Assembly: GCA_026395055.1 (NCBI GenBank)
Contig: JAPLZK010000001.1
Location: 17,527 to 81,526, forward strand
Direction: 5' to 3'
Length of the DNA stretch: 64,000 nucleotides
From: Candidatus Uhrbacteria bacterium
GTDB taxonomy: Bacteria > Patescibacteriota > Patescibacteriia > UBA9934 > GWF2-40-263
Shown here: piece by piece, positions 1 through 64,000 of the stretch
How positions within the stretch are numbered: position 1 is the stretch's first letter
Layout of the letters: every line of letters starts with the position of its first letter
Notes under the pieces: generated by a model
What the model saw: only the letters and a program-made list of their open reading frames with translations
The model's database searches: none
Told to the model about the DNA's origin: nothing
Program-made: the position numbers and the translations under genes

Positions 1-66
1 ATCGGGACGCTGGCATACGGGAGTCGACCAGTTTTGGGAATACCAACACATAACATATCAACAGTC

Positions 67-92
67 GCAGCCTTGTATCAGGCTGCTTTTTT
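67..92 (+). terminator. rho-independent terminator (GCAGCCT-loop-AGGCTGC followed by T6)
   Basis: 7-bp GC stem plus T-run; presumably ends a gene upstream of the window. Confidence 0.5.
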
Positions 93-271
93 GTGCCGTG
101 GATATCTGTGTGGGAAACGGGTTGTATGACCACTTCCCAGGAGGATACACGGACGTTTAATCAAGTAGTTTGGCACTTTTGCGCGCGGGATAACTGGATC
201 TGTCCGGCTGTTGCCCATTATTTGATGACCATAGGCAACAGGTGGGCAACGATGGTGAAACCCAATTTCAC

Positions 272-300
272 GAAAATGAAAAAACACCAATGAATTGGTG
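272..300 (-). terminator. hairpin plus T-run downstream of tRNA-Gly on the minus strand
   Basis: CACCAAT-GAA-TTGGTG stem flanked by A/T runs. Confidence 0.45.
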
Positions 301-308
301 CTTTTTCG

Positions 309-386
309 TGGAGCAGGAAACGGGATTCGAACCCGCGGCCTTCTCCTTGGCAAGGAGAAGCTCTACCCCTGAGCTATTCCTGCAGC
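309..386 (-). tRNA. tRNA-Gly (anticodon GCC), CCA encoded
   Basis: Reverse complement folds as a cloverleaf: acceptor GCTGCAG, anticodon loop TTGCCAA, T-arm GGTTCGAATCC, 3' CCA. Confidence 0.85.
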
Positions 387-435
387 TTTAAGGTGAGGTC
401 ATTCTAGTCAAAAGCAATGAAATCGTCAACGGATG

Positions 436-466
436 AAAAAACTCGAGTTTGTACTCGAGTTTTTGG
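436..466 (-). terminator. terminator of the SpoU/TrmH gene
   Basis: AAAAACTCGAG-TTTGT-ACTCGAGTTTTT perfect hairpin with flanking A/T runs. Confidence 0.6.
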
Positions 467-467
467 C

Positions 468-1223
468 TTATCGATATCGTTCATACAATGCAATCGCTGT
501 CGCGGTCGCCACATTCAAGCTCTCGAGCTTAGCCTCATGATCAATCACAACGGATGTACCATCACGCGTCAAAGTTATTCCAGAACCTTCATTTCCAATG
601 ATAAGGACAATGGGCTGATCTGTTGCAAGAACGCTTTCCGACTTTGCTCCTGGGCGTTTCTCTAGTTTATAAATTGGTCTTGCGAGTTCTTTCAGAGCAT
701 CACGTGCGCGAGATGGATCAAGGTCGATCCAAGGCACAAGAAACAAACCACCAGCAGACGCACGAATGACTTTTGTTGAACTTGGATCTGCAGACTCGAC
801 AAGAATCATCGTCGCGTCGAATCCGAGACACAGGCGCATGATGGCCCCCACGTTTCCTGGATCTTGCACACGATCAAGCATCACAACTGTTTTTGATCGC
901 TTGATATCATCCATAGTCCACACAGGAATTTTTGCAATTCCGATAACCTCTTGCGGAGTGTCTGTCGTCGCAATTTTTCCAAACGAACGTTGTCCAATAT
1001 CATTGATATGAATAACCTCTTGCACAGCGTTCCCCGCGGTCTCAATCATCTTCGGTCCTTCAACCAAACACAAGCCCGTTTTTTCACGGCCTTTTTTTGT
1101 CTCAAGAGACGCGAGGAGTTTTCGTTGGTTATTTGTGAGCATATATTGTGTGAGGCTTGTAACATTTTTCTCTCGCTTCGTCAATGGATCTCGTGAGAAA
1201 ATTATTTCATTCAATACCTCCAT
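468..1223 (-). CDS. SpoU/TrmH family RNA 2'-O-methyltransferase (RlmB-like)
   Basis: 251 aa; SPOUT motifs (LDRVQDPGNVGAIMR, LIIGNEGSGI, SLNVATATAIALYE). Confidence 0.85.
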   Translation of the reverse strand: MEVLNEIIFSRDPLTKREKNVTSLTQYMLTNNQRKLLASLETKKGREKTGLCLVEGPKMIETAGNAVQEVIHINDIGQRSFGKIATTDTPQEVIGIAKIPVWTMDDIKRSKTVVMLDRVQDPGNVGAIMRLCLGFDATMILVESADPSSTKVIRASAGGLFLVPWIDLDPSRARDALKELARPIYKLEKRPGAKSESVLATDQPIVLIIGNEGSGITLTRDGTSVVIDHEAKLESLNVATATAIALYERYR

Positions 1224-1278
1224 GGTAACAAGAAACGATTGGAAACAAAAACAACCGATGAAGATCGGTTGTAAGAAA

Positions 1279-2472
1279 TCAATCGTCCATGTAATCGAGG
1301 ATGAGCTGCGGAATTGAGATGACGACCGCGATCATCATGAAGAGGAACGCGCCTTTGAATCCAAGAGCTTGAATGGAACAGATGGTGAGAAACGAACCAG
1401 GAATTCCAACCCAAAACGTACGCTGCGCGGCAGACAATGACGGATTCTTTGAAAGCATGCTCATCATGGTCGCTGCGATTAAGACGCTGAGCACAAAATC
1501 ATTCACAAACAAACTTGCAATCCAATACGCGCCGTACTGCATCCCAAGCATGATGCAGATGATGATTGGGACCGTGGTGAAATACCAAGTCAACGACGGA
1601 AACTCATCCGGTTGTTTTGACAGGTTCTTATCGAAAAGAAGAAGATCTGCCAAGATCGCGAAACAGGAAGTGAAGAACACATCGAAGACAAGATAGTCGC
1701 GCATGGTCCAACCCGCGAGAGCAAACTTCGGCTCCATGGAAAACCACTGCAACGCATCCGAAACAGGCTTGTTCATGAAGTGCCAGGCAGCCAGTGCATA
1801 CACGGCATAAACGACAACCCGAATCAGATCAATGATATTCGTGTTTTGCAACTTGTGCATGCTGAACGAAATGGAATTTTTCGCAAAATGTGAGAACACA
1901 GATGCGAGGAATCCATACTTCACAAACACGAAGGAGTGAAATAGTCCACCAAAAAATTGAGGGAGGACACGAGGCCATTGTCGCTCATCTGGATCACTGA
2001 AGTTTCTGAGGTGCACATAGGCGAACAGGGTGTTTGCCAAAATGAGCAGTACGTAAAATCCCGTTGTTCCCGAGAAGAGCGAGAGCTTTGAGCCACACCC
2101 GATCAAGAACCATCGAAACACCACCTCTTCCAAGAAAACAACAATGAAGAACGAGCGAAAGAATGGCCCTTCTGTCACCTGCTGATATTCATCCGCTACC
2201 ATGTTTGAGACGGAACGTCCGCAAACAACTGTAGAGATCACACCAAACAGAAGAGAGATTGGATAGCTGAGCGCAACGATCAAGAAGACAAATGGAATGA
2301 TCGCAAGAAACGTTGCCGTTTCCGCAGGTGCATAAGAACTCGTTCCGATCAGAAATGACCAAAGGTCGCGCAAGATTGCCCACGGATCCGCTGTGAAGTT
2401 CCAGCCAACGTATCCCATCAGCAACCAGCTCATCACTGCCGTAAACAATCCGGTCGATTTGATCTTCGCCAT
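1279..2472 (-). CDS. CPBP family intramembrane glutamic endopeptidase (CAAX protease/Abi-like)
   Basis: 397 aa polytopic membrane protein with EEVVFR (EExxxR) motif and downstream His motifs. Confidence 0.75.
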   Translation of the reverse strand: MAKIKSTGLFTAVMSWLLMGYVGWNFTADPWAILRDLWSFLIGTSSYAPAETATFLAIIPFVFLIVALSYPISLLFGVISTVVCGRSVSNMVADEYQQVTEGPFFRSFFIVVFLEEVVFRWFLIGCGSKLSLFSGTTGFYVLLILANTLFAYVHLRNFSDPDERQWPRVLPQFFGGLFHSFVFVKYGFLASVFSHFAKNSISFSMHKLQNTNIIDLIRVVVYAVYALAAWHFMNKPVSDALQWFSMEPKFALAGWTMRDYLVFDVFFTSCFAILADLLLFDKNLSKQPDEFPSLTWYFTTVPIIICIMLGMQYGAYWIASLFVNDFVLSVLIAATMMSMLSKNPSLSAAQRTFWVGIPGSFLTICSIQALGFKGAFLFMMIAVVISIPQLILDYMDD

Positions 2473-2624
2473 CTTTATCTCCTGTTTACATCACATGGAA
2501 AGAACATTCAGCCCCGTGCTGAATGAGCAAACCTAGCAAAGAATATGGGTAATGTCAATCCATGATAGGTCGCCTGCAAACTCGACAAAAATCAGAATTC
2601 TGATACCCTAAAGTCCAGTACATA

Positions 2625-2750
2625 CGAAAACCTTCCAAATTGGATGCAAAATTTATGTGGCTCGAGCACCGCACGTGAGCCGTACACGGAAGTACGGTGA
2701 ACGCGGAGCACAGAGACACATAAATTTGGCGCCGATTTGGAAGGTTTTCG
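2625..2750 (+). ncRNA. ~125-nt near-perfect extended hairpin abutting the tRNA-Leu 5' end (element copy A)
   Basis: Outer arms CGAAAACCTTCCAAATTGG / CCGATTTGGAAGGTTTTCG, inner arms AAATTTATGTG / CACATAAATTT, central CCGTAC-ACGGAA-GTACGG; homologous to the element at 36095-36221. Confidence 0.5.
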
Positions 2751-2751
2751 T

Positions 2752-2837
2752 GGGATGATGGCGGAATGGTATACGCAGGGGACTTAAAATCCCCGGGAGG
2801 AAACTCCATGCGGGTTCAAGTCCCGCTCGTCCCACCA
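2752..2837 (+). tRNA. tRNA-Leu (anticodon TAA), long variable arm, CCA encoded
   Basis: Acceptor GGGATGA/TCGTCCC, anticodon loop CTTAAAA, variable arm GGGAGGAAACTCCAT, T-arm GCGGGTTCAAGTCCCGC. Confidence 0.85.
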
Positions 2838-2872
2838 CACAAACATCAAGGCAGACCTATCCGGTCTGTTTT

Positions 2873-3166
2873 TTGTATGCTCGATTGACATTCCACTCCA
2901 AAAGCCTTAAGTTCTGGACAGACACACCAGACGTGAGGCTCACCATGCCGCAAGAAAAACTGTTACCCTTTCATAAAAGCATCCTCATGCTCATTGCGAA
3001 TGCAAATGTGCAAGAGATGAGCATCTTTGCACATCAAATCCATATCACGCTGATTCCTCCGAGTAGTTATGGAGAAATTCTGCGTGCCTGGAAACGTCGA
3101 TGCCAAGAAATCAAGTGTCCAGATCATGGGATCACGGCACGGCTCTCAACCTCGGATCACAACTAA
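2873..3166 (+). CDS. hypothetical protein
   Basis: 97-aa ORF, no recognisable domain or clear RBS. Confidence 0.25.
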   Translation: MYARLTFHSKSLKFWTDTPDVRLTMPQEKLLPFHKSILMLIANANVQEMSIFAHQIHITLIPPSSYGEILRAWKRRCQEIKCPDHGITARLSTSDHN

Positions 3167-3178
3167 CAAGGAGCGAAC

Positions 3179-3430
3179 ATGGCAGTAAAAAAACTTCGTC
3201 CGTTTGAGGAAACAATCGTGGAGGCAATCAAAACCGCAAACAGCTCGCATCTTGAGCTCATTGCCATTTTGCTTGAACGCACCATTATCACAAAAGATCA
3301 TGCGCTCATTGTGTCCACGTGGCTCAATCAATGCATGGGATTTCATTTCGATGCAAAATACGCCACAAGAGTCGCGAACAGCATCTTTACACAAGGACAA
3401 TCGCAAGCTCTCGAAAAGAAAGATCTCTAA
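3179..3430 (+). CDS. hypothetical small protein
   Basis: 83 aa; AAGGAG Shine-Dalgarno 6 nt upstream of the ATG; terminator follows. Confidence 0.5.
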
Positions 3431-3436
3431 ACGGAC

Positions 3437-3475
3437 CACCTATCGCAAATGTGCAAGGTGGTTTTTTCTTTTCCA
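3437..3475 (+). terminator. rho-independent terminator
   Basis: CCACCT-loop-AGGTGG followed by TTTTTTC. Confidence 0.55.
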
Positions 3476-3521
3476 CACGTTCCTTGCGCTTCCTTCTCGA
3501 CTGCCACATAATGAAGCCAAT

Positions 3522-4583
3522 ATGATCGAACGCGAAGAATTCGAAATGCCCATCGCGCCTTCGACAGGCTCAGGCAATAATACTGTCACACCAAATGCCT
3601 CCCCAGAAGAGCGCGATTTTGAGTTTTCCCTTCGTCCAAAAACACTTGCGGACTTTGTGGGACAAGAAGGATTAAAGGAAAACTTGACGGTATTCATGGG
3701 CGCGGCAAAAAAACGTGAGGAACCCATTGAACATGTGTTGCTCTACGGAAATCCAGGACTCGGAAAAACAACCCTCGCACATATCATTGCAAATGAAATG
3801 GGTTCACAGATTCGTGTAACGTCGGGTCCTGCTCTTGAGAAAGTCGGCGATCTTGCGGCGATTCTTTCAAATCTCCAGAAAGGAGACATTTTATTTATCG
3901 ACGAGATTCATCGTATTAACAAAACGATCGAGGAAGTTTTATATCCGGCCATGGAAGACTACGCGCTCGACATTATCGTCGGCAAAGGTCCGACCGCACG
4001 TACCCTTCGCATTAACCTTGAACATTTCACCCTTATTGGTGCTACAACACGTCTTTCCTTGTTATCCGCCCCGCTGCGAGATCGTTTTGGGATGGTGCAT
4101 CACTTAGATTTTTATAAACGCGATGACCTCGCAACCATTCTTCGTCGCAACGCAAATATCTTACGAACCCCCATTCATGATGACGCGGTAGAACTCCTTG
4201 CTATGCGCTCACGTCTCACACCTCGTATTGCAAACCGCATGCTTCGCCGCGCACGTGACTTCGCACAAGTAAAAGGTGACGGCACCATCACTCCAGACCT
4301 TTGCCGCGACGCCCTCGCCATGATGCGTGTTGATGAAGAAGGATTAGATGCCGTTGATCGCCACATCCTCACCACTATCATGGAAAAATTTCAGGGTGGC
4401 CCCGTTGGTCTTTCCACCATTGCTGCAGCCACACAAGAAGAAATGGAAACCATTGAAGATGTTCATGAACCCTACTTACTCCAACTCGGTTTTCTTGCGC
4501 GCACTCCACGTGGACGCATTGCCACGGATCGCGCATACAAACATCTCGGCATAGATATCCCAGAACAAAGTCGTCTGATATAA
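3522..4583 (+). CDS. ruvB: Holliday junction branch migration helicase RuvB
   Basis: Walker [10 protein letters not shown], Walker [10 protein letters not shown], RuvB C-terminal winged helix. The ORF track extends 5' to 3204, but the RuvB homology starts at MIEREEF (3522), preceded by CATAAT about 11 nt upstream. Confidence 0.9.
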
Positions 4584-4593
4584 TACATTCACT

Positions 4594-4887
4594 ATGCCAT
4601 TCACTCTTGCAGACATCAGTATCCCCGTTTCTATCTTCTTTGGATTATACGGAATATTTTTGTGCTGTTATGTCATTTACGGATTCTTTAACCTCGTTCA
4701 CTTGTTAGAATACGGCCGCGTTGGCGCGCCCCTCTTTGCCATTGTGATTGGGTTTGTTGGTGGAACCGTTCTTCTTGTCGCCGGATCCATCATTTGGTTA
4801 TTTCATTATGATCTGACGTACACCGTTCCGCTTGGAGAAATGATCAATTCGTTCAAACAGTATTTCTCCCATAAAACAGCCTTCTAA
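4594..4887 (+). CDS. small integral membrane protein
   Basis: 97 aa, 3 predicted TM helices. Confidence 0.45.
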   Translation: MPFTLADISIPVSIFFGLYGIFLCCYVIYGFFNLVHLLEYGRVGAPLFAIVIGFVGGTVLLVAGSIIWLFHYDLTYTVPLGEMINSFKQYFSHKTAF

Positions 4888-4892
4888 CGACT

Positions 4893-5450
4893 ATGCTCTC
4901 TCCTGATCACATTCCAAACAAGCGAAACAATGAAAAAATCGTTCTGTTTCTCAGACGACATTGGTTTGCGGTTTTGTCATTGGTTGTTTCCTTTATCTTA
5001 CTTACAGTTATTCCCATTGGGCTCGCCATCTACTTTTGGGACACGCTTTCGCTCTGGCTTGCAGAACCATTCTTTGGTGTTTTACTCTCGGTCCTCATTA
5101 GTATGTATTTCCTAGGCGTATGGCTTGTTACTGCCACAGGATTCACCGATTATTATCTTGATACGTGGATTGTTACAAACGAACGCATTATCAACATTGA
5201 ACAACAAGGATTATTTCAACGCGTTGCATCCGAACTGGATCTCACAACGGTTCAAGACGTCACGGCAGAAATTAGCGGTGTCCTTGAAACCCTGTTCCAG
5301 TTTGGTGATGTAGAAATCCAAACTGCCGGAGAACGAGAACACTTTGAGTTTAGACACGTTCCACATCCAGAACACGTAAAAGAAGTTATCATGCAATTAG
5401 TTCAAGCAGACAAGCGAGCGCTTGCGACAGGACAAACTCCCCCGGCATAA
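4893..5450 (+). CDS. membrane protein with bacterial PH domain (bPH_2 / YdbS-YdbT-like, DUF304)
   Basis: 2 N-terminal TM helices followed by YYLDTWIVTNERII, the PH-like fold signature. Confidence 0.55.
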   Translation: MLSPDHIPNKRNNEKIVLFLRRHWFAVLSLVVSFILLTVIPIGLAIYFWDTLSLWLAEPFFGVLLSVLISMYFLGVWLVTATGFTDYYLDTWIVTNERIINIEQQGLFQRVASELDLTTVQDVTAEISGVLETLFQFGDVEIQTAGEREHFEFRHVPHPEHVKEVIMQLVQADKRALATGQTPPA

Positions 5451-5451
5451 A

Positions 5452-5488
5452 TAAAATATCCTCCGATGATCGGAGGATATTTTATTTA
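5452..5488. terminator. bidirectional terminator between convergent genes
   Basis: AAATATCCTCCGAT-GATCGGAGGATATTT perfect hairpin flanked by A/T runs. Confidence 0.6.
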
Positions 5489-6406
5489 CCATGTATAGGA
5501 TTTCCAAGCCCAGCTTGAAAGGGTTTTTGCATCCGCAAACGATTGCGCACGCGAGTCCGAACCAAAGATGACAAGCAACAACTCTTTTTTTGCATTATTA
5601 TCTTTTGGACGAAGGGCTGTGACAAAATTCCAGGAGGACTCCTCTAGATACCCCGTTTTTCCCGCAACAACGATTCCGTTATTATAAGCAGGCTTTGTGA
5701 GCATCCAATTTGTATTTTGAATTTTTTTAATGGTTCCCGTATTGACCATGCGAACATTCCTTATGGGTGTACTCGCATATTTCTTAATGAACACGTTCTT
5801 GAACGCTTCATCGGCAACTTTTGCGAGTTCCATTGGCGTAGAGACATTCGCAGGATCTATTCCACTTGGATCAACGTACACCGTCGATTTTAATCCGAAC
5901 ACTTTTGCTTTTGCATTCATAGCATCTACGAACTCTTCTCTTGTGAGTCCCGTAGAGCGTGCAAGTGCATTTGCCGCGTTGTTTGCGGAACCGACAAGCA
6001 TGGAATAGAACAGATCGTCGATGGTGAACGCATCTCCGTTCTTCACATACAGTTTTGCTCCGCCCACATCATCCTCTGTGAGAACACCAAATATTTTTTT
6101 AGGGGATTCTTTTTTTTCAAGAACAATCTGTGCAGTCATGAGTTTTGTTGTCGAAGCAATGGGCCACACAAGATTTTCATTTTTCTCCGTGAGAACAATT
6201 CCGGTCGAGCGATCAATGACGACATAGGCCTTCGCATGAATCTTTGATTCGATCTCAGACGTGTCTACACGAACAGGTATTTTTGATTTTGTGGCGACGA
6301 TGGGAGTCTTCGGAGTTGGTTTCTTTATAACGGGCGCAGCAAAAATTACCGTGGGAAAAACCAGAAGGATGAAAAATGCGAAAATGATTTTCTTTAGAAC
6401 GTTCAT
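5486..6406 (-). CDS. D-alanyl-D-alanine carboxypeptidase (serine peptidase S11, PBP5 family)
   Basis: Signal anchor; SxxK (ASTTKLMT), SGN (VGSANNA) and KTG (AGKTGY) motifs. Start chosen at MNVLKK, whose ATG overlaps the stop of the upstream gene. Confidence 0.8.
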   Translation of the reverse strand: MNVLKKIIFAFFILLVFPTVIFAAPVIKKPTPKTPIVATKSKIPVRVDTSEIESKIHAKAYVVIDRSTGIVLTEKNENLVWPIASTTKLMTAQIVLEKKESPKKIFGVLTEDDVGGAKLYVKNGDAFTIDDLFYSMLVGSANNAANALARSTGLTREEFVDAMNAKAKVFGLKSTVYVDPSGIDPANVSTPMELAKVADEAFKNVFIKKYASTPIRNVRMVNTGTIKKIQNTNWMLTKPAYNNGIVVAGKTGYLEESSWNFVTALRPKDNNAKKELLLVIFGSDSRAQSFADAKTLSSWAWKSYTW

Positions 6407-6407
6407 G

Positions 6408-7325
6408 TTATGCGTACGAATTCTCGTAATGTGATTTATCAACAATACGTGGAGTGTCTTTCCCGTCATAGGAAGCAAACGTGTAATCAACCGTATTTCC
6501 TTGCTTGTCCTTTTCTGTCGTGATTTCCCAAATCAATTGCGTGCCATAAACATTTGATTGTTTTGATGTGCGCCCGTCTGGAGAATACGTAAATTTTACC
6601 GCGCCGACGGATTGTTTGTTTTCTCCGTCAATAATTTGACCACGTTGTTCCTCTATAAGTTGACCCTGTTCATTATAACGTTTTGCATACCACATTCCTC
6701 GTTTTGCCGAACTGCCTTCATACGATCGATGCATTATTTCGCGTCCATCTTTGTCATACGTGAATTCGGCGCTTAACATTCCATCCTTCGTTTCTTTTTT
6801 CTTTGTTGTTCCGTCTAATTCTTGCGTGTACTCATACGTTCGCAACGCTTCCGTCATTGGACTTGTTTCTCTCATTTGACCGGCAAACATCATGGCCGAC
6901 GGACGACCCTGCTCGTCATATTCATGTTCCGTTCCGATAAAAGACGTTTTATCTGCATATTTTATTTCTCTACGCTCTGACTGAACTCGCCCCTTTGCAT
7001 CATAGGCGATGGATTCTGTCGTTGTGCGAAAACGTGGATCTGCAGTTTTTGTTTTTTTATCGGGAGACAAAAAATCAAATAATTTCTTTTTTGGTACAAG
7101 AGCATTGTTCTCAGGCGCTTTTTCTGCAGCAGTTTCTTCGCTTGTCGTCACTTTGCGAACAACACGACCTTTATCGTCATAACTCAAAGCGGTTCGTTCC
7201 AAAACGGAACCAGGCTTTCCATTATAAAGAGACGTTTTTACAACCTCCACCAATCGCTTGGGAGTTTTCTCTGCCTCCTTTTTAAGGACCCCCTCCATAC
7301 TTCCCATGAATTCAGACATATGCAA
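6408..7325 (-). CDS. YD-repeat (RHS-like repeat) protein
   Basis: 305 aa with at least six degenerate YD repeats (YDDKGRV, YDAKGRV, YDEQGRP, TYDKDGRE, YNEQGQL, YSPDGRT). Confidence 0.6.
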   Translation of the reverse strand: MHMSEFMGSMEGVLKKEAEKTPKRLVEVVKTSLYNGKPGSVLERTALSYDDKGRVVRKVTTSEETAAEKAPENNALVPKKKLFDFLSPDKKTKTADPRFRTTTESIAYDAKGRVQSERREIKYADKTSFIGTEHEYDEQGRPSAMMFAGQMRETSPMTEALRTYEYTQELDGTTKKKETKDGMLSAEFTYDKDGREIMHRSYEGSSAKRGMWYAKRYNEQGQLIEEQRGQIIDGENKQSVGAVKFTYSPDGRTSKQSNVYGTQLIWEITTEKDKQGNTVDYTFASYDGKDTPRIVDKSHYENSYA

Positions 7326-7329
7326 AAAG

Positions 7330-9576
7330 TTAATTCCATCGTTTACTTAAATCGATCCCCTGATAGAAATATTTTAAAATGGCATCCCATTGTTGTCCAT
7401 TCTTTGCCATACAAAGAGCTTCACTTGCCGACAATCCAACGCCATGTCCCCAAAGTGTACGATTATTTGCGGCATCACATGGACACGGCACAGATTTAGC
7501 CCACGCGACCGTACCACCCCAAACTTCATGCCAGTCACGTGTTCGTCCATCTGAACGTGAGAAGTACGGTGTAATAGCCGTCTTGCCCGCATACGTCACC
7601 GTCACACCTCGTGTCTCACGCGCAGCCTGACCAATAGATGGATTTCCCATTTCATATTCATATCCTCTGTACACTTGGTCATCTGCCGATGAGTTCATGT
7701 GGAAAAACTCGGAAGCATGTTTTGTTGCGCGCTCCCACTGATAGAGCGCAAAGGTACGCGCAATCGTGATGAGTGTTTTTTTGAATTGATACTCAGAAAG
7801 TTCGGAGGTTTCTCCGAGTCCTGCCAAATAATCTTCCATAGGCAATTCGTTAATCACCCATGTACGATCTTTTGTGCTGTTATAACGAAGCTCCAGAATA
7901 TTTCTGTACGTATTTTCTGCGTACCCCGCATGACGCGTAACGCGCTTGTCAAAGTTTTCGATCTTACAAACAGATCCGGGCGCATTTGGAACGAATCGTA
8001 AATAAGAAACGGATTGCTCTAAGCCATCTCCTTTATCAAAGTAATAAATGGCATTTTTATAAAAGGCGAGGATGGGGTCATTTGCGAGTTTTTCCCCAAG
8101 GATGTTTCCGTTTCCATCAATTAATTTCCAATCCGTGTTACAGCTAATCTTTACTTGATTTGCCGTTTCGTCATCTACAATCAAAATTCCGATTCGAACA
8201 ATCGGTTCATCAATCAGATTCTGTGTTTCGATATTATTGACAATGGGACTGTTCAATAAATCTCCGGCATCAGACGTGACATCAACAGGAATATCAATTT
8301 CTGCATCCGGAAGCACTGTGTCATTTGCGGCGAACTGGTATTTCATGGTGTATGTTCCTTTTGTGGAAGGTGCCGTAAACGCAAAAGACAAAAAATCGAT
8401 TGCACCTGGATCAACGACTCCTGTGGAATTGAGCGCAAGTTGTGTTACCGGACTATTAGACCCAGTAGCCATCGACATCGTGTCTGCAGAACGCACTTCG
8501 CGTTTTATCCAAGGAACAGTTCCTGTGTTTCGCATTCCAACTTTATAAACAACTTGCTCTCCCCCTTCTGCATTCACACGCTTCTCCGATCTGAGCAAAA
8601 CGAATGCGGAAAGCCCTGGTTGTCCAATATCTGAAGCGAGTCTTGTTTTAGATGTTTGCGCGACAGGGATTGCTGTCTTTGCAACCTCGATTGTGAGCTT
8701 CACGGGCGCACCTGGAATCCAGGTTACGTTTTCGGAAACGAGATCGAAAGACTCAACATATGATCCGGTCTTCTTTGGTGCGGTAAGAACAAGTTCAAAA
8801 TGACCAACAGCACCTGGCGCAACAGACTTCTCTCTTAATTTCACGGGGTGCGCCGCGGTTAGCCATGTCTTATCTGCAAATACACTCTTGCGATCTTTTT
8901 TGTCGAACGTATAAAGCGAAACGAAAGAGTCACCCGTATTTTTCCATGTTGTCTTTCCGATATTTTTGTACGCAAGCTCAATTGTCTGTGTTGCACTAGG
9001 CGCCATCGAGATAGCATCTGGCTGATTCACGAGATACGCTTCATAACCTTTTCGAGCTGCGCTCTTTACTTCAATGGACAGTTTGATGTCTCCGCCTGGG
9101 ATCCAGGTTGTATCTTCTGAAACAATCGAGAAAGATTCTTTATACGTCCCAACTTTTTCTGGCGCGTGCAATGTAAGTTCAAAGTGTCCAATTTTATTTT
9201 TTGCAATGGATGATTCCTTCATTTTGGTTGGATGCGTCTCATCAATCCACGATGCGTCTGCGAAAATACTTTTTCGATTCTTTGCATCAAAGGTATAAAG
9301 CGAAACGTACCCGTCTCCAGAGTTTGTCCAAACTTCTTTTCCAATATTTTTGTAAGCAATGTCGACGGTCTTTGTTTCACCTGGTGCAAGCGTGATGCTC
9401 GACGCGAGCTTTTGAAGTTGTGCTTCGTATCCCTTGCGAGGCGCGGCTAGAACATGACCACCCCCTAACCCCCTCCTTGTTAAGGAGGGGGAAAATAAGA
9501 TCAAGAAAAAAACAAGACCGAATAATGCGATCTTCTTCCCCGCGGCGTTTTGTAGTGAAAAACGCTTCATAATCAT
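7330..9576 (-). CDS. SpoIID/LytB domain protein with N-terminal tandem Ig-like repeats
   Basis: Signal peptide; two ~125-aa tandem repeats (also visible as DNA repeats around 8690-9450) plus a degenerate third; C-terminal SpoIID domain (YLAGLGE ... GHGVGLS). Confidence 0.7.
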   Translation of the reverse strand: MIMKRFSLQNAAGKKIALFGLVFFLILFSPSLTRRGLGGGHVLAAPRKGYEAQLQKLASSITLAPGETKTVDIAYKNIGKEVWTNSGDGYVSLYTFDAKNRKSIFADASWIDETHPTKMKESSIAKNKIGHFELTLHAPEKVGTYKESFSIVSEDTTWIPGGDIKLSIEVKSAARKGYEAYLVNQPDAISMAPSATQTIELAYKNIGKTTWKNTGDSFVSLYTFDKKDRKSVFADKTWLTAAHPVKLREKSVAPGAVGHFELVLTAPKKTGSYVESFDLVSENVTWIPGAPVKLTIEVAKTAIPVAQTSKTRLASDIGQPGLSAFVLLRSEKRVNAEGGEQVVYKVGMRNTGTVPWIKREVRSADTMSMATGSNSPVTQLALNSTGVVDPGAIDFLSFAFTAPSTKGTYTMKYQFAANDTVLPDAEIDIPVDVTSDAGDLLNSPIVNNIETQNLIDEPIVRIGILIVDDETANQVKISCNTDWKLIDGNGNILGEKLANDPILAFYKNAIYYFDKGDGLEQSVSYLRFVPNAPGSVCKIENFDKRVTRHAGYAENTYRNILELRYNSTKDRTWVINELPMEDYLAGLGETSELSEYQFKKTLITIARTFALYQWERATKHASEFFHMNSSADDQVYRGYEYEMGNPSIGQAARETRGVTVTYAGKTAITPYFSRSDGRTRDWHEVWGGTVAWAKSVPCPCDAANNRTLWGHGVGLSASEALCMAKNGQQWDAILKYFYQGIDLSKRWN
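9456..9491 (-). repeat. GC-hairpin + SD-like element, copy 1 (inside SpoIID-family CDS)
   Basis: Minus-strand reading CCCCCTCCTT-AACA-AGGAGGGGG TTAGGGGGTGGTC; encodes RRGLGGGH in frame. Confidence 0.6.
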
Positions 9577-9662
9577 GAATAAGTGTATCGAAAAAAGAGG
9601 CCTTCGTCAAAAAACGTTGCAGCTTTGTCTCGTCACACCCACCCTGCTACAATGACTGTATT

Positions 9663-11096
9663 ATGATCTCTGCCCAATCTTTAGCAAAAAACTTCACCAT
9701 TCAAACCGCCGGAAAGATTTTTTCCATTTTAATCGGGCTCGCAACCATTGCGATCCTGACACGAGCCCTCAGCACAGAACAATTTGGGGAATACACAACC
9801 ACAACAACATTTCTTCAATTCTTTGGCATCCTCGTAGACTTTGGTTTCACCCTTACACTCCTTGTCATGATTTCCGAAAAAGGAGCACACGAAGAACATG
9901 TCATAGGAAATTTTCTTGGTCTACGTCTTGTCTCTGGTTTCATCCTCTTTGCATGTGCCCCAATCATTGTTCTCGCGCTTCCTTACTCATCAACCATTAA
10001 ACAAGCCGTTACCTTTGGGGCATTTGCTTACTTCCTGATGGGAGGTGCCTCCCTTCTTGTTGGAATATTTCAAAAATATGAAGCCATGTGGCGCGCAGCG
10101 CTCGCGGAACTTATCAATCGTTTTGTTCTTCTTCTCACAATCATCATCCTTGCATGGTTCCACTTCGGAGTGATCGCCTTTGTTGCCGCAATGATCCTTG
10201 CAAATGCCGTTTGGTTTTTCGTCATGATTCGATTCGCTAAACCATTCATCCGTGTTCGTTCACGTTTTGAAATCACGGCCTGGAAAAAAATCCTTTCGCG
10301 CAGCTGGCCCATTGCCGTCTCGATCATTTTTAACTTGATGTATTTAAAAGGAGATATTTTACTGCTCTCCTTGTATCGAACACAGGTAGAGGTTGGATTA
10401 TATGGTGTCGCGTATCGCATCATCGATATCCTCACCGTTATTCCAACCATGTTCATGGGATTACTCCTTCCATCCCTCACACACGCTTGGACAAATGGAG
10501 ACCATGAACAATTTCGCTCAAAGCTTTCACGCACCTTTGATCTCTTTATGATCTTTGTGATCCCAATCATTGCGGGTGCACAAATTGTTGGGGTAAAGTT
10601 AATCCAATTCATCGCGGGTGCTGGCTACGAACAATCCGGCGAAGTCATGAAGATCTTGATTCTCGCTTTATTTGGCGTATTCGTTGGGACTTTATTCGGC
10701 CACCTGGTTGTCGCCCTCAACAAACAACGTGCCATGATTTTTGGCTATGCTTCTGCGGCCATTCTCACGCTCGCTGGCTATCTTTTTACCATTCCTCGCT
10801 ATGGAATGTACGGCGCGGCGTGGATGACCGTGTTCTCGGAACTGTTTATCGCGATGGTCACGTTCGTTGTTGTGTACAAAACATCACGCGTCCTTCCGCA
10901 CCTCGGCGCATTTCTTAAATCCGTCTTCGCCGCACTCGTCATGTCGGGTTTCCTTCTCATCCTTCCCTCCATCCATGTGATCCTCGACATTCTCTTTGGA
11001 GCACTCGTGTATTTCGTGGTGATGATCCTTATTCGTGGAATCAATCTTGAGGATGCACGTCTTTTGTTACCGGGACGTTCTAAAAAATCCGTATGA
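9663..11096 (+). CDS. polysaccharide/lipid-linked oligosaccharide flippase (Wzx/MOP superfamily)
   Basis: 477 aa, ~12-14 TM helices, typical flippase topology. Confidence 0.65.
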   Translation: MISAQSLAKNFTIQTAGKIFSILIGLATIAILTRALSTEQFGEYTTTTTFLQFFGILVDFGFTLTLLVMISEKGAHEEHVIGNFLGLRLVSGFILFACAPIIVLALPYSSTIKQAVTFGAFAYFLMGGASLLVGIFQKYEAMWRAALAELINRFVLLLTIIILAWFHFGVIAFVAAMILANAVWFFVMIRFAKPFIRVRSRFEITAWKKILSRSWPIAVSIIFNLMYLKGDILLLSLYRTQVEVGLYGVAYRIIDILTVIPTMFMGLLLPSLTHAWTNGDHEQFRSKLSRTFDLFMIFVIPIIAGAQIVGVKLIQFIAGAGYEQSGEVMKILILALFGVFVGTLFGHLVVALNKQRAMIFGYASAAILTLAGYLFTIPRYGMYGAAWMTVFSELFIAMVTFVVVYKTSRVLPHLGAFLKSVFAALVMSGFLLILPSIHVILDILFGALVYFVVMILIRGINLEDARLLLPGRSKKSV

Positions 11097-12352
11097 TGTT
11101 CCTTCTTTTCCTTCTTCTCGCAATCTTTGCCTATCTCACGTGGCGCAATCTTGAAACGGGTATTCTTGTGCTGTGTGCATTGCTCCCGAGTTACTTGATA
11201 CGCTTCACGATCGGGAATATCCCAACAACATTTCTTGAAATGATGACACTGATAGTCATTCTTGTTTGGATCACGCAAAAAAAATGGAAGTTGGATATTG
11301 GAAGTTGGAAAAAAAATCCGCTTATCATTCCAATCACACTTCTTTTGATTGCAGCAACGATTGGAATTTTCCTCTCACCAGACAAACATGCAGCGATCGG
11401 AGTTTGGAAAGCGTTTTATATAGAACCGATTTTGTTGTTCTTTGTGCTTCGTGATGTGTTTACGAGATCCTTCACTTCGTTCAGGATGACGCGGGAAAAA
11501 ATATTTCAAACGTTCGGAGTGAGTGCACTCCTCATTTCCCTCTTCGGACTCGTTCAATATTTTTTCTCCATCGGAATTCCAGCTCCATGGGATCTTGAAC
11601 ACCGCATAACGAGCATATTTGATTATCCAAATGCACTCGCGTTATTTCTTGAACCCATTATTGTCATTTCGTGGTTTGAAATCGTGAGAATTACAAAGGA
11701 AACCACAAGAAACCAAAAGAAACCAAAAGAGTTTTGGTTCTGGATAGCCGTTTCGATCCTCTCGATGACGAATGTTTTTCTTGCACAATCCGAAGCAGGA
11801 CTTGCGGCACTCATTGTCACAGCCGTTTGCATCCTGCTCTTTTCAAGAACCACTCGTCGACAAACGCTTGCATCGATCCTGATCGCGGGCGCACTTGTTT
11901 TCACCATTCCAACATCGCGAACATACCTCATTCAAAAATTCACCTTCAGCGATTCTTCCGAACACGTTCGCCTTTCACAATGGAAAGAAACAATCACTCT
12001 TCTCAAAGATCACCCAATCTTTGGTGCCGGCCTCTCCGGATATCCGATTGTCATGAAGCCGTATCATCACGATCTCCAATATGAAATCTTTCAATATCCC
12101 CACAATATTCTGTTAAACATCTGGGTCGAGCTCGGATTGCTTGGACTGATTGCGTTTGCTCTTCTCGGATTTCAAATTCTTTTCCGCCCCTTCCGCCCTT
12201 TCAGCCTTTTTACATTCCTCTTTCTCGAGATTCTGCTTCACAGCCTCGTCGATGTTCCCTATTTTAAAAACGATCTCGCAATGATGACATGGATCCTGAT
12301 CGCATGTGCCCTCGCTGCACAAACACATACACTCAAAAAATCTTGCTCGTAA
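11093..12352 (+). CDS. O-antigen ligase/polymerase family membrane protein (Wzy_C domain)
   Basis: 419 aa polytopic; YPHNILLNIWVELGLLGL loop typical of Wzy_C; overlaps the flippase stop by 4 nt. Confidence 0.6.
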   Translation: MMFLLFLLLAIFAYLTWRNLETGILVLCALLPSYLIRFTIGNIPTTFLEMMTLIVILVWITQKKWKLDIGSWKKNPLIIPITLLLIAATIGIFLSPDKHAAIGVWKAFYIEPILLFFVLRDVFTRSFTSFRMTREKIFQTFGVSALLISLFGLVQYFFSIGIPAPWDLEHRITSIFDYPNALALFLEPIIVISWFEIVRITKETTRNQKKPKEFWFWIAVSILSMTNVFLAQSEAGLAALIVTAVCILLFSRTTRRQTLASILIAGALVFTIPTSRTYLIQKFTFSDSSEHVRLSQWKETITLLKDHPIFGAGLSGYPIVMKPYHHDLQYEIFQYPHNILLNIWVELGLLGLIAFALLGFQILFRPFRPFSLFTFLFLEILLHSLVDVPYFKNDLAMMTWILIACALAAQTHTLKKSCS

Positions 12353-12355
12353 TCT

Positions 12356-12970
12356 ATGGCAATCTTTAATCGCTCGCTCAAGACAAGCAAATCTTCTCTC
12401 GGTTTTTTTCCCATCCTTCTTGGACTTATTGTCATTGGAACGATTGGCCTTCAGATTTACAACCATGTCCCAACAACCCCAAACGTTCCACTTTTATTGA
12501 AGACCCCAGACATGATTGAACTTTCAAAGTTTGAAGACATCGCGTCACACACACAAACTCCTGTAACGCTTCCAGAAAAATTATTTGGGAGCTCCCTTTA
12601 TCTCATCGGGATTTATCCAAGCATCGCCAAAAACTGGCCTGCGAATTCCGTTTCCATGATTTTTGTGAAGGATAACGCGCGTTTTGTGGAAATGGATGTT
12701 CTTCCAAACACAACACTCGCGTCTGTATCCCCACAATACACAGCTTATCCACAAGAACCTGTTGCCATCGAAGGCGAGCTGAAAGGAACCCTCTTTCATC
12801 TGCGCAGTGGCTTTGATTGCACAACACCAAAACCAAATACTGTTCCGGCCATGTGTCTCATCACAAACATGCTGCTGTTTGAGAAAAATGGAACACTCAT
12901 TCAGATCTCAACAGACGGAAATCACATCACGCAAGGTGAACTCCTCGAGATGGCACGATCCATCAAATAA
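12356..12970 (+). CDS. hypothetical membrane-anchored protein
   Basis: 204 aa, single N-terminal TM helix, no recognisable domain. Confidence 0.5.
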   Translation: MAIFNRSLKTSKSSLGFFPILLGLIVIGTIGLQIYNHVPTTPNVPLLLKTPDMIELSKFEDIASHTQTPVTLPEKLFGSSLYLIGIYPSIAKNWPANSVSMIFVKDNARFVEMDVLPNTTLASVSPQYTAYPQEPVAIEGELKGTLFHLRSGFDCTTPKPNTVPAMCLITNMLLFEKNGTLIQISTDGNHITQGELLEMARSIK

Positions 12971-13005
12971 AAAACCTCGCCGTTATACGGCGGGGTTTTC
13001 TCTTA
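12969..13005. terminator. bidirectional terminator
   Basis: CCTCGCCG-TTATA-CGGCGGGG hairpin flanked by A-run and T-run. Confidence 0.55.
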
Positions 13006-13963
13006 CAACTTCTTTTGAAATGACAGGTGGTTTTTTTATCGGGAATGGTTCACGCCACAATTCATATTGATCATTGAAGGTTTCACGCAGAAGATGATAC
13101 GGATTATTTTGTTTACGTTCGATTGTTTTCTCCTCAGGGAGAACAATTTTTTCATCGCGGATATACTGAGAAACCCACTCATAGCTTTTTGCAAGAATAT
13201 CGAGCGTGCTTTGTTGTTTGAATCGAGCGGCTAATTTCATTTGTGACTCGAGCTGAGTGGAGATCTCATACAAAAGAAGTGCGCGCACGGGATGTTTCTC
13301 GAGTGTACGTTGTTTTCCTTGAACCCATGTGCGCGCAAGGTCTGTCAGGCGTAATGGATCCAAGACCAAAAGAATTTTTGGGACTCTGTGCAATGCACCA
13401 AGAGGTTTTCCATCTGGAGATTGATCGTATTTTATTTTTCCAAGATTTCCAGAACGAACATCTCGTGCAATATACGAAAGTTTATCCAACAAAATATCTT
13501 TGCTTGACGTCGTTGTAAAATCAACAAGAAGCGGTGGTGGTTGTGTCCCCTCACCTTCTGGGAATTTAATGATCATGTCCACCCCCTGAAAGACATCATC
13601 AAAATCAGAGGTGTGTTGGGTGACCACCCCTTCCCCAAACCACTGATTCAAATCAATTTGTTCTGTAAGGATGGCCTCAAGTACGTTTCCACGACGCTGC
13701 CCTGCTTCCGATACGGGATCTTTTTTAAAAGTAAACTTGCGCTTACGATCTTCTACGTCGCGGAGATCACGCGCAACATCCGCCTTCCCATACACAGACG
13801 TAAATGGACCCATCTGTATTTGATCTACCTCAGTTCGAAGCGCTTTTGCATAAGATACATCTAAGACAACCTGATCATTCTCAAGTGCAATTTCCTGAAC
13901 AACCTTTTGTTTTTCCACTTCTTTTGGCGTTCGAAAAAAGGGTTCTGAGCGTGGTCGATCCAT
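12983..13963 (-). CDS. hypothetical protein, paralog of 13973-15556
   Basis: 326 aa; shares conserved blocks with its neighbour (LEAIxxEQIxLNxWxG, GxDxxxxF, HPVR). Confidence 0.6.
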   Translation of the reverse strand: MDRPRSEPFFRTPKEVEKQKVVQEIALENDQVVLDVSYAKALRTEVDQIQMGPFTSVYGKADVARDLRDVEDRKRKFTFKKDPVSEAGQRRGNVLEAILTEQIDLNQWFGEGVVTQHTSDFDDVFQGVDMIIKFPEGEGTQPPPLLVDFTTTSSKDILLDKLSYIARDVRSGNLGKIKYDQSPDGKPLGALHRVPKILLVLDPLRLTDLARTWVQGKQRTLEKHPVRALLLYEISTQLESQMKLAARFKQQSTLDILAKSYEWVSQYIRDEKIVLPEEKTIERKQNNPYHLLRETFNDQYELWREPFPIKKPPVISKEVVRENPAV

Positions 13964-13972
13964 AAAGCATAA

Positions 13973-15556
13973 TTACGCGGCAAGTTTTTGATTCGCCTTC
14001 TTTTCCAGAGCGACTCGTTGTTCTAAAGCTGCTTTTGCCTTATTCAACTCTCGTAATCGTTCAAATTCTTTTGCGAGAAATTTTATTTCTGGATCAACAG
14101 ATATGTCCCCCTGTTTTCTTTGTCGAATAAGAGATTCATATCTGGCCACCAATTCTTTTTTTGTTGGCACACCATTCGGAAACTCAGTTTGTTTCACAAT
14201 AGGCGCGACTTCTGGTTGCTGTTCCGGTTTTTGCTTCAATAATTCTTTTCCGAATCCCAATGCTCCTCTAAAAAATCTCAGTTCGCCTGCGATAGAAATA
14301 TCTCCAAGTGCCAACCGTTGTACAAGAATGTCATAACGCTCTTGTTGCTTCTCGATTGATAAACGGACCAAACGTTCTTTTGGCCAGATCCCCTTATGCT
14401 CTCCCAATCCTTTAAAAAATTCTGCGCGTGTCTGCTTTTTTTTAGACACTTCCGGTGTTACCACTTCTGTCACGACGCCGACTCCTTTGTTTTCTATTGT
14501 CTGAGCCTTGTCCTGAGAAGATTTCGTATGTTCTTTTTGAACAAGCAGCTTCTGCAGTTTATTTTCTAAATCGAATGTTGGAAGTGCTGCTTTCTTTTTC
14601 TTCGCGATTTTTAATTTTAATTCTAGTTCTTCCATGCGTTCTACATTTTCGGGATCAAAGACATTCTTCACGGAATTTTTAATTGTCTCTGCACCTTGAT
14701 CAACATAGCTTATCTTTGATGGCGAAACGCGTGACGCTGTACGTTGCATGGCCCCGTACTGAGCAGATAAAACTTCAACGAGCTTTGCAGCTTTTGGATT
14801 TCCACTTGCCTCAAGCGCGTGTGCATACGCAAGCTGACCCGCGAGCTGATCTACAATTTCCTTCATAATGGTTTGCCTGACTGGATGTTCTGCAAGAGCT
14901 GTTTGATTTCCTTGTACCCAAAGACGTGCAATATCAACAACATGTTGTTTTTCAAGAGCGAGAACAATTTTAGGAATAAATCGCTTTCGACCCTGAATAC
15001 TTTGATCTACCGTTTGAAAATACGTCATTTCTCCCAATTCCCCCCTATTGAGTTGCGAACGGATCTTTTCCAGTTTCAAACGAATAACCTGCCCTTTTCC
15101 GTGCGTGGCATCAATCGCAAACCCCATGTGTCTTAAGGCTCCATCCTCATTAAACTCTGTCACGAAATCAATGCCATTCGCATAGTCATCGTATTCACAG
15201 GTTTGTTGTGTATTGATGTTCGGCCCGAGCCATTCGTTCAATTCTATTTGTTCAATCACAATGGCTTCCAGGATCTTTCCCAATTGACGCATTTCTCCCA
15301 TTTCCGGATTCGCTGATCCGTGATCAAAAATACCACGAAGGCGCTCAACCTCTTTTGCCTGTGCTCTTAATTGTTTTTTTCCATAAACCCCCTCAAAATC
15401 CTCAACCTGAATCTGATCCGTCTCTGTCTCCAACGCTTTTTGATACGCAGCTTCAAGAACCACTCGATCACTCTCAAGTTCTTTTCCCTCTTTTCCTTTT
15501 TCCCTTGCAGCTTCCTTCGCCGCTTGAAAATGAGCCTCCTGACGAAATCGTTCCAT
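13973..15556 (-). CDS. hypothetical protein, paralog of 12983-13963 with K/E-rich coiled-coil C-terminal extension
   Basis: 527 aa; N-terminal ~270 aa homologous to the neighbour. Confidence 0.6.
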   Translation of the reverse strand: MERFRQEAHFQAAKEAAREKGKEGKELESDRVVLEAAYQKALETETDQIQVEDFEGVYGKKQLRAQAKEVERLRGIFDHGSANPEMGEMRQLGKILEAIVIEQIELNEWLGPNINTQQTCEYDDYANGIDFVTEFNEDGALRHMGFAIDATHGKGQVIRLKLEKIRSQLNRGELGEMTYFQTVDQSIQGRKRFIPKIVLALEKQHVVDIARLWVQGNQTALAEHPVRQTIMKEIVDQLAGQLAYAHALEASGNPKAAKLVEVLSAQYGAMQRTASRVSPSKISYVDQGAETIKNSVKNVFDPENVERMEELELKLKIAKKKKAALPTFDLENKLQKLLVQKEHTKSSQDKAQTIENKGVGVVTEVVTPEVSKKKQTRAEFFKGLGEHKGIWPKERLVRLSIEKQQERYDILVQRLALGDISIAGELRFFRGALGFGKELLKQKPEQQPEVAPIVKQTEFPNGVPTKKELVARYESLIRQRKQGDISVDPEIKFLAKEFERLRELNKAKAALEQRVALEKKANQKLAA

Positions 15557-15617
15557 ACGAAATAGTTATGTTACACGCATGATATCAAAAACCGTCGCGA
15601 AGTGCGACGGTGATGAA

Positions 15618-15824
15618 CTATTTCTTTTTCCAAACCATTTTACTAAAGATAAAGATATAGAGTATTTCCAGAATTCCGACGGTATTGATTAGCAACAACG
15701 CCACAAACCAGCGTGCATCTTTCTTCTGCGCGGCTTTCCAAAGCGCAACACCTTTCCATGGAAGCGTCCAGATGGTGAGCGCTCCTAAAATCCAAACGGG
15801 TAAACCGTTTAAAACTTGGTACAT
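15618..15824 (-). CDS. small membrane protein
   Basis: 68 aa, two TM helices, Lys-rich C-terminus. Confidence 0.4.
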   Translation of the reverse strand: MYQVLNGLPVWILGALTIWTLPWKGVALWKAAQKKDARWFVALLLINTVGILEILYIFIFSKMVWKKK

Positions 15825-15833
15825 ATTTCTCTG

Positions 15834-17090
15834 TTAAAAAAGGAATAAAGAAACTCCGGCTGCGAACATCACAATGGTTGCAAGAAGACCTAACACATTC
15901 GAAAGTTTTCCGTTTGTGTGTTTCCCCATGATTTTTTTATTATTTGAAATGAGCAAAATAAGTACAAGAAGAATTGGTGCAACGAGTCCATTCAACACCG
16001 CTGTGTAATACAACACTTTGAAGGGAGGAATGTTTAGGAAATTTACGAACAACCCAATAACCGTCGCAAGAATGATCACGCCATAAAATGCAGGAGCTTC
16101 ACGCCATTTCTTTGAGAGACCGCTTTTCCATCCAAATGCCTCTGCAATTGCATATGAAGCAGAACCCGTAAGAATAGGTACAGCAAGAAGTCCAACGCCC
16201 ATGATTCCGATCATAAACAGGAGCGACGCGAAATTTCCTGCGATTGGGCGCAGCGCTTGCGCTGCCTGTGTTGCTGTTTCAATGTGTGTGATTCCATTTG
16301 CTCCAAGTGTCGCAGCCGCTGTCACGATAATAAAGAACATCATGAGGTTAGAAAAGAACATGCCAATTCCAGTATCGATCCAAAGATCTTTGAAGTCGGA
16401 TTTCACAACGATCGGTTTTCCGATCCCGAATCCTAAAATTTTATGATGTTCAATTTCCTCTTCTACTTCTTCATCCGCTTGCCAGAAAAAAAGATACGGA
16501 GAAATGGTGGTTCCTAAAATTGCGACAATGTTCAGAATATACTCTTTGTTCCAAGAAAACGCGGGGGCAATCGTGGACCATGCAACAAGCATCCAGTCTT
16601 GATGAACTAAAAATGCGGCAGCAACGTAAGAAAGCAAGGAAAGCGTTAACACTTTTAGAAATTTTGCATACATTGGATACGGAACAAAAATTTGCAGAAG
16701 AACCGTTCCGACAGTAATCACAAAGAGCCACAACGCAAATGGAAGTCCGAAGAGTACTTGTGTCGTAGAAGCCATTGCTCCAAGATCCGCACCAACGTTA
16801 ATCGTGTTTGCAATAAACAAAAGCGCCACAGCAATCGCCAGAACTTTTTTGGAATAATATTTTCTGATCACTCCAGAAAGCCCCTCTCCTGTTACCGTTC
16901 CAATTCTTCCACACATTTCTTGCACGATAAGCATGAGCGGAAAAGAAAACAACGCTGTCCAGAGTTGGGTGTATCCAAATTGGGCTCCTGTTTGTGAGTA
17001 CGTGGCGATTCCAGATGGGTCATCGTCTGCGGCTCCGGTGATAAATCCTGGACCAAGGCGTTGCCACAGCGTTTTTTTCTTTTCGATCAT
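15834..17090 (-). CDS. mntH: NRAMP family divalent metal (Mn2+/Fe2+) transporter
   Basis: GPGFITGAADDDPSGIATYSQTGAQFGY Nramp signature; 11-12 TM helices. Start moved to MIEKKK because the track's upstream GTG lies inside a terminator hairpin. Confidence 0.8.
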   Translation of the reverse strand: MIEKKKTLWQRLGPGFITGAADDDPSGIATYSQTGAQFGYTQLWTALFSFPLMLIVQEMCGRIGTVTGEGLSGVIRKYYSKKVLAIAVALLFIANTINVGADLGAMASTTQVLFGLPFALWLFVITVGTVLLQIFVPYPMYAKFLKVLTLSLLSYVAAAFLVHQDWMLVAWSTIAPAFSWNKEYILNIVAILGTTISPYLFFWQADEEVEEEIEHHKILGFGIGKPIVVKSDFKDLWIDTGIGMFFSNLMMFFIIVTAAATLGANGITHIETATQAAQALRPIAGNFASLLFMIGIMGVGLLAVPILTGSASYAIAEAFGWKSGLSKKWREAPAFYGVIILATVIGLFVNFLNIPPFKVLYYTAVLNGLVAPILLVLILLISNNKKIMGKHTNGKLSNVLGLLATIVMFAAGVSLFLF

Positions 17091-17107
17091 ACTCGGGCAG
17101 TATAACA

Positions 17108-17140
17108 AAAAAACCCTCACATGTGCGAGGGTTTTCGTTT
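17108..17140 (-). terminator. terminator of the reductase gene
   Basis: AAAACCCTCACATGTGCGAGGGTTTT hairpin with T-run. Confidence 0.55.
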
Positions 17141-18631
17141 TTAAAATCCCGGAAAATAATCTACCCGAATCTGTTTGCTTGGAACCCCCATGGATTTCAC
17201 CAACTTTACATAATTCTCAACCATCATCGGTGGGCCAGAGAAATAAAATGTTCTGGAAAGAAAATCGGGAACCTCTGCCTCAATCAGTTCTTTTGTTATG
17301 AACCCACTCTTTCCTTGCCATGCTGGAGATGGTTTCGCAACAACACAGCTTAAGCGTGCTCCAATCTGATTACAGATCTGATCAAATTCTGCTTTATAGG
17401 CACAATCGTTTTCTGTGTTGATGCAGCAGAACAACACAACGTCTCGTTTTTGATGCGTGGCCGCAAGCTCACGAATCATACTGCGAAACGGCGTGATTCC
17501 AATTCCTCCTGCAATCCAAACCATTTTCCGTGCTGGATCTTTTGGCAAAACGAAATCTCCGGCAAGATTTGAGGCAACAAGCTGATCTCCCGGCTTCATT
17601 TCAAGTAACTGTTGTTTAAACGTACTTGAATGCGCGCGATCAACCCGAACCCCGAGATGAACTTCATCATCAGATGGTGCGGATGCAATCGTAAAAAATC
17701 GACGATTTCCCCGTGAATCTGTTTTGTGAAGCGGAAGGGTCCACTCAAGATACTGCCCTGGATGAAACGCTAATTTTTTATCTGGCGTAAAGACGAAGTT
17801 GCAAACCTGTTCTGTTTCACACGTCATACTCTTAAACGTAAGACGTAAAACTTGTCTTGAACTCACAATATAGGCAAAGATATTTCCAATGAGCAGCGCA
17901 AGTTCTGGAGACATCACGAGTGGGCCCATGGCGAACATCACCATGAATAACACCCCAACTCCTGAACCAAAAATAATCTGATCGCGTTTCATGGCGGGTG
18001 CTGTTCGTGGTTCTGTGAGCATCATGGTTCCAAAAAAGACCAATGGCCAAGAAAGAAAAAGTGAGGAAACAGAAATACCTTGAAGCAAACCTGTTACGAT
18101 TGCCGCAACAGTGAATGCACCAACTTCCTCAAAACGTCTGATCTTTCTTACGACCATGAGTCCAAACACCAATGCAACGGGCAACAACCATGGTGTTGCC
18201 ACCCACCAAATCACCAAAGGGATTTGAAAAAGATCGAATAAAAATGCCGTGATTGCAATTGGGTTAAAGAGATGTTTTCCTCCAATCGCAAAAAGATATT
18301 TTGAGGCTTGCGCAACCAGTGCAACACAAGCGAGCATGAGTGCATTTTGCACGGTCAGCACGGTTGGATCAAATACGAAAAATAATAACAAGGCCGTAAT
18401 GAACATGGATTCCGCATTCATCGCTGCACGTGTTATTTTTGCAAAAAAGACATTTCCTGCAAATGATCCAAACAAAAGAATCACGAGTGCAAGCACCATG
18501 CTCACGACAGAAAAATGCACCTTACCGAACGCGGCAAGGATTATGGAATACCCTGCCTCTATGAAGAGTCCGTACAACATCAACCGATACATGGTGATGC
18601 TGTTTAAAAATTTATCCATAAACTTCATCAT
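17141..18631 (-). CDS. fusion protein: N-terminal RnfD/NqrB-like membrane domain + C-terminal FNR-like FAD/NAD(P)-binding reductase domain
   Basis: N-terminal GGKHLFNPIA and TEPRTAP resemble RnfD/NqrB NPFNPA and TDPVTSP blocks; C-terminal RRFFTIAS (RxYS FAD motif) and WIAGGIGITP (NAD(P) motif). Confidence 0.65.
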   Translation of the reverse strand: MMKFMDKFLNSITMYRLMLYGLFIEAGYSIILAAFGKVHFSVVSMVLALVILLFGSFAGNVFFAKITRAAMNAESMFITALLLFFVFDPTVLTVQNALMLACVALVAQASKYLFAIGGKHLFNPIAITAFLFDLFQIPLVIWWVATPWLLPVALVFGLMVVRKIRRFEEVGAFTVAAIVTGLLQGISVSSLFLSWPLVFFGTMMLTEPRTAPAMKRDQIIFGSGVGVLFMVMFAMGPLVMSPELALLIGNIFAYIVSSRQVLRLTFKSMTCETEQVCNFVFTPDKKLAFHPGQYLEWTLPLHKTDSRGNRRFFTIASAPSDDEVHLGVRVDRAHSSTFKQQLLEMKPGDQLVASNLAGDFVLPKDPARKMVWIAGGIGITPFRSMIRELAATHQKRDVVLFCCINTENDCAYKAEFDQICNQIGARLSCVVAKPSPAWQGKSGFITKELIEAEVPDFLSRTFYFSGPPMMVENYVKLVKSMGVPSKQIRVDYFPGF

Positions 18632-18643
18632 ATCTTTTTCCCT

Positions 18644-19513
18644 TTAGGTGATGAATAATTCCGCTGGAAAATCTTGAGACATTTTAAACGTGTATTCTGC
18701 GGAGACAATCAAGTACGCAAAATCAAATTCTTTCTGTAATACCTCTGGCTCCACAAAAAATAAACAGGTTGTGAGTGCGTCGGCGGTGCGTGCATTTTTT
18801 GCAATCACCCAAACAGCAGCAAGATGTTTTGGAGACGTGAGTGTGAACGGATCCATGATGTGATGAAATTGTTTCCATGCACGTCTGTTTCCTGCAGAGC
18901 CACAAATACTTTCATTTCCAATCTGTGCAACACCAATCACGGAGGTTGAGTCATTCGGGTGTTCAAGCCCAACACGAATCTTTTTTTCCGGAACATCTGC
19001 ATGCAGAATATCACCCCCTGCATTGATCGTAAATGCAGAAACCCCATTTCGTTGCAGTAAATCCCCGACAATATCAATCAAATATCCTTTTCCCGCCGCC
19101 CCAACATCAATAAGAACAGGTTGTTTAATAAGAAGTTTTGGAAATGCGTATTCCATTGCCAATTCCCAATGCATTGGTGAAGACAAGGATTTTGGCTCGA
19201 GAGAATATGTTGCATCATAGCCCGCATCCGATAACACATTTCCAATGAGAGGTGTTACGGATCCGTTCGTAAGCCGATACATTTTTTCATAAAGATCGAA
19301 CAGGGGTTTTGCATCGTCTGGCAAAACGTATTCTCCTGATTGTTTTGACATGCTCGCAATCAACGAGTCATCACGAAAACGCGAATAGTGTTTGTCGTAA
19401 ACAGCAATGCGCTTCTGTATCAATTTAAAAATATCCGATGCTTGCGAATCGGATATTTCGGTCAGGAGATCAATTTTCCAGTGTGTGCCAATGGCTTCAA
19501 ACTCCCAAGTCAT
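18644..19513 (-). CDS. apbE: FAD:protein FMN transferase (ApbE)
   Basis: GKGYLID and HIMDPFT motifs. Start taken at MTWEFEAIGTHW, whose ATG abuts the stop of the upstream FMN_bind gene. Confidence 0.85.
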   Translation of the reverse strand: MTWEFEAIGTHWKIDLLTEISDSQASDIFKLIQKRIAVYDKHYSRFRDDSLIASMSKQSGEYVLPDDAKPLFDLYEKMYRLTNGSVTPLIGNVLSDAGYDATYSLEPKSLSSPMHWELAMEYAFPKLLIKQPVLIDVGAAGKGYLIDIVGDLLQRNGVSAFTINAGGDILHADVPEKKIRVGLEHPNDSTSVIGVAQIGNESICGSAGNRRAWKQFHHIMDPFTLTSPKHLAAVWVIAKNARTADALTTCLFFVEPEVLQKEFDFAYLIVSAEYTFKMSQDFPAELFIT

Positions 19514-19514
19514 A

Positions 19515-20069
19515 TTATCTTTGTGCTTGCGCTTTGATTTTTGCAAGAGCATCCATAAATCCAATTGGGGTAAGAGATGATCCAGAAACAGTGTCAACTT
19601 GAACAGAATCAATTTTCATTCCAACAACAGCACTTACTTGTGTGGAAAAATAATTTTGCCAATTTTTGGATGTGCCGTTTCTTGCTTGTGGAGTAGCGCT
19701 GATTGCCGTAATGACATCATTTTTTAAGGTGAGCGATATACCAATGGTTTCTGGTCCTCCAGGAGCAACATAATTTCCGTTTGCGGAATAAGAACCATCT
19801 TTGTAGGTACTTTTTTGTGTTACAGGAGGAGTTGCTGTTGCGTCAGGGGTTGGAGCGGGTGTTGGCGTCTGTGTAGGTGAGGAGGTCGTTGTCTGTTCTG
19901 GTGCTGGAGCAGGGATCTGCATGGTTGGTGTTGTTGTAGCAGGTATTTGTGGTGGTTGGTCATCAAGCCCAGATCTTGCGGACATCATGAACGCGACGAG
20001 TCCGCCAAGGACCGCAATAATAACAACAAGGATAAGCCATTTTTGTGCAGGATTTTTTTGAGGTTCCAT
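19515..20069 (-). CDS. secreted/membrane-anchored FMN-binding domain protein (NqrC/RnfG/PplA-like)
   Basis: N-terminal TM/signal, Pro/Thr-rich linker, FMN_bind domain with DTVSGSSLT matching the ApbE flavinylation motif; start placed at MEPQKN. Confidence 0.7.
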   Translation of the reverse strand: MEPQKNPAQKWLILVVIIAVLGGLVAFMMSARSGLDDQPPQIPATTTPTMQIPAPAPEQTTTSSPTQTPTPAPTPDATATPPVTQKSTYKDGSYSANGNYVAPGGPETIGISLTLKNDVITAISATPQARNGTSKNWQNYFSTQVSAVVGMKIDSVQVDTVSGSSLTPIGFMDALAKIKAQAQR

Positions 20070-20195
20070 AAGATTAAATTTAGATGACACTAGTATAACG
20101 GCGAATACAGAGACTCGCAAGCATGCCGTTGCAACCATTTCATTGTTCAATGAATAGAAGATGATAGAATGCGACTATATTCTTGAATCCAATTT

Positions 20196-21833
20196 ATGCA
20201 TGCTGCTGAACTTTTTGTGAAATCTCTGGAACAAGAAGGGGTGAAATACGTTTTTGGTGTCCCTGGTGAAGAAAACCTTCGTTTTCTTGAAGCTTTGCGC
20301 ACGTCATCCATCCAATTCGTTCCAACGCGGCATGAACAGTCTGCGGGATTTATTGCTGCAACCATCGGAAGACTTACAGGAAAAACCGGAGTCGCTCTCT
20401 CAACCCTCGGACCTGGCGCAACAAACTTCATGACCGCTGCGGCATATGCGCAACTCGGCGGTATGCCCATGCTCATGATTACGGGGCAAAAACCGATTCG
20501 AAAAAGTAAACAAGGCGCATTTCAAATTATTGATGTGGTGAACATGATGCGTCCCGTTACCAAATTCACCAAACAACTTATTGATGGTGAGGCGGTAGCT
20601 GCAACCGTACGAGAAGCCTTTCGAGAAGCAGAGGAAGAGCGTCCAGGCGCTGTTCATATTGAACTTCCAGAAGATGTCGCAGATGACCTTGTAGAATCTC
20701 AACCACTGGAAGTCAAAAAAATTCGTCGACCAATTGCAGAAGAAAAAGCTATTTCACAAGCTGTTGAGCTTATTCAAAACGCCAAATCCCCTCTCCTCCT
20801 CATTGGAGCCGGAGCAAATCGTAAACTCACCGCAAAAATGTTGCGTGAGTTCATTGATAAAACAGGCATTCCATTTTTTGATACACAAATGGGAAAAGGT
20901 GTTGTAGATGAACGTCACGAGCTGTACGTCGGAACGGCTGCGTTATCTGCAAATGATTATGTGCATTGCGCGGTTGAGGCAGCAGACCTCATTATAAACG
21001 TCGGACATGATGTTGTAGAAAAGCCCCCATTCATCATGAAACGAAACGGACAAACGGTGATCCATATCAATTTCTATTCCGCGAAAATGGATCAAATTTA
21101 TTTTCCTCAACAAGAAGTCATTGGGGACATCGCAAATGCCATCTGGCAAATCAAAGAACGAATCACTCCGTCTTCACATTGGGACTTTTCCAAATTTCTG
21201 CACGCACGCAATCAGCTCTTATCCTATATTTCTTCTTCATCGATAGATCAATCCTTCCCCATTAAACCACAAACGCTTGTTGCAACCGTTCGTGAAACGC
21301 TTCCTTCTGACGGAATCGCCTGCCTTGATAACGGAATGTATAAACTCTGGTTTGCGCGACAATATCAAGCGCATGAGCCAAATACACTCCTTCTCGACAA
21401 TGCCCTTGCAACCATGGGCGCAGGTCTTCCCTCTGCAATTGCAGCCGCTATGTTATTTCCAGAGAAAAAAATTCTCGCAATCTGTGGCGACGGTGGATTC
21501 ATGATGAACTCCCAAGAAATGGAAACTGCCGTTAGACTTCGCCTCAACATCACGATTCTTTTATTAGATGACAATGGGTACGGCATGATCAAATGGAAAC
21601 AAACCGGCATGCAACTTCCAACCTTTGGCCTAGAATTCAAAAATCCAGATTTCGTGAAATATGCAGAAAGTTACGGAGCCTTTGGTCATGAATTAGAGAA
21701 GACCGAAGATCTGAAAGCCTTGATGAAAAAAACCTTTGCTGTTCCGGGCATTCACCTCATTCATATCCCCGTAGACTATTCCGAAAACGACAAAGTATTG
21801 AGCAAAGATTTAAAGAAACGTATTTGTTCCTAA
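20196..21833 (+). CDS. thiamine pyrophosphate-dependent acetolactate synthase (AlsS/IlvB family)
   Basis: 545 aa; TPP N-terminal pyrimidine-binding, central and C-terminal GDGG TPP-binding domains. Confidence 0.8.
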   Translation: MHAAELFVKSLEQEGVKYVFGVPGEENLRFLEALRTSSIQFVPTRHEQSAGFIAATIGRLTGKTGVALSTLGPGATNFMTAAAYAQLGGMPMLMITGQKPIRKSKQGAFQIIDVVNMMRPVTKFTKQLIDGEAVAATVREAFREAEEERPGAVHIELPEDVADDLVESQPLEVKKIRRPIAEEKAISQAVELIQNAKSPLLLIGAGANRKLTAKMLREFIDKTGIPFFDTQMGKGVVDERHELYVGTAALSANDYVHCAVEAADLIINVGHDVVEKPPFIMKRNGQTVIHINFYSAKMDQIYFPQQEVIGDIANAIWQIKERITPSSHWDFSKFLHARNQLLSYISSSSIDQSFPIKPQTLVATVRETLPSDGIACLDNGMYKLWFARQYQAHEPNTLLLDNALATMGAGLPSAIAAAMLFPEKKILAICGDGGFMMNSQEMETAVRLRLNITILLLDDNGYGMIKWKQTGMQLPTFGLEFKNPDFVKYAESYGAFGHELEKTEDLKALMKKTFAVPGIHLIHIPVDYSENDKVLSKDLKKRICS

Positions 21834-21839
21834 TTTCCT

Positions 21840-23204
21840 ATGTCTCTCACTTCCACCAATCCAACCACTGGAAACATGCTAAAGGAATATCCGGAACTCA
21901 CAGACACAGAGCTTGATGAAAAACTCACCCTCGCAGAATCGCAATTCGTGTCTTGGAAAAAAACATCTTTTGAAGAACGTGCAAATCTTTTTTTAACGCT
22001 CGCGGGATTATTCAAATCACGCGGAACAGAAATTGGAACACTTGCAACGCAGGAAATGGGAAAACCGCTCGCGCAAGCCATCGCAGAAGTAGAAAAATGT
22101 GCGAGCGTTTGTGAATATTATGCGCATCATGCCGCAACCATTCTTGCAGAAACTTCCATTGCATCTGATGCATCTGAAAGTTATGTCCGTTTTGATCCAA
22201 CAGGCGCTGTCCTTGCCGTCATGCCTTGGAATTTCCCCTTCTGGCAGGTTATGCGATTTGCGGCTCCTGCACTCATGGCGGGAAACGTTGGGCTTTTAAA
22301 ACACGCCTCAAATGTTCCGCAATGCTCCGAAGCTCTCGAAGATTTATTTTTGGAGGCGGGATTCCCTGTTGGGGTTTTTCAAAATCTCTTAATCGGTTCT
22401 GCAAAAGTTGAACGTGTCATTCGTCACAACATCGTTCAGGGCGTTGCGCTTACAGGCAGCGAATTTGCAGGAAGCAAGGTTGCCGCGCTCGCCGGCTCTC
22501 TCATTAAGAAGACCGTCTTAGAGCTTGGCGGAAGTGATCCATTCATCGTTCTTGAAGACGCCGACATCGAAACGACGGCCGCCGCTGCGGTGAAAGCACG
22601 CTTTCAAAACAACGGTCAAAGTTGTATTGCCGCAAAACGATTTATTATTGTAGACGCCGTTTATGATGCGTTCCTTTCTGCATTCAAAACAAATGTAGAA
22701 GCACTTGTCATTGGGGATCCAATGGATCTAACCACAGCGATTGGCCCAATGGTGAACAACTCCTCACGAGCAGAAATTGAAAAACAAGTTGCGGATTCCG
22801 TTGCGCTTGGGGCAGTTATTGAAACAGGTGGCGCATACCTTGAACGACCCGGATTTTATTTCGCTCCAACCATTCTTTCCAACGTGAAATCTGGAATGCC
22901 TGCGTATCATGATGAACTTTTTGGGCCGGTTGCATCCGTCATTCGAGTAAAAGATGCGGAAGAAGCCATCCACGTTGCAAACGATACCGTCTTTGGACTT
23001 GGTTCTAGCATTTGGACCAAAAATCTGGAGCTCGCAAAAGAACTGGCTCCACGCATTCGTGCGGGATCTGTCTTTGTGAATGGAATGGTGAAATCCGATG
23101 TGCGTCTTCCATTCGGAGGAACAGGAATTTCTGGATACGGACGAGAACTCTCAAGTTATGGAATCCTCGAGTTCGTAAATATCAAAACCGTGTGGGTGAA
23201 ATAA
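21840..23204 (+). CDS. NAD(P)-dependent succinate-semialdehyde dehydrogenase (aldehyde dehydrogenase family)
   Basis: 454 aa; ALDH catalytic Cys (GQSCIAAKR) and Glu (LELGG) motifs. Confidence 0.8.
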   Translation: MSLTSTNPTTGNMLKEYPELTDTELDEKLTLAESQFVSWKKTSFEERANLFLTLAGLFKSRGTEIGTLATQEMGKPLAQAIAEVEKCASVCEYYAHHAATILAETSIASDASESYVRFDPTGAVLAVMPWNFPFWQVMRFAAPALMAGNVGLLKHASNVPQCSEALEDLFLEAGFPVGVFQNLLIGSAKVERVIRHNIVQGVALTGSEFAGSKVAALAGSLIKKTVLELGGSDPFIVLEDADIETTAAAAVKARFQNNGQSCIAAKRFIIVDAVYDAFLSAFKTNVEALVIGDPMDLTTAIGPMVNNSSRAEIEKQVADSVALGAVIETGGAYLERPGFYFAPTILSNVKSGMPAYHDELFGPVASVIRVKDAEEAIHVANDTVFGLGSSIWTKNLELAKELAPRIRAGSVFVNGMVKSDVRLPFGGTGISGYGRELSSYGILEFVNIKTVWVK

Positions 23205-23205
23205 A

Positions 23206-23250
23206 AAAAGACGACTCATACGTGGGTCGTCTTTTTTTATTTAGAATCCA
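23206..23250. terminator. bidirectional terminator
   Basis: AAAAAAGACGACTCATACGTGGGTCGTCTTTTTTT. Confidence 0.6.
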
Positions 23251-25757
23251 TGCTTACGGTAAAAAAGTCGTTTCCCAATTTCTACAATCAACAAATAGAC
23301 GAGGACAAGACCTATGATAAGGAGCACGATCGGGAATGGTAATGGGGAAAAGTGAAGCAATGTTCCGATTGGGGTGTATGGAATAATCCAACCAACAGCC
23401 AAACACGCAAACGTACTCAGGAACAACCACTTACTTGGACGACTTTGTAAAAATGGAATCTTACGCGTTCGAATAATATGAATCACGAGCGTTTGGGTCG
23501 CGAGCGACTCCATAAACCACCCTGTTTGAAACACAGATTCAGAAACATGAAAAATGGAAAACAATAAGATGAATGTTGCAAAGTCGAAGAGCGAACTGAT
23601 GAGTCCAAATGTATACATGAACTTTTTCAATCGTTTCAGATCCCATTTGCGTGGTGTACGAATCCAATCTTCATCTACGTTATCAGAAGAAATCGTGAGT
23701 TGAGAAACATCGTAAACAAAGTTGTTGAATAAAATTTGAATCGGTAACATCGGTAAGAATGGAAGATAAAACACAGCTCCAAGAACAGAAAACATATTTC
23801 CGAAGTTCGAAGAAAGTCCCATCATGATGTATTTCATGGTGTTTCCAAACGATCTTCGACCTTCAATCACCCCACGTACAATCGATTCCAATCCTTTTTG
23901 TGTCAAAATAATATCCGCTGATTCTTTTGCTACATCCACAGCTGTATTCACCGAAATTCCCACATCTGCCGTCTTAAGCGATGGTGCATCATTGATTCCG
24001 TCCCCCATGTAACCAACCACATGCCCACCTGATCGAAGCGCAATGATCACCCGATTCTTTTCATCTGGAGAAAATCGCGCAAAGATGGTTGTCTCTTCTG
24101 CACGTACTCTAAGCGCATCATCCGTCATGGTTGAAATTTCTTTTCCGAGCAAAATTCCTTTCATAGGAAGTCCGATATCTGTACAAACTTTTTTTGTAAC
24201 AAGTTCGTTGTCTCCCGTAATAATTTTCACTTCGATTCCGTATTGTTCCAATTCAACAAGCACGCCCTTTACATCTTTTTTTGCCGGATCGAGAAACGAC
24301 ACAAATCCCATAAACGTGAGATCGGATTCATCTTCTTTTGCGTATTGCTCCTTCACCTCAACGTGTGATCGAATGGCAACCGCAAGCACACGAAATCCAT
24401 CGGCACTGAGTGATTCATAATACGCGATGGCTTTCGCATACAGTTCTTTCCCGAGCACACCTACACGATCACCCTGATGATACATCGTGCATTTCGCTAG
24501 AACTTCTTCTGGCGCGCCTTTTGTAATAAGCGTGCGGCCCTCTGGTCCTTCCACCGCAACACTCATGAGCTTACGCACAAAGTCGAATGGAATTTCTTCC
24601 ACCTTTTTATAGGCAGAAATATCTTGTCCATCAAAATCAATCACGGCTTTATCAAGCGGATTCTTTACACCCGTTTGATGAAAGCTATTTAAATAGGTGT
24701 ACAACAAAACGCGATCATCTTTTGCTCCAAACCCATCTGTAAATGTCACGAGTTGAATTTTATCTTCTGTGAGCGTTCCTGTTTTATCTGTGCACAAGAT
24801 ATCCATGCTTCCAAAGTTTGGCATCGCGGATAATCGTTTTACGATCACCCCGTCTTTTGCCATGCGCTCAGATCCACGTGCCATGGTCACGGACATAATA
24901 ACGGGCAAAAGCTCTGGGGTCACTCCAACGGCAATCGCCACCGCAAACATGAAGGACTCAAGAATGTCACGATGCATGAGCGCTTGAACAAGAAAGATTG
25001 TCATCACCAAAAACAAAATAATTTTTGAGATGAAAAATCCAAAGTGATCGATTCCCAACTCAAAATCACTCTTGTCTTGTTTTTTCAAAAGTGTCTCCGC
25101 AATTTTTCCAAACTCGGTTTGTTTTCCTATGGCAAAAACAACCGCACGTGCCGTTCCACTTACAACAGAAGAGCCAAGAAATAAGACGTGACTTGCTTCA
25201 TCTGTTCCAAACCCGCACGGATATTTTTCTTTTGGAAAGGATTCTCCTGTGAGCGCTGATTGATTCACGAAAAAATCATCTGCTTCAAAGACAATGGCGT
25301 CTGCGGGAATCAAATCTCCGGAACTCAAAAAAAGAATATCCCCAACACATACCTCCACGATCTTTATTTCTTTTTTTTCTCCCGATCGAATGACGGTCGC
25401 CGTTGCACTTACCTTATCTTTTAATCGTTTTGCCGCATTCCCTGCACTGTGTTCTTCAAAGAAATCCAAACACACACTCGCAAGAATCATGATCGTTACA
25501 ATCATCGAATTTGTAACCTGACCGAAATAAAGGGAGATCGCCGTTGCCGAGATCAAAATCAAAATGAGCGGACTTTTAAAATGAGAAAGAAATTCTAAAA
25601 CGATTCCAATTTCTTTTTTGTCAGAGATGGAATTTGGTCCATCTGTTTGAAATCGATGAAACACCTCAATATCTACAAGACCTTCTTTTGAGGTTTTTAA
25701 ATCAGAAAAGAGTTGTTCCGTAGAACAGGTGGCGTATTTTTCAGAAAGTTGGGACAT
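23241..25757 (-). CDS. P-type cation-transporting ATPase (Mg2+/Ca2+ type)
   Basis: 838 aa; DKTGTLT phosphorylation site, TGDN, GDGINDAPSL, 10 TM helices. Confidence 0.9.
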   Translation of the reverse strand: MSQLSEKYATCSTEQLFSDLKTSKEGLVDIEVFHRFQTDGPNSISDKKEIGIVLEFLSHFKSPLILILISATAISLYFGQVTNSMIVTIMILASVCLDFFEEHSAGNAAKRLKDKVSATATVIRSGEKKEIKIVEVCVGDILFLSSGDLIPADAIVFEADDFFVNQSALTGESFPKEKYPCGFGTDEASHVLFLGSSVVSGTARAVVFAIGKQTEFGKIAETLLKKQDKSDFELGIDHFGFFISKIILFLVMTIFLVQALMHRDILESFMFAVAIAVGVTPELLPVIMSVTMARGSERMAKDGVIVKRLSAMPNFGSMDILCTDKTGTLTEDKIQLVTFTDGFGAKDDRVLLYTYLNSFHQTGVKNPLDKAVIDFDGQDISAYKKVEEIPFDFVRKLMSVAVEGPEGRTLITKGAPEEVLAKCTMYHQGDRVGVLGKELYAKAIAYYESLSADGFRVLAVAIRSHVEVKEQYAKEDESDLTFMGFVSFLDPAKKDVKGVLVELEQYGIEVKIITGDNELVTKKVCTDIGLPMKGILLGKEISTMTDDALRVRAEETTIFARFSPDEKNRVIIALRSGGHVVGYMGDGINDAPSLKTADVGISVNTAVDVAKESADIILTQKGLESIVRGVIEGRRSFGNTMKYIMMGLSSNFGNMFSVLGAVFYLPFLPMLPIQILFNNFVYDVSQLTISSDNVDEDWIRTPRKWDLKRLKKFMYTFGLISSLFDFATFILLFSIFHVSESVFQTGWFMESLATQTLVIHIIRTRKIPFLQSRPSKWLFLSTFACLAVGWIIPYTPIGTLLHFSPLPFPIVLLIIGLVLVYLLIVEIGKRLFYRKHGF

Positions 25758-25760
25758 AAA

Positions 25761-27011
25761 TTAACAATGTTCTCCAGCGAGATATCCTGTTGTCCAACAA
25801 AGTTGGAGAGAAAATCCCCCGGATGGGCGGCGAATATGTAAAAGATCGCCTGTCACATACAGATTATCATATTTCTTTGTCGCACACGTCTTTGGGTCAA
25901 TCTCGGAAAGAGGCAATCCGCCATCTGACACAATCGCAAGATCGTTTCCCATGAGTCCTTCGATGGAAATCGTGAGGGATTTCATGGTTTGCACAAGAGC
26001 TTTGCGATCTTCTTTCTTTAGGCTATGCACTTTCATCATCGGATCAATTGATTTGATTTGTGACAAGATTGCGTCTGACATGCCGTCAGGAGCGAATGCT
26101 TTAAACACATTTTTGAGAGATTTATTTTTGTTTGCATCAAAAAATTCAACGAGCTGTTCATCAAGTGCGCCATGATCTGTATCTGGAAACGCATCAACAA
26201 GTGCAGTCACTTCCCCTTCGTGAAGGGCATCAGCGATTTTCGAGGACGCATTCAAAATAGTAGGACCAGACAAACCAAAGTGCGTAAACAAAATACGTCC
26301 TTTCAAAACAAAGGATCGCATTCCATCTACGAAGAAGGTGATACGCGCTGGATCAAGAGAAATTCCGGACAATTTTTTCACCCATTTTTCCGTGACGGCA
26401 ATTGGGACGAGAGTTGGTGTTGGATTTTGGACTTCAAACCCGAGATCCTTCAACCATTTAAATCCGTCTCCGGTTGATCCGGTTTCTGGATGAGACATTC
26501 CACCGGTCGCAAGAATAAATGCGTCGGCACGGTATTCATTCTTTCCAACAAACACTTTTTCAATATGTCCGTCTTTACCAACAATCTTTGTCACAGGCGA
26601 ATTTGTTTTGATCTCGACCGCTCCGTCGACCATGTATTTTTCCAAAACCAAAAAGACATCGAATGCTTTCTGCGTTTTTGGAAACGCACGTTTGTGCGCT
26701 TCGATTACAAGCGGCAATCCCCGTGATGGGAAAAACTCGAACGTTTGTTTTACACCGAAGATGGAAAATGGCGAGTAGAGAAATTTCTCGGCAGCACCAT
26801 AATGTGGAAGTAAAACGTGCGGATCCTCTTCAGCATTCGTAATGTTACATCGCCCACCACCCGAGATTTTTAACTTCTCCCCGAGCGCTTTATTTTTCTC
26901 GAGCAACAAAACTTTTTTGCCCCGAGCGGCTGCGCGACCTGCACACATCATGCCAGAGGCTCCACCACCAATCACAATGACGTCGTACTTTTTTTGATTT
27001 TTTGTTGTCAT
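25761..27011 (-). CDS. HI0933-family NAD(P)/FAD-dependent flavoprotein (BaiN/aminoacetone oxidase-like)
   Basis: YDVIVIGGGASGMMCAG dinucleotide-binding start and conserved C-terminal GG motif. Confidence 0.75.
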   Translation of the reverse strand: MTTKNQKKYDVIVIGGGASGMMCAGRAAARGKKVLLLEKNKALGEKLKISGGGRCNITNAEEDPHVLLPHYGAAEKFLYSPFSIFGVKQTFEFFPSRGLPLVIEAHKRAFPKTQKAFDVFLVLEKYMVDGAVEIKTNSPVTKIVGKDGHIEKVFVGKNEYRADAFILATGGMSHPETGSTGDGFKWLKDLGFEVQNPTPTLVPIAVTEKWVKKLSGISLDPARITFFVDGMRSFVLKGRILFTHFGLSGPTILNASSKIADALHEGEVTALVDAFPDTDHGALDEQLVEFFDANKNKSLKNVFKAFAPDGMSDAILSQIKSIDPMMKVHSLKKEDRKALVQTMKSLTISIEGLMGNDLAIVSDGGLPLSEIDPKTCATKKYDNLYVTGDLLHIRRPSGGFSLQLCWTTGYLAGEHC

Positions 27012-27052
27012 ATAGTGCCCACATCATCAAACAAAAAACCCTAACGTGCAAG

Positions 27053-27724
27053 TTAGGGCAGATAAAGGTCGCGAAGACGCGAAGAAAAGAGTGTTGATTT
27101 GGCAAGCTTACGAAGTGCAGATTGTTCGATCTGACTAATACGTTCTTTCGAGACACCAAATTCAAGACCGATCTCTGGTTGTGTTTGTCCGTCTGGATCC
27201 TGTGCGCCACACATGCCCACAAAACCGAAACGCCGACACAAAACCTCTCGTTCTCGATCGGTCATTTTTACGGTCATGATTGCCTCTTCAACAATCTTTC
27301 GACGTTCGTCGGAAAAAAACTGTGCAAACGAGGGATCATCACTCACATGAGGAGTTGTTGTTGCCTCTCTTTTCCTGGGGTCTGTCATGCGATCGAGGAA
27401 CGTCTCCGATGGATCTTCCCCAATTTGGCGATCGAGCGAATAAAATTTCCGCACCTTGTATTTATGTCGTCCTCCTTCACGTACACGACGAAGCGCCGGC
27501 TGTTTCACAATAGACTCTTGAATCGTGGCGCGAATTTTGGACATCGCGTGTCCGGCAAAACCGCCGAGTTCTGGTTTGAATGTTTGGAGCGCGCGCCACA
27601 AACCAATTCGACCATCCTGGCGCATTTCATCAAACGTAATTCCGTAGAAACACGCCCATGCCTGCTGCATAGCCACCTTTACGGCAAGTCCTTCATTTTG
27701 CTTGATGACTTGATCAATCTCCAC
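27053..27724 (-). CDS. sigma-70 family RNA polymerase sigma factor (compact, group 3-like)
   Basis: Region 2 (GRIGLWRALQTFKPELGGFAGHAMSKIRATIQESI) and region 4 HTH (ERISQIEQSALRKL). Start set at GTG with AGAGGAGGGG SD; the track ORF extends further 5' without support. Confidence 0.7.
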   Translation of the reverse strand: MEIDQVIKQNEGLAVKVAMQQAWACFYGITFDEMRQDGRIGLWRALQTFKPELGGFAGHAMSKIRATIQESIVKQPALRRVREGGRHKYKVRKFYSLDRQIGEDPSETFLDRMTDPRKREATTTPHVSDDPSFAQFFSDERRKIVEEAIMTVKMTDREREVLCRRFGFVGMCGAQDPDGQTQPEIGLEFGVSKERISQIEQSALRKLAKSTLFSSRLRDLYLP

Positions 27725-27730
27725 GTGATA

Positions 27731-27802
27731 CCCCTCCTCTTTAAACAAAGAACAGGTCAAAAATATACGTGATATGTACGTATTCGTCAATGAATCATTG
27801 AC
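27731..27802. promoter_or_regulatory. divergent promoter pair sharing the palindrome GTCAATGA-A-TCATTGAC
   Basis: Perfect 8-bp-arm palindrome at 27786-27802 supplies TTGAC -35 boxes on both strands; -10 TATATT for the sigma gene, and a weak -10 plus CAAGGAG SD for the 27877 gene. Confidence 0.45.
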
Positions 27803-27876
27803 AAAATTGCAAAAATGCCTTACACTTCCCAGTCGTTTAGACGCCCAGTACGACATGGGCACAAGGAGAGTGACAC

Positions 27877-28422
27877 ATGAAGCGAGTCCTTTGTTTGGTT
27901 TCTCTGGCAATTTGTCTGCTTTCGACGCAAGCGTTTGCAAAATCGGACAAGCCCATTCGGCCAGCGCATGACACGTCCTCAAACACGGACCTCTACAAGT
28001 ACGTCTGGCACTGCACCTTCACGGTGACACCAGACCGCAAGACCATTGCGTCTTGCGCGCCCGGCAAGTTCAACAACGCCCGGAAGTTCATTCCCGTTCC
28101 CGTCCAAAAGGATCACCACACGATTTCGAATCGCGTCGTGAAGTTCCTGACTGGCTTTTACGGAAACGAAACGTATCCGTACGAGGATGCCAAATCCAAG
28201 AAGCCTGTCGCGCGACCGGAACGATGTGAATTCGAACTGACCCACGGCGAAACAGCGAATCCGAATGACACGGCTGTCGTTCACGTTCGCTCCGGAACAT
28301 GCCCCCTCACAAGTCCTTCCGAACAGTTTTTGTTCCAAGATCGTCTGCTCAATGCTCTGAATGACATCGTCTATGAGCGCGGCGACGTTCCGGGCGGACT
28401 CGCAGAAAACAACGACGACTGA
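27877..28422 (+). CDS. secreted Cys-containing hypothetical protein
   Basis: 181 aa, Sec signal peptide (MKRVLCLVSLAICLLSTQAFA), 6 Cys, good SD. Confidence 0.6.
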   Translation: MKRVLCLVSLAICLLSTQAFAKSDKPIRPAHDTSSNTDLYKYVWHCTFTVTPDRKTIASCAPGKFNNARKFIPVPVQKDHHTISNRVVKFLTGFYGNETYPYEDAKSKKPVARPERCEFELTHGETANPNDTAVVHVRSGTCPLTSPSEQFLFQDRLLNALNDIVYERGDVPGGLAENNDD

Positions 28423-28467
28423 TTCTCTCTGACTCGATCACCATCGAGTTTTTTTATTCTCACAAAT

Positions 28468-28500
28468 AAAAAACCTCGAGAACAAACTCGAGGTTTACCT
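28468..28500. terminator. bidirectional terminator
   Basis: AAAAAACCTCGAG-AACAAA-CTCGAGGTTT. Confidence 0.6.
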
Positions 28501-29502
28501 TTAAACATGAAACTCACCGTCCTGATAAACAACCTCGTCGTCGATCATGATGCGATCAATATCCACAAACACATCCACATGATATCTCCCTTTCTTACGG
28601 TGCAGTCCTGGCTTTGCATAAATGGTGTGTTTTGCACCGAGTGATAAGTGCATCCCATGTTGTCTTTCAAAGGCGGTAATGTCGTAAACAATTTTGTCTT
28701 TGCTCATCGCACGGTTGAGTCCGAGTCCTAACTCGCGAACAATCACATCTTCATCCTCGCGAATGCGATCAAGAATGTCTTTGAAATCTTGTGGCGCGTC
28801 AGGCGCGTTCAAAATTCCATTCTCGACAATCACCTTAAACGGTTCAACGATCTGAATGTAGTGGTCTTGGTTTGCGTACCCAAAAATCATCGCTTCCCCA
28901 TTTACCCTTGTGAGGTCGCGTGCTTCGGTAAAAACTTCTCCGATCGGAAATGTTCCTCCAACATTTTTCATGTCTGAATAATCTCCGATATTCAATTTTG
29001 TTGGTTCCATTCCTGTGTCATACGTAAGAGTTGTGCCAGGACATTCAACAACAACTTTCGAGCATGTGTCGAGACGTTTCTTCAGTCCGTGTCCTTTTTC
29101 ATGATAAAACGCTTTCTCATATGCAAGCGCTTCAATATACACCGGAAACTGTGGTTCTTGGATTCTTGCGAGGTGAACATGCTCGATCGTTTTTAATCCA
29201 CGTGCAAACAATTCGATACGAATGCGAAATTCGTTTAAGCGAAAGTTCATGGACTGCACAAGCACAACAAGATCACCTTCTTTCAGCGATCGCATTTTTT
29301 GAATGACCTCTTCTGGCGTGACAGAATCGAAATCGAGGAACTCGCCATTTGGAAGCGCACCGCGATAACCATCCGTAATAATTTTCGTAAGTGGAGCGAT
29401 GGTATCAAAAATTACAAGCGCGTGTTCACTTGATTGGAGTTGAATGGCATCGTTCACGATGTCTGTCAGATGTTTTGTTGCAAGTTGTGTGAGGTCATTC
29501 AT
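28501..29502 (-). CDS. putative aminopeptidase (peptidase M29 / aminopeptidase T-like)
   Basis: 333 aa; GTFPIGEVFT and HLSLG blocks resemble the M29 family; tentative. Confidence 0.4.
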   Translation of the reverse strand: MNDLTQLATKHLTDIVNDAIQLQSSEHALVIFDTIAPLTKIITDGYRGALPNGEFLDFDSVTPEEVIQKMRSLKEGDLVVLVQSMNFRLNEFRIRIELFARGLKTIEHVHLARIQEPQFPVYIEALAYEKAFYHEKGHGLKKRLDTCSKVVVECPGTTLTYDTGMEPTKLNIGDYSDMKNVGGTFPIGEVFTEARDLTRVNGEAMIFGYANQDHYIQIVEPFKVIVENGILNAPDAPQDFKDILDRIREDEDVIVRELGLGLNRAMSKDKIVYDITAFERQHGMHLSLGAKHTIYAKPGLHRKKGRYHVDVFVDIDRIMIDDEVVYQDGEFHV

Positions 29503-30110
29503 AAAAGAAGAAAAAGTTGTTTGCGCGTTGATTCTGGATCCGTGTGCGTGATGGCTTGTCCACCGAGTTCTATAAAGAGATCTGTCGTGCTCTTTGTGTC
29601 GTCGATAAAAATCGTGTTTTCAATAGGAACTCCGAGAATATCGGCGACGTACTGGAAGAGCTTGCCATGTTCGTCTTGTTTAAGCAATCCATGATCCGCG
29701 GAATTGAAAATCTCATCGAAAAGCTGATCAAACTTCTGATACGGAACCGTGACTTCAGAAAAGATGTCCATATTGTCGGAAACGATCGCGATCTTGAATC
29801 CTTTTTCTTTGAGCTCGCGCGCGAGATCGATCATTTCGTCAATAATCTTCATTCGTTTCACACTCTCGATAAATAGTTGATCGAGAAGCAAGCGATCCAT
29901 TCCTGTTTCTCCCACGATCCGATCGTGAAGTATGCGCCAAGTTGTTTTGCCGCGCATCCAATCACGCACAAGCTCATGGTCACCAAAAATTGTTTGTGAA
30001 ATCCACTCACTCACTTCTTTATGATCAGGAAGTAAGGTCGATTCATAAAAATGGTCGTGTGAGAGCACATGATGAAAATCAAATAGAAAGGCACGCGCGT
30101 CTCGTTTCAT
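29499..30110 (-). CDS. HAD-superfamily hydrolase-like protein
   Basis: 203 aa; degenerate motif I (FLFDFHH), motif II (IAIVSDN), motif IV (FIDD). Confidence 0.45.
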   Translation of the reverse strand: MKRDARAFLFDFHHVLSHDHFYESTLLPDHKEVSEWISQTIFGDHELVRDWMRGKTTWRILHDRIVGETGMDRLLLDQLFIESVKRMKIIDEMIDLARELKEKGFKIAIVSDNMDIFSEVTVPYQKFDQLFDEIFNSADHGLLKQDEHGKLFQYVADILGVPIENTIFIDDTKSTTDLFIELGGQAITHTDPESTRKQLFLLL

Positions 30111-30160
30111 ATGAAAGCTATTCTATCGGCTCGACAAAGAACCGTCCAAAAAAACATCCG

Positions 30161-31141
30161 TTACGGATGTTTTTGTTCAATATGTTTATCGATAAGCGCA
30201 ATAGCTTGTGCGAGTCGCTCCTTCTTTGTTCCTCGAACAACCACGAATGTTCGCCCCGTCTCCGCGAGTCGCTCCTCGAAACGACTATGCATCCAATGGC
30301 GAATGTGTTCCCCATCGCGCGTTCCATCTTGAACGAATGGAATTTCATCGCCGGTTAAAATATAGAGATCATGTTTCATTGTATTGGCCAGTTTCTCGAC
30401 TGCGGACGATCGCGATTCCATGTAGCGCTCATGCCAGACAGATGTTGCGAATGCATCTGTGTCGCAGATCAACACTTTGTTACACACTTCCGCAAGCGCG
30501 TCTTCCATTTTATTTTGCATCTCCGCGATGTGCGTAAATTCTTCACTCGTCCAATTCGTTCCATTTGCATCAAACAACTTTCCTTCCGCATAGGATCGTC
30601 CATATTCCGGAACCCATGTTGTCTGATAATGCGCTGCAAGATCTTTTGCGAGTGTTGTGGTCCCCGTCGACTCAGCACCAAGGATCACGATACGTTTTGC
30701 GTAGTATCCTCGAATAGGTGGCGAGAGGAACTCCCATTGTGCAAGCGGATTTTCCCGAACACGTGTTCCAGAAATTGGCACCGCTTCACGTGGGTGATCT
30801 ACGCAAATGTGTTTGCATCCGAGTGCAGCAGCGTAGGGGTCACCGTAGTCTTCCGATGTGAACACCGCGTCTGGCGCGCCTCCCAGAATTTCTTTTGTGC
30901 GGCCCGCCCAAGCAACGGAGTCATCATCGTCGAGGTCATCGACCGTGACATGAACATGTGCAGAAGGAAATAATTTTTGTATCCATGATGCGCGCAATGA
31001 TGCGTGCGGCACCTGCCCCGGCTTGTCGCACACAATAACCGTGAGCTGTTCACACTGTGCGAGCGCAGTTTCAATAAGAAACTCATGTCCTTTGTGTGGC
31101 GGATAGAATTTTCCAACAACAACCCCTTGAGTAAATTTCAT
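30161..31141 (-). CDS. nadR: bifunctional NMN adenylyltransferase / ribosylnicotinamide kinase (NadR without HTH)
   Basis: HxGH nucleotidyltransferase motif (YPPHKGH) plus C-terminal Walker A (GAESTGTTT); start abuts the pnuC stop. Confidence 0.8.
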   Translation of the reverse strand: MKFTQGVVVGKFYPPHKGHEFLIETALAQCEQLTVIVCDKPGQVPHASLRASWIQKLFPSAHVHVTVDDLDDDDSVAWAGRTKEILGGAPDAVFTSEDYGDPYAAALGCKHICVDHPREAVPISGTRVRENPLAQWEFLSPPIRGYYAKRIVILGAESTGTTTLAKDLAAHYQTTWVPEYGRSYAEGKLFDANGTNWTSEEFTHIAEMQNKMEDALAEVCNKVLICDTDAFATSVWHERYMESRSSAVEKLANTMKHDLYILTGDEIPFVQDGTRDGEHIRHWMHSRFEERLAETGRTFVVVRGTKKERLAQAIALIDKHIEQKHP

Positions 31142-31142
31142 A

Positions 31143-31796
31143 TTATTTTTGTAAAGAGAGATGTTTTGCATGTGTGCGTTTCCACTCCACGAGTCCTCGA
31201 ACACACATAAGGAAGAAGATGGCGTAAAGAAATGCTGTGAGGTACAAATCTTTGATGATGTAGAGATACACATAGATCACATCCACACTCATCCAGATAT
31301 ACCAATTCTCCATGCGTTTCTTTGTGAGGAGATATTGTGCAACAAGACTCATGGCTGTTGTAAGAGCATCAAGGAACGGTGCCGCATCGTGTGCGTGCAC
31401 AAGAATCGCAAACTCTGCCCATGTTCCAAGCGCAAGAAGAATCGCGAGCCAAATCCATTCACGACGTGGGGCCTTTGAAATGGGAAGCTCCGTCTTTTTT
31501 GCTCCCCCATACAACCACCAATACCAACCAAGGATACCAAGAATGATATAGACAATTTGTAATGCGGCATCTGCAAACAAAGAAGACTGCCAAAAAAGAA
31601 TAAGGAAAAACGCACTGTTCGCAATGCCAATAGGCCAATTCCAAATATTCTCTTTAACGGTAAGCCACACACACCAAGCTCCGGTCACAAATCCCAGTGT
31701 TTCCGTAAAACTAAAGGGGAGTTTCTGAAAATACGCCGCTGCGCTTAATCCAAGCGACGCAAGGATTCCGAGTCCGTACACAATTTTGTTGAACAT
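31143..31796 (-). CDS. pnuC: nicotinamide riboside transporter PnuC
   Basis: 217 aa, 7-8 TM helices, PnuC-like WxxW-rich helices; sits upstream of nadR. Confidence 0.75.
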   Translation of the reverse strand: MFNKIVYGLGILASLGLSAAAYFQKLPFSFTETLGFVTGAWCVWLTVKENIWNWPIGIANSAFFLILFWQSSLFADAALQIVYIILGILGWYWWLYGGAKKTELPISKAPRREWIWLAILLALGTWAEFAILVHAHDAAPFLDALTTAMSLVAQYLLTKKRMENWYIWMSVDVIYVYLYIIKDLYLTAFLYAIFFLMCVRGLVEWKRTHAKHLSLQK

Positions 31797-31915
31797 AAGG
31801 TATAGTTAGTGTTACTGATACACAAACTATACAACAACCACAGATCGTGTCAAGTATACACAAACTAAGCCCCCTTTAAGACACAACATCTGATCTACGC
31901 TATAATTCCTTTATA

Positions 31916-32089
31916 TGATTAAACGCATTGCATTTTGGATCGGCATCATTATCGTTGTTGGTTCACACATTTCCATGCTCGTCATGGGAATGCCGGCCGC
32001 TCAAGTGATTCCCCACGCTGTCATAAACATCGTGGCAGCAGGACTCATGATCTTTGGAAGTATGTCTCTTGATAAATAATGCGGAGACA
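31916..32089 (+). CDS. possible small membrane protein (57 aa)
   Basis: Two TM helices; shorter than the track cutoff; followed by a strong terminator; no clear SD. Confidence 0.3.
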
Positions 32090-32092
32090 AAA

Positions 32093-32130
32093 ATAAAAAC
32101 ACTCCGTGCAATACGGAGTGTTTTTATTTT
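32093..32130. terminator. bidirectional terminator
   Basis: AAAAACACTCCGT-GCAATA-CGGAGTGTTTTT perfect hairpin. Confidence 0.65.
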
Positions 32131-32153
32131 CCTAGAATATATTGGATTTTAAT

Positions 32154-34685
32154 CTATGCCTGCAACGGAAGCTCAAACCAGAATGTACTTCCTTTTTTCT
32201 CTACAGATGAGAAACCGATTGTTCCTTTATGCATTTCTACATAATGTTTCGAAATGAATAAGCTGAGCCCTGACGCATCTGGTCTCATCAGAGCCGCATT
32301 CCATCCACGATGAAAACGTTCAAAAATATGCGCTTGTTCTGTTTCAGGGATACCGATTCCTGTATCGGAAATTTCGAAGCGAACGTTATCTTCTTTACGG
32401 AAAAGTTTTACCGTAATGTGCCCTCCTTCATTTGAATAGGCGATTGCATTATCTATCAAACGAACGATTACATCCCGAATTTTGATTGCATCGATGGAAA
32501 TCTCCGGAAGAGATTTATCTGGCGCGATAATCTCATAAGAAATATTCTTGAGGTGACAGGGCAATAACTTTTCTTCCGAAATGGATTTGTATAAATCTGC
32601 AATACTCACTTCATCTGTTTCTAAACGTATACGACCTTCTTCAATATCAATCGCCGCAAGCAAGTCTCCAATACGCTCAATGATTTGTGTATTGGCTGCA
32701 TAAGCTCCTTTGAGCGCTTCTTCTTGTGCAGGCGCAACATCACCGCGTTGTCGTTCAAGAATCGCTCCGATATTCCATCGAATGACCGTAAGCGGTGTAC
32801 GTAGTTGGTGAGAAACAATCTGAATGAAATTATTTTTGAGTTGATCAACTTCTTTTGTCCGTTCTTCAATTTTCTTTTTCAAACGTAGCGTCGCGATTCC
32901 AAAAGCAAGATCCGCTGCAAGCTCTTCTAAAACCTGAACTTCTTGTGAACCAAAAGAATCCAATTCACTAGAATAAATATTGAGAGCTCCAATTATTTGT
33001 TCTCCGCTTAAAAGCGGTAAAGCAATGGAGGTTTTATATCCACGATCAACCGCAGCTTGTCGCCAAGGGGTCATTTTTGGATCTGTTTGGATATCGCGAG
33101 CAATTTGCGTCTTCCCTGTTCGGATTGCAAGACCCGTTGGACCGCGACCATGCGCATCATCCGCCCATGTTATTTTTGTATATTTAAGGTAATCCGTTCC
33201 AAACCCCGCCTGTGCAACCGGACGTACTGTTTTATCTTTATCGTGTTCCGCAAACCCAATCCACATTAATCGATATCCCCCTGAACTGACAATGACTTCA
33301 GAGATCTTATCCAATAATGTTTTTTCATCTGTAACACGAATGAGTGCCTGATTATTTTCATTCAGCATGCGCAATGCGCGGTTCACGCGAACAAGTTCTT
33401 TATCTATCAACGCACGTTCAACACGAATTCGATGTGTGACAATCCCAAATGCAAGATCTCCCGCAAGCTCTTCAAGAATTTTAATTTCTTTTTCATTAAA
33501 CGCATTGATTTCATTCGAATAGATGGTGAGGGCACCAAGCATTTCCCCTTCACTTATAAGAGGCAAAGCAATCGAGGACTTGAGACCGTTTTTCAACGCA
33601 GATTTTTTCCATGGCAGCATCTTTGGATCATTCCCGATATCACTGGATATCTGCGTTTTTCCTGTTCGAATCGCCGTACCTGTTGGACCGTGACCATATT
33701 TTTCGTCCGCCCAAGTAATCTGAAGAGACTTGAGATACTCTACACCAGACCCAGCTTGCGCAACCGAACGCACTGTTTTTGTTTTATCTTGCTCAGCAAA
33801 TCCAACCCACGCCAAATGATACCCGCCTTCATCTGCTGCAATGCGACATGTCTCATTCAATAACATCTTCTCGTCTGCAGCACGAATCAGCGTTTGATTG
33901 ATACTGCTCACCATGTGTAATGCTCGATTGACACGAACGAGCTCTAATTCTGATTCCTTACGTTCTGTAATATTACGTGCGGTTGCGTACGTAATTCCGT
34001 CTTCCTTGTTATAATTAGCACGCCATGAAAGCCAGATAAAACTCCCATCTTTACAGATATATCGATTCTCAAAATTCAAGGAAGAACCTGTCTTTATTTG
34101 GTGCGCCATTTCATCACGCGTAGATTGTTTATCGTCAGGATGAATAAAATCAATAAAAGATTTTGAAAGGAGTTCTGCTTCAGAATATCCAAGCTCCTTT
34201 AGACATGTTGGGTTTACTCTTTTAAATGCCCCGTTTGGATCTGCAATCACCATGATGTCTGTAGATAAATTGAAGAACTTAAAAAACTGCTCACGCTCCA
34301 GATCAATACGCTTAAGCTCCGTAATATCTGTCCCAAAAAGCCGAAACATTGTTGTCTTAGGAACCTTCGTCAAGGTTTGTGTATAAAAATGTCCATTAAC
34401 AAAAACTTCACGTGTGAGGATATTTAAATAATTTTTGGGTGTCTTCTGAAAAAATTTTTCCAACCCTTTTAAAAAAGGATGTTCCATGCGGAACATGCCC
34501 ATGTCTGGAAACAACTGTTTTGCCGCAGAATTCATGTATTGAATATCTCCAGAAGCACTCAATTGAATAAGTGGATTTGGATTATACTCTGGAAAAGATG
34601 CAAGATCCGGAAAATTTTCTGTTATGGACTCATGAAACACGGCAGGAGTTTTCATAAATAGTTTCTTTAACATAACATGCAACAA
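32154..34685 (-). CDS. sensor histidine kinase with PAS and two tandem GAF domains
   Basis: 843 aa; N-terminal PAS, two near-duplicate GAF domains, HisKA H-box (SHQLRTPL), HATPase_c (DTGIGIPE); no response regulator adjacent. Confidence 0.85.
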   Translation of the reverse strand: MLHVMLKKLFMKTPAVFHESITENFPDLASFPEYNPNPLIQLSASGDIQYMNSAAKQLFPDMGMFRMEHPFLKGLEKFFQKTPKNYLNILTREVFVNGHFYTQTLTKVPKTTMFRLFGTDITELKRIDLEREQFFKFFNLSTDIMVIADPNGAFKRVNPTCLKELGYSEAELLSKSFIDFIHPDDKQSTRDEMAHQIKTGSSLNFENRYICKDGSFIWLSWRANYNKEDGITYATARNITERKESELELVRVNRALHMVSSINQTLIRAADEKMLLNETCRIAADEGGYHLAWVGFAEQDKTKTVRSVAQAGSGVEYLKSLQITWADEKYGHGPTGTAIRTGKTQISSDIGNDPKMLPWKKSALKNGLKSSIALPLISEGEMLGALTIYSNEINAFNEKEIKILEELAGDLAFGIVTHRIRVERALIDKELVRVNRALRMLNENNQALIRVTDEKTLLDKISEVIVSSGGYRLMWIGFAEHDKDKTVRPVAQAGFGTDYLKYTKITWADDAHGRGPTGLAIRTGKTQIARDIQTDPKMTPWRQAAVDRGYKTSIALPLLSGEQIIGALNIYSSELDSFGSQEVQVLEELAADLAFGIATLRLKKKIEERTKEVDQLKNNFIQIVSHQLRTPLTVIRWNIGAILERQRGDVAPAQEEALKGAYAANTQIIERIGDLLAAIDIEEGRIRLETDEVSIADLYKSISEEKLLPCHLKNISYEIIAPDKSLPEISIDAIKIRDVIVRLIDNAIAYSNEGGHITVKLFRKEDNVRFEISDTGIGIPETEQAHIFERFHRGWNAALMRPDASGLSLFISKHYVEMHKGTIGFSSVEKKGSTFWFELPLQA

Positions 34686-34781
34686 GGGAAAATAATCGAG
34701 CGATCCTTTTTATCGTATGAATAGTATATCAAAACATCCTCGATTCCTCGAGGATGTTTTGATAATCGACACGTCATCAAA

Positions 34782-35042
34782 TTACTTTTGAACTTTATTC
34801 CAAATCACAGCAAACGCATACCCAAATACATATCCAATTGCAGCTGTGACGAGAACGAGACCAGTAGCAAGAACAAAATCAAATGGGAGAATCTTGTAGA
34901 CCGGTGTGATTCTGTGGAGAATAAAAATAAAATCCATGAGTGGTTGCGCCACACCGAGCGCAATTAAAAAGGACCACAAGAGATGAAATAAACCAAGGGC
35001 GACACCAAACGAGACGCCCGTCTTATGTGGCTGTAACGTCAT
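34782..35042 (-). CDS. small membrane protein
   Basis: 86 aa, 3 TM helices. Confidence 0.4.
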   Translation of the reverse strand: MTLQPHKTGVSFGVALGLFHLLWSFLIALGVAQPLMDFIFILHRITPVYKILPFDFVLATGLVLVTAAIGYVFGYAFAVIWNKVQK

Positions 35043-35194
35043 AAAAATTCACTTAATAAATAAAAACTTAGAATTACAGATAGTTTATCACGAATCCTCT
35101 TGCGAGATAACTCACCATCTCGTCCCTTGATCTTTTTCTAAATGCATGATCAACTCTGTCTGTGATTACGCATAAATCACAAGGAGACCAAAAC

Positions 35195-35908
35195 ATGCGC
35201 CTTTCTCGAGTCGTTCTGACACGCGGCACTCAACAAGCCATTCTTCAAGGAATGATTCACGTTGGACCACAGAAACTGTACGACACGGTTCAAAAAGACA
35301 TGGATCAAGCGGCCCAGAGTGGCTACCAAGTTGTTTTTGAAGGTGTACGAAAAAGTTTGCCGGGAAAAATCGTTTTTTCCTCAAACGCAAAAAAAATCAA
35401 ACTGTTCCTTGAAACTCTTTTCAAACTCTACCCAGTCCTTGCTTCCACGTTTGGTGTCTCTACGCAAAAAATCAAATACCCCAAACGGGCGATCAATGCA
35501 GACACAGATCTTGATGACGTTGTGAAACGTCTCGATCGAAACAAATTTAGGTGTAATTTTCTTCTCTTCATCATCCAGATATTTTTCAAAATGGAATCCG
35601 AACGAACGGAAGAAGAAAAGAAAAAAGATGCAAAAGACTGGAAGACAGAGATGAATCGTTCAGACAAATCCCTCACAAGCAAATTCTTTGCCTGGCTGTT
35701 CTTTCGAAAAGCGATGCCCATTATCTTGGACTATCGAAACGAAGTTGCTGTACGGAAAATGCGCTCGTACGACCAATTCACAAAATCTACGCGCAACTAC
35801 TTCATCCTTTACGGAGATCGACACGTCAAAGGACTTGTACGCTTGCTCCAAAAAGAAGGGTGGGTTGTTGCAAAGACAACCTACACAGATCTCGCAGAAT
35901 TCATCTAG
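35195..35908 (+). CDS. TraB/GumN family protein
   Basis: AAGGAG SD upstream of MRLSRV; GMIHVG and YGDRHVKG blocks resemble the TraB/GumN family. Confidence 0.45.
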   Translation: MRLSRVVLTRGTQQAILQGMIHVGPQKLYDTVQKDMDQAAQSGYQVVFEGVRKSLPGKIVFSSNAKKIKLFLETLFKLYPVLASTFGVSTQKIKYPKRAINADTDLDDVVKRLDRNKFRCNFLLFIIQIFFKMESERTEEEKKKDAKDWKTEMNRSDKSLTSKFFAWLFFRKAMPIILDYRNEVAVRKMRSYDQFTKSTRNYFILYGDRHVKGLVRLLQKEGWVVAKTTYTDLAEFI

Positions 35909-35959
35909 TCTCACCCGTTCCATGAACGGGTTTTTTGTTTCAACATCTTTGATACATCG

Positions 35960-36000
35960 CCAAACAAAAAAATCGAATAGAAACATTCGATTTTTTTGTT
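35960..36000. terminator. bidirectional terminator (19-bp perfect stem)
   Basis: CCAAACAAAAAAATCGAAT-AGAAAC-ATTCGATTTTTTTGTTTGG. Confidence 0.65.
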
Positions 36001-36090
36001 TGGCGGAGAGGGAGGGATTTGAACCCTCGATACCCTTGCAGGCATACGTGATTTCGAGTCACGCGCATTCGACCACTCTGCCACCTCTCC
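36001..36090 (-). tRNA. tRNA-Ser (anticodon CGA), long variable arm, CCA encoded
   Basis: Reverse complement GGAGAGGTGGCAGAGTGGTCGAATGCGCGTGACTCGAAATCACG...GGTTCAAATCCCTCCCTCTCCGCCA. Confidence 0.85.
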
Positions 36091-36094
36091 ACGC

Positions 36095-36221
36095 GTAAAA
36101 CCTTCAAAATTGGCGACCTGCTTGCGCTTCGCAGAAAAAATATTTCGGAGTACTTTTTGGTACACCTCAATATTTTTTCCGCTCCAGCGCGGCGCATCTC
36201 ATCCAATTTTGAAGGTTTTAC
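36095..36221 (-). ncRNA. ~125-nt near-perfect extended hairpin abutting the tRNA-Ser 5' end (element copy B)
   Basis: Outer arms GTAAAACCTTCAAAATTGG / CCAATTTTGAAGGTTTTAC (perfect), inner arms AAAAAATATT / AATATTTTTT; arms 17/19 identical to the element at 2625-2750. Confidence 0.5.
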
Positions 36222-36313
36222 TCGACGAGAGGATAACACGCTAAAGTCGTCGTATCAAGCGTTGACAAAATCACTTTTCAATGATAAGAACTCTCTCACC
36301 CAGGAGGTGCTCT

Positions 36314-36910
36314 TTGAAACCAAGATACAAAACCATCGAGAAGATGTTACGCAAGGTTGATGAGCCAAATCGCTCTGCGTGTCTGAAAATTGTAGCAGAT
36401 CATCGCAAGCTGTTTCAGACTGTGCAAGGGTCGACGAATAACCATCAAGCGTGGCTTGGCGGATACTTCGATCATGTTCAGGAAATCATGAACATTGCGG
36501 TGCGGCAGTTCAAACTGTTGAATCGCCTGCGACCACTTCACTTTTCGCTTTCAGATCTTCTCCTCGTCGTGTTTCTGCATGATATCGAGAAGCCTTGGAA
36601 GTATGAACTGCGTGAGGATGGTGAACTGCACCACATCGCTTCCATGGAAACCAAGGAAGACCACCAACGCTTCCGTATGCAAAAACTCACGGAGTATGGG
36701 ATTCAGTTGTCGCCCGATCAAGAAAACGGCATCACGTATGCCGAGGGTGAAGTGAACAACTACTCCGCTCGCGAACGCCGCATGAGCCCGCTCGCCGCCG
36801 TCGCACACATGTGTGACGTGTGCAGCGCACGCGTCTGGTTTGATCACCCAATGACAGGAAATGATCCGTGGCCTGGCGCACGTCGCGTGCGTGACACAGG
36901 AGGTGTTTAA
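36314..36910 (+). CDS. HD domain phosphohydrolase-like protein
   Basis: FLHDIEKP HD motif; start set at TTG 5 nt after AGGAGGTG (track ORF starts at 36281). Confidence 0.55.
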   Translation: MKPRYKTIEKMLRKVDEPNRSACLKIVADHRKLFQTVQGSTNNHQAWLGGYFDHVQEIMNIAVRQFKLLNRLRPLHFSLSDLLLVVFLHDIEKPWKYELREDGELHHIASMETKEDHQRFRMQKLTEYGIQLSPDQENGITYAEGEVNNYSARERRMSPLAAVAHMCDVCSARVWFDHPMTGNDPWPGARRVRDTGGV

Positions 36911-37302
36911 TGGGATTCACCCTCGAAGCAAACATGTGTTACGGGATTCCTCTCGTATGGACCAGAGAAGATGCAGACGCGGTCAATACCGAAGTGGAAC
37001 GCGCCATGCGTGTCATCTATAAAAGCCAAAATCAACCACATAAAATCATTCTTGTCGATTTTGGTGACAAGCGAAAAGATTATGATCACGACGAAGACGA
37101 TCTCCGATGCGGATCGATTCTCGCCCCACGGGAATCCGTCACAAACGTCTTACATAACGGCGTTCACGAATTCGGACAAGCCTTTCCTGTTTTCGACGAG
37201 GCAATAAAAGAAAAATGGCAACAAGAACTCAGGGAGTTTTGCGATGAGATTGGCATCCCCTTCCGCGAACCCCAGTTCCTTCTCTCAGCCCACTACGGCT
37301 AA
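36910..37302 (+). CDS. hypothetical protein, translationally coupled to the HD gene
   Basis: 130 aa; TAATG stop/start overlap. Confidence 0.45.
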   Translation: MGFTLEANMCYGIPLVWTREDADAVNTEVERAMRVIYKSQNQPHKIILVDFGDKRKDYDHDEDDLRCGSILAPRESVTNVLHNGVHEFGQAFPVFDEAIKEKWQQELREFCDEIGIPFREPQFLLSAHYG

Positions 37303-37357
37303 TCCGTCATTAAAACGACGGATTTTTTGTTTCCTTGGTATACTGTTTTTATTGTTC

Positions 37358-37627
37358 ATGATCGAAAATCATATGTCCTACCTCAAGCGAGACTGGGATC
37401 CCCTCTCTAAAGAACGCCGTGCGGGATTACTCAGAGAAGTCATTACGTATTTTCGGTCGGCACACGACCAAGAAATTGGCATGCTTGCTGCGGAAGAAAT
37501 TCTGGATTTTTTTTTGCAGACCCTTGGAAGCGATCTGTATAAAAAAGCGATCAATGATACAAAAATGGTGATACGGCAGAATGCAGAGAACCTAGAAGTG
37601 GATTTGGATCTGCTCATCCATAAATAA
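37358..37627 (+). CDS. DUF2164-like protein
   Basis: EIGMLAAEEILDFFLQTLGSDLYKKAINDTK matches the DUF2164 core; start inferred at MIENHM. Confidence 0.45.
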   Translation: MIENHMSYLKRDWDPLSKERRAGLLREVITYFRSAHDQEIGMLAAEEILDFFLQTLGSDLYKKAINDTKMVIRQNAENLEVDLDLLIHK

Positions 37628-37629
37628 AC

Positions 37630-37662
37630 ATCCGATAAAATCGGATGTTTATTTTTTGTATG
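37630..37662 (+). terminator. rho-independent terminator
   Basis: AAACATCCGAT-AAA-ATCGGATGTTTATTTTTT. Confidence 0.65.
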
Positions 37663-37719
37663 CACCTGGTCGAACACACAGGCGCAGCTGTCACACCCCT
37701 ACGAACCCAACCCATTCCC

Positions 37720-37728
37720 TGTTATAAT
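37720..37728 (+). promoter_or_regulatory. extended -10 promoter (TGtTATAAT) 10 nt upstream of the galU ATG
   Basis: Perfect TGnTATAAT with no SD and a very short leader, implying a leaderless or near-leaderless mRNA. Confidence 0.4.
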
Positions 37729-37737
37729 GTTTTCACT

Positions 37738-38604
37738 ATGAAAATCCGAAAAGCGATTATTCCGGTTGCTGGAATGGGGACACGTTTCCTCCCCGCTGCA
37801 AAGGCGCAGCCAAAAGAAATGTTAGCCGTGGTTGATAAGCCGGTTATTCAATATATCGTAGAAGAAGCCGTCGCAAGTGGAATTGAGGAAATTATCTTCG
37901 TGACCGCTATTGGCAAACGCGCCATTGAGGATCACTTTGATCGCAACTTTGAACTTGAGTACCGATTAGAGCAAAAGAAAAAGATGGAAGCGCTCAAAGA
38001 AATTCAAAAGATTGGAAAACTCGCAAAGATCGCGTTCGTCCGCCAAACAAAACCACTTGGAGACGGGCATGCAATTCTCTCCGCCCTTCCCTTTGTCGAG
38101 AAACACGAGCCGGTCGCGATTTTGTTCGGCGATGACATCATCGACGGAAAAATTCCGGCCCTCAAACAATTGATTGATGTTTATAACGCATACGAGTCTC
38201 CTGTTATTGCTCTGCAAAAAGTTCCAAAGAAAGATGTTTCAAACTATGGCGTAATAGGTGGAAAGAAGATGAAAGATGGCTCATGGCAAATTGATCGCTT
38301 CGTTGAGAAGCCGTCCGTTGCAGAAGCTCCCTCAGATCTCATCGTCATTGGCCGATACATCATCACTCCAGAAATCATGGCCATGTTGCCAAAGGTTTCT
38401 GCGGGAAAAGATGGAGAAATTCGTCTTGCGGACGCATTCGCTGCGTATCTTGCGAGCGGAAAATCGCTTTATGGATGCCAGTTTGATGGCACACGCTATG
38501 ACTGCGGTTCTAAACTCGGATTTGTGAAGGCGCAAATTGAACTTGGACTGAAACACAAAGATATTGGCGCAGATCTGAAAAAATATTTGAAAACCTTAAC
38601 GTAA
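37738..38604 (+). CDS. galU: UTP-glucose-1-phosphate uridylyltransferase
   Basis: MKIRKAIIPVAGMGTRFLPAAKAQPKEML N-terminal signature; start at M32 of the track ORF. Confidence 0.9.
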   Translation: MKIRKAIIPVAGMGTRFLPAAKAQPKEMLAVVDKPVIQYIVEEAVASGIEEIIFVTAIGKRAIEDHFDRNFELEYRLEQKKKMEALKEIQKIGKLAKIAFVRQTKPLGDGHAILSALPFVEKHEPVAILFGDDIIDGKIPALKQLIDVYNAYESPVIALQKVPKKDVSNYGVIGGKKMKDGSWQIDRFVEKPSVAEAPSDLIVIGRYIITPEIMAMLPKVSAGKDGEIRLADAFAAYLASGKSLYGCQFDGTRYDCGSKLGFVKAQIELGLKHKDIGADLKKYLKTLT

Positions 38605-38666
38605 AAGATCGGTCGAGTTATAAAACAGCGTGTTTTATAACTCCATCTGCTTTTCTACTCCCCTAC

Positions 38667-40061
38667 ATGACAATTTTTATGATCACACGGAGAAATTTTA
38701 CAAAACTCATTGCGGCTCTTTCCCTTCTTTCCCTTTTGGGTGCAGGGTGTGGTGGGCCATCTGATGCACAGATTGCTGCGTCAAAACCCGTTAAACTTGT
38801 TGTTTGGCGTGTGTTTGATACACAAGACACCTTACAACCCATCATGACCGCGTATCAAAAAATTCACCCAAACGTTTCGTTTGAGTATCGTGAATTACGA
38901 TCCGATGAATTTAAAAACGAACTCTTGCGCGCACTTGCAGAAGGAAACGGTCCAGACATTTTCTCTCTCAACAATGCGTGGATTGGAGAATATCAATCCC
39001 TCATCACCCCGCTTCCCGCTTCCCTCAAAATTCCCTACTCAGAAGTTCGTGGAACCATCAAAAAAGAAACGGTTTATACCGTAAAAGAACAACCAAGCAT
39101 TTCTCTTCGTTCATTGAAAACAGATTTCGTAGACGTTGTAACCTCTGATGTTCTTCGTCCCTTTCAAGAAAATGCAAAGGCTCCTGTCTTAGATCGTATT
39201 TTCGGACTTCCTCTTGCCGTAGACAACCTCGCACTTTACTACAATAAAGATTTATTGAATGCCGCAGGATTCCCAGAACCCCCAAAAACATGGACAGATT
39301 TTCAAGCGCAAGCAACCAAACTCACCCACATTGGTGCAAACAATGAAATTTCACAGTCCGGTGCAGCGCTTGGAACAAGTAAAAATGTAGAGCGCGCATC
39401 AGATATTCTTTCTCTCCTCATGATGCAAAACGGAACGCAAATGACAGACGAACGCGGCGTTGCCATCTTTGCCGTTCCTGACACAAGCAGAAAAATCATG
39501 GCCTTAGACGCGTTAAACTTCTACACAGATTTTGCCAACCCAACAAAACAGGTTTACAGCTGGAATAAAACACAACCAAATTCCTTTGATGCATTCACTT
39601 CCGGAAAAACAGCGTTCTTCTTTGGCTATTCGTACCATGCACCACTCATTCGTGCAGCGGCTCCCAAACTCCCGTTCGCAATTGCAAGTATTCCACAAAT
39701 TGAAGGGGGGAAAAATGTGAACTATGCGAACTACTGGGTTGAAACAGTTTCAAAAGCTTCAACAAATCAAGATTTCGCTTGGGACTTTATCCAATTTGAA
39801 ACAAGTGCAGAGCAAGTCCCACAATACTTAAAGATTGCGCGCAAACCAACCGCACGTCGCGCACTTATCAATTCACAAATGCAAGACGAAGATCTTTCCA
39901 TCTTTGCTTCACAACTCCTCACGGCAAAAAGTTGGTATAAAGGGAAAAATGCCACGGTTGCAGAAAGTGCAATGCTTGATCTCATTGATTCTGCTCTTGC
40001 CGGAGACGACCAACAACAATCCATCCAAGCAGCACAAAACAAGGTAAATCAGACGCTGTAG
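38667..40061 (+). CDS. ABC-transporter-type extracellular solute-binding lipoprotein (SBP family 1), orphan
   Basis: Lipobox LLGAGCGG; SBP_bac_1-like fold length; no permease or ATPase genes adjacent. Confidence 0.65.
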   Translation: MTIFMITRRNFTKLIAALSLLSLLGAGCGGPSDAQIAASKPVKLVVWRVFDTQDTLQPIMTAYQKIHPNVSFEYRELRSDEFKNELLRALAEGNGPDIFSLNNAWIGEYQSLITPLPASLKIPYSEVRGTIKKETVYTVKEQPSISLRSLKTDFVDVVTSDVLRPFQENAKAPVLDRIFGLPLAVDNLALYYNKDLLNAAGFPEPPKTWTDFQAQATKLTHIGANNEISQSGAALGTSKNVERASDILSLLMMQNGTQMTDERGVAIFAVPDTSRKIMALDALNFYTDFANPTKQVYSWNKTQPNSFDAFTSGKTAFFFGYSYHAPLIRAAAPKLPFAIASIPQIEGGKNVNYANYWVETVSKASTNQDFAWDFIQFETSAEQVPQYLKIARKPTARRALINSQMQDEDLSIFASQLLTAKSWYKGKNATVAESAMLDLIDSALAGDDQQQSIQAAQNKVNQTL

Positions 40062-40065
40062 AATT

Positions 40066-40629
40066 ATGAAAAAACTTGCCTACATCTTTCTCACCCTTGT
40101 TCTTCTTATCGCTCCGTCGATAAGCAGAGCAGCGTATGTGAGCGATAATTGTCCGGGTGACCCACTTTCCCTAACCGTACGTTGCCCAAAAGAAAGCGTG
40201 GGTTGGTTTATGCAAGGGATTACAAACGCCTGCGGAAATGCTGGCAACTGCACACTGGGAGACATGATGATCGTCACCGCAAACGTTGGAAACTTTGTTC
40301 TCAAAATTATTGCCGCGATCGTTTTGTTCATGTATGTCCTTGGTGGATTCTGGTATCTTATTTCCCACGGAGATCCAAAACTTGTTGATAAAGGGAAAAC
40401 GGCCTTACGCGTTTCAACCATAGGCTTACTGATCGTCATGTTTGCCTACCTTGGTGTTAAAACACTTTACGCCGCCTTAACAGGAACGACCGTTGATACA
40501 ACAACCGTCGTATGTGACGGAACAAATGATGGAAAACAGTGTGGAAAAATTAGTACATGTCAGCAAGGAGCTTGTTACATTGATGCAGGAACAACCGCAG
40601 ATGCCATAAAAAACTTTTTCAACAAATGA
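40066..40629 (+). CDS. Sec-secreted small protein with C-terminal double-TM hairpin (VirB2/TrbC-like topology), paralog 1
   Basis: Signal peptide, Cys-rich N-terminal region, conserved GGFxY(L/M)xxGGDxxKVxKxK block between two hydrophobic helices, Cys-rich tail. Confidence 0.6.
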   Translation: MKKLAYIFLTLVLLIAPSISRAAYVSDNCPGDPLSLTVRCPKESVGWFMQGITNACGNAGNCTLGDMMIVTANVGNFVLKIIAAIVLFMYVLGGFWYLISHGDPKLVDKGKTALRVSTIGLLIVMFAYLGVKTLYAALTGTTVDTTTVVCDGTNDGKQCGKISTCQQGACYIDAGTTADAIKNFFNK

Positions 40630-40630
40630 T

Positions 40631-40972
40631 ATGTCTTCTCAGCGCCTTAAGTATTTCTTTCTGAGCATTTGTCTGCTTCTCTTACCACAACTTGCTTCTG
40701 CCGAACTCATCAATCCTCTCGGTTCCGGAATCACCATTGAAAGTTTTATCGGTCGCCTCATTAAATTTCTCCTAGGACTTTCTGGATCGGTCGCGCTTCT
40801 CATGTTTGTCTGGGGAGGATTTCAATATCTATGGTCCGGAGGGGATCCAAAGAAGGTTGAAAAAGGAAAAGAGACGCTCAAGAATGCCGTCCTTGGAATC
40901 GTGATCATCTTTTTCGCCTACACGCTTGTAAATTCGCTCATCAAAGTTCTCTCAAGTGGAGCATTGACATAG
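40631..40972 (+). CDS. VirB2/TrbC-like small secreted membrane protein, paralog 2
   Basis: Same architecture and conserved motif (WGGFQYLWSGGDPKKVEKGK); 1-nt intergenic gap to paralog 1. Confidence 0.6.
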   Translation: MSSQRLKYFFLSICLLLLPQLASAELINPLGSGITIESFIGRLIKFLLGLSGSVALLMFVWGGFQYLWSGGDPKKVEKGKETLKNAVLGIVIIFFAYTLVNSLIKVLSSGALT

Positions 40973-41009
40973 GCATGTGGATATCTTTCCATATCAAAAA
41001 TTCCAAAAA

Positions 41010-41045
41010 AACGATAAAATATCTTTATCGTTTTTTCATATTCAA
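41010..41045 (+). terminator. terminator after paralog 2
   Basis: AAACGATAAA-ATATCT-TTATCGTTTTTT. Confidence 0.55.
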
Positions 41046-41097
41046 TTTTTTAACTCTGTCCGTTCGGGTTAGGCTTGCCTTTCCCCTACCAATCTTT

Positions 41098-41538
41098 ATG
41101 AACACGCTTTCAAAGAAACACCTTGGTTACGTTCTTGGTGCCGCCGTCGCCCTTTCACTCATGCTTCCAGCCGTTCTTGGACTTGCACATCCTGCACAAG
41201 CTGCAGCGTTAACTCAAGACCAGCTATTTGGCGGAACAGCAGGAAGCGATGCAACCTTTGCAGACACAGCAGGTCTCAGCACCGGAGGTTCAGGCGGACT
41301 TGTTGGAACCATCGGAGCCATCATTAAAACAGCCATGGGATTCCTGGGAATTATCGCGGTTATCATCATTCTTCTCGGAGGATTTAAATGGATGACTTCT
41401 GGTGGAAACGACGAAAAGGTTAAGAAAGCAAAACAACTCATCTTCCAAGGAATTATCGGACTTGTCATCGTCCTTTCTGCATACGCCATCGCAACATTCG
41501 TTATCTCAAACATCGTTACCGCAACAAGCGCAGGGTAA
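41098..41538 (+). CDS. VirB2/TrbC-like small secreted membrane protein, paralog 3
   Basis: Signal peptide ending AHPAQA, Ala/Gly/Thr-rich region, motif LGGFKWMTSGGNDEKVKKAK; start at MNTLSKK. Confidence 0.6.
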   Translation: MNTLSKKHLGYVLGAAVALSLMLPAVLGLAHPAQAAALTQDQLFGGTAGSDATFADTAGLSTGGSGGLVGTIGAIIKTAMGFLGIIAVIIILLGGFKWMTSGGNDEKVKKAKQLIFQGIIGLVIVLSAYAIATFVISNIVTATSAG

Positions 41539-41544
41539 TCAAAA

Positions 41545-41582
41545 AAAACAAACTCCCCATTGCCTTCAATGGGGATTTGCAT
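41545..41582 (+). terminator. terminator after paralog 3
   Basis: TCCCCATTG-CCTT-CAATGGGGA. Confidence 0.5.
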
Positions 41583-41617
41583 GAGGTGATTTCTAAAAAT
41601 CCTCTCATGTGAATCTT

Positions 41618-41898
41618 ATGAAGCGACTCGCGATTTATTTTCTGGTTTCAATCAGTCACTCAGTCTTCCTGCATTAATCGGTCGAGGACTTGCTGTTCTC
41701 CTCGGTTTAATCGGAATCATCTTTGTTGTCTATATCATCTGGGCTGGTATCATGTATATGACCGCAGCGGGAGACGATACGAAGGTAAAAAAAGCAAAGG
41801 CAATGATTACGCAATCCGTAATCGGAATCATCATTATGGTTGGTGCTTATGCCATCTCAAACTTCGTCATCACACAACTAACAAACGCCGTAAAATAA
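41618..41898 (+). pseudogene. frameshifted/truncated copy of the pilin-like gene (paralog 4)
   Basis: ATG ORF gives only MKRLAIYFLVSISHSVFLH before a stop. The +2 frame continues ...LPALIGRGLAVLLGLIGIIFVVYIIWAGIMYMTAAGDDTKVKKAKAMITQS..., ~70% identical to paralog 5. Confidence 0.6.
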
Positions 41899-41923
41899 AA
41901 TTTTAAAAAAACTATCTATCTAT

Positions 41924-42328
41924 ATGTTAAAAGCAAGTTACCTCAAGTTCGGAGCAATGGTCGGATCCCTTCCCGTTTTGTTCTTACCAGCAGCTGTTTT
42001 TGCAGCACCTCCAGCAGGCACAGGACTTAGCGCAGCAAAAACATCTCTTGATACCGTAAAAACAGAAGCGGGTGTTACGGCAGGCGCAGCAGATTTGCCA
42101 ACACTTATTGGACGTATCATTGCTGTATTGCTCGGTGTCATGGGAATCATCTTGGTTGTCTACGTTATCATGGCAGGTATTACTTATATGACAGCAGGTG
42201 GTGATGACACAAAGGTAAAGAAAGCAAAAGCAATGATTCAAACTTCTGTGGTCGGTATCATCATCATCGTCGCAGCTTACGCCATCTCTTCATTCGTCAT
42301 TGCTCAAATCACAACAGCAACAGGTTAA
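41924..42328 (+). CDS. VirB2/TrbC-like small secreted membrane protein, paralog 5
   Basis: Signal peptide, Ala/Gly/Thr-rich linker, motif YMTAGGDDTKVKKAKAM, second hydrophobic helix. Confidence 0.6.
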   Translation: MLKASYLKFGAMVGSLPVLFLPAAVFAAPPAGTGLSAAKTSLDTVKTEAGVTAGAADLPTLIGRIIAVLLGVMGIILVVYVIMAGITYMTAGGDDTKVKKAKAMIQTSVVGIIIIVAAYAISSFVIAQITTATG

Positions 42329-42331
42329 TCG

Positions 42332-42370
42332 CAAGCGCAAAACAGAACGCATTATCGCGTTCTGTTTTTT
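42332..42370 (+). terminator. terminator after paralog 5
   Basis: CAGAACGC-ATTAT-CGCGTTCTG followed by TTTTTTT. Confidence 0.6.
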
Positions 42371-42441
42371 TATTCCAATGAAAAAGCCCCGACACCCATC
42401 CAGCGATTTGCTGATTGGATGCCGAGGCGAGAGTGACGATG

Positions 42442-43332
42442 TCAGTACGTGGTGTCACCGGTGCGTGCGCTGATTTGCGGACGACCGGATTGATCATGAC
42501 TGACCGAGTTTTCGTGGAATAAGAGACGTTTTGGATTTCCCCAGACCGTTTCGACACGCGAGATTCCAGGTGCAACCATGACCGCAACAGTCTTGATTGG
42601 GACCAAGAATATGAGTTCGATCGTGTCACCGGGCTGATAACCTACGTAGATGCTGTCAGGGCCGCTTGGATCGAACCCTCGTACCGGCATCTCATCTTCC
42701 TTTCTGTCGCCATCCAGATCCACGTAGAAATCCATGAATCGAACACCGGAGGGTGGCGGACCTTTGTAGGCAACCGCGAGTGTTTGGCCGTTTTTCTTCA
42801 CGACCACTCGCTGCAGACCAGATCGACCGAACCATTTTACCGCACCTTGATTGATTGAGTAGACTTCCACGCGAAATGGAGATCCACCAAACATATCCCA
42901 AGTTGCGGCCGCATTACTGCCGGGAGGATCAATGGTTTGAAACGGTGCGCCACCCATCCAGAACGGAGGCATTTCCTCCTGAGGCGAGGTGGAAGTTGCT
43001 TGGGCTGGAGGAGGAACATGCTTTGGAGCAGATTCGAGGGCCTGAGCCGTCTTCGACACGCGTTCGAGAGCCGCTTCGACCTTGTCGCTCCGCAGACTCT
43101 CCACTTGCGCTTTGAGCTGCAGAACCTTGAGGTCGACGTCTTTCTTGCAGTCCGCCGCAGAAAGCGCAATCGAGATTTTCAGGCTCGTCGGCGCCGTGTA
43201 CGGATCGTACTTCTTGTCGCACGCAGCCTTGTCAGCCGCGATCTGCGCCTCCGTCGGGATCACCACCGCTTGCGCAAGGGCAATCGAAGAAGACGAGAGG
43301 AACAGAACCAAAACGATGATGGACTTGAACAT
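42442..43332 (-). CDS. secreted hypothetical protein in the GC-rich island
   Basis: 296 aa; Sec signal peptide (LSSSSIALAQA); GC-rich codon usage unlike the flanks. Confidence 0.5.
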   Translation of the reverse strand: MFKSIIVLVLFLSSSSIALAQAVVIPTEAQIAADKAACDKKYDPYTAPTSLKISIALSAADCKKDVDLKVLQLKAQVESLRSDKVEAALERVSKTAQALESAPKHVPPPAQATSTSPQEEMPPFWMGGAPFQTIDPPGSNAAATWDMFGGSPFRVEVYSINQGAVKWFGRSGLQRVVVKKNGQTLAVAYKGPPPSGVRFMDFYVDLDGDRKEDEMPVRGFDPSGPDSIYVGYQPGDTIELIFLVPIKTVAVMVAPGISRVETVWGNPKRLLFHENSVSHDQSGRPQISARTGDTTY

Positions 43333-43435
43333 GAGGAACTCCTGTTGGCCCGAGTCGGACCATGCGTCAGGGCGAGCGCTTATCTCTGCCCCGACTTTGT
43401 CTTTTCAGACCGACTCAGAACCACTCCTCGTCGAT

Positions 43436-44005
43436 CTACTTTTTCTTCAACACATCACGAACGATGATCACCTGATCTCGCTCGATGCGATCCAGACGCT
43501 GTTCGATCGCACTATCACCCGAACCACCACCTTTTGGTTGACTCGTTTGATAGTATTGACCTTGGCTGAGCAGCGGAAGTCCAGGCGCGTAGCCCATACT
43601 TGCCGCTTCAGCTGCCATCATGGCCGGAGAAGATCCGTTCATGTTGGCGCCGTACATTCCGCCCATGCCGAACATCGTCCACCCAGCCTGCACGTCAGAC
43701 CGAGAGGCATCCTGACCGAGCGTCACGGGCATCTTTTTTTCGATTGCCCGCAGTGCCACCTCGCCCGTTTGCAGGGTTTGGAGGCGACGATTCTGCTCTG
43801 CCAAGATCTGGGAGGCGCCACTCGCCGTGCCAGAATAGGTGGCTTCCGTTTGCAGGGTTTGGAGGCGACGATTCTGCTCTGCCAAGATCTGGGAGGCGCC
43901 ACTCGCCGTGCCAGAATAGGTGGCTTCCAATTGCCCGTCTTTTCCGGGCTTGAGTGTTGCGCAGCCTGCGCAGAGCACCAGAAACAGTGCCAGCAGCTTT
44001 TGCAT
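43436..44005 (-). CDS. lipoprotein with perfect 27-aa tandem repeat
   Basis: Lipobox LVLCAGC; EATYSGTASGASQILAEQNRRLQTLQT repeated twice (81-nt perfect DNA tandem duplication at 43767-43928); Gly/Met-rich middle. Confidence 0.55.
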   Translation of the reverse strand: MQKLLALFLVLCAGCATLKPGKDGQLEATYSGTASGASQILAEQNRRLQTLQTEATYSGTASGASQILAEQNRRLQTLQTGEVALRAIEKKMPVTLGQDASRSDVQAGWTMFGMGGMYGANMNGSSPAMMAAEAASMGYAPGLPLLSQGQYYQTSQPKGGGSGDSAIEQRLDRIERDQVIIVRDVLKKK

Positions 44006-44263
44006 GGCCGTCCTTTTGCCGACTTGTCACGTGACTGTCGGTTCTAAGAATCTGTTTGCCCAAACCATTTGAGCAAATAGGGATTCGATTGAAGGTACGA
44101 AAAAGCTTTGAAACCGTTCTTTCAAGCCTTTTTCGCCATTTCAATCGTTCTTATCAACTGACAACTATACCACAAAAAAGCCATTTTGTCAAGGTATTAT
44201 GGGCTTTTCCTTGACTTTTGCGTCGATTTCTCCTGTAATACACTCATACGAGTGGGAGGAAGG

Positions 44264-44671
44264 ATGGAAAACGAACCCTACGGAAACCTTACACATTTAT
44301 GGCGATTTCACGAAGTTGAGGAGTCGTATCAGATCCTTCTTCGGACCGCACGCAAAGTCATCAAAGAACGCCAATTCTCTGGCACCTTTCTTGCAGAAGA
44401 CCTGTATGCACGTGATCGCCTCTTTGGCTCCGTGCGATCCACTGGAGCTCGCCCACAAAAAGACGTGGCTCCAAAATGGAACGAACTCATTCGTCTATTT
44501 CAGCAACCTTGGTCTCAGGAAACAGAAGAAGCACAAACACTTCTCCTCATTCGAGGGTTTCTCTCTCACGCCGTCACGCGTGGCGACCTGAGGCGCGCCC
44601 AGCTTGTTGGCTCTCAACATGACGTCCGCGGATTCGCCTTTGTCGAAAAGACACCATCAAATAGTACATGA
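44264..44671 (+). CDS. hypothetical protein
   Basis: ~135 aa from MENEPYG with GGAGGAAGG SD 3 nt upstream of the ATG; the track ORF begins earlier at 44186. Confidence 0.4.
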   Translation: MENEPYGNLTHLWRFHEVEESYQILLRTARKVIKERQFSGTFLAEDLYARDRLFGSVRSTGARPQKDVAPKWNELIRLFQQPWSQETEEAQTLLLIRGFLSHAVTRGDLRRAQLVGSQHDVRGFAFVEKTPSNST

Positions 44672-44756
44672 ATCTCTTCCCCACTCAATTGCTGTTGCAA
44701 TGGGTGGTCTTTTTTTTCAAAAAAAAATCGACGTGATTAAACACATCGATCAGATC

Positions 44757-47225
44757 TTATTCTCCTGAATTCACACGAGCACACAGTTCAGGCGAGAGAT
44801 GAAGACTCTCACACGTCTTATGTGGACGCGAATGCGATACAGGGTACTTTTGTTGCACATGCGAAGACGCAGGTGTCGCCGTGGGAACGGGCTGCGAAAT
44901 CACAAGGGGGTTTGACACACCTTGCTGCACAACGGGTGGCGGAGCAAAGAGCACGGCCAACCAATCCGCGGACGAACTGGCTTGGGTTTTCTTTTCAAAG
45001 AATGCATTGATGTGTGACCCTGTCCATGTCCATGTTGCGAGAAACATGAGCAGAACGAATCCCATTCCCCAAACCCATTTGTTTGGTGGTCGACGCAGAA
45101 TCTCTACATCAACTCCATTCTCACTTCTTCGCTTTTTGATATGCAACCAGCGCACAGCCAATGCAATCAAAGGTCCTGCTGTGCAGAGAATGGCAACAAA
45201 CTGTGTGATTTTCGAATTTTCGAACCACTCTTTAACCTTCGAGAAGGGAGTGCCTGAATTTTGTGAAATGAGAACTATTACAGTTACAAGGAATACAATT
45301 AGCGTGAGAGCTCTGAACAAACGCATGGTTTTAGCCGCATTTTGACGAGCCTCCTCAGTAAACTCATACCCAGACAATCCCATTTGAGATGCGAGGGCGA
45401 AAAAGGTGGGGACGCAGATCACGAGGCGCAAAAGCCACGGGGTACTCACGGAGAGCAGGACCATGAAGATGCCAACATGAATGGCAATGAACATGATGAG
45501 GATGCGCCCCTTATTGACGAGCCAATCCTTTTCAAGGTTCGGGAAGAACCGCGTCACAAGTGACAGGAGTCCCTGAATAGCCGTAAAGGAAAACAGTTCC
45601 AAGCACGCGAGGATTCCGCCACCGGCAACAAGTGCCGTTGCGAATTCATTCGGTGTCAACCGTTCCATGACATCTGCCGTCACAAAGACAGTACCAGCAA
45701 TTCCCGTCGTAATGCCGAGCACTACGAAAAGGAACCGAGTCCATCCTGCGAAATTCCACGCGAGTGCGAGGGAAAGCAGACATGGCATGAGGAAGAGAAC
45801 ATCCAAGGAAGAAGCCTCGATTGGACGCGTCAGGCTTACACCAAACGCACCAAGCATCACGAGACTCAGGAACATTGCGAACAATGCCGTGAATCCAATG
45901 GCACTTGCAAGCGCAATCTTTCCGGCCGCATGTGCAACCGTTCCGATCGCATCTTCCAGTCGATTTGCAACAGGGGCAGCCGTAGTGGCCGCTGTTCCTG
46001 TCACACCTTCGAGAATCGCCTTCGCCCGCGTAAACGCATGGCGAATTTGGTTTTCGACGGTGAGCGTTGCGCCCATCCAGGTCTGCACATACTCGTAAAT
46101 GCTCGCAATCTGTTCCGCGGAAAATTGAGTTTCCCCATCCGCGACCACAAAATGCATGCCGAGCGTGTTGATGCGACTTGGACGTGATGCCAAATCGGAG
46201 AGCAAATCACGCCCTTTGCGCTGTTCATGCTCAGGTTTGTCATGCATCGTCAGAGCCCAGGAGACTTGGAACGTGTGTCCCGCATCATCGAGCCTTTCTT
46301 CTTTCGATGGCGTAGGAGCTTTCGGTTCCGTAAGCCTCAAAAGCAAACTGATGGTTGCGGGATCTGTTCCCGTAAATTCCATCCGACGAATCGCGTCCGC
46401 GATCGGAAGATCTTCGATATTCAGCGCGAGGAAGCACAATCGCTTGTACTCATCGTCCGTCACATCTTCTTCCACAACGCGCGGCGGTCCGATCTTGTCA
46501 TCCTTTTGCTTTTGACCAGGAGTCGTTTTGGATTTCGTCCGCTTAACGTTCGCGATCCGCTCTTGCTTGAGGGCTTGAAACTTTGCCCCTTTGCAACACG
46601 GCAGACCGAGTCTGTCTGTACGGATCGTACGTGTACCATCTGCGGCAACGTCATACTCGTACTCAAAGATGTCGGCCGGCGCCGTGCCATAAGGCGGCAA
46701 ATACGCAACCCGATCCAGTGAACCAGGTTTCTGAGGTGACCGGGCCGAATCATCTGAAACGATTTCCGACACACTTGCTTTCACATGTGCCTCAAAACCA
46801 TCGCCAAGAGCTTCCGCTCCACCCACCAAAATGCGTGGGGCGAGATTCTGCAAGGCAAAACGGATTTGATGCATGACCGGATTCTTTTCTTCCGGCATAA
46901 ACTTTCCCCAATCCATTTTCTGCATCCATGCCGCGATTCCGGCACCAATGCCCGTAAGCGCGAGTCCGGTTGCTTTTGTGCCAAATGCGTTTTGGATGAA
47001 GAGAAGCGTCTTGCTGTTACGCAGACGTGTAATCGCATCGAAGAGAATGTTATGGGTGTTGTCCCCATTCGCAATCCCTTCTTTGATGTACTGAGAGAGC
47101 GTCTCGTGAAAGTACCGCTCTACCACTTCTCCGCCAGCTTCTTTGCCAATCGATGACCAGTCAAACATGACCTTCTCCTTGTGTGCGGCACTTTGCCGTG
47201 TAATGTAGAGAACAAAACGCCGCAC
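44757..47225 (-). CDS. large hypothetical membrane protein (N-terminal ~420-aa soluble domain + ~10 TM C-terminal domain)
   Basis: 822-aa ORF, multiple strongly hydrophobic helices; no recognisable family; high GC. Confidence 0.55.
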   Translation of the reverse strand: MRRFVLYITRQSAAHKEKVMFDWSSIGKEAGGEVVERYFHETLSQYIKEGIANGDNTHNILFDAITRLRNSKTLLFIQNAFGTKATGLALTGIGAGIAAWMQKMDWGKFMPEEKNPVMHQIRFALQNLAPRILVGGAEALGDGFEAHVKASVSEIVSDDSARSPQKPGSLDRVAYLPPYGTAPADIFEYEYDVAADGTRTIRTDRLGLPCCKGAKFQALKQERIANVKRTKSKTTPGQKQKDDKIGPPRVVEEDVTDDEYKRLCFLALNIEDLPIADAIRRMEFTGTDPATISLLLRLTEPKAPTPSKEERLDDAGHTFQVSWALTMHDKPEHEQRKGRDLLSDLASRPSRINTLGMHFVVADGETQFSAEQIASIYEYVQTWMGATLTVENQIRHAFTRAKAILEGVTGTAATTAAPVANRLEDAIGTVAHAAGKIALASAIGFTALFAMFLSLVMLGAFGVSLTRPIEASSLDVLFLMPCLLSLALAWNFAGWTRFLFVVLGITTGIAGTVFVTADVMERLTPNEFATALVAGGGILACLELFSFTAIQGLLSLVTRFFPNLEKDWLVNKGRILIMFIAIHVGIFMVLLSVSTPWLLRLVICVPTFFALASQMGLSGYEFTEEARQNAAKTMRLFRALTLIVFLVTVIVLISQNSGTPFSKVKEWFENSKITQFVAILCTAGPLIALAVRWLHIKKRRSENGVDVEILRRPPNKWVWGMGFVLLMFLATWTWTGSHINAFFEKKTQASSSADWLAVLFAPPPVVQQGVSNPLVISQPVPTATPASSHVQQKYPVSHSRPHKTCESLHLSPELCARVNSGE

Positions 47226-47451
47226 ACGATTTTTGTGTCACACGGAACTTCCGCATGAATAAATCGCATTCGTTCGCGTTTGGTATTCCTCAGTTTGGCG
47301 CGACTTTGCACCGTGAAGAATACGCCCGTTATACCTGATTTTCCTCATTTTGTCAACTGTTTCTGGCATAAAATGTTACTAAAACAAAACAAAAATCGAT
47401 CATTTGATCGATTTGTTCTAAAAAACTGACAGATATTGTGCCCCCTCCTTC

Positions 47452-47487
47452 ACAAGGAAGGGGTTAGGAGGTGGTCTCATGGGTGGT
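47452..47487 (+). repeat. GC-hairpin + SD-like element (CCCCCTCCTT-CACA-AGGAAGGGG TTAGGAGGTGGTC), copy 2
   Basis: About 90% identical over ~37 nt to the reverse complement of 9456-9491; sits immediately 3' of the oxidoreductase stop. Confidence 0.6.
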
Positions 47488-48674
47488 TACATCGGCAAAA
47501 CGACACCAGAATCCGTTAAGTCTGCTTTTTCCTGAATCAACTTTGTAAGAATCGCGCGATCCATATTTCGTCCTGTTAAAATTGCGCCAACAAGTTTATT
47601 TTTTCGAACAAATAGTTCCGTAACTCCACCCGCCTCAACCGTTCCAATAAGTCTTGTCTCGTCCGCATGCGTTCGAGACGTGTCCCCGATAAAAATAATT
47701 TCAATGCCAACGATATTCATTGCATAGGAAGAAACCAGATCGAATGCAGCGTGTGACCCGGTCATATTTCTTGCTGCCACACGTCCTTGCATTTGCGCGT
47801 TCATCCAGTTCCCCGTAATAAACGTTCGCTCAAAACGTTCGTCGAAAAATTCGGCAACATCTCCTGCGGCGTAAACATCTTTCACATTTGTTTCTAAAAA
47901 TGCGTTCGTAAGAATCCCTTCATGCATTTGAATGCCAGATTCTTGCAACAAAGAAAAGTGTGGCGCTACACCAACTCCAACTCCTAAAAGAGAACAGGGG
48001 TATGTTTGTCCGTTGATAAAAATAGATTCGATCGTTTTCTCACCAATGCATTCGATTTCTTTTGCGTTCTCGATAACCGTAATTCCGTTTTGAACAAGTT
48101 GATTTTTAATCAACATTCCGGCCTCTTCAGAAATTCCACGTGACCACATATGTGCGCCACGGTACGCGAGCGTAATGGGAATATTCGCTTCGTGAAAAAT
48201 ATTTAAATATTCGCACGCAATAAATCCTCCGCCATAAATGCACGCGTGTGCATCTTTCGGAAGTGCTCGCATGAGTTCCACCAATTGATCCGCATCATCA
48301 AGCGTACGCAAATAAGAAACTCCCGGAAGATCTTGATCCATTAACTTTACTTCACTTCCGCTTGCGATCAATAATTTGTCATAGGAAAGTTCTCCTCCCC
48401 CAACAAACTCAATGTGTTTATTCTTTGCATCCACACGTTCAATAATTTCTCCCGCGAGCCATTCAATCTGCTGCTCCGCATACCAGGATTCTTTTTTCAA
48501 AAAAACACGTTCGCGTGGAATTTTTCCCTTAATATAATGCGGCAACAAAACACGCGAATAGAGCGCGTGAAATTCTTCTGAAATAAGCGTGATCTTGGAC
48601 GCCGAATCCAACTTGCGCAATTCTTCTGCGCACGTCGTTCCCGCAATTCCTCCACCAATGATGACGTAGTGCAT
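47487..48674 (-). CDS. FAD-dependent pyridine nucleotide oxidoreductase (ferredoxin/rubredoxin reductase-like)
   Basis: MHYVIIGGGIAGTTCAEEL Rossmann start, second dinucleotide fold; first gene downstream of the ferredoxin; start at M21 of the track ORF. Confidence 0.75.
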   Translation of the reverse strand: MHYVIIGGGIAGTTCAEELRKLDSASKITLISEEFHALYSRVLLPHYIKGKIPRERVFLKKESWYAEQQIEWLAGEIIERVDAKNKHIEFVGGGELSYDKLLIASGSEVKLMDQDLPGVSYLRTLDDADQLVELMRALPKDAHACIYGGGFIACEYLNIFHEANIPITLAYRGAHMWSRGISEEAGMLIKNQLVQNGITVIENAKEIECIGEKTIESIFINGQTYPCSLLGVGVGVAPHFSLLQESGIQMHEGILTNAFLETNVKDVYAAGDVAEFFDERFERTFITGNWMNAQMQGRVAARNMTGSHAAFDLVSSYAMNIVGIEIIFIGDTSRTHADETRLIGTVEAGGVTELFVRKNKLVGAILTGRNMDRAILTKLIQEKADLTDSGVVLPM

Positions 48675-48774
48675 AAAAAAATAAAATTCGAAATGGAGAA
48701 ATATCGAATGTCGAAAATGAACGATACAGATCATTTTGTTTTCGTCTTTCGATATTCGGATTTCGAATTTTTAC

Positions 48775-49059
48775 TTACATGTCTGGAAACAATTGCGTTC
48801 CTGCTTCATCAAAAATGAAAATGGCGAGTGTGGGACAGGATTGCGCACCAAGTAAAATATTTTCCATTTCATCATCCGTCACTTCCATCCAGCGTTCGTA
48901 TTTAGATCCTTCCGGTTCTGTTCCGTGATCCAACACGTATGCTTTATTTTCTGCATTCATTTGAAATGTGTCAGGAGCAATGGTGACGCAAGACGCTGCA
49001 CCAATACACAGATCCTCATCAACTTTTACGCGGATACGTGGCATATTAAACTTCTTCAA
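48775..49059 (-). CDS. small ferredoxin (single [3Fe-4S]/[4Fe-4S] cluster type)
   Basis: DEDLCIGAASC ... AQSCP cysteine pattern. Confidence 0.7.
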   Translation of the reverse strand: MKKFNMPRIRVKVDEDLCIGAASCVTIAPDTFQMNAENKAYVLDHGTEPEGSKYERWMEVTDDEMENILLGAQSCPTLAIFIFDEAGTQLFPDM

Positions 49060-49288
49060 AAGTTATTTCTGTAATTTCTGGGCAGGTCTCTTTTACCAAA
49101 TCCATAATACCTTCTTTGTACGATGAAGAACATTCGCATCCTCCACAAAAACCAGAAAGACGAAACGATGCATTTGGAACTTCAACCAATAAGACTTCGA
49201 TCGAGCGTCCAGCGGATGCAAGAATGGGTTTCAGATGTTCGAGACGTTTTTCTAACAATTCTTTTTGCATACGATTACGCGGCACCAA
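49046..49288 (-). CDS. NifU C-terminal domain / Nfu-type Fe-S cluster carrier
   Basis: GFCGGCECSS CxxC motif; translationally coupled on both sides. Confidence 0.7.
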   Translation of the reverse strand: MVPRNRMQKELLEKRLEHLKPILASAGRSIEVLLVEVPNASFRLSGFCGGCECSSSYKEGIMDLVKETCPEITEITFEEV

Positions 49289-49982
49289 AATATTTTTCTT
49301 TATAAAATCGAATCAACTCTTCCACAGCGGGAAGACAGTTCGGATTTCCGATTCCTACTTTTGTTTTCTGTTGAACAAGTTCGAGTGTATGTGCGCCCTC
49401 GAGGACTGCTTCTTCAATATCATGATCGGTCACTTTTGAAACAGGATCAATGATGCGTGATGACTCGACCACGATTTTATCAAACGTTTCTACACGACGG
49501 TAGAAGTCATTGATTGCATCGCGAAGCGCTTTGTCACAAAGGACGGAACAGTGGAACTTTCGTTGTGGAAGTCCGCCAAGACGTTCCATGATGTCTTGTG
49601 GTTTCAGCTTGCGCGCTTCGTCGAGTGTGAGTCCGCCATTCTCTGTCACCATCACAGAAGCCATAGACGTTGAAGCGATCGCGCTTCCACACCCAAAGGT
49701 TTTCCATTTAAATTCAAGAATTTTTTCTGTCTCTGGGTCCACATTCATCCAAACACGCAATTCATCTCCACAGGCAGGGGAACCAACTTTTCCAATCGCA
49801 TTGAATTGCGTTTCATCTGCATCATTCTCCATGAAATTTTTTGGATGAAAAAAATGTTCTTTCACAATGTCTGTGTAGAACCAAGATTTTGTTTGATCGT
49901 GTGACGCAACGTCACCCTTTGTCCCGGGGACGGGTTCTTGTTTGTAATCCATAAAATTATTGCCAATACTTTTCATCCACAC
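49275..49982 (-). CDS. nifU: NifU-type Fe-S cluster scaffold (IscU-like N-terminal + BFD-like [2Fe-2S] domain)
   Basis: GSPACGD, FGCGSAIASTS and HCSVL scaffold Cys motifs; C-terminal BFD-like segment. Confidence 0.8.
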   Translation of the reverse strand: MWMKSIGNNFMDYKQEPVPGTKGDVASHDQTKSWFYTDIVKEHFFHPKNFMENDADETQFNAIGKVGSPACGDELRVWMNVDPETEKILEFKWKTFGCGSAIASTSMASVMVTENGGLTLDEARKLKPQDIMERLGGLPQRKFHCSVLCDKALRDAINDFYRRVETFDKIVVESSRIIDPVSKVTDHDIEEAVLEGAHTLELVQQKTKVGIGNPNCLPAVEELIRFYKEKYFGAA

Positions 49983-51156
49983 TCACAGGACTAATAGATC
50001 TGAGTGTTTGCACGAGTGGTGGAAGTGATTTTAAAACATAATCAATGTCTGCTTCTGTTGTTGCGTGTCCAAGCGAGAAGCGCATGGAACCGTGAGCAAC
50101 CTCATACGGAAATCCGAGCGCAAGAATCACGTGTGACGGATCAAGAGATGCGGAAGTACAAGCGGAGCCAGTGGACGCATAAATTCCTGCTGCATCGAGA
50201 TAAAGGAGAAGCGCTTCGCCTTCGATGTCAATGAATGATGCATTTACGTTGTTCGGCAAACGATGGATTCGATCCCCATTGATCCGTGTTCGAGGAATTG
50301 TTGAGAGGATTCCTTCAATGAGTTTGTCGCGAAGTGGAGTAAGTCGAGCTGTTTGTTCGACTCGTTCCGCTTGAACAAGCTCGAATGCTTTTGCAAATCC
50401 GATGATGCCCGCAACATCTTCTGTTCCCGGACGAATGCCGCGCTCTTGCGCACCACCAAACATGAGTGGCTCAAGTTTAATTCCACGCTTCACATACAAA
50501 AGCCCTGTTCCTTTTGGTCCATAAATTTTTGGGCCATTCATGGTGAGCATGTCGACGTGAAGTTTTTCGACATTCATGTCTAAGTACGCTGCCGCTTGGC
50601 ATGCGTCTGTATGAAAAACAAGATGTGGCAACTTTTTCTCTTCGCGATATTTTTGAATGATGTTTCCAATATCCGCAATCGGTTGAATGGTTCCAACTTC
50701 ATTGTTTGCGTACATGATCGAAACCAAAATCGTATCTTCCGTGAGCGCCTCCTCGATCTGACGCGCGTCAATCATTCCCTCTTTGCCTGGCTTGAGATAC
50801 GTCACACGAAACCCCTCTTTCTTTTCAAGACGAATGCATGCTTCGAGAACGGCATGATGTTCAAACGATGTTGTAATGATGTGCATGCCAAACTGTTTAT
50901 TCATGCGTGCGTAACCAAGAATCGCCAAATTATCCGACTCTGTTCCGCCTGAAGTAAACAAAATTTCATCTGGGCGAACATGCAAAACACTTGCCATGGA
51001 AGCACGCGCTTCGCGAAGCGCGTCTGTTGCAACCTTCCCACGAGAATGAAAACTGGATGGATTACCGTATTTATCTTGTAGGTACGGCAACATAACCTCA
51101 AGAACACGAGGATCGAGGGGAGTTGTTGCCGCGTGATCTAGATAGATATCAGGCAT
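49957..51156 (-). CDS. nifS: cysteine desulfurase (NifS/IscS, class V aminotransferase)
   Basis: IYLDHAATTP start, PLP-Lys region, SGSACTS catalytic Cys loop. Confidence 0.9.
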   Translation of the reverse strand: MPDIYLDHAATTPLDPRVLEVMLPYLQDKYGNPSSFHSRGKVATDALREARASMASVLHVRPDEILFTSGGTESDNLAILGYARMNKQFGMHIITTSFEHHAVLEACIRLEKKEGFRVTYLKPGKEGMIDARQIEEALTEDTILVSIMYANNEVGTIQPIADIGNIIQKYREEKKLPHLVFHTDACQAAAYLDMNVEKLHVDMLTMNGPKIYGPKGTGLLYVKRGIKLEPLMFGGAQERGIRPGTEDVAGIIGFAKAFELVQAERVEQTARLTPLRDKLIEGILSTIPRTRINGDRIHRLPNNVNASFIDIEGEALLLYLDAAGIYASTGSACTSASLDPSHVILALGFPYEVAHGSMRFSLGHATTEADIDYVLKSLPPLVQTLRSISPVSVDEKYWQ

Positions 51157-51214
51157 ATGGTTGACCGAGTGTATCAAAAAAGCCGCTGGAAATCAACGGC
51201 CACCCTCTGATTTG

Positions 51215-51223
51215 TGTTATAAT
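51215..51223 (+). promoter_or_regulatory. extended -10 promoter (TGtTATAAT) 12 nt upstream of the ATG at 51235
   Basis: Identical TGTTATAAT nonamer to the galU promoter; no SD. Confidence 0.35.
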
Positions 51224-51234
51224 TCCCCTATCCA

Positions 51235-51723
51235 GTGTTCAATCCGTTATTCGTAACATTTTATATGCAAATTGGAGAACAATACCCAGCATTCCACAAA
51301 AAAACGCTCGTCGTTGTTGCAGACCACAAACACGCCAAACTATTTCTTGGTGAAGATCGTGAATTTACATTTTTGGAAGAAGTAAAGACAACTCATTTAC
51401 ATCCAGAAGCTGGCGATCGAACATCCATGCTGTCCTCAACCGGCGGGCATGGTGCCGTTATAAATGAAAAGGAAACGATTATTGATGAGGATCATTTGTT
51501 TCATGCTCTCGCAAAAGATTTACACATTCGCCTTGAAAAGCATGAGTATGAAGATCTTATCATTGCGGCCGGTCAAGAAGTTCACCAATTGCAAAAATTG
51601 CTCCATCACGATGTAAACGCGCGCGTTCTTCATCTCATTCCAAAACTCCTCACAGAGTTTAATGGTGAACGATTACTCGAACATCTTGAACTTGGACAAG
51701 CCATCACAGAAGACCGGTCTTGA
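51235..51723 (+). CDS. hypothetical protein (host-attachment-protein / baeRF-like?)
   Basis: 162 aa; TLVVVADHKHAKLF resembles the N-terminus of the PF10116 host attachment protein family; tentative. Confidence 0.35.
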   Translation: MFNPLFVTFYMQIGEQYPAFHKKTLVVVADHKHAKLFLGEDREFTFLEEVKTTHLHPEAGDRTSMLSSTGGHGAVINEKETIIDEDHLFHALAKDLHIRLEKHEYEDLIIAAGQEVHQLQKLLHHDVNARVLHLIPKLLTEFNGERLLEHLELGQAITEDRS

Positions 51724-51773
51724 TCTGGATCAATAATCTTGATACATTTCCGTCGATCCCAAAAGATCGACAG

Positions 51774-51849
51774 GGCCTGATGGCGAAGTGGTTAACGCGG
51801 CGGTCTGCAAAACCGCTATGCGAGGGTTCAACTCCCTCTCAGGCCTCCA
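51774..51849 (+). tRNA. tRNA-Cys (anticodon GCA), CCA encoded
   Basis: Acceptor GGCCTGA/TCAGGCC, anticodon stem GCGGT/ACCGC with loop CTGCAAA, T-arm GAGGGTTCAACTCCCTC, discriminator U. Confidence 0.75.
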
Positions 51850-51885
51850 AACAAAAAACCCGAGCGTAATGCTCGAGTTTTTTGT
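51850..51885. terminator. bidirectional terminator
   Basis: AAAAAACCCGAGC-GTAAT-GCTCGAGTTTTTTGTTTT. Confidence 0.6.
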
Positions 51886-51886
51886 T

Positions 51887-52546
51887 TTAGAATACTTCAA
51901 TGGTTGTTTGTTTCAATCCGAACTGTTTGGCTTGTTTTAAATCCTTGAGCCAAATGTCCATGTGCTTGTCATAACGTGCGTTCATACGGTCTTGCACCGT
52001 AAAAATACGGTCACCATATAATTCTGGAATACGCACGTGCGTTCCCATGGGCAAAAAGTTTGCCGCAACAACGTCTTCAAGCCCACGTTTACATACGTTC
52101 ATTCCAGAAGCTGTAATACAAGGGGAATCGTCCGTTTGGCCGACTTCCGAAGTATAAGCCGTAATTGGAATGGTATATGTCTTACGCGCCTTTGCATCAA
52201 CAGAAACCGGAAGGTCTCCGAATGATTTTGTTTCATTTTCCATGGCGTTAATCATAAGCGCCACGGTTTGGTGATCCACGGGCTTTTGGTCCGTTGCCAT
52301 GTCTGCGTTCGCCATTGCTGGGAAAAAGACATATGTACCAATCATTGCCACAAAGGCAACAACAGAAACATCAAAGGCATATTTACGAACAAGAACCAAT
52401 TTTTGTGTAATTTTAATGAAGATTTTGGATGTGAAAAAAGCAACGGTACGTACGTACCCAAAATCGTTGTCCCAAATCATAGCGATTGCCGATTTGGTTT
52501 TCTTTTGAATTGTTTTCAAGCCCTTTGTTAAGCGTTTATTTGTCAT
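51887..52546 (-). CDS. 3D-domain protein (MltA-like lytic transglycosylase domain; YabE/YocH-like)
   Basis: N-terminal TM anchor; C-terminal block with three conserved Asp (GQTDDSP ... DVVAANF ... DRMNARYDKHMDIW). Confidence 0.6.
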   Translation of the reverse strand: MTNKRLTKGLKTIQKKTKSAIAMIWDNDFGYVRTVAFFTSKIFIKITQKLVLVRKYAFDVSVVAFVAMIGTYVFFPAMANADMATDQKPVDHQTVALMINAMENETKSFGDLPVSVDAKARKTYTIPITAYTSEVGQTDDSPCITASGMNVCKRGLEDVVAANFLPMGTHVRIPELYGDRIFTVQDRMNARYDKHMDIWLKDLKQAKQFGLKQTTIEVF

Positions 52547-52716
52547 ACCCGACGTTTCCTTCCTCCTACAGAAGAGACGTTGGGCAGGGCAAATAGTGTT
52601 CCATCAAAAAACCCTGTTTCCAGAGTGGCACTATAGTACCACGAAAACCTGTATTTGTCAATGGTTTCAGGCCTTCTTTTCTATTTTTTTTAGCTTAACA
52701 TAGCCAATTACCTCTT

Positions 52717-55700
52717 GTGGATGCTTTGTGGATTCCTTTGTCGAAAACCAGAAAATCAGGTATCCTACCTTCACTTATGTCACAACACATTTACAACAAG
52801 CAAAGCTGGAAAAACTCTGGAAAACCAAGCGCTATGCTTGGTCGAATCTGGGGATCGTTTCGTCAAACCGCCATCGGCAAAAATTTGTGGCTCATTCTCA
52901 TCTTCCTTGTCGTCCTTGGCTCCCTTTTGGCCTTGGGATTATTCGCCATTGCAAGCCGAGACCTCCCAAGCCCGGGCAGTTTAACTCAACGCAAAATCTC
53001 TCAAACAACAAAAATATACGATCGAACCGGTGAACACCTTCTCTACGAAATCGCCGGTAACCAAAACCGCACACTCAAGCAATTCCAAGTAGGATTCTGC
53101 AGTCCAAAAGATCCAAAGCTCACCTTTGATCCAAAAGGCATTCCACTTTACGCCATTCAAGCAACGGTCACTGCAGAAGACAGAAGCTTCTGTGAACACA
53201 GTGGCTTTGATGTGAAGGGACTTGCACGCGCCGTCTTTTTAAACCTGATTGGTCAACGTGTTGGTGGATCCACTCTCACACAACAACTCGTGAAAAACGC
53301 GATTCTCTCGAATGAAAAAACATTCACACGTAAAATCAAAGAATTAATTTTGTCTGTTGAACTTGAACAAAAATATTCCAAAGATGAAATTCTTCAAATT
53401 TATTTTAATGAAATTCCGTACGGATCAAGTTATTATGGAATCGAAGCCGCATCACAAAACTATTTTGGAAAATCTGTAAACGATTTATCGGTCGCAGAAG
53501 CTGCAACCCTCGCTGCACTTCCAAAAGCACCAACAACTTACTTGAATAATCCAGACATGCTGAAGACACGTCGAGATTATATTTTGGGTGAAATGCAAAA
53601 ACTTGGATTCATCGACAAGGCAACGTTTGAAAAAGCAAAAGCGGAACAAACTCCTGTGAACATTCGCTTGTCGAACATCACGGCACCGCACTTCGTCATG
53701 GATGTGAAGGCAGATCTCGAAGACACGTATGGTCGCCGCACGGTTGAGGAAGGCGGACTCAAAGTGATTACGACACTTGATTATAAATTGCAACAGATTG
53801 CAGAAGAAGAAGTAACCAACGGAGTAAATGCGAAAGGTTCGCAATACGGATTCTCAAACTCTTCTCTCGTCGCCGAAGATCCACACACAGGACAAATCCT
53901 CGCCATGGTCGGTTCGAAAGACTTCTTCGACAAATCGATCGATGGCCAGGTGAACGTCGCAACGCGTCACCGACAACCAGGCTCGAGTTTCAAGCCAATC
54001 GTTTATACAAAGGCGTTCGAAATGGGATACACACCAAACACAGTTCTTTGGGATGTGAATACAGATTTTCCAACAGCAGTCGGAACCTACTCACCACACG
54101 ATTACGATTTGAAAGAACGCGGACCACTTAAAATTCGTGACGCTCTTCAATCATCCCTCAACATTCCTGCGGTTAAAACGGTATACCTCGTTGGTGTTGA
54201 TAACGCGCTCGACTTTGCAACTTCACTTGGTTACGACTCGTTTTCAAATCATGCAAACTTCGGCATGTCGATTGTGCTTGGAGGTGGTGAAGTTCGACTG
54301 ATTGATCACGTAAACGCTTACGCAACATTCGCAAACGAAGGAAAATTAAACGAACAAGTTTCTGTCTTACGCGTAGAAGATGCAACAGGAAATGTTCTCG
54401 AAGAATGGAAACAAAAAGATCCAAAACAAGTTGTGGATCCAAATGCGGCACACATGATTTCAAATGTTCTTTCCGATAATGTGGCGCGTACACCAATCTT
54501 CGGACCAAAAAGTAATCTTCAACTCGCAGACAGACCTGTTGCCGCTAAATCTGGAACAACAAATGATTTTCATGACGCATGGCTTATGGGTTACACACCA
54601 TCACTTGCCGCGGGTGTATGGGTTGGAAACAACAACAACACGGCCATGAAAAATAAGGCGGATGGTTCTATTGTTGCGGGTCCAATCTGGAATGCATTCA
54701 TGAAGCGCGCTCTTGAAGGAACACCTGTCGAACAATTTCCAACACCAGACATTCATCCAACAGGCAAACCTGTTCTTGATGGCTCGCTCGGCGCACAAAC
54801 ACTCATCATTGATCGTGCGAGCGGAAAGATCGCAACAGACTTTACACCAGACACATTTAAAGAAACGAGAGTCTACGGTGGCTATCACGAAATTTTACAA
54901 TTCGTAACACCAAGCAATCCACAAGGTCCCGCACCAGATCATCCAGAACAAGATCCTCAGTATGCAGCCTGGGAAACAGGAGTTCAAAATTGGCTCAATA
55001 AAAAACAAACGGAAACAGGAGTTCAACTTGTCACAACAAATCCACCAACAGAACAAGATGATGTTCACATTCCATCAAACACACCAACCATTCATCTTCA
55101 ATCCCCTTCAAACAACACGGTTATTGATGGGCACTCAATTCCTGTCTCTGTAAGCACTTCTGCGCCTCGCGGAGTCGCACGCGTTGAATATTATTTGGAT
55201 GATCTATTTATTGGTTCCATTTCGCACCAATCATCCTTTGACACAACCCTCTCGATTCCTTCAACAATTCCGAAAGGATTGCATTCTTTGAAGGCTGTCG
55301 CCTATGACGATATCGACAATAGTGCCTCAGATGTTGTGAGTATTCAAACAACTGCGGAAGCAGAAGATAATACATTTAGTCTGACAGATCCAAAGAACGG
55401 TCAGACAATCGATAAAACAACAGGTGTTTATACAATCGTTACATCCTTAAAAAATCCACAAAGTATAGGTTCTGTGACAATCTTTGCGGAACAAGTTGGT
55501 TCACAAGCAAAAACCGTTATTGGAGAATTCTCAAATCCAACTTCCCCATTTGTTACGGTGGACTGGAAACTTCCCGATACGGGAGCATGGGTTCTATCCG
55601 CAAGTGCAAAACCAAAATCAGGTTCTACCCTTATTACAACAGGAGGAACAGTTGTAGAAGTTCAAGGATCCATGATTTCATCCGCAACGGATTCAGGGAG

Positions 55701-55743
55701 TGTATTCAAACCCACAAACTCTCTAGACCCATTTGCAAAATAA
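52717..55743 (+). CDS. class A penicillin-binding protein (PBP1A: transglycosylase + transpeptidase) with C-terminal Ig-like extension
   Basis: GT51 motifs (EDRSFCEHSGFD, GGSTLTQQL), transpeptidase SxxK/SxN/KTG (SSFKP, KSGTTND), ~300-aa Ser/Thr-rich C-terminal tail. True start probably MSQHIY (52780) or MLGRIW (52834). Confidence 0.9.
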   Translation: MDALWIPLSKTRKSGILPSLMSQHIYNKQSWKNSGKPSAMLGRIWGSFRQTAIGKNLWLILIFLVVLGSLLALGLFAIASRDLPSPGSLTQRKISQTTKIYDRTGEHLLYEIAGNQNRTLKQFQVGFCSPKDPKLTFDPKGIPLYAIQATVTAEDRSFCEHSGFDVKGLARAVFLNLIGQRVGGSTLTQQLVKNAILSNEKTFTRKIKELILSVELEQKYSKDEILQIYFNEIPYGSSYYGIEAASQNYFGKSVNDLSVAEAATLAALPKAPTTYLNNPDMLKTRRDYILGEMQKLGFIDKATFEKAKAEQTPVNIRLSNITAPHFVMDVKADLEDTYGRRTVEEGGLKVITTLDYKLQQIAEEEVTNGVNAKGSQYGFSNSSLVAEDPHTGQILAMVGSKDFFDKSIDGQVNVATRHRQPGSSFKPIVYTKAFEMGYTPNTVLWDVNTDFPTAVGTYSPHDYDLKERGPLKIRDALQSSLNIPAVKTVYLVGVDNALDFATSLGYDSFSNHANFGMSIVLGGGEVRLIDHVNAYATFANEGKLNEQVSVLRVEDATGNVLEEWKQKDPKQVVDPNAAHMISNVLSDNVARTPIFGPKSNLQLADRPVAAKSGTTNDFHDAWLMGYTPSLAAGVWVGNNNNTAMKNKADGSIVAGPIWNAFMKRALEGTPVEQFPTPDIHPTGKPVLDGSLGAQTLIIDRASGKIATDFTPDTFKETRVYGGYHEILQFVTPSNPQGPAPDHPEQDPQYAAWETGVQNWLNKKQTETGVQLVTTNPPTEQDDVHIPSNTPTIHLQSPSNNTVIDGHSIPVSVSTSAPRGVARVEYYLDDLFIGSISHQSSFDTTLSIPSTIPKGLHSLKAVAYDDIDNSASDVVSIQTTAEAEDNTFSLTDPKNGQTIDKTTGVYTIVTSLKNPQSIGSVTIFAEQVGSQAKTVIGEFSNPTSPFVTVDWKLPDTGAWVLSASAKPKSGSTLITTGGTVVEVQGSMISSATDSGSVFKPTNSLDPFAK

Positions 55744-55747
55744 AATA

Positions 55748-55779
55748 AAAGACACTCTACTTCCAGAGTGTCTTTTATT
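55748..55779. terminator. bidirectional terminator
   Basis: AAAGACACTCT-ACTTCC-AGAGTGTCTTTTATTTT perfect hairpin. Confidence 0.65.
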
Positions 55780-56916
55780 TTATTGTTTGATTGGCATCAC
55801 AATATAACGATGCTCATTTGGTTTGTCTTTTGTTGTCAGCAAACAGGGATTTGAGGCATCAATCATCTGAAAGAGAACTTGTTCTCCGTACATAGATTGT
55901 AAACCATCAAGGAGATAACGAAAGTTTACCGTTACCGTATTATTCACTCCTGTAATTTCCGCATCACATGTCGTTGTGTTTTCTCCACGCGTGACATCAA
56001 CTGCCTGGACACTTACACGTTTGTCTGTTGGAGAAAAAAGGAGGGTTACATCGAACAACCCATTCTTTGAAAACAAACTTGCGGTCTTTACCGCTTTCAA
56101 AAAATCCTCACGATCAATTACGGCTTGTGTTTGAAATTGTTTTGGAATGATCTGTTCGTAGTCTGGATATTTTTCTTCAATTGTTCGCGACACAAGTTCA
56201 ACGGGGCCATACATAAAGACAACCTGGTTCTGTTTCACTTGCATGGTGATGTAGGAAGGTAAGTCCACCTCGTCTCGAAACACAGATAAAACACGACTTA
56301 CTTCAGAAAGCGTCTTTGCAGGAATAACCACACGGAAATCTTGCGCAGGACCACTTGTAACCGGAATCGTCTTTTCAGATAGTCGGTATGAGTCTGTTGT
56401 TGCAAGTGTGAGTCTCATCTCCTGCTGGAAGGGGTAGAAATGCATCAGGACACCCGTAAGCTCTGGACGCGACTCATTCGTTGCAACAGAGAAGAGAACC
56501 TGTGAGAGAGCTGATTTCAAATCATCGATCGGAATCTGAAAACTCATATCCCCTTCAACCTTTGGAACAAGAGGAAAATCTGAAGCATTCATTCCGTGTA
56601 TTTTTGTTTTGTGCCCTCCACATTCCACCAAAACGTGATCCCCATTTGTTTCCAAGTGAATCACTTCATTTGGAAGAAGTGAAACGTAGTCAAAAAATAA
56701 TTTTGAAGGGATCGTAAATTCTCCTTGTTCATCAATCTTTCCTCGAACAGAACAATTGATGGCAATTTCAAGATTGGTGGCGGTAAATCGTACGACTCCC
56801 CCGTCTGCTTTTACAAGAACGTTTTGGAGGATTGGAAGATTTACGTTTTTTGTCACTAAGTGACTCGTGATGCTGAGTCCTTGGTGGAGGTTTTCTTGCG
56901 TGCAGGAAATCTTCAT
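55780..56916 (-). CDS. dnaN: DNA polymerase III beta sliding clamp
   Basis: 378 aa, three-domain clamp; lies downstream of dnaA. Confidence 0.9.
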   Translation of the reverse strand: MKISCTQENLHQGLSITSHLVTKNVNLPILQNVLVKADGGVVRFTATNLEIAINCSVRGKIDEQGEFTIPSKLFFDYVSLLPNEVIHLETNGDHVLVECGGHKTKIHGMNASDFPLVPKVEGDMSFQIPIDDLKSALSQVLFSVATNESRPELTGVLMHFYPFQQEMRLTLATTDSYRLSEKTIPVTSGPAQDFRVVIPAKTLSEVSRVLSVFRDEVDLPSYITMQVKQNQVVFMYGPVELVSRTIEEKYPDYEQIIPKQFQTQAVIDREDFLKAVKTASLFSKNGLFDVTLLFSPTDKRVSVQAVDVTRGENTTTCDAEITGVNNTVTVNFRYLLDGLQSMYGEQVLFQMIDASNPCLLTTKDKPNEHRYIVMPIKQ

Positions 56917-56934
56917 AGGTTTTAGTTTTTTGAT

Positions 56935-57167
56935 TTGAAAAAGGGAACTAAAGATAATGATAAGGCTGTGGATGACAGGGATAACTTTTTCTTTTTAGCT
57001 CCTCTTAGCAAAATTCTTTTCCGAATGCCTGTGGAAGACTTCTGTGGAAAGGTGTGTACGAGTGTGTGGATAGAAATTTCATCCAAAACAACGTTCTTTC
57101 ATCCACGGGTTTTGCACAGTGTTATCCAGTGGGTTGTCGATATCTTATACACAAGGATAACTGGTGA
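56935..57167. promoter_or_regulatory. dnaA-dnaN intergenic region with DnaA-box-like motifs
   Basis: TGTGGATAG, TTATCCAGT, TTATACACA and AAGGATAAC within 100 bp. Confidence 0.45.
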
Positions 57168-58580
57168 CTAAGATGTGTATAAGCGCTGTTTGATGAGTTC
57201 AAGGTCGTGCTGAAGCTTTTCATCAGCGGTTAAGCATTCAGAAATTTTCTCGTAGGCGTGCATGGCGGTTGTGTGATCTCGGCCACCAAGTTCGTTTCCG
57301 ATAGATGGATAACTGGATTTCATTTCTTCCCGCATGAGATACATGATGATTTGACGAGGAAATGCGAGTTTTTTCTCACGACTTTTTCCAAGCAAGTCTT
57401 CGATACGAATATCAAAGTAGATTGATACGGTATGAATGAGTTGCTTTGGTGTTACGTTCTTCTTGAGTGAAGAAGGTTGAAAGCTGGTGAGAATTGGTTT
57501 AACCGTGTCGAGTGTTGGTCGAATGTTTTTGAATTGATGGAAAGCGATCACTTTATTGAGAGCACCTTCAAGTTCTCGCACGTTCGTCTGTACGACGGAT
57601 GCAATGTGATTCAGGATGTCGTGTTCAATTTGATAAACCTTTTCGCGACATTTTGATTCAAGAATAGCCACGCGCGTTTCAAAATCTGGGGATCCAACAT
57701 CCGCCATCATTCCTTGTTCGAGACGAGAGGATAGTCGTGCCTCAAGTGATGGAATGGCTTTTGGTGGGCGATCCGATGAGAATACGAGCTGTTTGTTGTT
57801 TTGAAAGAGTTGGTTGAATGTGTGGAAGAATTCTTCTTGTGTGCTCTCTTTTCCGCCAAGAAATTGAATGTCATCAATGAGAAGTGTATCCACCATTCGA
57901 TATCTGTTCTTAAAATCATTCATTTTTCCGGTACGAAGCGCTGAAACGTAATCATTTGTGAAACGTTCACACGTAATATAAAGAATGCGAAGGTTTGGGT
58001 TCTTTCGTAAGAGCTCATTTCCAATCGCTTGAAGCAAATGGGTTTTTCCAAGCCCAACTCCTCCGTAGATATAAAGAGGATTGTAAACGCCCCCCGGTTG
58101 ATTTGAGACCGCTTGAGCGGCGGCGTGAGCAAGTTCGTTTTGTTTTCCAACAATGAAGGTTTCAAAACAATATTTTCCATTTAAAGAAAACTCTCCTGTT
58201 CGATTTTCTTGAACGTCCGATGGTTGTTCGGTAAAAAAATCTTTTGGGGATTGTACGGGTTGTTCTGGAGCATGATAAACAGGTTGTGGTTCTGGTTTTC
58301 CTGCAACAGGAACCATTTGCGCCGGGATCTGACGTGTTTCAACACGGAATGTAATGTGTTTAATGTTTCCTCCTGTGTGCTCTTGCACAGACTTAATGAT
58401 TTCTTTCGCATGTTTTTTTTCAAGCCATGTCAATGTAAACATGTTTGGAACACCAACGGTAAGAGAGTGTTCTGAAATCTCTGAAATGAACGTGCTTTTA
58501 AACCACGTCGTGAAATTTGCTTTGCTAAGGGACAACTCGAGTTCCCCAAGAACAGCTTGCCAGAGTTCGATCGTGTTCAT
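57168..58580 (-). CDS. dnaA: chromosomal replication initiator DnaA
   Basis: AAA+ Walker A GGVGLGKTHLL; C-terminal DnaA-box-binding HTH (GGRDHTTAMHA). Confidence 0.95.
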   Translation of the reverse strand: MNTIELWQAVLGELELSLSKANFTTWFKSTFISEISEHSLTVGVPNMFTLTWLEKKHAKEIIKSVQEHTGGNIKHITFRVETRQIPAQMVPVAGKPEPQPVYHAPEQPVQSPKDFFTEQPSDVQENRTGEFSLNGKYCFETFIVGKQNELAHAAAQAVSNQPGGVYNPLYIYGGVGLGKTHLLQAIGNELLRKNPNLRILYITCERFTNDYVSALRTGKMNDFKNRYRMVDTLLIDDIQFLGGKESTQEEFFHTFNQLFQNNKQLVFSSDRPPKAIPSLEARLSSRLEQGMMADVGSPDFETRVAILESKCREKVYQIEHDILNHIASVVQTNVRELEGALNKVIAFHQFKNIRPTLDTVKPILTSFQPSSLKKNVTPKQLIHTVSIYFDIRIEDLLGKSREKKLAFPRQIIMYLMREEMKSSYPSIGNELGGRDHTTAMHAYEKISECLTADEKLQHDLELIKQRLYTS

Positions 58581-58816
58581 AACGACAATTTATGAGAAAA
58601 AACGATTCAAATACACGAGGTTGAATGTAAGATGTGTGTAAGTGTAACCATTTATCCACAAGTGGGCAAGTGTGCGAATTGTTCGTAAAGCCCTTGATAA
58701 GTTGTGGATAGCATGTTAGTATCTGTGTACTTGTCGTGGCTAGCCACCTATTGCAAAATTAGGTATAAAGCTGGTCACAGGAACCTGTTCACCCATCACA
58801 CGATTAATGTCGATCT
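58581..58816. promoter_or_regulatory. probable oriC (rpmH-dnaA intergenic region with consensus DnaA boxes)
   Basis: TTATCCACA at 58652-58660 and TGTGGATAG at 58703-58711 in opposite orientation; AT-rich stretch AAAATTAGGTATAAAG; canonical rpmH/dnaA synteny. Confidence 0.6.
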
Positions 58817-58969
58817 ATGCCAAAGCGAACCCACCAACCAAAGAAGCTCAAACGCGTAAGAACACACGGTTTTCTTAAGCGTATGAGCACAAAGAACGGC
58901 CGAGAAGTTATTGCTCGCCGTCGTGCAAAAGGACGTAAGCGCCTTGCGCCAAAAGCTACAAGTAAATAA
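58817..58969 (+). CDS. rpmH: 50S ribosomal protein L34
   Basis: [44 protein letters not shown]; 50 aa, below the track cutoff, found by manual translation. Confidence 0.9.
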
Positions 58970-58975
58970 ACCTCT

Positions 58976-59314
58976 GTGTTTCCTTCCGTAAACCGATTAC
59001 GTAACGAAAAAGATATCAAAACACTCTTCGCGAAAGGCAGGAGTGTTTTTGATGTCACACTCGGCATCCGGTTTGCCCCAAATAACCTACCAATGACTCG
59101 GTTTACAGTCGTTGTCGGGACGAAAATCTCGAAACGGGCGGTGGTGCGAAATCGTTTAAAGCGCAGAATTCGAGGAATCGTTGAAAAACGTCTTCTCGAG
59201 ATTAAGCCGGGGTTTGATGTCCTGTTTCTCGTAAAGAAGGAGACGATCGACCAGACACATAAGCAACTTGTTGAGCAGATTGAACGCATGTTTAAGCGCG
59301 CAAAACTCGTATGA
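58976..59314 (+). CDS. rnpA: ribonuclease P protein component
   Basis: Basic 112-aa protein with RnpA RNR motif region ([11 protein letters not shown]); GTG start 6 nt after the rpmH stop. Confidence 0.85.
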
Positions 59315-59571
59315 AGCTCCGATTTTGGATTGTTCCAAGTCTCATTGTTCTCTTTTTGATCCGACTCTATCAAAAAACCCTTTCATTTGATCATGGATTC
59401 ATGAAACTCTATTACCCAGACGGGTATTGTCGGTTTCATCCAACGTGTTCGGAGTATGGATACCACGCAATCGAGAAGCACGGCCTTATAAAAGGAGGAT
59501 GGCTCACGGTTGGGCGAATTATTCGTTGCAATCCATTCAATAAAGGAGGAATCGATGAGGTTCCAAACTAA
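59311..59571 (+). CDS. yidD: membrane protein insertion efficiency factor YidD
   Basis: [20 protein letters not shown] hemolytic-domain signature; overlaps the rnpA stop. Confidence 0.85.
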
Positions 59572-59572
59572 A

Positions 59573-59632
59573 ATACCAACGAAATCGTTGGTATTTTAGT
59601 TATCCCCATTCGATGGGGCTATGGGGATAAGG
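59573..59632. terminator. tandem hairpins / bidirectional terminator
   Basis: AAATACCAACGA-AAT-CGTTGGTATTTT followed by TCCCCAT-TCGA-TGGGG. Confidence 0.55.
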
Positions 59633-59642
59633 TGTTGATAGT

Positions 59643-60362
59643 CTATTTATCCCAAAGCATCTCAAACATTTCCTTGAAAATATCCACCATACTTGGAACT
59701 TCGATAACAACCGCTAAAGCGGTTTGATCTGGGCTTACGATCAGGATTTTATCATCAAAGATATCCATTGTACTTTTAAATATGTGGTTCTTTGGCAGTA
59801 CTCGAACTTCTCGAAGCAACTTCTCATCATCAGGACTCGCTTTGACCGAGTCGGCTGAAAGCAGAATTCGTGTTTTTATTTTCGCATCCGCTCGATCGAA
59901 CCGAAACTTTTGAAAAAACTCAGGATTAATTCCCTCCCAAGCCGTCGCACTTCCGATCGCGTCGTAAGATTTTCCTTTATATTCAGCGAGAATGCCTGTG
60001 TAGAAACGCTCAAGCTCTTGTTTTGTCTCGATAAAACGTAGGCCTACACTCGAAACAGTTTGTTTCTCGACAGACTTTAGCTCTGGAATGATTGCATTGA
60101 ACGATTCGAGCCGCTTTTCGAACTGTCCAGCGACTTTGTCTGGCTTTTCTGCTCGATATAAACGCTTTGACTTGTGAAAATACGTAGAAGCAAAGCCTTT
60201 TTCATGCAAAGACTTGAGGATTGGATAGATTGTTGTCCGCTTCAAACCGACTTCCTTTGACAAAGCAATGGCATTTGCACCCCCAAATTTCAATAAAGCG
60301 AGGTAAGTTCGCGCCTCGTCTTCGGTTAGTCCGAGGGTTTGAAGAGTGGTTACGTGGGACAT
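59643..60362 (-). CDS. TrmB-family transcriptional regulator
   Basis: N-terminal winged HTH (LTEDEARTYLALLKFGGANAIALSKEVGLKRTTIYPILKSLHEKGF) plus C-terminal effector-like domain. Confidence 0.6.
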   Translation of the reverse strand: MSHVTTLQTLGLTEDEARTYLALLKFGGANAIALSKEVGLKRTTIYPILKSLHEKGFASTYFHKSKRLYRAEKPDKVAGQFEKRLESFNAIIPELKSVEKQTVSSVGLRFIETKQELERFYTGILAEYKGKSYDAIGSATAWEGINPEFFQKFRFDRADAKIKTRILLSADSVKASPDDEKLLREVRVLPKNHIFKSTMDIFDDKILIVSPDQTALAVVIEVPSMVDIFKEMFEMLWDK

Positions 60363-60371
60363 AAGGGGTGT

Positions 60372-60483
60372 TTGAGGTACAGATTACAGATATGGTTGAT
60401 ATACAGATAAAACAAATGGCCGATAATCTGGGCTTATTTCTAGAATCTGTATATCCGTATGCCGCCATCTGTAATCTGTACCT
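60372..60483. promoter_or_regulatory. nested inverted repeats in the TrmB-regulator upstream region (candidate operators)
   Basis: Outer GAGGTACAGATTACAGAT..GG / CCATCTGTAATCTGTACCTC (~20 bp); inner GATATACAGAT / ATCTGTATATC. Confidence 0.4.
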
Positions 60484-60580
60484 CAAGTATTTTATACTGT
60501 CAAAATTTTACAACGGAATTTGATTCTTGTCAAGCTTATACTAAATTTAGCCAAATTATTTATTAAATCCGTTTGGATCC

Positions 60581-60610
60581 ATTGACAAAAAGGCAAAAAT
60601 CGGGTATACT
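60581..60610 (+). promoter_or_regulatory. sigma-70-type promoter (TTGACA-17-TATACT)
   Basis: Consensus -35 TTGACA, 17-nt spacer, -10 TATACT; ~100-nt structured leader before the 60719 ATG. Confidence 0.55.
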
Positions 60611-60718
60611 GATGTTATCAAGAATGAGAGAGCGATCAAAGAGATTGCGACTCGCTTGAGGAGAGAGTTCATTCGAAACAACAAGTCCTGACGCAAAGCG
60701 ATCAGGCAAGGAGTTACT

Positions 60719-61144
60719 ATGGTTCGCATGATCACGATTCTGAACTTCGAAAACCTTGGGGATGTCACCGAGAAGCTGGCGCAGTGGTTGAATGGCTTGT
60801 CTCCAACTTCTTCGAAGCAGGCACTGTTACTGAAGGATGAAAAGAATTCCTGCACGGTTTTCATTGATGGACAGTATTTCAAGTGTCCCGAGCTTATCGG
60901 CTTCGAAAGCCGTGGTGGTTACAATGACGGCTGGGTCCAAGTTTGGATGTTCAAAAGCGAAATGGATAGTCGACAGCCCAGCATGTCAGATCTCTACTAC
61001 GAGTATGGGAATCGTGATTGGGAGGCTGTCGAGCTTGATTACCTCGATGAGCTCGATGTGGAAGGCGACGAAAACGTCCAAATGGAGCGTTGGCAGAATG
61101 AGGATCCGCAAGGATTCCATGAGTGGTTCAATCCCAACGAATAA
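60719..61144 (+). CDS. hypothetical acidic protein
   Basis: 141 aa; AAGGAG SD 7 nt upstream; Asp/Glu-rich C-terminus. Confidence 0.55.
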   Translation: MVRMITILNFENLGDVTEKLAQWLNGLSPTSSKQALLLKDEKNSCTVFIDGQYFKCPELIGFESRGGYNDGWVQVWMFKSEMDSRQPSMSDLYYEYGNRDWEAVELDYLDELDVEGDENVQMERWQNEDPQGFHEWFNPNE

Positions 61145-61148
61145 AATC

Positions 61149-61297
61149 TAACCCATCGCTCGGATTTGATCACACGACACTTCGTGATCTCCGAGTTGAT
61201 GGGTTCCCTTCTTGGATGATCAACATGGGTTGGTCGAACGAGAGTGGAGTGAATCGAAACAATAATGGCGGTTTGAGGATTGCCAAAAGGAACTACG
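61149..61297 (+). repeat. structured leader element, copy 1 (57-nt hairpin + ~90-nt conserved leader ending in SD)
   Basis: AACCCATCGCTCGGATTTGATCACACGACACTTCGTGATCTCCGAGTTGATGGGTT nested hairpin, then leader ending GATTGCCAAAAGGAACTACG-ATG. Confidence 0.6.
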
Positions 61298-61543
61298 ATG
61301 CGAAACGAAAATAAGGTCTGCGGAAACGACTGTCAAATCAGCGAACCGCACAAGGCACTTGAGGCATTTGAACGTGTGTGCGTTTGCGAAAAGCACGGTG
61401 CGTTTAAACGCGTCTATGAGCCCAATGGAATTTATCGGGGCTCATACGGTTGGAAAAAAATGTCCGACGAAAATCTTCAGATGTTTCTGGAGAGTAGTCG
61501 GCATGTTGAAGCATATTATGGGAAGTGTGTTTCTCGAGGTTGA
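61298..61543 (+). CDS. small Cys-containing hypothetical protein
   Basis: 81 aa from MRNENKVCGNDC; SD AAAAGGAA; CxxxC and CxC pairs. Confidence 0.5.
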   Translation: MRNENKVCGNDCQISEPHKALEAFERVCVCEKHGAFKRVYEPNGIYRGSYGWKKMSDENLQMFLESSRHVEAYYGKCVSRG

Positions 61544-61565
61544 TCTTGTAAGACACCTCAAGTCC

Positions 61566-61714
61566 TAACCCATCGCTCGGATTTGATCACACGACACTTC
61601 GTGATCTCCGAGCTGATGGGTTCCCCTTTTGCATGATCAACGTGTGTTGGTCAGGTGAACGTGGAACAAGTAGAAACAACAGTGGCGATCTAACGATTGC
61701 CAAAAGGAGTCAAT
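61566..61714 (+). repeat. structured leader element, copy 2
   Basis: Hairpin 56/57 identical to copy 1 (61567-61622); following ~90 nt about 65% identical; ends GATTGCCAAAAGGAGTCAAT-ATG. Confidence 0.6.
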
Positions 61715-61978
61715 ATGGCCAGCAAGCGTGGATTGCGAATTCGTGCGGCAAAAATTGCGGCGAGAGAAAAAGGGATGGTGATTGTGTTGAGGCCGAAATG
61801 GCGGGAGGACACAGAACCGTTCTGCAAGTGTGAACATCGAAACTGCCTTTGTTCCGATGGTGGTTGTGCTGTGTGCGACACCAAAATAAAGGTTGGTGAA
61901 TTCAGCTACTCGAACTACGATTCCAAAGAGGTTCGAAGGCAGAACGTGGCTGCGATGATTCCTTCTTACAATTGTTAA
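61715..61978 (+). CDS. small Cys-rich hypothetical protein
   Basis: 87 aa from MASKRGL; CKCEHRNCLCSDGGCAVCD cluster; SD AAAAGGAG. Confidence 0.5.
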   Translation: MASKRGLRIRAAKIAAREKGMVIVLRPKWREDTEPFCKCEHRNCLCSDGGCAVCDTKIKVGEFSYSNYDSKEVRRQNVAAMIPSYNC

Positions 61979-62035
61979 GGTTCTGAATTCGAAGTTTTCG
62001 TTTTGTATCACGAAGAGTTCGACGACGGAGCTGGC

Positions 62036-62260
62036 ATGAAGTATTGCGAGGCGATTCTTGTTTGCAAGACGTGTGGAAGCACGTATCTGCAGAACGAACA
62101 CACGCCCTATGCAGGATCACGAAAGTCATGTCAGGAAATTTCTTCTGAAGAAGCTGAGGGTTTTCTTCGTGGAAAACACAAAGCCGAACAAGATGAGATA
62201 CGAGAACAAGAGAAACGAAATCGTTTATTCGAAATGAGAATCAATTCAGTCTTTCAGTGA
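62036..62260 (+). CDS. small Cys-containing hypothetical protein
   Basis: 74 aa from MKYCEAILVCKTCGS with GGAG 7 nt upstream; the track ORF starts at TTG 62003. Confidence 0.4.
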   Translation: MKYCEAILVCKTCGSTYLQNEHTPYAGSRKSCQEISSEEAEGFLRGKHKAEQDEIREQEKRNRLFEMRINSVFQ

Positions 62261-62306
62261 GTCTGAAACTCGGATGATGTCACTTTATGACATCTTCTAA
62301 ACAAAC

Positions 62307-62340
62307 GGCGCGCACAGAATCAAATCTGTGCGCGCTATTT
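62307..62340 (+). terminator. rho-independent terminator
   Basis: GCGCGCACAGA-ATCAA-ATCTGTGCGCGC followed by TATTTT. Confidence 0.6.
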
Positions 62341-62366
62341 TATAACGTCACTCGCGAGTGACGTTA
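62341..62366 (-). terminator. terminator for the DUF167 gene
   Basis: ATAACGTCACTC-GCGA-GTGACGTTAT perfect 11-bp stem. Confidence 0.5.
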
Positions 62367-62581
62367 TTTATTTCCACCTGTTTTATTCGTGTCGTCTTCC
62401 CTCTCACAATCTCGATGCGAGACTTTGCAATGTCGAGATCGTTGGACAACACTTCAATCACCGCATCATTTGCCTTCCCCTTCTCCGCAATTGCCGTTAC
62501 GGATATCTTCACGGTCTCTTCATCGATCCATTCGATCTTGTTTTGTCGCGATCGAGGTTTTACGTGGACGGTGATAATCAT
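62348..62581 (-). CDS. DUF167 (YggU/UPF0235) family protein
   Basis: 77 aa; VHVKPRS ... IAEKGKANDAVIEVLS ... IVRGKTTRIKQVEI matches the DUF167 pattern. Confidence 0.6.
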   Translation of the reverse strand: MIITVHVKPRSRQNKIEWIDEETVKISVTAIAEKGKANDAVIEVLSNDLDIAKSRIEIVRGKTTRIKQVEINNVTRE

Positions 62582-62667
62582 AAATTCGAATATCGAATAA
62601 CGAAATCCGAAAACTCAAGCCTTTTTTGTTTATAGTTTTCGAATTTCGTTATTCGATATTCGAATTT
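62582..62667. repeat. 25-bp perfect inverted repeat with nested 8-bp IR, abutting the DUF167 start codon
   Basis: AAATTCGAATATCGAATAACGAAAT ... ATTTCGTTATTCGATATTCGAATTT; inner CGAAAACT / AGTTTTCG; loop contains CCTTTTTTG. Confidence 0.65.
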
Positions 62668-62672
62668 ATTTT

Positions 62673-63512
62673 TTATCCTCTCCACTTCTTCAACAACTTC
62701 ACTTCCCCTGCACGCTTCTCATCCATTGGCGTTTCAAGAAGCAAATCAAGATGCTGTAACTTTGGATGTTGCACAAACAACTTGATCGCGTCTTTGCCAA
62801 TGAGTCCATCGCCGATCGACTCGTGTCGATCTTTGTGTGAGCCCAATTCGACCTTTGAGTCGTTCAAGTGTGATGCAACTAATTTCTTCAACCCCACAAT
62901 CTTGTCGAATTTTTTTATCATTGTGTCGAGAAGCTCCGGTGTACGAAAATCGTATCCGCTTCCGAATGCATGTTGTGTGTCAAAACAAATACCAATTTCT
63001 TTTCCACGTTCTGCGCCGTCGAGAAAAGCCGCAAGTTCTTCGAATGAGTCGCCCATTACCGCTCCTGCACCCGCCGAGATTTCGATAAGCAATTGGCACG
63101 AACCTTTGTATCCATGCATGATTTTATTAAGCCCTTCGATCACAAGTTTCACTCCCGCCTCTTCTCCAACTTCTTTCGCCGACCCCGGATGAAACATCAT
63201 CCCCTTTACACCGAGCAAACTTCCACGCTCGAGTTCTTCACGCAAAATGCGAATCGAGTTTCCGCGAGTAGACGCTTTCTCGGACGCAAGGTTTGTGATG
63301 TATGGGCCGTGAATGTAACAGCTTTTGATTTTGTGTTCGATCATCGCATCTCGAAACATCTTTTGATCTTCCTCTGTAATATTTCGAACGTTCCCGCCTT
63401 GTGGCGGACGCGAAAAGAACTGGAAGGTTTCGCACCCAATTTCTCCCGCATTTTTGGGTCCATTGAATAATCCACCTGCTGCTGAAACGTGGGCACCGAC
63501 ATGCATATTGAA
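62673..63512 (-). CDS. nfo: endonuclease IV (AP endonuclease family 2)
   Basis: MHVGAHVSAAGG start, metal-binding His/Glu/Asp pattern (HGPY, HLNDSK); start at M29 of the track ORF. Confidence 0.85.
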   Translation of the reverse strand, partial: FNMHVGAHVSAAGGLFNGPKNAGEIGCETFQFFSRPPQGGNVRNITEEDQKMFRDAMIEHKIKSCYIHGPYITNLASEKASTRGNSIRILREELERGSLLGVKGMMFHPGSAKEVGEEAGVKLVIEGLNKIMHGYKGSCQLLIEISAGAGAVMGDSFEELAAFLDGAERGKEIGICFDTQHAFGSGYDFRTPELLDTMIKKFDKIVGLKKLVASHLNDSKVELGSHKDRHESIGDGLIGKDAIKLFVQHPKLQHLDLLLETPMDEKRAGEVKLLKKWRG

Positions 63513-63630
63513 AATGATATGTAGGGACAGGTCGCGACCTGTCCGACTATTAACAATAGAAGTATACGCAGAAATCCAGAAAAGAAAAAACCGCATCGCA
63601 AATGCGAGACGGTTGAGGTGCGGTCATGGT

Positions 63631-64000
63631 TTATGAATCACAGAGATTCGGAATGTTGTTTCTTGAGAGTGTGATGACGAGTGATTCTTCTGGTTGCACT
63701 TCATTTGATGAGAGAAGGCGAAACAAACCTTGTTCCGACGCTGCTTCACAGATGAGAGCGTTGTGTGTTGTAACAATGAACTGAACGCGCGGAAAATGTT
63801 TACACAACTGCGGTCCGAGTTTGGACACGATCGACGGGTGAAGCGCGAGCTCCGGTTCGTCGATGAGGACAACTCCAGGAACATCTACGATCGGATATCC
63901 GTTTGGAGATGTGATGGATGCTTTCGCGTCTCGCAGTAGCCACGACGTGAGTGAAGCCAAAAGGGCAACCGTGCGTTGCGTCGCTTTTGATTCCATATAA
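63631..64000 (-). CDS. AAA/ABC-type ATPase (AAA_21/OLD-like), C-terminal fragment
   Basis: Walker B LIDEPELALHP and H-loop FIVTTHN; N-terminus lies beyond the window. Confidence 0.55.
   Translation of the reverse strand, partial: YMESKATQRTVALLASLTSWLLRDAKASITSPNGYPIVDVPGVVLIDEPELALHPSIVSKLGPQLCKHFPRVQFIVTTHNALICEAASEQGLFRLLSSNEVQPEESLVITLSRNNIPNLCDS

Follow-up and report, generated by a model that had tools for sequence, protein, structure and literature searches.

Long palindromic hairpins at the edges of tRNA genes in a Candidatus Uhrbacteria genome, probably mobile DNA elements carried in pre-tRNA leaders

The window, that is, the whole 64-kb stretch of DNA analyzed here, carries four tRNA genes by both ARAGORN and Rfam. 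Two of them, encoding tRNA-Leu(taa) and tRNA-Ser(cga), are each preceded by a long palindromic hairpin, called W1 and W2, respectively (Table 1). RuvB, encoded just downstream of tRNA-Leu, has its best named relatives among proteins of Candidatus Uhrbacteria (72% identity), and the window therefore belongs to a CPR/Patescibacteria genome. The foot of W1 lies 1 nt from the 5' end of tRNA-Leu(taa), while W2, upstream of tRNA-Ser(cga) on the minus strand, ends 4 nt from that of its tRNA. Each folds into a single long imperfect hairpin, with RNA folding energies of -71.6 kcal/mol for W1 (z = -11.5) and -67.8 kcal/mol for W2 (z = -11.9) that none of 200 shuffles equaled in either case. DNA parameters give -43.9 and -39.1 kcal/mol, respectively (z ~ -10). 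A preliminary description of this DNA had reported both hairpins, and their coordinates are confirmed by the sequence, by folding, and by the tRNA positions from ARAGORN and Rfam.

Table 1. Coordinates of the two hairpins, the tRNA genes that they adjoin, and the promoter-like sites (positions within the window)
Feature	Position	Strand	Description
Promoter-like site, tRNA-Leu	2582..2609	+	TCGACA, 16 nt, TG-n-TACCCT; 15 nt upstream of W1
W1, palindromic hairpin element	2625..2750	+	126 nt; interior "type A"; apex GTAC-N6-GTAC; P1 arms CGAAAACCTTCCAAATTGG / CCGATTTGGAAGGTTTTCG
tRNA-Leu(taa), intact	2752..2837	+	ARAGORN; Rfam tRNA, 58.6 bits
tRNA-Ser(cga), intact	36001..36090	-	ARAGORN; Rfam tRNA, 61.9 bits
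W2, palindromic hairpin element	36095..36221	-	127 nt; interior "type B"; apex GTAC-N6-GTAC; P1 arms GTAAAACCTTCAAAATTGG / CCAATTTTGAAGGTTTTAC
Promoter-like site, tRNA-Ser	36230..36258	-	Consensus scan: TTGATA, 17 nt, TG-TATCCT

The 64-kb window holds these two copies only, both extragenic. The arm motif AAAACCTTCMAAATTGG occurs in it exactly four times, namely, in the four arms of W1 and W2, and an unfiltered covariance model search of the whole window found no further copy. Within W2, two conserved internal loops, GCC/AA and GGA/GA, interrupt the pairing. The interiors were said to start with ATG, and so they do, as part of a conserved GGATGAGATG block that is also present in relatives (L026). 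The ATG is not a start codon, since the frames that it would open are 18 and 11 codons long, are not conserved, and lie within a conserved nucleotide block. The Rfam search proposed at the same time yielded no family for W1 or W2; only the four tRNAs were returned at the gathering threshold, and searches by E value gave only sub-threshold matches to generic hairpins or miRNAs.

Other structures in the window deserve mention in their own right. tRNA-Gly has no hairpin leader. The leader of tRNA-Cys contains only a 7-bp hairpin (GTCGATC/GATCGAC; 51748-51771) that stops 2 nt short of the mature 5' end, with TTGATC-17-TACATT upstream of it. An unrelated 115-nt hairpin at 60372-60486, whose outer arms are 20 nt long and match perfectly (TTGAGGTACAGATTACAGAT) around nested inner arms, is separated by 9 nt from the start codon of the downstream minus-strand ORF (59643-60362). 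Another unrelated hairpin, AT rich and 90 nt long, lies between ORFs at 62580-62669; its 36-nt arms are 97% complementary (ATAAATTCGAATATCGAATAACGAAATCCGAAAACT), and it has a weaker look-alike at 48700-48756.

What lies upstream of the hairpins? The promoter-like site of tRNA-Leu was read by eye, the consensus scan not having called it, and it aligns with the regions upstream of the same gene in two hairpin-less relatives (L017 and L020), where ~10 nt separate the -10 box from the tRNA. The -10 box of tRNA-Ser ends 8 nt before W2, and the same promoter is found in an empty-site relative (L021), with its -10 box 10 nt from the tRNA. As the hairpins lie between promoter-like sites and tRNAs, they are probably transcribed as leaders, and the placement of the promoters suggests that transcription would start at or just before the hairpin foot, the hairpin then forming the 5' leader. 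Such transcription is a consequence of where the hairpin lies and not a conserved function.

Several other identities for the element were considered and rejected. A promoter inside it would need -35 and -10 boxes in the 3' arm, suitably spaced from +1, and no such pair is there; moreover, the native promoters lie upstream and are common to the empty-site relatives. Neither W1 nor W2 is followed by a T-run, as a terminator would be. An attC site, a CRISPR repeat, a retron, and an omega-RNA/TnpB system were dismissed because no core sites, arrays, reverse transcriptase, or TnpB lie nearby. For integron attC, the feet were also inspected; they read GTAAAAC / GTTTTAC, with TTA where the core (RYYYAAC / GTTRRRY) has RRR, and no integron integrase was found among the neighboring genes scanned. 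As a separate observation, pairing reaches past the ends of W2 (36084-36113 with 36203-36232), upstream CCTCTC being complementary to GGAGAG of the 5' acceptor strand of tRNA-Ser. This complementarity between leader and acceptor is older than the insertion, since L021, with its empty site, has it too.

Do the hairpins serve the tRNAs that they precede? One reading is that they are functional, acting as structured pre-tRNA leaders or giving rise to a leader-derived small RNA, and are retained for action at the RNA level whatever their origin. Such a leader could possibly modulate RNase P processing or precursor stability of mostly class II tRNAs, or RNase P could possibly release a near-blunt ~126-nt hairpin RNA with a role of its own. 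The arrangement suits this idea, as nine of the 10 tRNA-adjacent copies known from this and other genomes are in the sense orientation, between a promoter-like site and the tRNA and 1 to 4 nt from +1.

The orthologous loci of related genomes argue against it. In four related Uhrbacteria lineages, represented by five contigs (L016, L017, L018/L019, and L020), tRNA-Leu(taa) lies upstream of ruvB, as in the window, and has no hairpin. A promoter that can be aligned with that of the window is seen in L017 and L020, and the leader is only ~10 nt long in L017, L018/L019, and L020. The junction reads ...CTCGACAAAATTCGGTTTTCTGATACTCTATGGCGGCAA|GGGATGATGGCG in L017 versus ...CTCGACAAAAATCAGAATTCTGATACCCTAAAGTCCAGTACATA[126 nt]T|GGGATGATGGCG in the window. 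The closest relative at this locus, L016, whose RuvB is 90% identical, has an HNH endonuclease ORF (2592-3065) that stands alone under a promoter of its own and ends 2 nt before tRNA-Leu(taa), and the spot held by W1 in the window is thus occupied by a second kind of selfish element.

The tRNA-Ser(cga) site, for its part, is empty in L021, the closest relative there (neighbor protein 96% identical). Removal of one 129-nt block (36097-36225, +/- 3 nt) from the window gives the L021 sequence at 142 of 150 positions, with no other indel, and because the junction shows nothing beyond CG microhomology, no target site has been duplicated. Synteny is the same in L022 (neighbor protein 75% identical), which carries at the tRNA-Ser site an internally deleted, 60-nt copy that has kept both arms and lost the center. 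The covariance model found no further copies in the hairpin-less relatives. Since orthologous sites exist in empty and truncated form, the tRNA can do without the hairpin, and the whole element enters and leaves the boundaries of tRNA genes as one piece, with no duplication of the target site. A Logan contig from the same organism as the window (SRR20698644; L013, 1-100) starts within W1, which suggests that short-read assemblies are broken by the hairpin.

How widespread is the family? Public genomes and metagenomes were scanned for the arm core pattern AAACCTTCNAAAT in both arms, and because this pattern fits only one variant of the outer stem, P1, the scans understate the size of the family. 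The pattern search that the preliminary description had suggested did turn up another Uhrbacteria contig (L002) with copies at further tRNA genes, namely, those for Ser-gct, Ser-tga, and Arg-gcg, and homologs in other genomes score 83 to 135 bits with the covariance model. L002 carries three hairpins of ~128 nt within 6 kb, each 1 to 2 nt before one of these three tRNAs. The orthologous region of a third genome (L024) is denser still, with five copies in 1.3 kb. There, one copy precedes Ser-tga by 3 nt and an 87-nt copy precedes Arg-gcg by 3 nt, while a full antisense copy, with a 5'-truncated tandem duplicate, abuts the 3' end of tRNA-Arg. Unlike in L002, Ser-gct has no copy in L024, nor has it one in L026, and these absences count against a functional leader. 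In three contigs (L025, L026, and L027), Arg-gcg is preceded at 2 nt by a 124-nt copy that is like W1 in its interior (a type A relative), and homologs of W2 are found in L002, L014, and L024. The L014 copy is not associated with a tRNA at all, lying instead between convergent secY and cmk-like genes, which also speaks against a leader. Pattern scans of viral contigs and of phage and plasmid collections gave no copies. Matches in L005 and L015 were set aside, as they are giant perfect palindromes at contig ends and most likely assembly artefacts.

Across these copies, P1 is 17 to 19 bp long and reads TAAAA-N5-AAAATTG, with variation in N5 compensated in the other arm. The interiors vary but are always paired and fall into at least two types, of which type B shares the loops described for W2. 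They are more alike at non-orthologous sites of different genomes than at orthologous sites; the interior of the L002 Arg copy resembles that of the L024 Ser-tga copy, and the interior of the L002 Ser copy resembles that of the copy 3' of tRNA-Arg in L024. Such cross-matching points to turnover or conversion among copies.

The pairing was quantified in a 10-sequence alignment. In it, 86% of cells are paired, versus 29 to 53% in slid-partner controls, and 29 of 34 pairs show double-sided changes, a level reached in none of 500 shuffles. The preliminary description had taken compensatory change as a sign of selection on RNA structure, and the leader reading gains something from the way in which the GCC/AA and GGA/GA loops are conserved while the flanking helices covary. 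The conclusion does not follow, however, since REPINs show the same pattern (PMC3116915) and the changes here are almost all double Watson-Crick swaps, 71 double changes versus 8 one-sided changes of the G-U type. So small a number of G-U intermediates weighs against a functional leader. Enrichment of G-U pairs on the sense strand, tried as a test of RNA-level selection, was rejected, with 12 on the sense strand and 15 on the antisense strand in minimum-energy folds.

Strand polarity tells the same story. In all 10 copies, the strand whose 3' end points toward the tRNA folds better, an asymmetry for which purine-rich internal loops are responsible. A better fold on the sense strand is what a functional leader would be expected to show, but the copy antisense to tRNA-Arg, at the 3' end of the gene, keeps the polarity unchanged. 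The polarity is therefore a property of the element and not of tRNA transcription, which again goes against the claim of RNA-level selection. Together, pairing and polarity are as one would expect if the element were palindromic DNA that is processed in single-stranded form.

The placement of the copies is a notable feature of the family. Of the 10 copies of the Uhrbacteria type, eight lie against a tRNA gene, 0 to 4 nt from its edge, with the same 3' end facing the tRNA, and this holds even for the antisense copy. Leu or Ser (class II) tRNAs account for four of the five distinct occupied sites, and the hairpin precedes tRNA-Arg(gcg) in all three lineages sampled and Ser-tga in two. Both regularities speak for a functional leader; the Arg-gcg site looks maintained, and the preference for certain sites could reflect selection for leader function, not targeting. 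When the junctions were compared, no conserved flank motif and no conserved 4- to 5-nt target emerged on either flank. CCA stands directly at the tRNA-side flank at only four of nine junctions, a hint only, and it is supplied either by T-1/G+1/G+2 or by the tRNA's own CCA end. This tight preference for tRNA edges is new. The preferred inference is that the insertion machinery reads the tRNA gene; alternatively, only insertions of this kind survive or are favored.

A probably related multicopy form comes from a Holosporales metagenome-assembled genome (MAG), where at least 11 near-identical copies share the arm core, the length, and the GTAC-N6-GTAC apex with the window copies. These copies have longer, 29-bp inverted ends, occur in both orientations, and lie away from tRNA edges. 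One of them (L006, 5041-5188) is inserted in-frame (~50 codons) in a 599-codon open frame, between Mur_ligase_M and Mur_ligase_C. This insertion is like those of the Rickettsia palindromic elements (RPEs), which are reportedly inserted in-frame in genes. The Holosporales form is probably kin to the window copies; its kinship rests on the extra shared features only, because the search pattern already fixed 13 nt per arm. Copies with near-identical interiors at non-tRNA loci, one even within a gene, are the kind of finding that the preliminary description had set against its functional leader. They are counted against it here as well, with the caveats that they come from a different genome and that their kinship to the window copies rests on limited shared features. 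Together with the lack of any Rfam family match, the empty tRNA-Leu and tRNA-Ser(cga) sites, and the internally deleted copy, they make a functional leader or leader-derived small RNA unlikely.

Could the hairpins instead be classical miniature inverted-repeat transposable elements (MITEs), derived from an insertion sequence (IS) with a DDE transposase and moved via their ~19-bp terminal inverted repeats (TIRs) without any single-stranded hairpin chemistry? Clear terminal inverted repeats are common to copies and genomes, the size (125 to 145 bp) and the insertion polymorphism are typical, and the Holosporales form, whose TIRs measure 29 bp and whose many near-identical copies run in either orientation, looks the part. 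Yet the only empty/filled pair shows a target-site duplication no larger than the possible CG, and none of the ~10 Uhrbacteria-type copies is flanked by a direct repeat. Pairing is kept over the whole length with compensatory change, not at the ends alone, and strand polarity is consistent, with directional placement beside tRNA genes. Nor was a full-length IS with these ends (TAAAACCTTCAAAATTG) found in the fetched loci or in phage or plasmid records. A MITE of the classical kind is accordingly quite improbable. That the two hairpins arose separately, as local palindromes or by chance resemblance, an idea to which the other, unrelated long hairpins in the window lend some color, is barely credible given arms identical at 16 of 19 positions (not 17, as first counted), the same length and apex, an arm motif confined in the window to the four arms, and the high-scoring homologs elsewhere.

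It is likely that W1 and W2 belong to a family of mobile or unstable palindromic repeats and not to a class of conserved functional leaders. Among the roles listed in the preliminary description, that of TIR-bounded miniature elements targeting tRNA 5' flanks fits best, in view of orthologous presence and absence, the internally deleted copy, and the copies away from tRNAs. The best explanation, held with moderate confidence, is that they are REPIN/MITE-like, ~125-bp, non-autonomous palindromic DNA elements that are passively transcribed in the pre-tRNA leader of an Uhrbacteria-like genome.

What might move such an element? L024 has two tandem copies immediately 5' of a gene for a 282-amino-acid protein that matches Pfam Y1_Tnp and NCBIfam NF047646, "REP-associated tyrosine transposase" (RAYT), with 81.8 bits against a cut-off of 80. 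At this locus (10703-11965), the immediate flanks of the RAYT gene are its own 32-nt inverted repeats (CGCAATGGGGTCAGGTCGGGATACGGGAATTT), not the hairpins. A 161-nt unit comprising a hairpin and the left repeat is tandemly duplicated with 100% identity, and a 14-nt tandem repeat marks the right end of the locus. No RAYT homolog was found in the 64-kb window or in any other fetched locus, and the link between RAYT and the hairpins, which comes from the single L024 locus, is weak. The substrates of Y1/HUH enzymes are single-stranded hairpins, and the target is not duplicated, a chemistry that fits both the empty site of W2, with its lack of duplication, and the single-strand-like signature of pairing and polarity. 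A RAYT-type enzyme is, on these grounds, a tentative candidate for the mobilizer.

The proposed course of events for these REPIN/MITE-like elements is as follows. (i) A Y1/HUH RAYT acting in trans would move the element in the form of a single-stranded DNA hairpin. (ii) The target would be chosen at the foot of the acceptor-stem structure of the tRNA gene, or by a short CCA-like motif there. (iii) W1 and W2 would in this way have come to occupy the very short stretch of leader that separates the -10 box from the 5' end of the mature tRNA. (iv) The whole hairpin would then be transcribed as the 5' leader of the pre-tRNA and discarded when RNase P cuts at +1. (v) The tRNAs would remain functional and the element would be tolerated.

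A more specific version, which is on the whole doubtful, would have the single-stranded DNA hairpin set with fixed polarity against the foot of a tRNA gene cloverleaf, and/or some copies domesticated. The cloverleaf would be formed by the tRNA gene itself in single-stranded DNA and would account for placement 0 to 4 nt from either gene end. Targeting of this kind, so far not described in bacteria, would be a prokaryotic counterpart, by analogy, of the eukaryotic use of tRNA genes as safe havens. Domestication may apply to copies such as those before tRNA-Arg(gcg) and Ser-tga; a domesticated copy would yield a ~126-nt hairpin RNA released by RNase P, or would tune the maturation of class II tRNAs.

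The family appears to be undescribed, having no Rfam entry and no description in full-text literature searches. CPR/Patescibacteria have small, gene-dense genomes whose mobile DNA is little described. For annotation, the family accounts for puzzling "structured leaders" beside tRNA genes and for contigs that break at these places, and its filled, empty, and truncated alleles are natural strain markers. If a Y1 transposase does recognize the secondary structure of tRNA genes, this would amount to a principle of targeting that is new and might be of use for site-directed insertion. If, on the other hand, the position is kept by selection, a selfish repeat would have been recruited into tRNA maturation.

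How do the hairpins compare with known systems? REPIN/RAYT systems are extragenic and comprise tens to hundreds of copies per genome. The elements described here are like REPINs in measuring ~100 to 130 bp, in having two conserved inverted ends around a less conserved spacer, and in folding as a whole unit into a long hairpin. They are also extragenic and non-autonomous, show excision polymorphism without target duplication and common compensatory changes, and at one locus (L024) copies adjoin a RAYT gene. They differ in that W1 and W2 have no evident short REP palindrome tagged GTAG or CGTC; by eye, the arms in L002 and L014 do contain small local hairpins (GCGT-CAGAT-ACGC and GCGTAAC-N6-GTTACGC) and a GTAG. 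The host, too, is different, a CPR bacterium with a streamlined genome in which the copy number appears low (two copies in 64 kb); copies of the window type lie 0 to 4 nt from tRNA gene edges with fixed polarity, and the L024 RAYT gene is flanked first by other, 32-nt repeats. In their account of REPINs (2011, PMC3116915), Bertels and Rainey describe inverted ends that are conserved, a spacer that varies but forms a hairpin, frequent compensatory changes, and excision that is asymmetric, and the word "tRNA" occurs 0 times in the text.

The ends of IS200/IS605-family elements and of their palindrome-associated derivatives, which move by Y1 HUH transposition of single-stranded hairpins, offer another parallel, as hairpin structure outweighs sequence in both, strand polarity is present, no target duplication is made, and placement is directional relative to a short target. 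The hairpins of that family, however, are short and subterminal, with left and right unlike, whereas here the entire element is one hairpin, and neither flank yielded a conserved 4- to 5-nt target. Correia/NEMIS MITEs and RPEs are likewise small palindromic repeats with terminal inverted repeats that are transcribed with neighboring genes; Correia elements differ in their TA duplication and in their promoter and RNase III functions. Finally, the retroelement Ty3 lands within a few base pairs at tRNA genes. TRE5-A of Dictyostelium lands ~50 bp upstream of them (PMC3159450). The likeness, which is one of analogy only, lies in the use of the tRNA 5' flank as a place where a mobile element can land safely in a genome crowded with genes. 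Ty3 and TRE5-A are retroelements that read Pol III transcription factors, whereas the elements described here are bacterial DNA hairpins that come to lie 0 to 4 nt from the mature end of the tRNA.

Follow-up and report, generated by a model that had tools for sequence, protein, structure and literature searches.

To our knowledge, bacteria of the candidate phyla radiation have almost no recognisable respiratory machinery, and a self-contained flavin conduit from NAD(P)H to the outside would be one of the few redox outlets that they encode. Three adjoining genes in the window (the whole stretch of 64,000 nucleotides analysed here) appear to specify such a conduit: a small FMN_bind protein, an ApbE flavin transferase, and a fusion of a membrane domain with an NAD(P)H-binding reductase domain. 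The locus raises the question of how an ApbE protein without a leader serves an exported substrate. Our preferred reading, to which we give a probability of about 0.7 as a whole, is that the genes are transcribed as one unit, whose products are the two subunits of an NQR/RNF-like flavin-based transmembrane oxidoreductase and the flavin transferase that serves it. Neither the system nor the proposed electron path is new, as the triad is an already published NQR/RNF-like system (Méheust et al. 2021, eLife 10:e66878, PMC8238504; Huang et al. 2024, mSystems 9:e00375-24, PMC11334425).

Organization of the locus

The triad occupies positions 17141-20069 on the minus strand in the order FMN_bind, ApbE, fusion. 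All three open reading frames were confirmed, with intergenic gaps of 1 and 12 nt, in agreement with the original prediction of tightly packed, co-directional genes. The features of the unit are the following:

20092..20120, minus strand, promoter-like site (-35 TTGCGA, 17 nt, -10 TATACT; consensus scan)
19515..20069, minus strand, FMN_bind subunit, NqrC/RnfG/PplA analogue, 184 aa (PF04205, hhalign, topology)
19575..19595, minus strand, predicted flavinylation motif D159-T-V-S-G-S-S165 (motif match, conservation, alignment)
18644..19513, minus strand, ApbE FAD:protein FMN transferase, 289 aa (PF02424, solved-structure matches)
17141..18631, minus strand, fusion gene, 496 aa
17849..18631, minus strand, RnfD/NqrB-fold domain of the fusion, aa 1-261, 10 TM helices
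17141..17848, minus strand, FNR/NqrF-type FAD- and NAD(P)H-binding domain of the fusion, aa 262-496 plus stop codon
17109..17136, minus strand, intrinsic-terminator-like hairpin (12-bp stem and T run), directly 3' of the fusion stop

The hairpin is a strong one and closes the three-gene unit. The promoter-like site, 23 nt ahead of the ATG of FMN_bind, is a pattern match, and the regional count of such sites does not exceed the shuffle expectation. A 7-2-7 palindrome, TTCATTG-TT-CAATGAA (20139-20154), was considered as a metal-regulator operator and rejected, since its occurrence does not exceed chance and none of the 87 related loci has it.

A Pfam scan of the 54 window ORFs gave no rnf or nqr subunits beyond the triad, no cytochromes and no quinone enzymes, as had been predicted. 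The window also encodes NAD salvage genes (PnuC, NadR-like) and both NifS and NifU. Its sole Pyr_redox_2 protein (47487-48734) is remote from the triad and resembles ferredoxin or rubredoxin reductase.

The FMN_bind subunit and its predicted flavinylation site

The FMN_bind protein starts at the ATG at 20069, a choice backed by homologue N-termini. An N-in signal anchor at aa 11-31 is followed by a Pro/Thr-rich stretch of linker and, at the C-terminus, by the FMN_bind domain (aa ~92-184). The signal looks uncleaved and the charge distribution predicts an N-in/C-out topology. The earlier description of the protein as secreted is imprecise for a chain that seems to stay anchored. The PF04205 score of the window protein is 19 bits, under the cut-off of 22, and 7 of 10 clade members match this family at E<0.01. 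A clade profile aligned by hhalign with the canonical SGAT-type partners (Prob 97.1%, E 5.6e-11), which themselves match solved FMN-binding domains 8p2a (6.6e-23) and 3o6u (6.5e-7). By these profile comparisons the protein can be assigned to the FMN_bind family (PF04205; NqrC/RnfG/PplA type).

The predicted motif, DTVSGSSLT, was located at aa 159-167. Its D159-T-V-S-G-S-S165 portion is the sole match to D-x-x-[ST]-G-[AS]-[ST] in the 54 window ORFs and sits 20 residues from the C-terminus. S165 (codon 19575-19577), the predicted FMN-phosphoester site, is invariant across the clade and, when the canonical partners are aligned, falls opposite the Thr of their S-G-A-T. The site modified by ApbE has been defined as D-x-x-[ST]-G-A-[ST], with Thr preferred by the reported ApbEs (PMC12052999). 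The motif seen here is a variant, in which Ser replaces Ala at the penultimate position and the acceptor is also Ser.

An ApbE without an export signal

The product of 18644-19513 scored 129.9 bits with PF02424 (cut-off 25.6), matched 13 solved ApbE/Ftp chains at E<1e-5 and carries the predicted motifs GKGYLID and HIMDPFT; by fold and sequence we place it in the ApbE family. Its open reading frame spans 18644-19612, and the true start is the ATG at 19513, which is shared with about 21 homologous loci and was called alike on two independent assemblies. A longer, TTG-initiated form reaching 19612, considered as a signal anchor, was rejected: it runs into the conserved C-terminal part of FMN_bind, no such extension is possible in relatives (L084), and independent gene calls give 289 aa.

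The protein begins MTWEFEAIGTHW, and neither a signal peptide nor a lipobox was found on it. The PF02424 profile starts at about residue 9, and residue 6 pairs with residue 20 of the leaderless construct 3pnd_A. No export signal was found on the cognate ApbE in about 21 related loci either. Without a signal peptide on ApbE, extracellular flavinylation has no ready explanation. This feature was missed in the original prediction and complicates a simple picture of flavinylation outside the cell.

The fusion protein

All the motifs expected in the fusion (GGKHLFNPIA, VATPW, TEPRTAP, IFGSGVG, RRFFTIAS and GGIGITP) are present, and Pfam, structure matches and hhalign bear out the domain assignments made for the triad. 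Scoring by Pfam gave a mixed outcome for the families that had been named: ApbE and PF00175 (NAD_binding_1; 59.9 bits, 4.6e-16 on the fusion) were clearly recognised, while PF04205 and PF03116 (NQR2_RnfD_RnfE; 23.3 bits, cut-off 27.7) stayed under their thresholds.

The best PDB sequence matches of the reductase domain are to the NqrF FAD/NAD domain (2.9e-21), and Foldseek returned flavohaemoglobin, GcoB and NqrF at E 1e-16 to 1e-18. Residues R310, R311, F313, T314, S317, G375, G376, G378, T380 and P381 and the C-terminal D-Y-F-P-G-F are invariant. The NCBIfam nqrF model covers only aa 340-493 (72.9 bits, cut-off 295), and no ferredoxin domain is present on the fusion. Topology prediction places this domain inside and the FMN_bind domain outside.

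In the membrane domain, the conserved loops K-H-x-F-N-P and T-E-P-x-T-x-P are predicted to face the cytoplasm. The domain has no conserved Cys or His able to hold a metal centre; across 54 sequences no His is fully invariant, and H120 is at least 90% conserved. The flavins that it may contain are assigned purely by analogy with NqrB. A covalent FMN in the membrane, as originally proposed, finds no support. T146 of VATPW is preceded by V-I-W-W-V-A, with no D-x-x-[ST]-G-A recognition motif upstream, and of the 54 relatives, 48 have T/S in its column and 6 have N/A. In a local hhalign, for which RnfD and NqrB sequences were rebuilt from PDB alignments, T146-P147 pairs with T187-P188 of E. coli RsxD (T187 being the flavinylated Thr) with essentially no alignment confidence; a manual register extended from the confident C-terminal anchor instead aligns WWV with RsxD W220-Q-W-V, where the next helix begins. 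A database search with E. coli RsxD gave only enterobacterial sequences of 84-100% identity, unusable for a diverse RnfD/NqrB profile. Huang et al. (2024) describe the flavinylated Thr motif of NqrB/RnfD as not conserved in the NQR/RNF-like membrane subunit (PMC11334425).

That an NqrF/FNR gene and an RnfD gene had been joined by an assembly or frameshift artefact, a possibility the original prediction itself had allowed for, has a negligible probability. The identical locus and gene order were assembled independently from two sequencing runs, which rules out a mis-join as the source of the fusion. The same domain junction is found in over 100 homologues that are full-length at 480-510 aa, the membrane-domain family comprises about 1,000 clusters at 50% identity, most of fusion length, and an AF2 model shows both domains confidently as one chain (pTM 0.81).

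Neighbouring genes

The features on either side of the triad include the following:

23241..25757, minus strand, Mg2+-type P-type ATPase (TIGR01524, 866.8 bits, cut-off 610.75)
15834..17090, minus strand, Nramp-family divalent-metal (Mn2+/Fe2+) transporter (PF01566, 284 bits; NF037982 above its cut-off)
15618..15824, minus strand, DUF5652 small membrane protein (PF18893, 75.4 bits), co-conserved after Nramp
15591-15611, terminator after the DUF5652 gene

An Nramp gene has the same downstream position in L082, L083, L084 and L088 (gaps of 16-50 nt) and in L004; the relatives with Nramp directly after the fusion gene are the loci of 67-72% identity plus L004. The DUF5652 gene is also found in L083, L084 and L088. 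Upstream, the P-type ATPase gene immediately precedes the FMN_bind gene in relatives; here a TPP-enzyme and aldehyde-dehydrogenase pair (20196-23204, plus strand) is inserted between the two, as it is in L088 and L089. Of 26 other related loci, 2 have VIT1. Since gene neighbourhoods vary beyond the core triad, the link to iron is lineage-specific and circumstantial, and in the window the strong terminator stands between the fusion gene and Nramp. The transporter is a candidate functional partner of the triad, and its conserved position in close relatives is circumstantial evidence that points to metal reduction for uptake.

Proposed mechanism and alternatives

In the proposed mechanism, the FNR/NqrF-type part of the 496-aa fusion, which lies in the cytoplasm, would take electrons from NAD(P)H onto its FAD and hand them on to the RnfD/NqrB-fold part of the same chain, whose 10 helices would hold at least one non-covalent flavin. 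This path would correspond to the short NqrB flavin-to-flavin route of Na+-NQR run in reverse. The electrons would then reach FMN, phosphoester-linked to Ser165 of the outward-facing, membrane-anchored FMN_bind subunit and placed there by ApbE on the D-T-V-S-G-S-S motif, and finally an extracytoplasmic acceptor. An NAD(P)H-to-outside path has been proposed for the same architecture (PMC8238504; PMC11334425), and an AlphaFold-multimer model of the Ktedonobacter racemifer proteins brings the small-subunit FMN site up to the membrane subunit's flavin pocket (PMC11334425). The conduit drawn in the original prediction agrees with these proposals in its sequence of NAD(P)H, FAD, membrane-domain flavin(s) and FMN_bind protein. 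The likeliest acceptor in this Uhrbacteria-like patescibacterial lineage would be Fe(III) or some other metal or chelate open to reduction, given that the gene conserved next to the triad encodes an Nramp importer of divalent metals. A conduit that adjoins a metal importer may explain how Fe2+/Mn2+ is acquired for Fe-S proteins. The analysis establishes the order and limits of the genes, the identity of their domains and folds, the predicted topology, the alignment of the motif, the recurrence of the triad and the lack of further rnf/nqr parts in the window; which cofactors are bound, which way electrons flow, what accepts them and where flavinylation occurs are inferred.

The same machine could instead be a catabolic electron sink, in which a fermentative cell regenerates its oxidised NAD(P) by flavin-based extracellular electron transfer and the acceptors are soluble flavins, quinones, humics, host-derived acceptors or O2 rather than metals for uptake. 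Most related loci have the core triad without any metal transporter, an NADPH-producing G6PD/6PGD pair adjoins it in L087, and the combination of NAD salvage genes with no respiratory genes in the 64 kb would suit such a role, whose logic parallels the Listeria PplA/FmnB pathway (PMC9973259). We nevertheless consider it unlikely, given that Nramp is conserved immediately 3' in this lineage and VIT1 occurs elsewhere (including PMC8238504), that the small subunit, with one flavin on a short linker, is no multi-flavin 'wire', and that neither quinone biosynthesis nor EetAB-like genes were seen in the window. Coupling of NAD(P)H oxidation to Na+ or H+ translocation through the RnfD/NqrB-like domain, as in a miniature Rnf/Nqr pump, is very improbable: RnfA/E or NqrD/E, RnfB/C and NqrA are all absent in the window, the proposed flow crosses the membrane in one direction instead of following a semicircle (PMC8238504), and there is no acceptor to bring electrons back to the cytoplasm.

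The missing leader of ApbE bears on a different point, the side of the membrane on which flavinylation takes place. A cytoplasmic ApbE might add FMN to the near-C-terminal D-x-x-S-G-S-S of the pre-protein before or during Sec export, or the FMN_bind domain might itself lie on the cytoplasmic side and shuttle electrons between the FNR and membrane domains. No ApbE leader was seen in any related locus examined, 7-residue tags at protein termini suffice for modification by ApbE and a cytoplasmic ApbE exists in Klebsiella (PMC12052999), and a minimal cell would need no FAD exporter. However, the anchor of the FMN_bind protein has a charge bias that, like the Pro/Thr linker, favours an outside domain, as in the extracytosolic model of Huang et al. 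(PMC11334425); periplasmic location is essential for Salmonella ApbE (PMC12052999), and Sec export of a flavinylated chain is undemonstrated. On balance we regard cytoplasmic flavinylation as unlikely. If it does occur, the cell would produce an extracytoplasmic covalent flavoprotein with no need to export either FAD or ApbE. This would be a new route of biogenesis, fitting for minimal cells with a single membrane, and the S-G-S-S motif would have evolved along with the distinct ApbE clade to serve it.

Comparison with known systems

The window does not hold the features of Na+-NQR (PDB 7xk3, 8a1t), namely the NqrA-F set, an NqrF with N-terminal TM helix and 2Fe-2S ferredoxin domain, and the flavinylated NqrB Thr. 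Relative to its NqrB, NqrC and NqrF, the B-like and F-like parts are one polypeptide here, the F-like part has no 2Fe-2S ferredoxin domain, and the B-like part lacks both the ~35-60-aa loop bearing the flavinylated Thr and an evident quinone site; NqrA, NqrC, NqrD and NqrE were not found by Pfam among the 54 ORFs. The predicted flow is one-way outward, the opposite of the FMN(C) to FMN(B) to riboflavin direction of Na+-NQR. Similarly, the Rnf complex (RnfD and RnfG; PDB 8ahx, 7zc6) has RnfA, B, C, E and G alongside RnfD, and none of these five families occurs among the window ORFs, while the related loci carry only the triad. The ferredoxin/Fe-S module is also lacking here, the PF03116 score is under threshold, and the D-G-x-[ST]-x-A-T flavinylation motif is missing from the fusion.

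The predicted system would share with Listeria extracellular electron transfer (Ndh2/EetA/EetB/DmkA/PplA/FmnB) a single-membrane cell, electrons from NADH, and a surface-anchored FMN_bind protein, flavinylated by an ApbE (FmnB), as the last protein-bound carrier. The membrane step differs, being a presumed flavin-binding RnfD-like domain fused to FNR and not Ndh2, demethylmenaquinone and EetAB; there is one FMN_bind domain instead of two, and the ApbE is not a lipoprotein. Among the components of a Listeria-type locus (Ndh2, EetA, EetB, DmkA/B, FmnA, PplA, FmnB), only PplA-like and FmnB-like functions are present in the window, which has no EetA/B or Dmk families. With the NOX/FRE and MsrQ-like ferric reductases (S. 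pneumoniae NOX, PDB 8qq7) the fusion has in common a polytopic membrane domain followed by a cytoplasmic FNR domain that matches NOX structures, and a predicted outward flow of electrons. The membrane domains are unrelated, that of the fusion having the RnfD fold, no bis-haem His ligands and presumably flavins for carriers instead of haems; PF01794 (the six-TM bis-haem ferric-reductase domain, N-terminal to FNR in NOX/FRE) gave no match in the fusion and PF08030 only 18 bits.

The locus agrees best with the NQR/RNF-like class, whose reported members come chiefly from Actinobacteria and the candidate phyla radiation (PMC8238504, PMC11334425), with 127 clusters in Méheust et al. (2021), six of them with VIT1 (PMC8238504). 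In the literature searched, the class is described computationally only, with no biochemistry on any member. As in the published definition (PMC8238504), an NqrB/RnfD-homologous membrane domain is fused to a PF00175 domain and accompanied by an NqrC/RnfG-like FMN_bind subunit and a clustered ApbE. A flavinylation-associated cluster has ApbE and/or FMN_bind within five genes, at least one with a signal peptide (the FMN_bind anchor counts), and here these are the two genes immediately upstream of the fusion. The same phyla (candidate phyla radiation, Actinobacteria, Chloroflexota), the occasional Fe2+ transporter link and a membrane domain that seems to lack the canonical flavinylation site are further likenesses. 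The order small FMN_bind, ApbE, fusion recurs in most of 30 related loci examined, which span Patescibacteria, Actinomycetota, Chloroflexota and Alphaproteobacteria; in this comparison, tblastn with the window ApbE and FMN_bind proteins missed divergent clade-B partners, which ORF extraction recovered. Given some 1,000 clusters in a published class, the system is not the unusual one it was first taken for.

What distinguishes the window sub-clade is S-G-S-S instead of S-G-A-T, a distinct ApbE of ~290 aa, and Nramp, not VIT1, as the adjacent transporter. The S-G-S-S variant, a T146 with no ApbE recognition motif, the Nramp neighbour and an ApbE without export signal go beyond the available portions of the published accounts. 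The basic picture of the NQR/RNF-like system in the literature is left unchanged. The locus adds to it a well-bounded three-gene operon, the candidate acceptor S165, a variant motif, a conserved Nramp partner and the concrete question of how a leaderless ApbE serves an exported substrate. With these additions, heterologous co-expression could put the published model to a direct test.

Gene organization

The three minus-strand genes that were originally predicted to form a minimal flavin electron-transfer module were found as co-directional open reading frames (ORFs), with all the motifs quoted for them in place. The genes and their flanking signals are as follows.

20120-20092 (-): sigma-70-like site (TTGCGA, 17 nt, TATACT), 23 nt upstream of the FMN_bind ATG
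19515-20069 (-): FMN_bind protein gene, 184 aa from the originally proposed ATG
18644-19513 (-): ApbE gene, 289 aa from the biologically supported start, ATG 19513; its ORF spans 18644-19612
17141-18631 (-): fusion gene, 496 aa
17136-17109 (-): hairpin, 12-bp stem and T run, 3' of the fusion stop codon

Because the intergenic gaps are only 1 nt and 12 nt, and a promoter-like site and a terminal hairpin bracket the genes, this triad looks from its sequence like one transcription unit. Two sequencing runs, assembled independently, gave the same locus. The divergent promoter region also contains a perfect 7-2-7 palindrome, TTCATTG-TT-CAATGAA (20139-20154), which is not above chance frequency and shows no conservation in the related loci.

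Domain assignments and topology

The membrane domain of the fusion protein and the FMN_bind domain both scored below their Pfam thresholds and, since the interpretation hangs on them, each was tested independently. The NQR2_RnfD_RnfE family matched the fusion at 23.3 bits (cut-off 27.7), covering the C-terminal third of the profile only. Yet when a profile of the membrane domain (residues 1-262, 24 sequences) was searched against the PDB, the only meaningful match was RnfD (8ahx_D, E 3e-4), and a small RnfD/NqrB profile, reconstructed out of PDB alignments, matched it in hhalign across 244-253 columns (96-97% probability, E 4e-9 to 4e-11), in agreement with the RnfD/NqrB-like N-terminal domain that had been proposed. 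The C-terminal half is likewise the FNR-type reductase that was expected: NAD_binding_1 scored 59.9 bits (Pfam), the NqrF FAD/NAD domain was the top match in a PDB sequence search (2.9e-21), and Foldseek returned FNR-type reductases (E 1e-16 to 1e-18). All 54 fusion homologues compared keep the R-x-[YF]-[ST] motif for FAD, the G-G-I-G-x-T-P motif for the nucleotide and the aromatic residue at the C-terminus.

The AF2 model of the fusion has ten membrane helices with the FNR domain directly after them. Mean K+R counts of successive loops in the 54 sequences (1.3, 0.2, 0.8, 0.1, 2.1, 0.02, 3.1, 0.6, 0.4, 0.1 and 2.6) alternate as expected for a predicted N-in, C-in topology. The FNR domain and two conserved loops, K-H-x-F-N-P and T-E-P-x-T-x-P, are predicted to be cytoplasmic, and the W-W-V-A-T146 segment to be on the outside face.

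PF04205 (FMN_bind) matched the small protein at 19 bits, below the cut-off of 22; seven of ten members of its clade reach that family at E<0.01, and the clade profile aligns with the canonical FMN_bind partners beside other fusion genes at 97.1% probability (E 5.6e-11). These partners in turn match FMN-binding domains of known structure, 8p2a (6.6e-23) and 3o6u. The identity first given to this protein is therefore sound despite its single sub-threshold score. Its N-terminus, with a net-positive tail, one hydrophobic helix, an acidic/neutral flank and a Pro/Thr-rich linker, indicates a putative N-in anchor that would place the domain outside. The middle gene is an ApbE, as had been read (129.9 bits, Pfam).

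Flavinylation sites

A scan of 54 window ORFs for D-x-x-[ST]-G-[AS]-[ST] matched a single site, D159-T-V-S-G-S-S165 in the FMN_bind protein. The clade keeps S165 without exception, and in alignment this residue falls on the acceptor Thr of S-G-A-T. The motif deviates at the Ala position from the ApbE consensus as quoted in PMC12052999, D-x-x-[S/T]-G-A-[S/T]. A second candidate site had been T146, in the VATPW segment of the fusion. This residue lacks the upstream recognition motif, its column in 54 relatives is T/S in 48 and N/A in 6, and its pairing by hhalign with T187, the flavinylated residue of E. coli RsxD, carries negligible posterior confidence; the proposed covalent FMN in the membrane domain is regarded as unsupported but conceivable. 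Huang et al. (2024), in their remarks on the NQR/RNF-like family, report a lack of conservation there at the flavinylation site of NqrB/RnfD (PMC11334425).

Related loci and neighborhoods

The order small FMN_bind protein, ApbE, fusion is kept in most of 30 related loci, among which two sub-clades were recognized by co-varying FMN_bind motif and ApbE types. Clade A includes the window, Saccharibacteria and actinobacterial loci, with the motif V-S-G-S-S-L-T-P-x-G-F and an ApbE of about 290 aa starting F-E-A-I-G-T-x-W. Partners with this motif (19575-19595 in the window) occur in loci L002, L003 (variant S-S-S-S), L028, L030, L082, L084, L085 and L087. Clade B has the canonical D-[IM]-[IV]-[ST]-G-A-[ST] and an ApbE of about 246 aa.

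Neighbors outside the triad vary. In 26 loci with 108 flanking ORFs, the recurrent families are generic (ABC transporters, two-component regulators); VIT1 occurs in two of these loci and Nramp in one. The window lineage has a longer order, which is conserved: HI0933-like flavoprotein, Mg-type P-type ATPase, FMN_bind, ApbE, fusion, Nramp, DUF5652. The fusion-to-Nramp gap is 16-50 nt in the relatives; in the window a terminator stands between the two genes. The surrounding genes of the window are:

23241-27011 (-): Mg2+-translocating P-type ATPase (TIGR01524, 867 bits) and HI0933-like/aminoacetone-oxidase-family flavoprotein, syntenic with the flavin module in relatives
20196-23204 (+): acetolactate-synthase-like TPP enzyme (PRK08322, 862 bits) and NADP-dependent succinate-semialdehyde-dehydrogenase-like aldehyde dehydrogenase
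13973-15556 (-): 527-aa Lys/Glu-rich protein without a Pfam match, directly downstream of the Nramp-DUF5652 unit

The TPP enzyme/aldehyde dehydrogenase pair is inserted between the P-type ATPase and FMN_bind genes in the window and identical contigs, and is missing from the close Uhrbacteria relatives L082-L084. Loci L006, L011, L016 and L027 likewise have P-type ATPases close to the fusion gene. In the distant relative L087, glucose-6-phosphate dehydrogenase and 6-phosphogluconate dehydrogenase follow the triad (8065-10470); both make NADPH, hinting at NADPH as the electron donor in that locus.

An ApbE without export signal

The window ApbE (18644-19513) has neither signal peptide nor lipobox, the ApbE fold setting in before about residue ten. 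The same holds for about 21 ApbE genes adjoining fusion genes in clades A and B, from loci in the sets L002-L030 and L082-L088, and in L084 upstream extension of the ORF is impossible. As summarized in PMC12052999, typical ApbEs are exported lipoproteins, the Salmonella enzyme has to be in the periplasm, and cytoplasmic ApbEs are known for cytoplasmic substrates only. The leaderless ApbE beside the fusion gene contrasts with its presumed exported substrate. The screen of Méheust et al. (2021), by its stated rule, demanded a signal peptide on just one target gene per cluster (PMC8238504), so such an ApbE would have passed the filter. Possibly the near-C-terminal tag is flavinylated before Sec export; ApbE accepts 7-residue tags (PMC12052999). 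It is also possible that the FMN_bind domain is located in the cytoplasm, or that ApbE is exported by an unrecognised route.

The rest of the window

The remaining gene content is consistent with a stretch close to the replication origin of a reduced Patescibacterium. Besides a PBP1 gene the window holds:

55780-58580 (-): adjacent dnaN and dnaA; GC skew switches sign near 56 kb
47487-51177 (-): NifS-type cysteine desulfurase, NifU (BFD-like 2Fe-2S domain) and an adjoining Pyr_redox_2/Rubredoxin_C flavoprotein resembling NAD(P)H-ferredoxin/rubredoxin reductase
40066-42328 (+): four consecutive T4SS-pilin/TrbC-VirB2-like small proteins, after a solute-binding protein gene
30161-31796 (-): PnuC nicotinamide-mononucleotide transporter overlapping a NadR-like protein (AAA_28 and a weak cytidylyltransferase match)

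The window probably spans the origin. PnuC and the NadR-like protein are a NAD salvage pair in an organism that seems dependent on imported precursors, and the NifS/NifU Fe-S assembly genes show a cellular iron demand. GC content is 0.49-0.54 at 42000-47300 compared with about 0.44 elsewhere, and ORFs there have no Pfam match, among them one (44757-47225) that encodes a polytopic membrane protein of 822 aa; this may be an acquired segment tied to the pilin cluster. Within the window there are no other rnf/nqr subunits, cytochromes or quinone enzymes, just as had been noted.

Proposed mechanism and acceptor

We consider the triad to be a likely NAD(P)H-to-outside flavin conduit (probability roughly 0.7). 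FAD of the cytoplasmic FNR domain would take electrons from NAD(P)H, and the flavin(s) of the RnfD/NqrB-fold domain would pass them across the membrane to the S165-linked FMN of the subunit facing outward, from which an external acceptor would receive them. Ion pumping by the triad is unlikely, the RnfA/E or NqrD/E core being absent from the window. The leading candidate for the acceptor in the window lineage, put forward tentatively, is a reducible metal such as Fe(III), which Nramp would then import. The main alternative, that the conduit is a general electron sink regenerating NAD(P)+, seems to us somewhat less likely.

Relation to published systems

Full-length fusion homologues (more than 100, of 480-510 aa) stand at the head of the match list, the closest named one being from Candidatus Uhrbacteria (67% identity). 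Full-length fusion genes are present in Patescibacteria, Chloroflexota, Actinomycetota and Alphaproteobacteria, and a search with the membrane domain alone matched 1,027 representative clusters when the limit was E<=1e-3, 221 of them at <=1e-30. These searches agree with the published picture and extend its numbers. Méheust et al. (2021) described 'NQR/RNF-like systems' as flavinylation-associated clusters in which a PF00175 domain is fused to a membrane domain homologous to NqrB/RnfD, proposed unidirectional electron transfer from NAD(P)H to the outside, and reported VIT1 in six clusters (PMC8238504). Huang et al. (2024) presented an AlphaFold-multimer model of the two-subunit Ktedonobacter racemifer complex; in their suggestion, the FMN bound covalently to the small subunit samples the pocket in which the membrane subunit holds a non-covalent flavin (PMC11334425). 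Our literature search found no biochemical study of this class. The original prediction holds in architecture and logic; its covalent membrane FMN is unsupported, and its view of the system as unusual is wrong, the class being already published. The triad has exactly the architecture described for NQR/RNF-like systems, and the window system is a further member of this computationally defined class.

Follow-up and report, generated by a model that had tools for sequence, protein, structure and literature searches.

Analysis of a 64,000-nucleotide stretch of a Candidatus Uhrbacteria contig (hereafter the window; G+C ~44%), which derives from a CPR bacterium of the Parcubacteria group of the Patescibacteria, points to a family of ~125-nt palindromic hairpins that are sporadic and dispensable, and that in Uhrbacteria reside almost only in the leaders of tRNA genes. 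Given that it is both sporadic and dispensable, the family is probably mobile at some level, and its scatter over two CPR lineages and one alphaproteobacterial MAG calls for horizontal spread. The reading that we favor, and hold with about as much doubt as confidence, is that these hairpins are a mobile palindromic element that resides in tRNA leaders as in a passive safe harbor. Two members occur in the window, namely W2 (36095..36221, minus strand) and its companion W1 (2624..2751, plus strand). The initial annotation had described W2 as the second copy of a tRNA-abutting hairpin, and both parts of that description hold up: W1 and W2 belong to the same family and both adjoin a tRNA. Its further suggestion, that W2 also overlaps the promoter of a neighboring gene, fared less well and is taken up below with the promoters.

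Examination of W2 reveals a unit of 127 nt in sense orientation relative to the tRNA-Ser strand. As initially described, its perfect 19-bp outer arms, GTAAAACCTTCAAAATTGG nearest the tRNA (36095-36113; the 3' arm in the transcript) and CCAATTTTGAAGGTTTTAC nearest the promoter (36203-36221; the 5' arm), enclose an 89-nt interior (36114-36202) with a pairing of its own between AAAAAATATT (36135-36144) and AATATTTTTT (36169-36178). This pairing is included in a 23-nt, 83% complementary inner inverted repeat (36131-36153 with 36160-36182), which makes up an apical hairpin with an A6/T6 tract (36131..36182) that is the variable module of the family. Fold prediction renders W2 as one long, almost continuous hairpin; together with tRNA-Ser it has a minimum free energy of -112.8 kcal/mol, as against -66.3 +/- 4.6 kcal/mol in 200 shuffles (z = -10.1), none of which folded as well. 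A covariance model of the family (R1) gives the copies next to tRNAs far higher scores in the sense orientation; for W2 it returns 122 bits (minus strand) as against 46 bits (plus strand). The element has no ORF of its own and, in the manner of a MITE, is a short non-coding unit bounded by terminal inverted repeats.

The 5' end of tRNA-Ser(CGA) (36001..36090, minus strand; called by both ARAGORN and Rfam) lies 4 nt from the W2 arm, with a U at position -1. Directly 3' of this tRNA is a terminator-like hairpin with an A/T tract (35958..36005, minus strand), the outer stem of which pairs with the tRNA 3' end (CGCCA). An apparent extension of the W2 inverted repeat to 30 nt, in which CCTCTC pairs with the tRNA 5' end GAGAGG, was rejected as a functional structure because its upstream half is the -10 region, which precedes the transcription start and is also present in a relative whose tRNA-Ser site is empty (L019).

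The companion hairpin W1 (128 nt) directly abuts tRNA-Leu(UAA) (2752-2837, plus strand; ARAGORN and Rfam) in sense orientation, with 0 nt between the two, and its fold has a z of -10.6 against shuffles. Within the 64-kb window there are four occurrences of the 17-nt arm AAAACCTTCMAAATTGG, namely both arms of W2 and both arms of W1. With three mismatches allowed, this count by itself is only marginally above that of shuffles (2 of 100 reach four); a chance origin of the shared arms is nevertheless untenable in light of their paired arrangement and of the matches in other genomes. The interior of W1 differs from that of W2 and is related to a repeat from Holosporales discussed below. Beyond what had been described initially, the two hairpins share one orientation, and each lies 5' of its tRNA on the strand that encodes it. 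The remaining two tRNAs of the window (Gly and Cys) have no such hairpin, leaving two carriers among four tRNAs.

The placement of promoters indicates how these hairpins relate to transcription. A candidate sigma-70-type promoter of tRNA-Ser is seen at 36230..36258 (minus strand), with the -35 box TTGATA (36258-36253), a 17-nt spacer and the TG-extended -10 box TATCCT (TGtTATCCT, 36238-36230). Both boxes are conserved in the window and in the two relatives with the orthologous site, L019 and L020, despite divergence of the spacer; hence, we take this site to be the real tRNA-Ser promoter. W2 starts ~8 nt downstream of its -10 box, and the predicted transcription start (~36221-36223) coincides with the base of the hairpin. 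Similarly, a candidate tRNA-Leu promoter (2582..2609, plus strand; TCGACA, 16-nt spacer, TGaTACCCT) lies 14 nt upstream of W1, and the same promoter sequence is found in L016, 10 nt upstream of an identical but hairpin-free tRNA-Leu. Scans found no promoter within W1 or W2, including their 3' halves, the space between hairpin and tRNA is too small to house one, and the short form of the element in L020 likewise leaves no room inside. The tRNAs are therefore probably transcribed through the hairpins. In both cases the layout is that of a pre-tRNA 5' leader, with the promoter 14 and 8 nt upstream of W1 and W2 and the hairpin ending 0 and 4 nt before the tRNA, respectively, and from it we strongly infer that W1 and W2 are transcribed as the 5' leader of their tRNA.

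As both hairpins lie downstream of a tRNA promoter, the relevant transcription unit is the tRNA and not the neighboring gene. The candidate promoter of the divergent gene (36262..36290, plus strand; TTGACA at 36262-36267, 17-nt spacer, TGaTAAGAA at 36282-36290) is conserved in L019 and L020, is arranged back to back with the minus-strand tRNA-Ser promoter and begins 41 nt beyond W2, which does not support the proposed overlap of the element with this promoter. The gene itself (36281-36910), initially presented as a plus-strand HD-domain gene, is real and conserved across Parcubacteria; the HD label, however, was not confirmed, in that the protein had no match in Pfam or PDB sequence searches, although it does contain an H...HD motif (FLHDIEKP).

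In light of this layout, we propose that transcription from the tRNA promoter would yield the hairpin as a 5'-terminal leader of ~130 nt, which RNase P would then remove, possibly once the long stem has been cut by RNase III. Insertion at this place would be tolerated because the mature tRNA should be unaffected once RNase P discards the leader. In so compact a genome, the tRNA leader could thus act as a safe harbor, with no need for the hairpin to be of use to the host. The native leaders in L016, L018 and L019 are ~3-10 nt long, and with leaders so short any insertion that spares both the promoter and the tRNA must end up next to the tRNA, which accounts for much of what looks like precise placement.

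To survey the distribution of the family, the exact two-arm pattern was searched in 596 Gb of genomes, with one genome per species, and in the JGI metagenomes, which together held only a handful of matching places. The genome scan recovered nine loci from one Holosporales MAG, a contig of Uhrbacteria (L002) and one palindromic contig end regarded as artefact or chance, while the metagenome scan added L012 and two doubtful matches. L005 and L014, which are perfect palindromes running into their flanks and probably represent assembly fold-backs or chance, were set aside, as was the match in L013, which is not a hairpin. The pattern had no match in viral contigs, and neither W2 nor the Holosporales repeat had a blastn match in plasmids. 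At the gathering threshold, Rfam 15 recognizes only the four tRNAs of the window and has no family for the element; under permissive settings, only generic miRNA-hairpin models match it, at 22-24 bits against gathering scores of 54-140.

One copy in L002 (6191-6318) lies 2 nt before a tRNA-Arg that is cut off by the end of the locus (5' part, anticodon GCG), and a relaxed search recovered two more, at 5057-5184 and 5295-5422, each 1 nt upstream of a tRNA-Ser (GCT and UGA, respectively). The latter two copies have arms, ATAATTCGTTCAAAATTG and ATAATTCGCCTAAAATTG, that depart from AAAACCTTCAAAATTG but pair perfectly with their own partner arms. The tRNA-linked copies are therefore those at Leu-UAA (W1), Ser-CGA (W2 and its counterpart in L020), and Arg-GCG, Ser-GCT and Ser-UGA (L002), i.e. 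six copies at five loci (Leu, three Ser and Arg), all of which are in sense orientation, 0-4 nt from the tRNA 5' end, and five of which have a U at position -1. The seventh CPR copy, in L012, has no tRNA beside it and is found between convergent genes, 3 nt downstream of the stop codon of secY; it belongs to a different Parcubacteria lineage, its SecY being 80-82% identical to proteins named Nomurabacteria or Pacebacteria. This is a small CPR sample of seven copies from four assemblies, in which there are two copies in the 64-kb window and three in 1.4 kb of L002, with a single orientation relative to the tRNAs. None of the seven has direct repeats of 2-4 nt at its ends, and a parent insertion sequence or transposase with matching ends was seen neither in the loci examined nor in plasmids.

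Comparison of orthologous sites reveals the presence/absence polymorphism that characterizes MITEs, with six relatives (L015, L016, L018, L019, L020 and L024) contributing to it. The relatives recovered in this work derive from the sequencing runs SRR22387xxx-SRR22388xxx. The RuvB protein of the window (3204-4583) has its best matches, at 90% and 86% identity, in proteins named Candidatus Uhrbacteria, followed by a long series at 68-74%. At the orthologous tRNA-Leu(UAA) upstream of the ruvB operon, the hairpin is absent from all four relatives compared, namely L015, L016, L018 and L024 (RuvB identity 90%, 74%, 74% and 72%), which confines W1 to the lineage of the window. The hairpin is missing at three tRNAs in L024 (0 of 3) and two in L016, indicating that it is not a general feature of the tRNA genes of this clade. 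As a separate observation, an HNH ORF in L015 ends 2 nt before the tRNA-Leu.

At the tRNA-Ser site, the relative L019, whose neighboring protein is 96% identical, has an empty site, in which CTCTCCACGCG is joined directly to TCGAGAGAATAGCACGC; in the window, CTCTCCACGCG is followed by the element, running from TAAAACC to GGTTTTAC, and then by TCGACGAGAGGATAACACGC. Relative to this empty site the inserted segment is 36096-36221, and there are no duplicated bases that would constitute a target-site duplication. In the more distant L020 (neighboring protein 75% identical), the site is occupied by a short form of 62 nt, made up of the arms and ~23 nt; it lacks the central ~66 nt, the inner apical hairpin included, and a C-G pair of the arms has become U-A. 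The flank CGTCGAG is common to L020 and the window, while L019 is without part of it. The sharing of this flank with the outgroup L020 points to long-term retention rather than recent insertion, and in the simplest history compatible with the aligned sites the element would be an old resident that lost its apical part in L020, while L019 lost ~129 nt through a deletion that was slightly imprecise. The W2 arms of the window and L020 are identical at 35 of 38 positions and the two tRNAs at 90%, as opposed to ~70% for the adjacent intergenic and coding DNA. Homologs of the neighboring protein led to no further orthologous tRNA-Ser loci; L021-L023 and L026-L029 have a different gene order and no tRNA.

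The CPR units range from 62 to 128 nt in length and have the ends (G)TAAAACC or ATAATTCG. An alignment of the W2-type copies in the tRNA sense shows four modules: the outer stem measures 18-19 bp, the basal stem has asymmetric loops that are conserved (…CAGAUACGCCGGGCUGGAGGG… opposite …CCGAAGCCCAAGUAGCUGAC…), a third and short stem is A-rich/U-rich, and the apical hairpin has an unrelated sequence in each copy. The asymmetric internal loops, GCC/AA and GGA/GA, are conserved between W2 and the three L002 copies. In the six-copy alignment, 26 of the 43 consensus pairs have changed on both sides, a number reached by none of 500 column shuffles. A control in which the partner was slid by 1-3 columns gave only 5-9 such pairs, with pairing falling from 87% to 30-50%. 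Furthermore, the arms AAAACCTTC, AATTCGTTC and AATTCGCCT each match their own partner arm perfectly. Together these comparisons show that the pairing of the hairpin is maintained by compensatory changes.

Two tests of the level, DNA or RNA, at which this pairing matters disagree. Oppositions of G-U and A-C are equally frequent (14 versus 13), a test that is itself uninformative but which gives no wobble signature of RNA-level selection, and nearly every change in the stem keeps full Watson-Crick pairing on both strands; such a pattern suits a DNA palindrome or copying from arm to arm. On the other hand, the mismatches on the tRNA-sense strand comprise ~38 purine-purine against 3 pyrimidine-pyrimidine oppositions, in the W2-type copies and W1 alike, and the sense strand folds more stably in all seven copies, by 2-9.5 kcal/mol, although these counts are not independent events since the copies are related by descent.

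The relatives in Holosporales present a different picture. The MAG (Cd354_bin5) contains at least 13 near-identical copies of a ~149-nt unit, dispersed in both orientations and all away from tRNAs, one of which (L006, 5039-5187) lies inside a 597-codon ORF. The inverted repeat of this unit is GGACCTCTTTCG followed by the core AAACCTTCAAAAT, and it is the core that is common to the CPR copies. Just outside the repeat, 6 of 10 copies have 3-bp direct repeats (AAT, ATT or AGT), and most of the others are one base off. This repeat thus behaves as a classical MITE, whereas the CPR copies have neither the outer 12 nt of its inverted repeat nor the direct repeats. Searches for a parent insertion sequence in the Holosporales loci found only more small or decayed copies. 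The interior of the Holosporales unit has an 11-mer, a 10-mer, an 8-mer and several 7-mers in common with W1, an extent of sharing matched by none of 5000 shuffles. These common blocks are in mirror order. A rearrangement was the first impression, which was dropped in favor of shared purine-rich arm motifs: the mirror order is explained in part by the presence of GAGCAC and GAGC in both arms of each element, where these motifs oppose themselves through A-A and tandem G-A mismatches.

While residence in a passive safe harbor is our preferred explanation, several of the above observations count against it. It leaves unexplained the single orientation at five loci, as well as the conserved strand-asymmetric loops, the purine-purine bias and the more stable sense strand. 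The W2 arms are as conserved as the tRNA between the window and L020, with flanks at only ~70%, and the tRNA-Ser site speaks for long retention and a deletion in L019 instead of a recent insertion. Moreover, the CPR copies come without target-site duplications and without a matching transposase.

It is possible, and we advance this tentatively, that the hairpin is instead a functional structured leader RNA, or an RNA released by RNase P, for which mobility is only the mode of spread. Such an RNA, running from the 5' triphosphate to the junction with the tRNA, could bind a protein via its conserved purine-rich internal loops, modulate or order the processing of the pre-tRNA or persist as a stable RNA of ~125 nt with its own role; an effect on processing order is conceivable because RNase P should find a stem directly next to position -1 an obstacle until it is opened by RNase III. 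Consistent with a functional RNA are the fixed orientation and position at five tRNA loci, the strong covariation, the asymmetric loops kept between W2 and the three L002 copies, the stability of the sense strand in every copy, and the conservation of the arms at the level of the tRNA amid neighboring DNA that is ~70% identical. The purine-purine bias of the sense strand also fits, as it recurs in the W2-type and the unrelated W1-type interiors. Bacterial RNase P prefers a U at position -1, and this base is present in five of the six tRNA-linked copies. The element is nonetheless dispensable: L019 is empty, L020 has lost the apical two thirds and four relatives have a tRNA-Leu without the hairpin. 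Only some tRNAs carry it (two of four in the window, none of three in L024), and the copy in L012 and all those in Holosporales are not at tRNAs. The equal numbers of G-U and A-C oppositions and the Watson-Crick nature of nearly all stem changes on both strands are as expected of a DNA palindrome, and there is no match in Rfam.

A more specific proposal, which we regard as doubtful, is that of a CPR-specific, mobile and position-specific structured leader RNA, which would either be actively inserted at tRNA starts or be a functional RNA with its ends set exactly by the transcription start and by RNase P, which would act in pre-tRNA maturation or as a stable double-stranded RNA. Active targeting to tRNA transcription starts is, taken by itself, unlikely; it would involve the structure-recognizing insertion of DNA at highly transcribed tRNA promoters, for instance at an open complex, single-stranded DNA or an R-loop, in a set orientation. 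W1 lends it some support in having an interior unlike that of W2 and in being absent from four orthologous sites, yet occupying the same type of place in the same orientation. The tRNA 5' ends share no sequence (GGGATGA, GGAGAGG, GCATCCG), such that any recognition of the target could not depend on sequence, and the combination of strand specificity with absent target-site duplications recalls single-strand (HUH/Y1) transposition. Against this, no transposase or recombinase was identified and no conserved target motif is visible in the flanks, the tRNA-Ser data favor old presence and loss over repeated insertion, and the two L002 tRNA-Ser copies may represent a single tandem duplication. Leaders of ~3-10 nt force insertions to be adjacent to the tRNA, which removes much of the apparent precision, and the Holosporales and L012 copies are again not at tRNAs.

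A role at the DNA level, either as a protein-binding or cruciform site for the divergent promoters or as a bidirectional A6/T6 terminator or attenuator before the tRNA, is very improbable: the cores of W2, L012 and the L002 copy L002a do resemble A-tract/T-tract bidirectional terminators, L012 occupies a place in which one would expect a terminator (3 nt past the secY stop, between convergent genes) and strictly Watson-Crick arms suit a structure forming on both DNA strands, but a consensus scan calls no terminator within 36095-36221, the U tract is missing in four of seven copies (L002b, L002c, W1 and L020), a terminator would be self-defeating between a promoter and the one tRNA that it serves, and the element is downstream of both -10 boxes rather than between or upstream of them.

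Returning to the reading of the family as a mobile palindromic element in tRNA leaders, co-transcribed palindromic MITE-like elements that fold into hairpins are well known. The Correia elements (CREE) of Neisseria, ERIC/IRU of enterobacteria and RUP of pneumococcus are short non-coding MITEs that are co-transcribed with neighboring genes, and RNase III cleaves the hairpins of the Correia elements, in which signals resembling terminators or promoters can occur. The present family resembles CREE, ERIC and RUP in its terminal inverted repeats, in the long hairpin formed by the whole unit when transcribed and in presence/absence polymorphism. However, those elements have many dispersed copies in either orientation, target-site duplications and conserved interiors, whereas the CPR copies are few, have no duplication and possess modular interiors with variable apical hairpins. 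The CPR copies are also found almost only in the gap between promoter and tRNA, in one orientation, and their arms may change provided that they remain paired.

The Rickettsia palindromic elements (RPE) offer another parallel, as palindromes of ~100-150 nt in reduced genomes whose insertion in transcribed or functional genes is tolerated, and the Holosporales relative shares with them the same broad alphaproteobacterial setting; this likeness is one of description and not of sequence comparison, and RPEs are known for in-frame insertion in protein genes and not for tRNA leaders. The TMER genes of murine gammaherpesvirus 68 are similar in that tRNA-type processing would set one end of the hairpin, but in those genes the hairpins are located 3' of the tRNA-like part and freed by RNase Z, whereas here the hairpin is 5' and its release by RNase P is predicted. 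Integron attC sites, which have a similar size and structure-based recognition, were rejected on description, since W2 has a perfect 19-bp outer stem without R/L boxes, unpaired spacer or extrahelical bases. Nor is there a fixed target of the IS200/IS605 type: those elements have short subterminal hairpins and a fixed 4-5-nt 5' target, while the CPR element is a single long hairpin with differing left flanks (GTCGA, ACGTAT, GTACAT, AATAG, AATAT and GTCAC), and no Y1 transposase gene was found in the loci examined. Still, hairpins recognized by structure, asymmetric strands, absence of duplication and orientation-specific placement are also features of the REP/BIME-RAYT system (PMC3733652) and of the PATEs derived from IS200/IS605. 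REPs differ in being 20-40 nt long with a GTAG or CGTC head, in contrast to the CPR unit of 62-128 nt without such a head; among the few annotated ORFs, which make for a weak test, no RAYT gene was seen.

In eukaryotes, Ty3, Ty1 and the Dictyostelium TRE5-A insert upstream of tRNA genes, a location regarded as a safe haven (PMC6101501, PMC5911963). The CPR element shares with these the setting of a gene-dense genome and a position immediately upstream of tRNA genes; those, however, are autonomous retroelements guided by Pol III transcription factors (PMC6101501, PMC5911963), whereas it is a non-coding bacterial hairpin of ~125 nt that lies inside the transcribed leader and not upstream of the promoter. 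Such eukaryotic tRNA-targeting retrotransposons, along with general work on REPs or MITEs, constitute the closest literature, in which we found described neither a near-exclusive, orientation-specific residence in bacterial tRNA 5' leaders nor arms that are free to change while paired, combined with absent target-site duplications.

CPR bacteria have tiny, densely packed genomes and are not growable alone, and for these reasons little is known of their mobile DNA and RNA processing. The family described here offers a clean natural case of where selfish DNA survives in a minimal genome, and equally one for asking whether a long hairpin abutting the cleavage site alters processing by RNase P. 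The link to the multi-copy Holosporales repeat points to the exchange of such elements across phyla. If the hairpin proves functional, it would be a new class of leader RNA. Its insertion, if targeted, would resemble the integration next to tRNA genes that is known from eukaryotic retrotransposons alone, and would be the first bacterial counterpart of this behavior.

Two of the tRNA genes of the window are followed by terminator-like hairpins, one 3' of tRNA-Ser (35958-36005) and one 3' of tRNA-Cys (51849-51887), which have the frame AAACAAAAAA...TTTTTTGTTT in common and are similar to the A-tract/T-tract core of elements of the type of W2, the 127-nt hairpin located 5' of tRNA-Ser(CGA). In the first of these, the 3' end of the tRNA itself (CGCCA) is the pairing partner of the outer stem. 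The divergent neighbor of tRNA-Ser (36281-36910, plus strand) had been labeled an HD-domain gene in the initial annotation, but searches of Pfam and PDB sequences returned no match for it. The gene is strongly conserved across Parcubacteria (65-75% identity, more than 100 clusters); its product contains the motif FLHDIEKP, and one source names a homolog YhaM-like.

Other long hairpins were also observed. That at 60372-60486 has perfect 20-nt arms (TTGAGGTACAGATTACAGAT / ATCTGTAATCTGTACCTCAA) enclosing a 75-nt interior, with an inner inverted repeat at 60398-60455, and lies upstream of a minus-strand ORF (59643-60362), its end 10 nt away from the start codon of that ORF; its sequence is not related to the tRNA-linked family that includes W2 and its 128-nt companion W1. 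Likewise without relation to that family is a 90-nt hairpin at 62580-62669, with 36-nt arms that are 97% complementary and an 18-nt loop, placed between two minus-strand ORFs (62348-62581 and 62673-63596). A further long hairpin, GAGATTCATGCAGGATAT...ATATCTTGCATGAATTTTC, which differs from the tRNA-linked family, is present in the relative Uhrbacteria RIFOXYB12_FULL_58_10 (locus L024, 6802-6900, minus strand); it is situated about 35 nt upstream of tRNA-Gly (6727-6801), upstream of a TATACT box and outside the leader.

A MITE-like repeat occurs at least 13 times in the Holosporales MAG Cd354_bin5 (loci L001, L003, L004 and L006-L011). The unit is about 149 nt long, and its terminal repeat (GGACCTCTTTCGAAACCTTCAAAATCAG...) measures about 45 nt; the copy at L010, 1462-1530, is decayed. 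Direct repeats of 3 bp (AAT, ATT or AGT) are seen at 6 of the 10 copies examined. One copy (L006, 5039-5187; contig JAIRNW010000071.1) lies within a 597-codon plus-strand ORF (3806-5599), a placement reminiscent of the Rickettsia palindromic elements, which are inserted in protein genes. Comparison of W1 (window 2644-2731) with a copy of this repeat (L004, 133-220) reveals common blocks of 7-11 nt that are on the same strand and in mirror order. The motifs GAGCAC and GAGC are present on both arms of W1 and of the Holosporales repeat alike, such that they face themselves across the arms, giving A-A and tandem G-A mismatches.

W1 abuts tRNA-Leu(UAA), and at this edge the window has a CAAX-protease gene along with the hairpin, whereas in its closest relative (L015, with a 90% identical RuvB) an HNH-endonuclease-like ORF (2592-3065) ends 2 nt before the tRNA. 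The 5' edge of tRNA-Leu(UAA) is therefore a gene-order break between close relatives.
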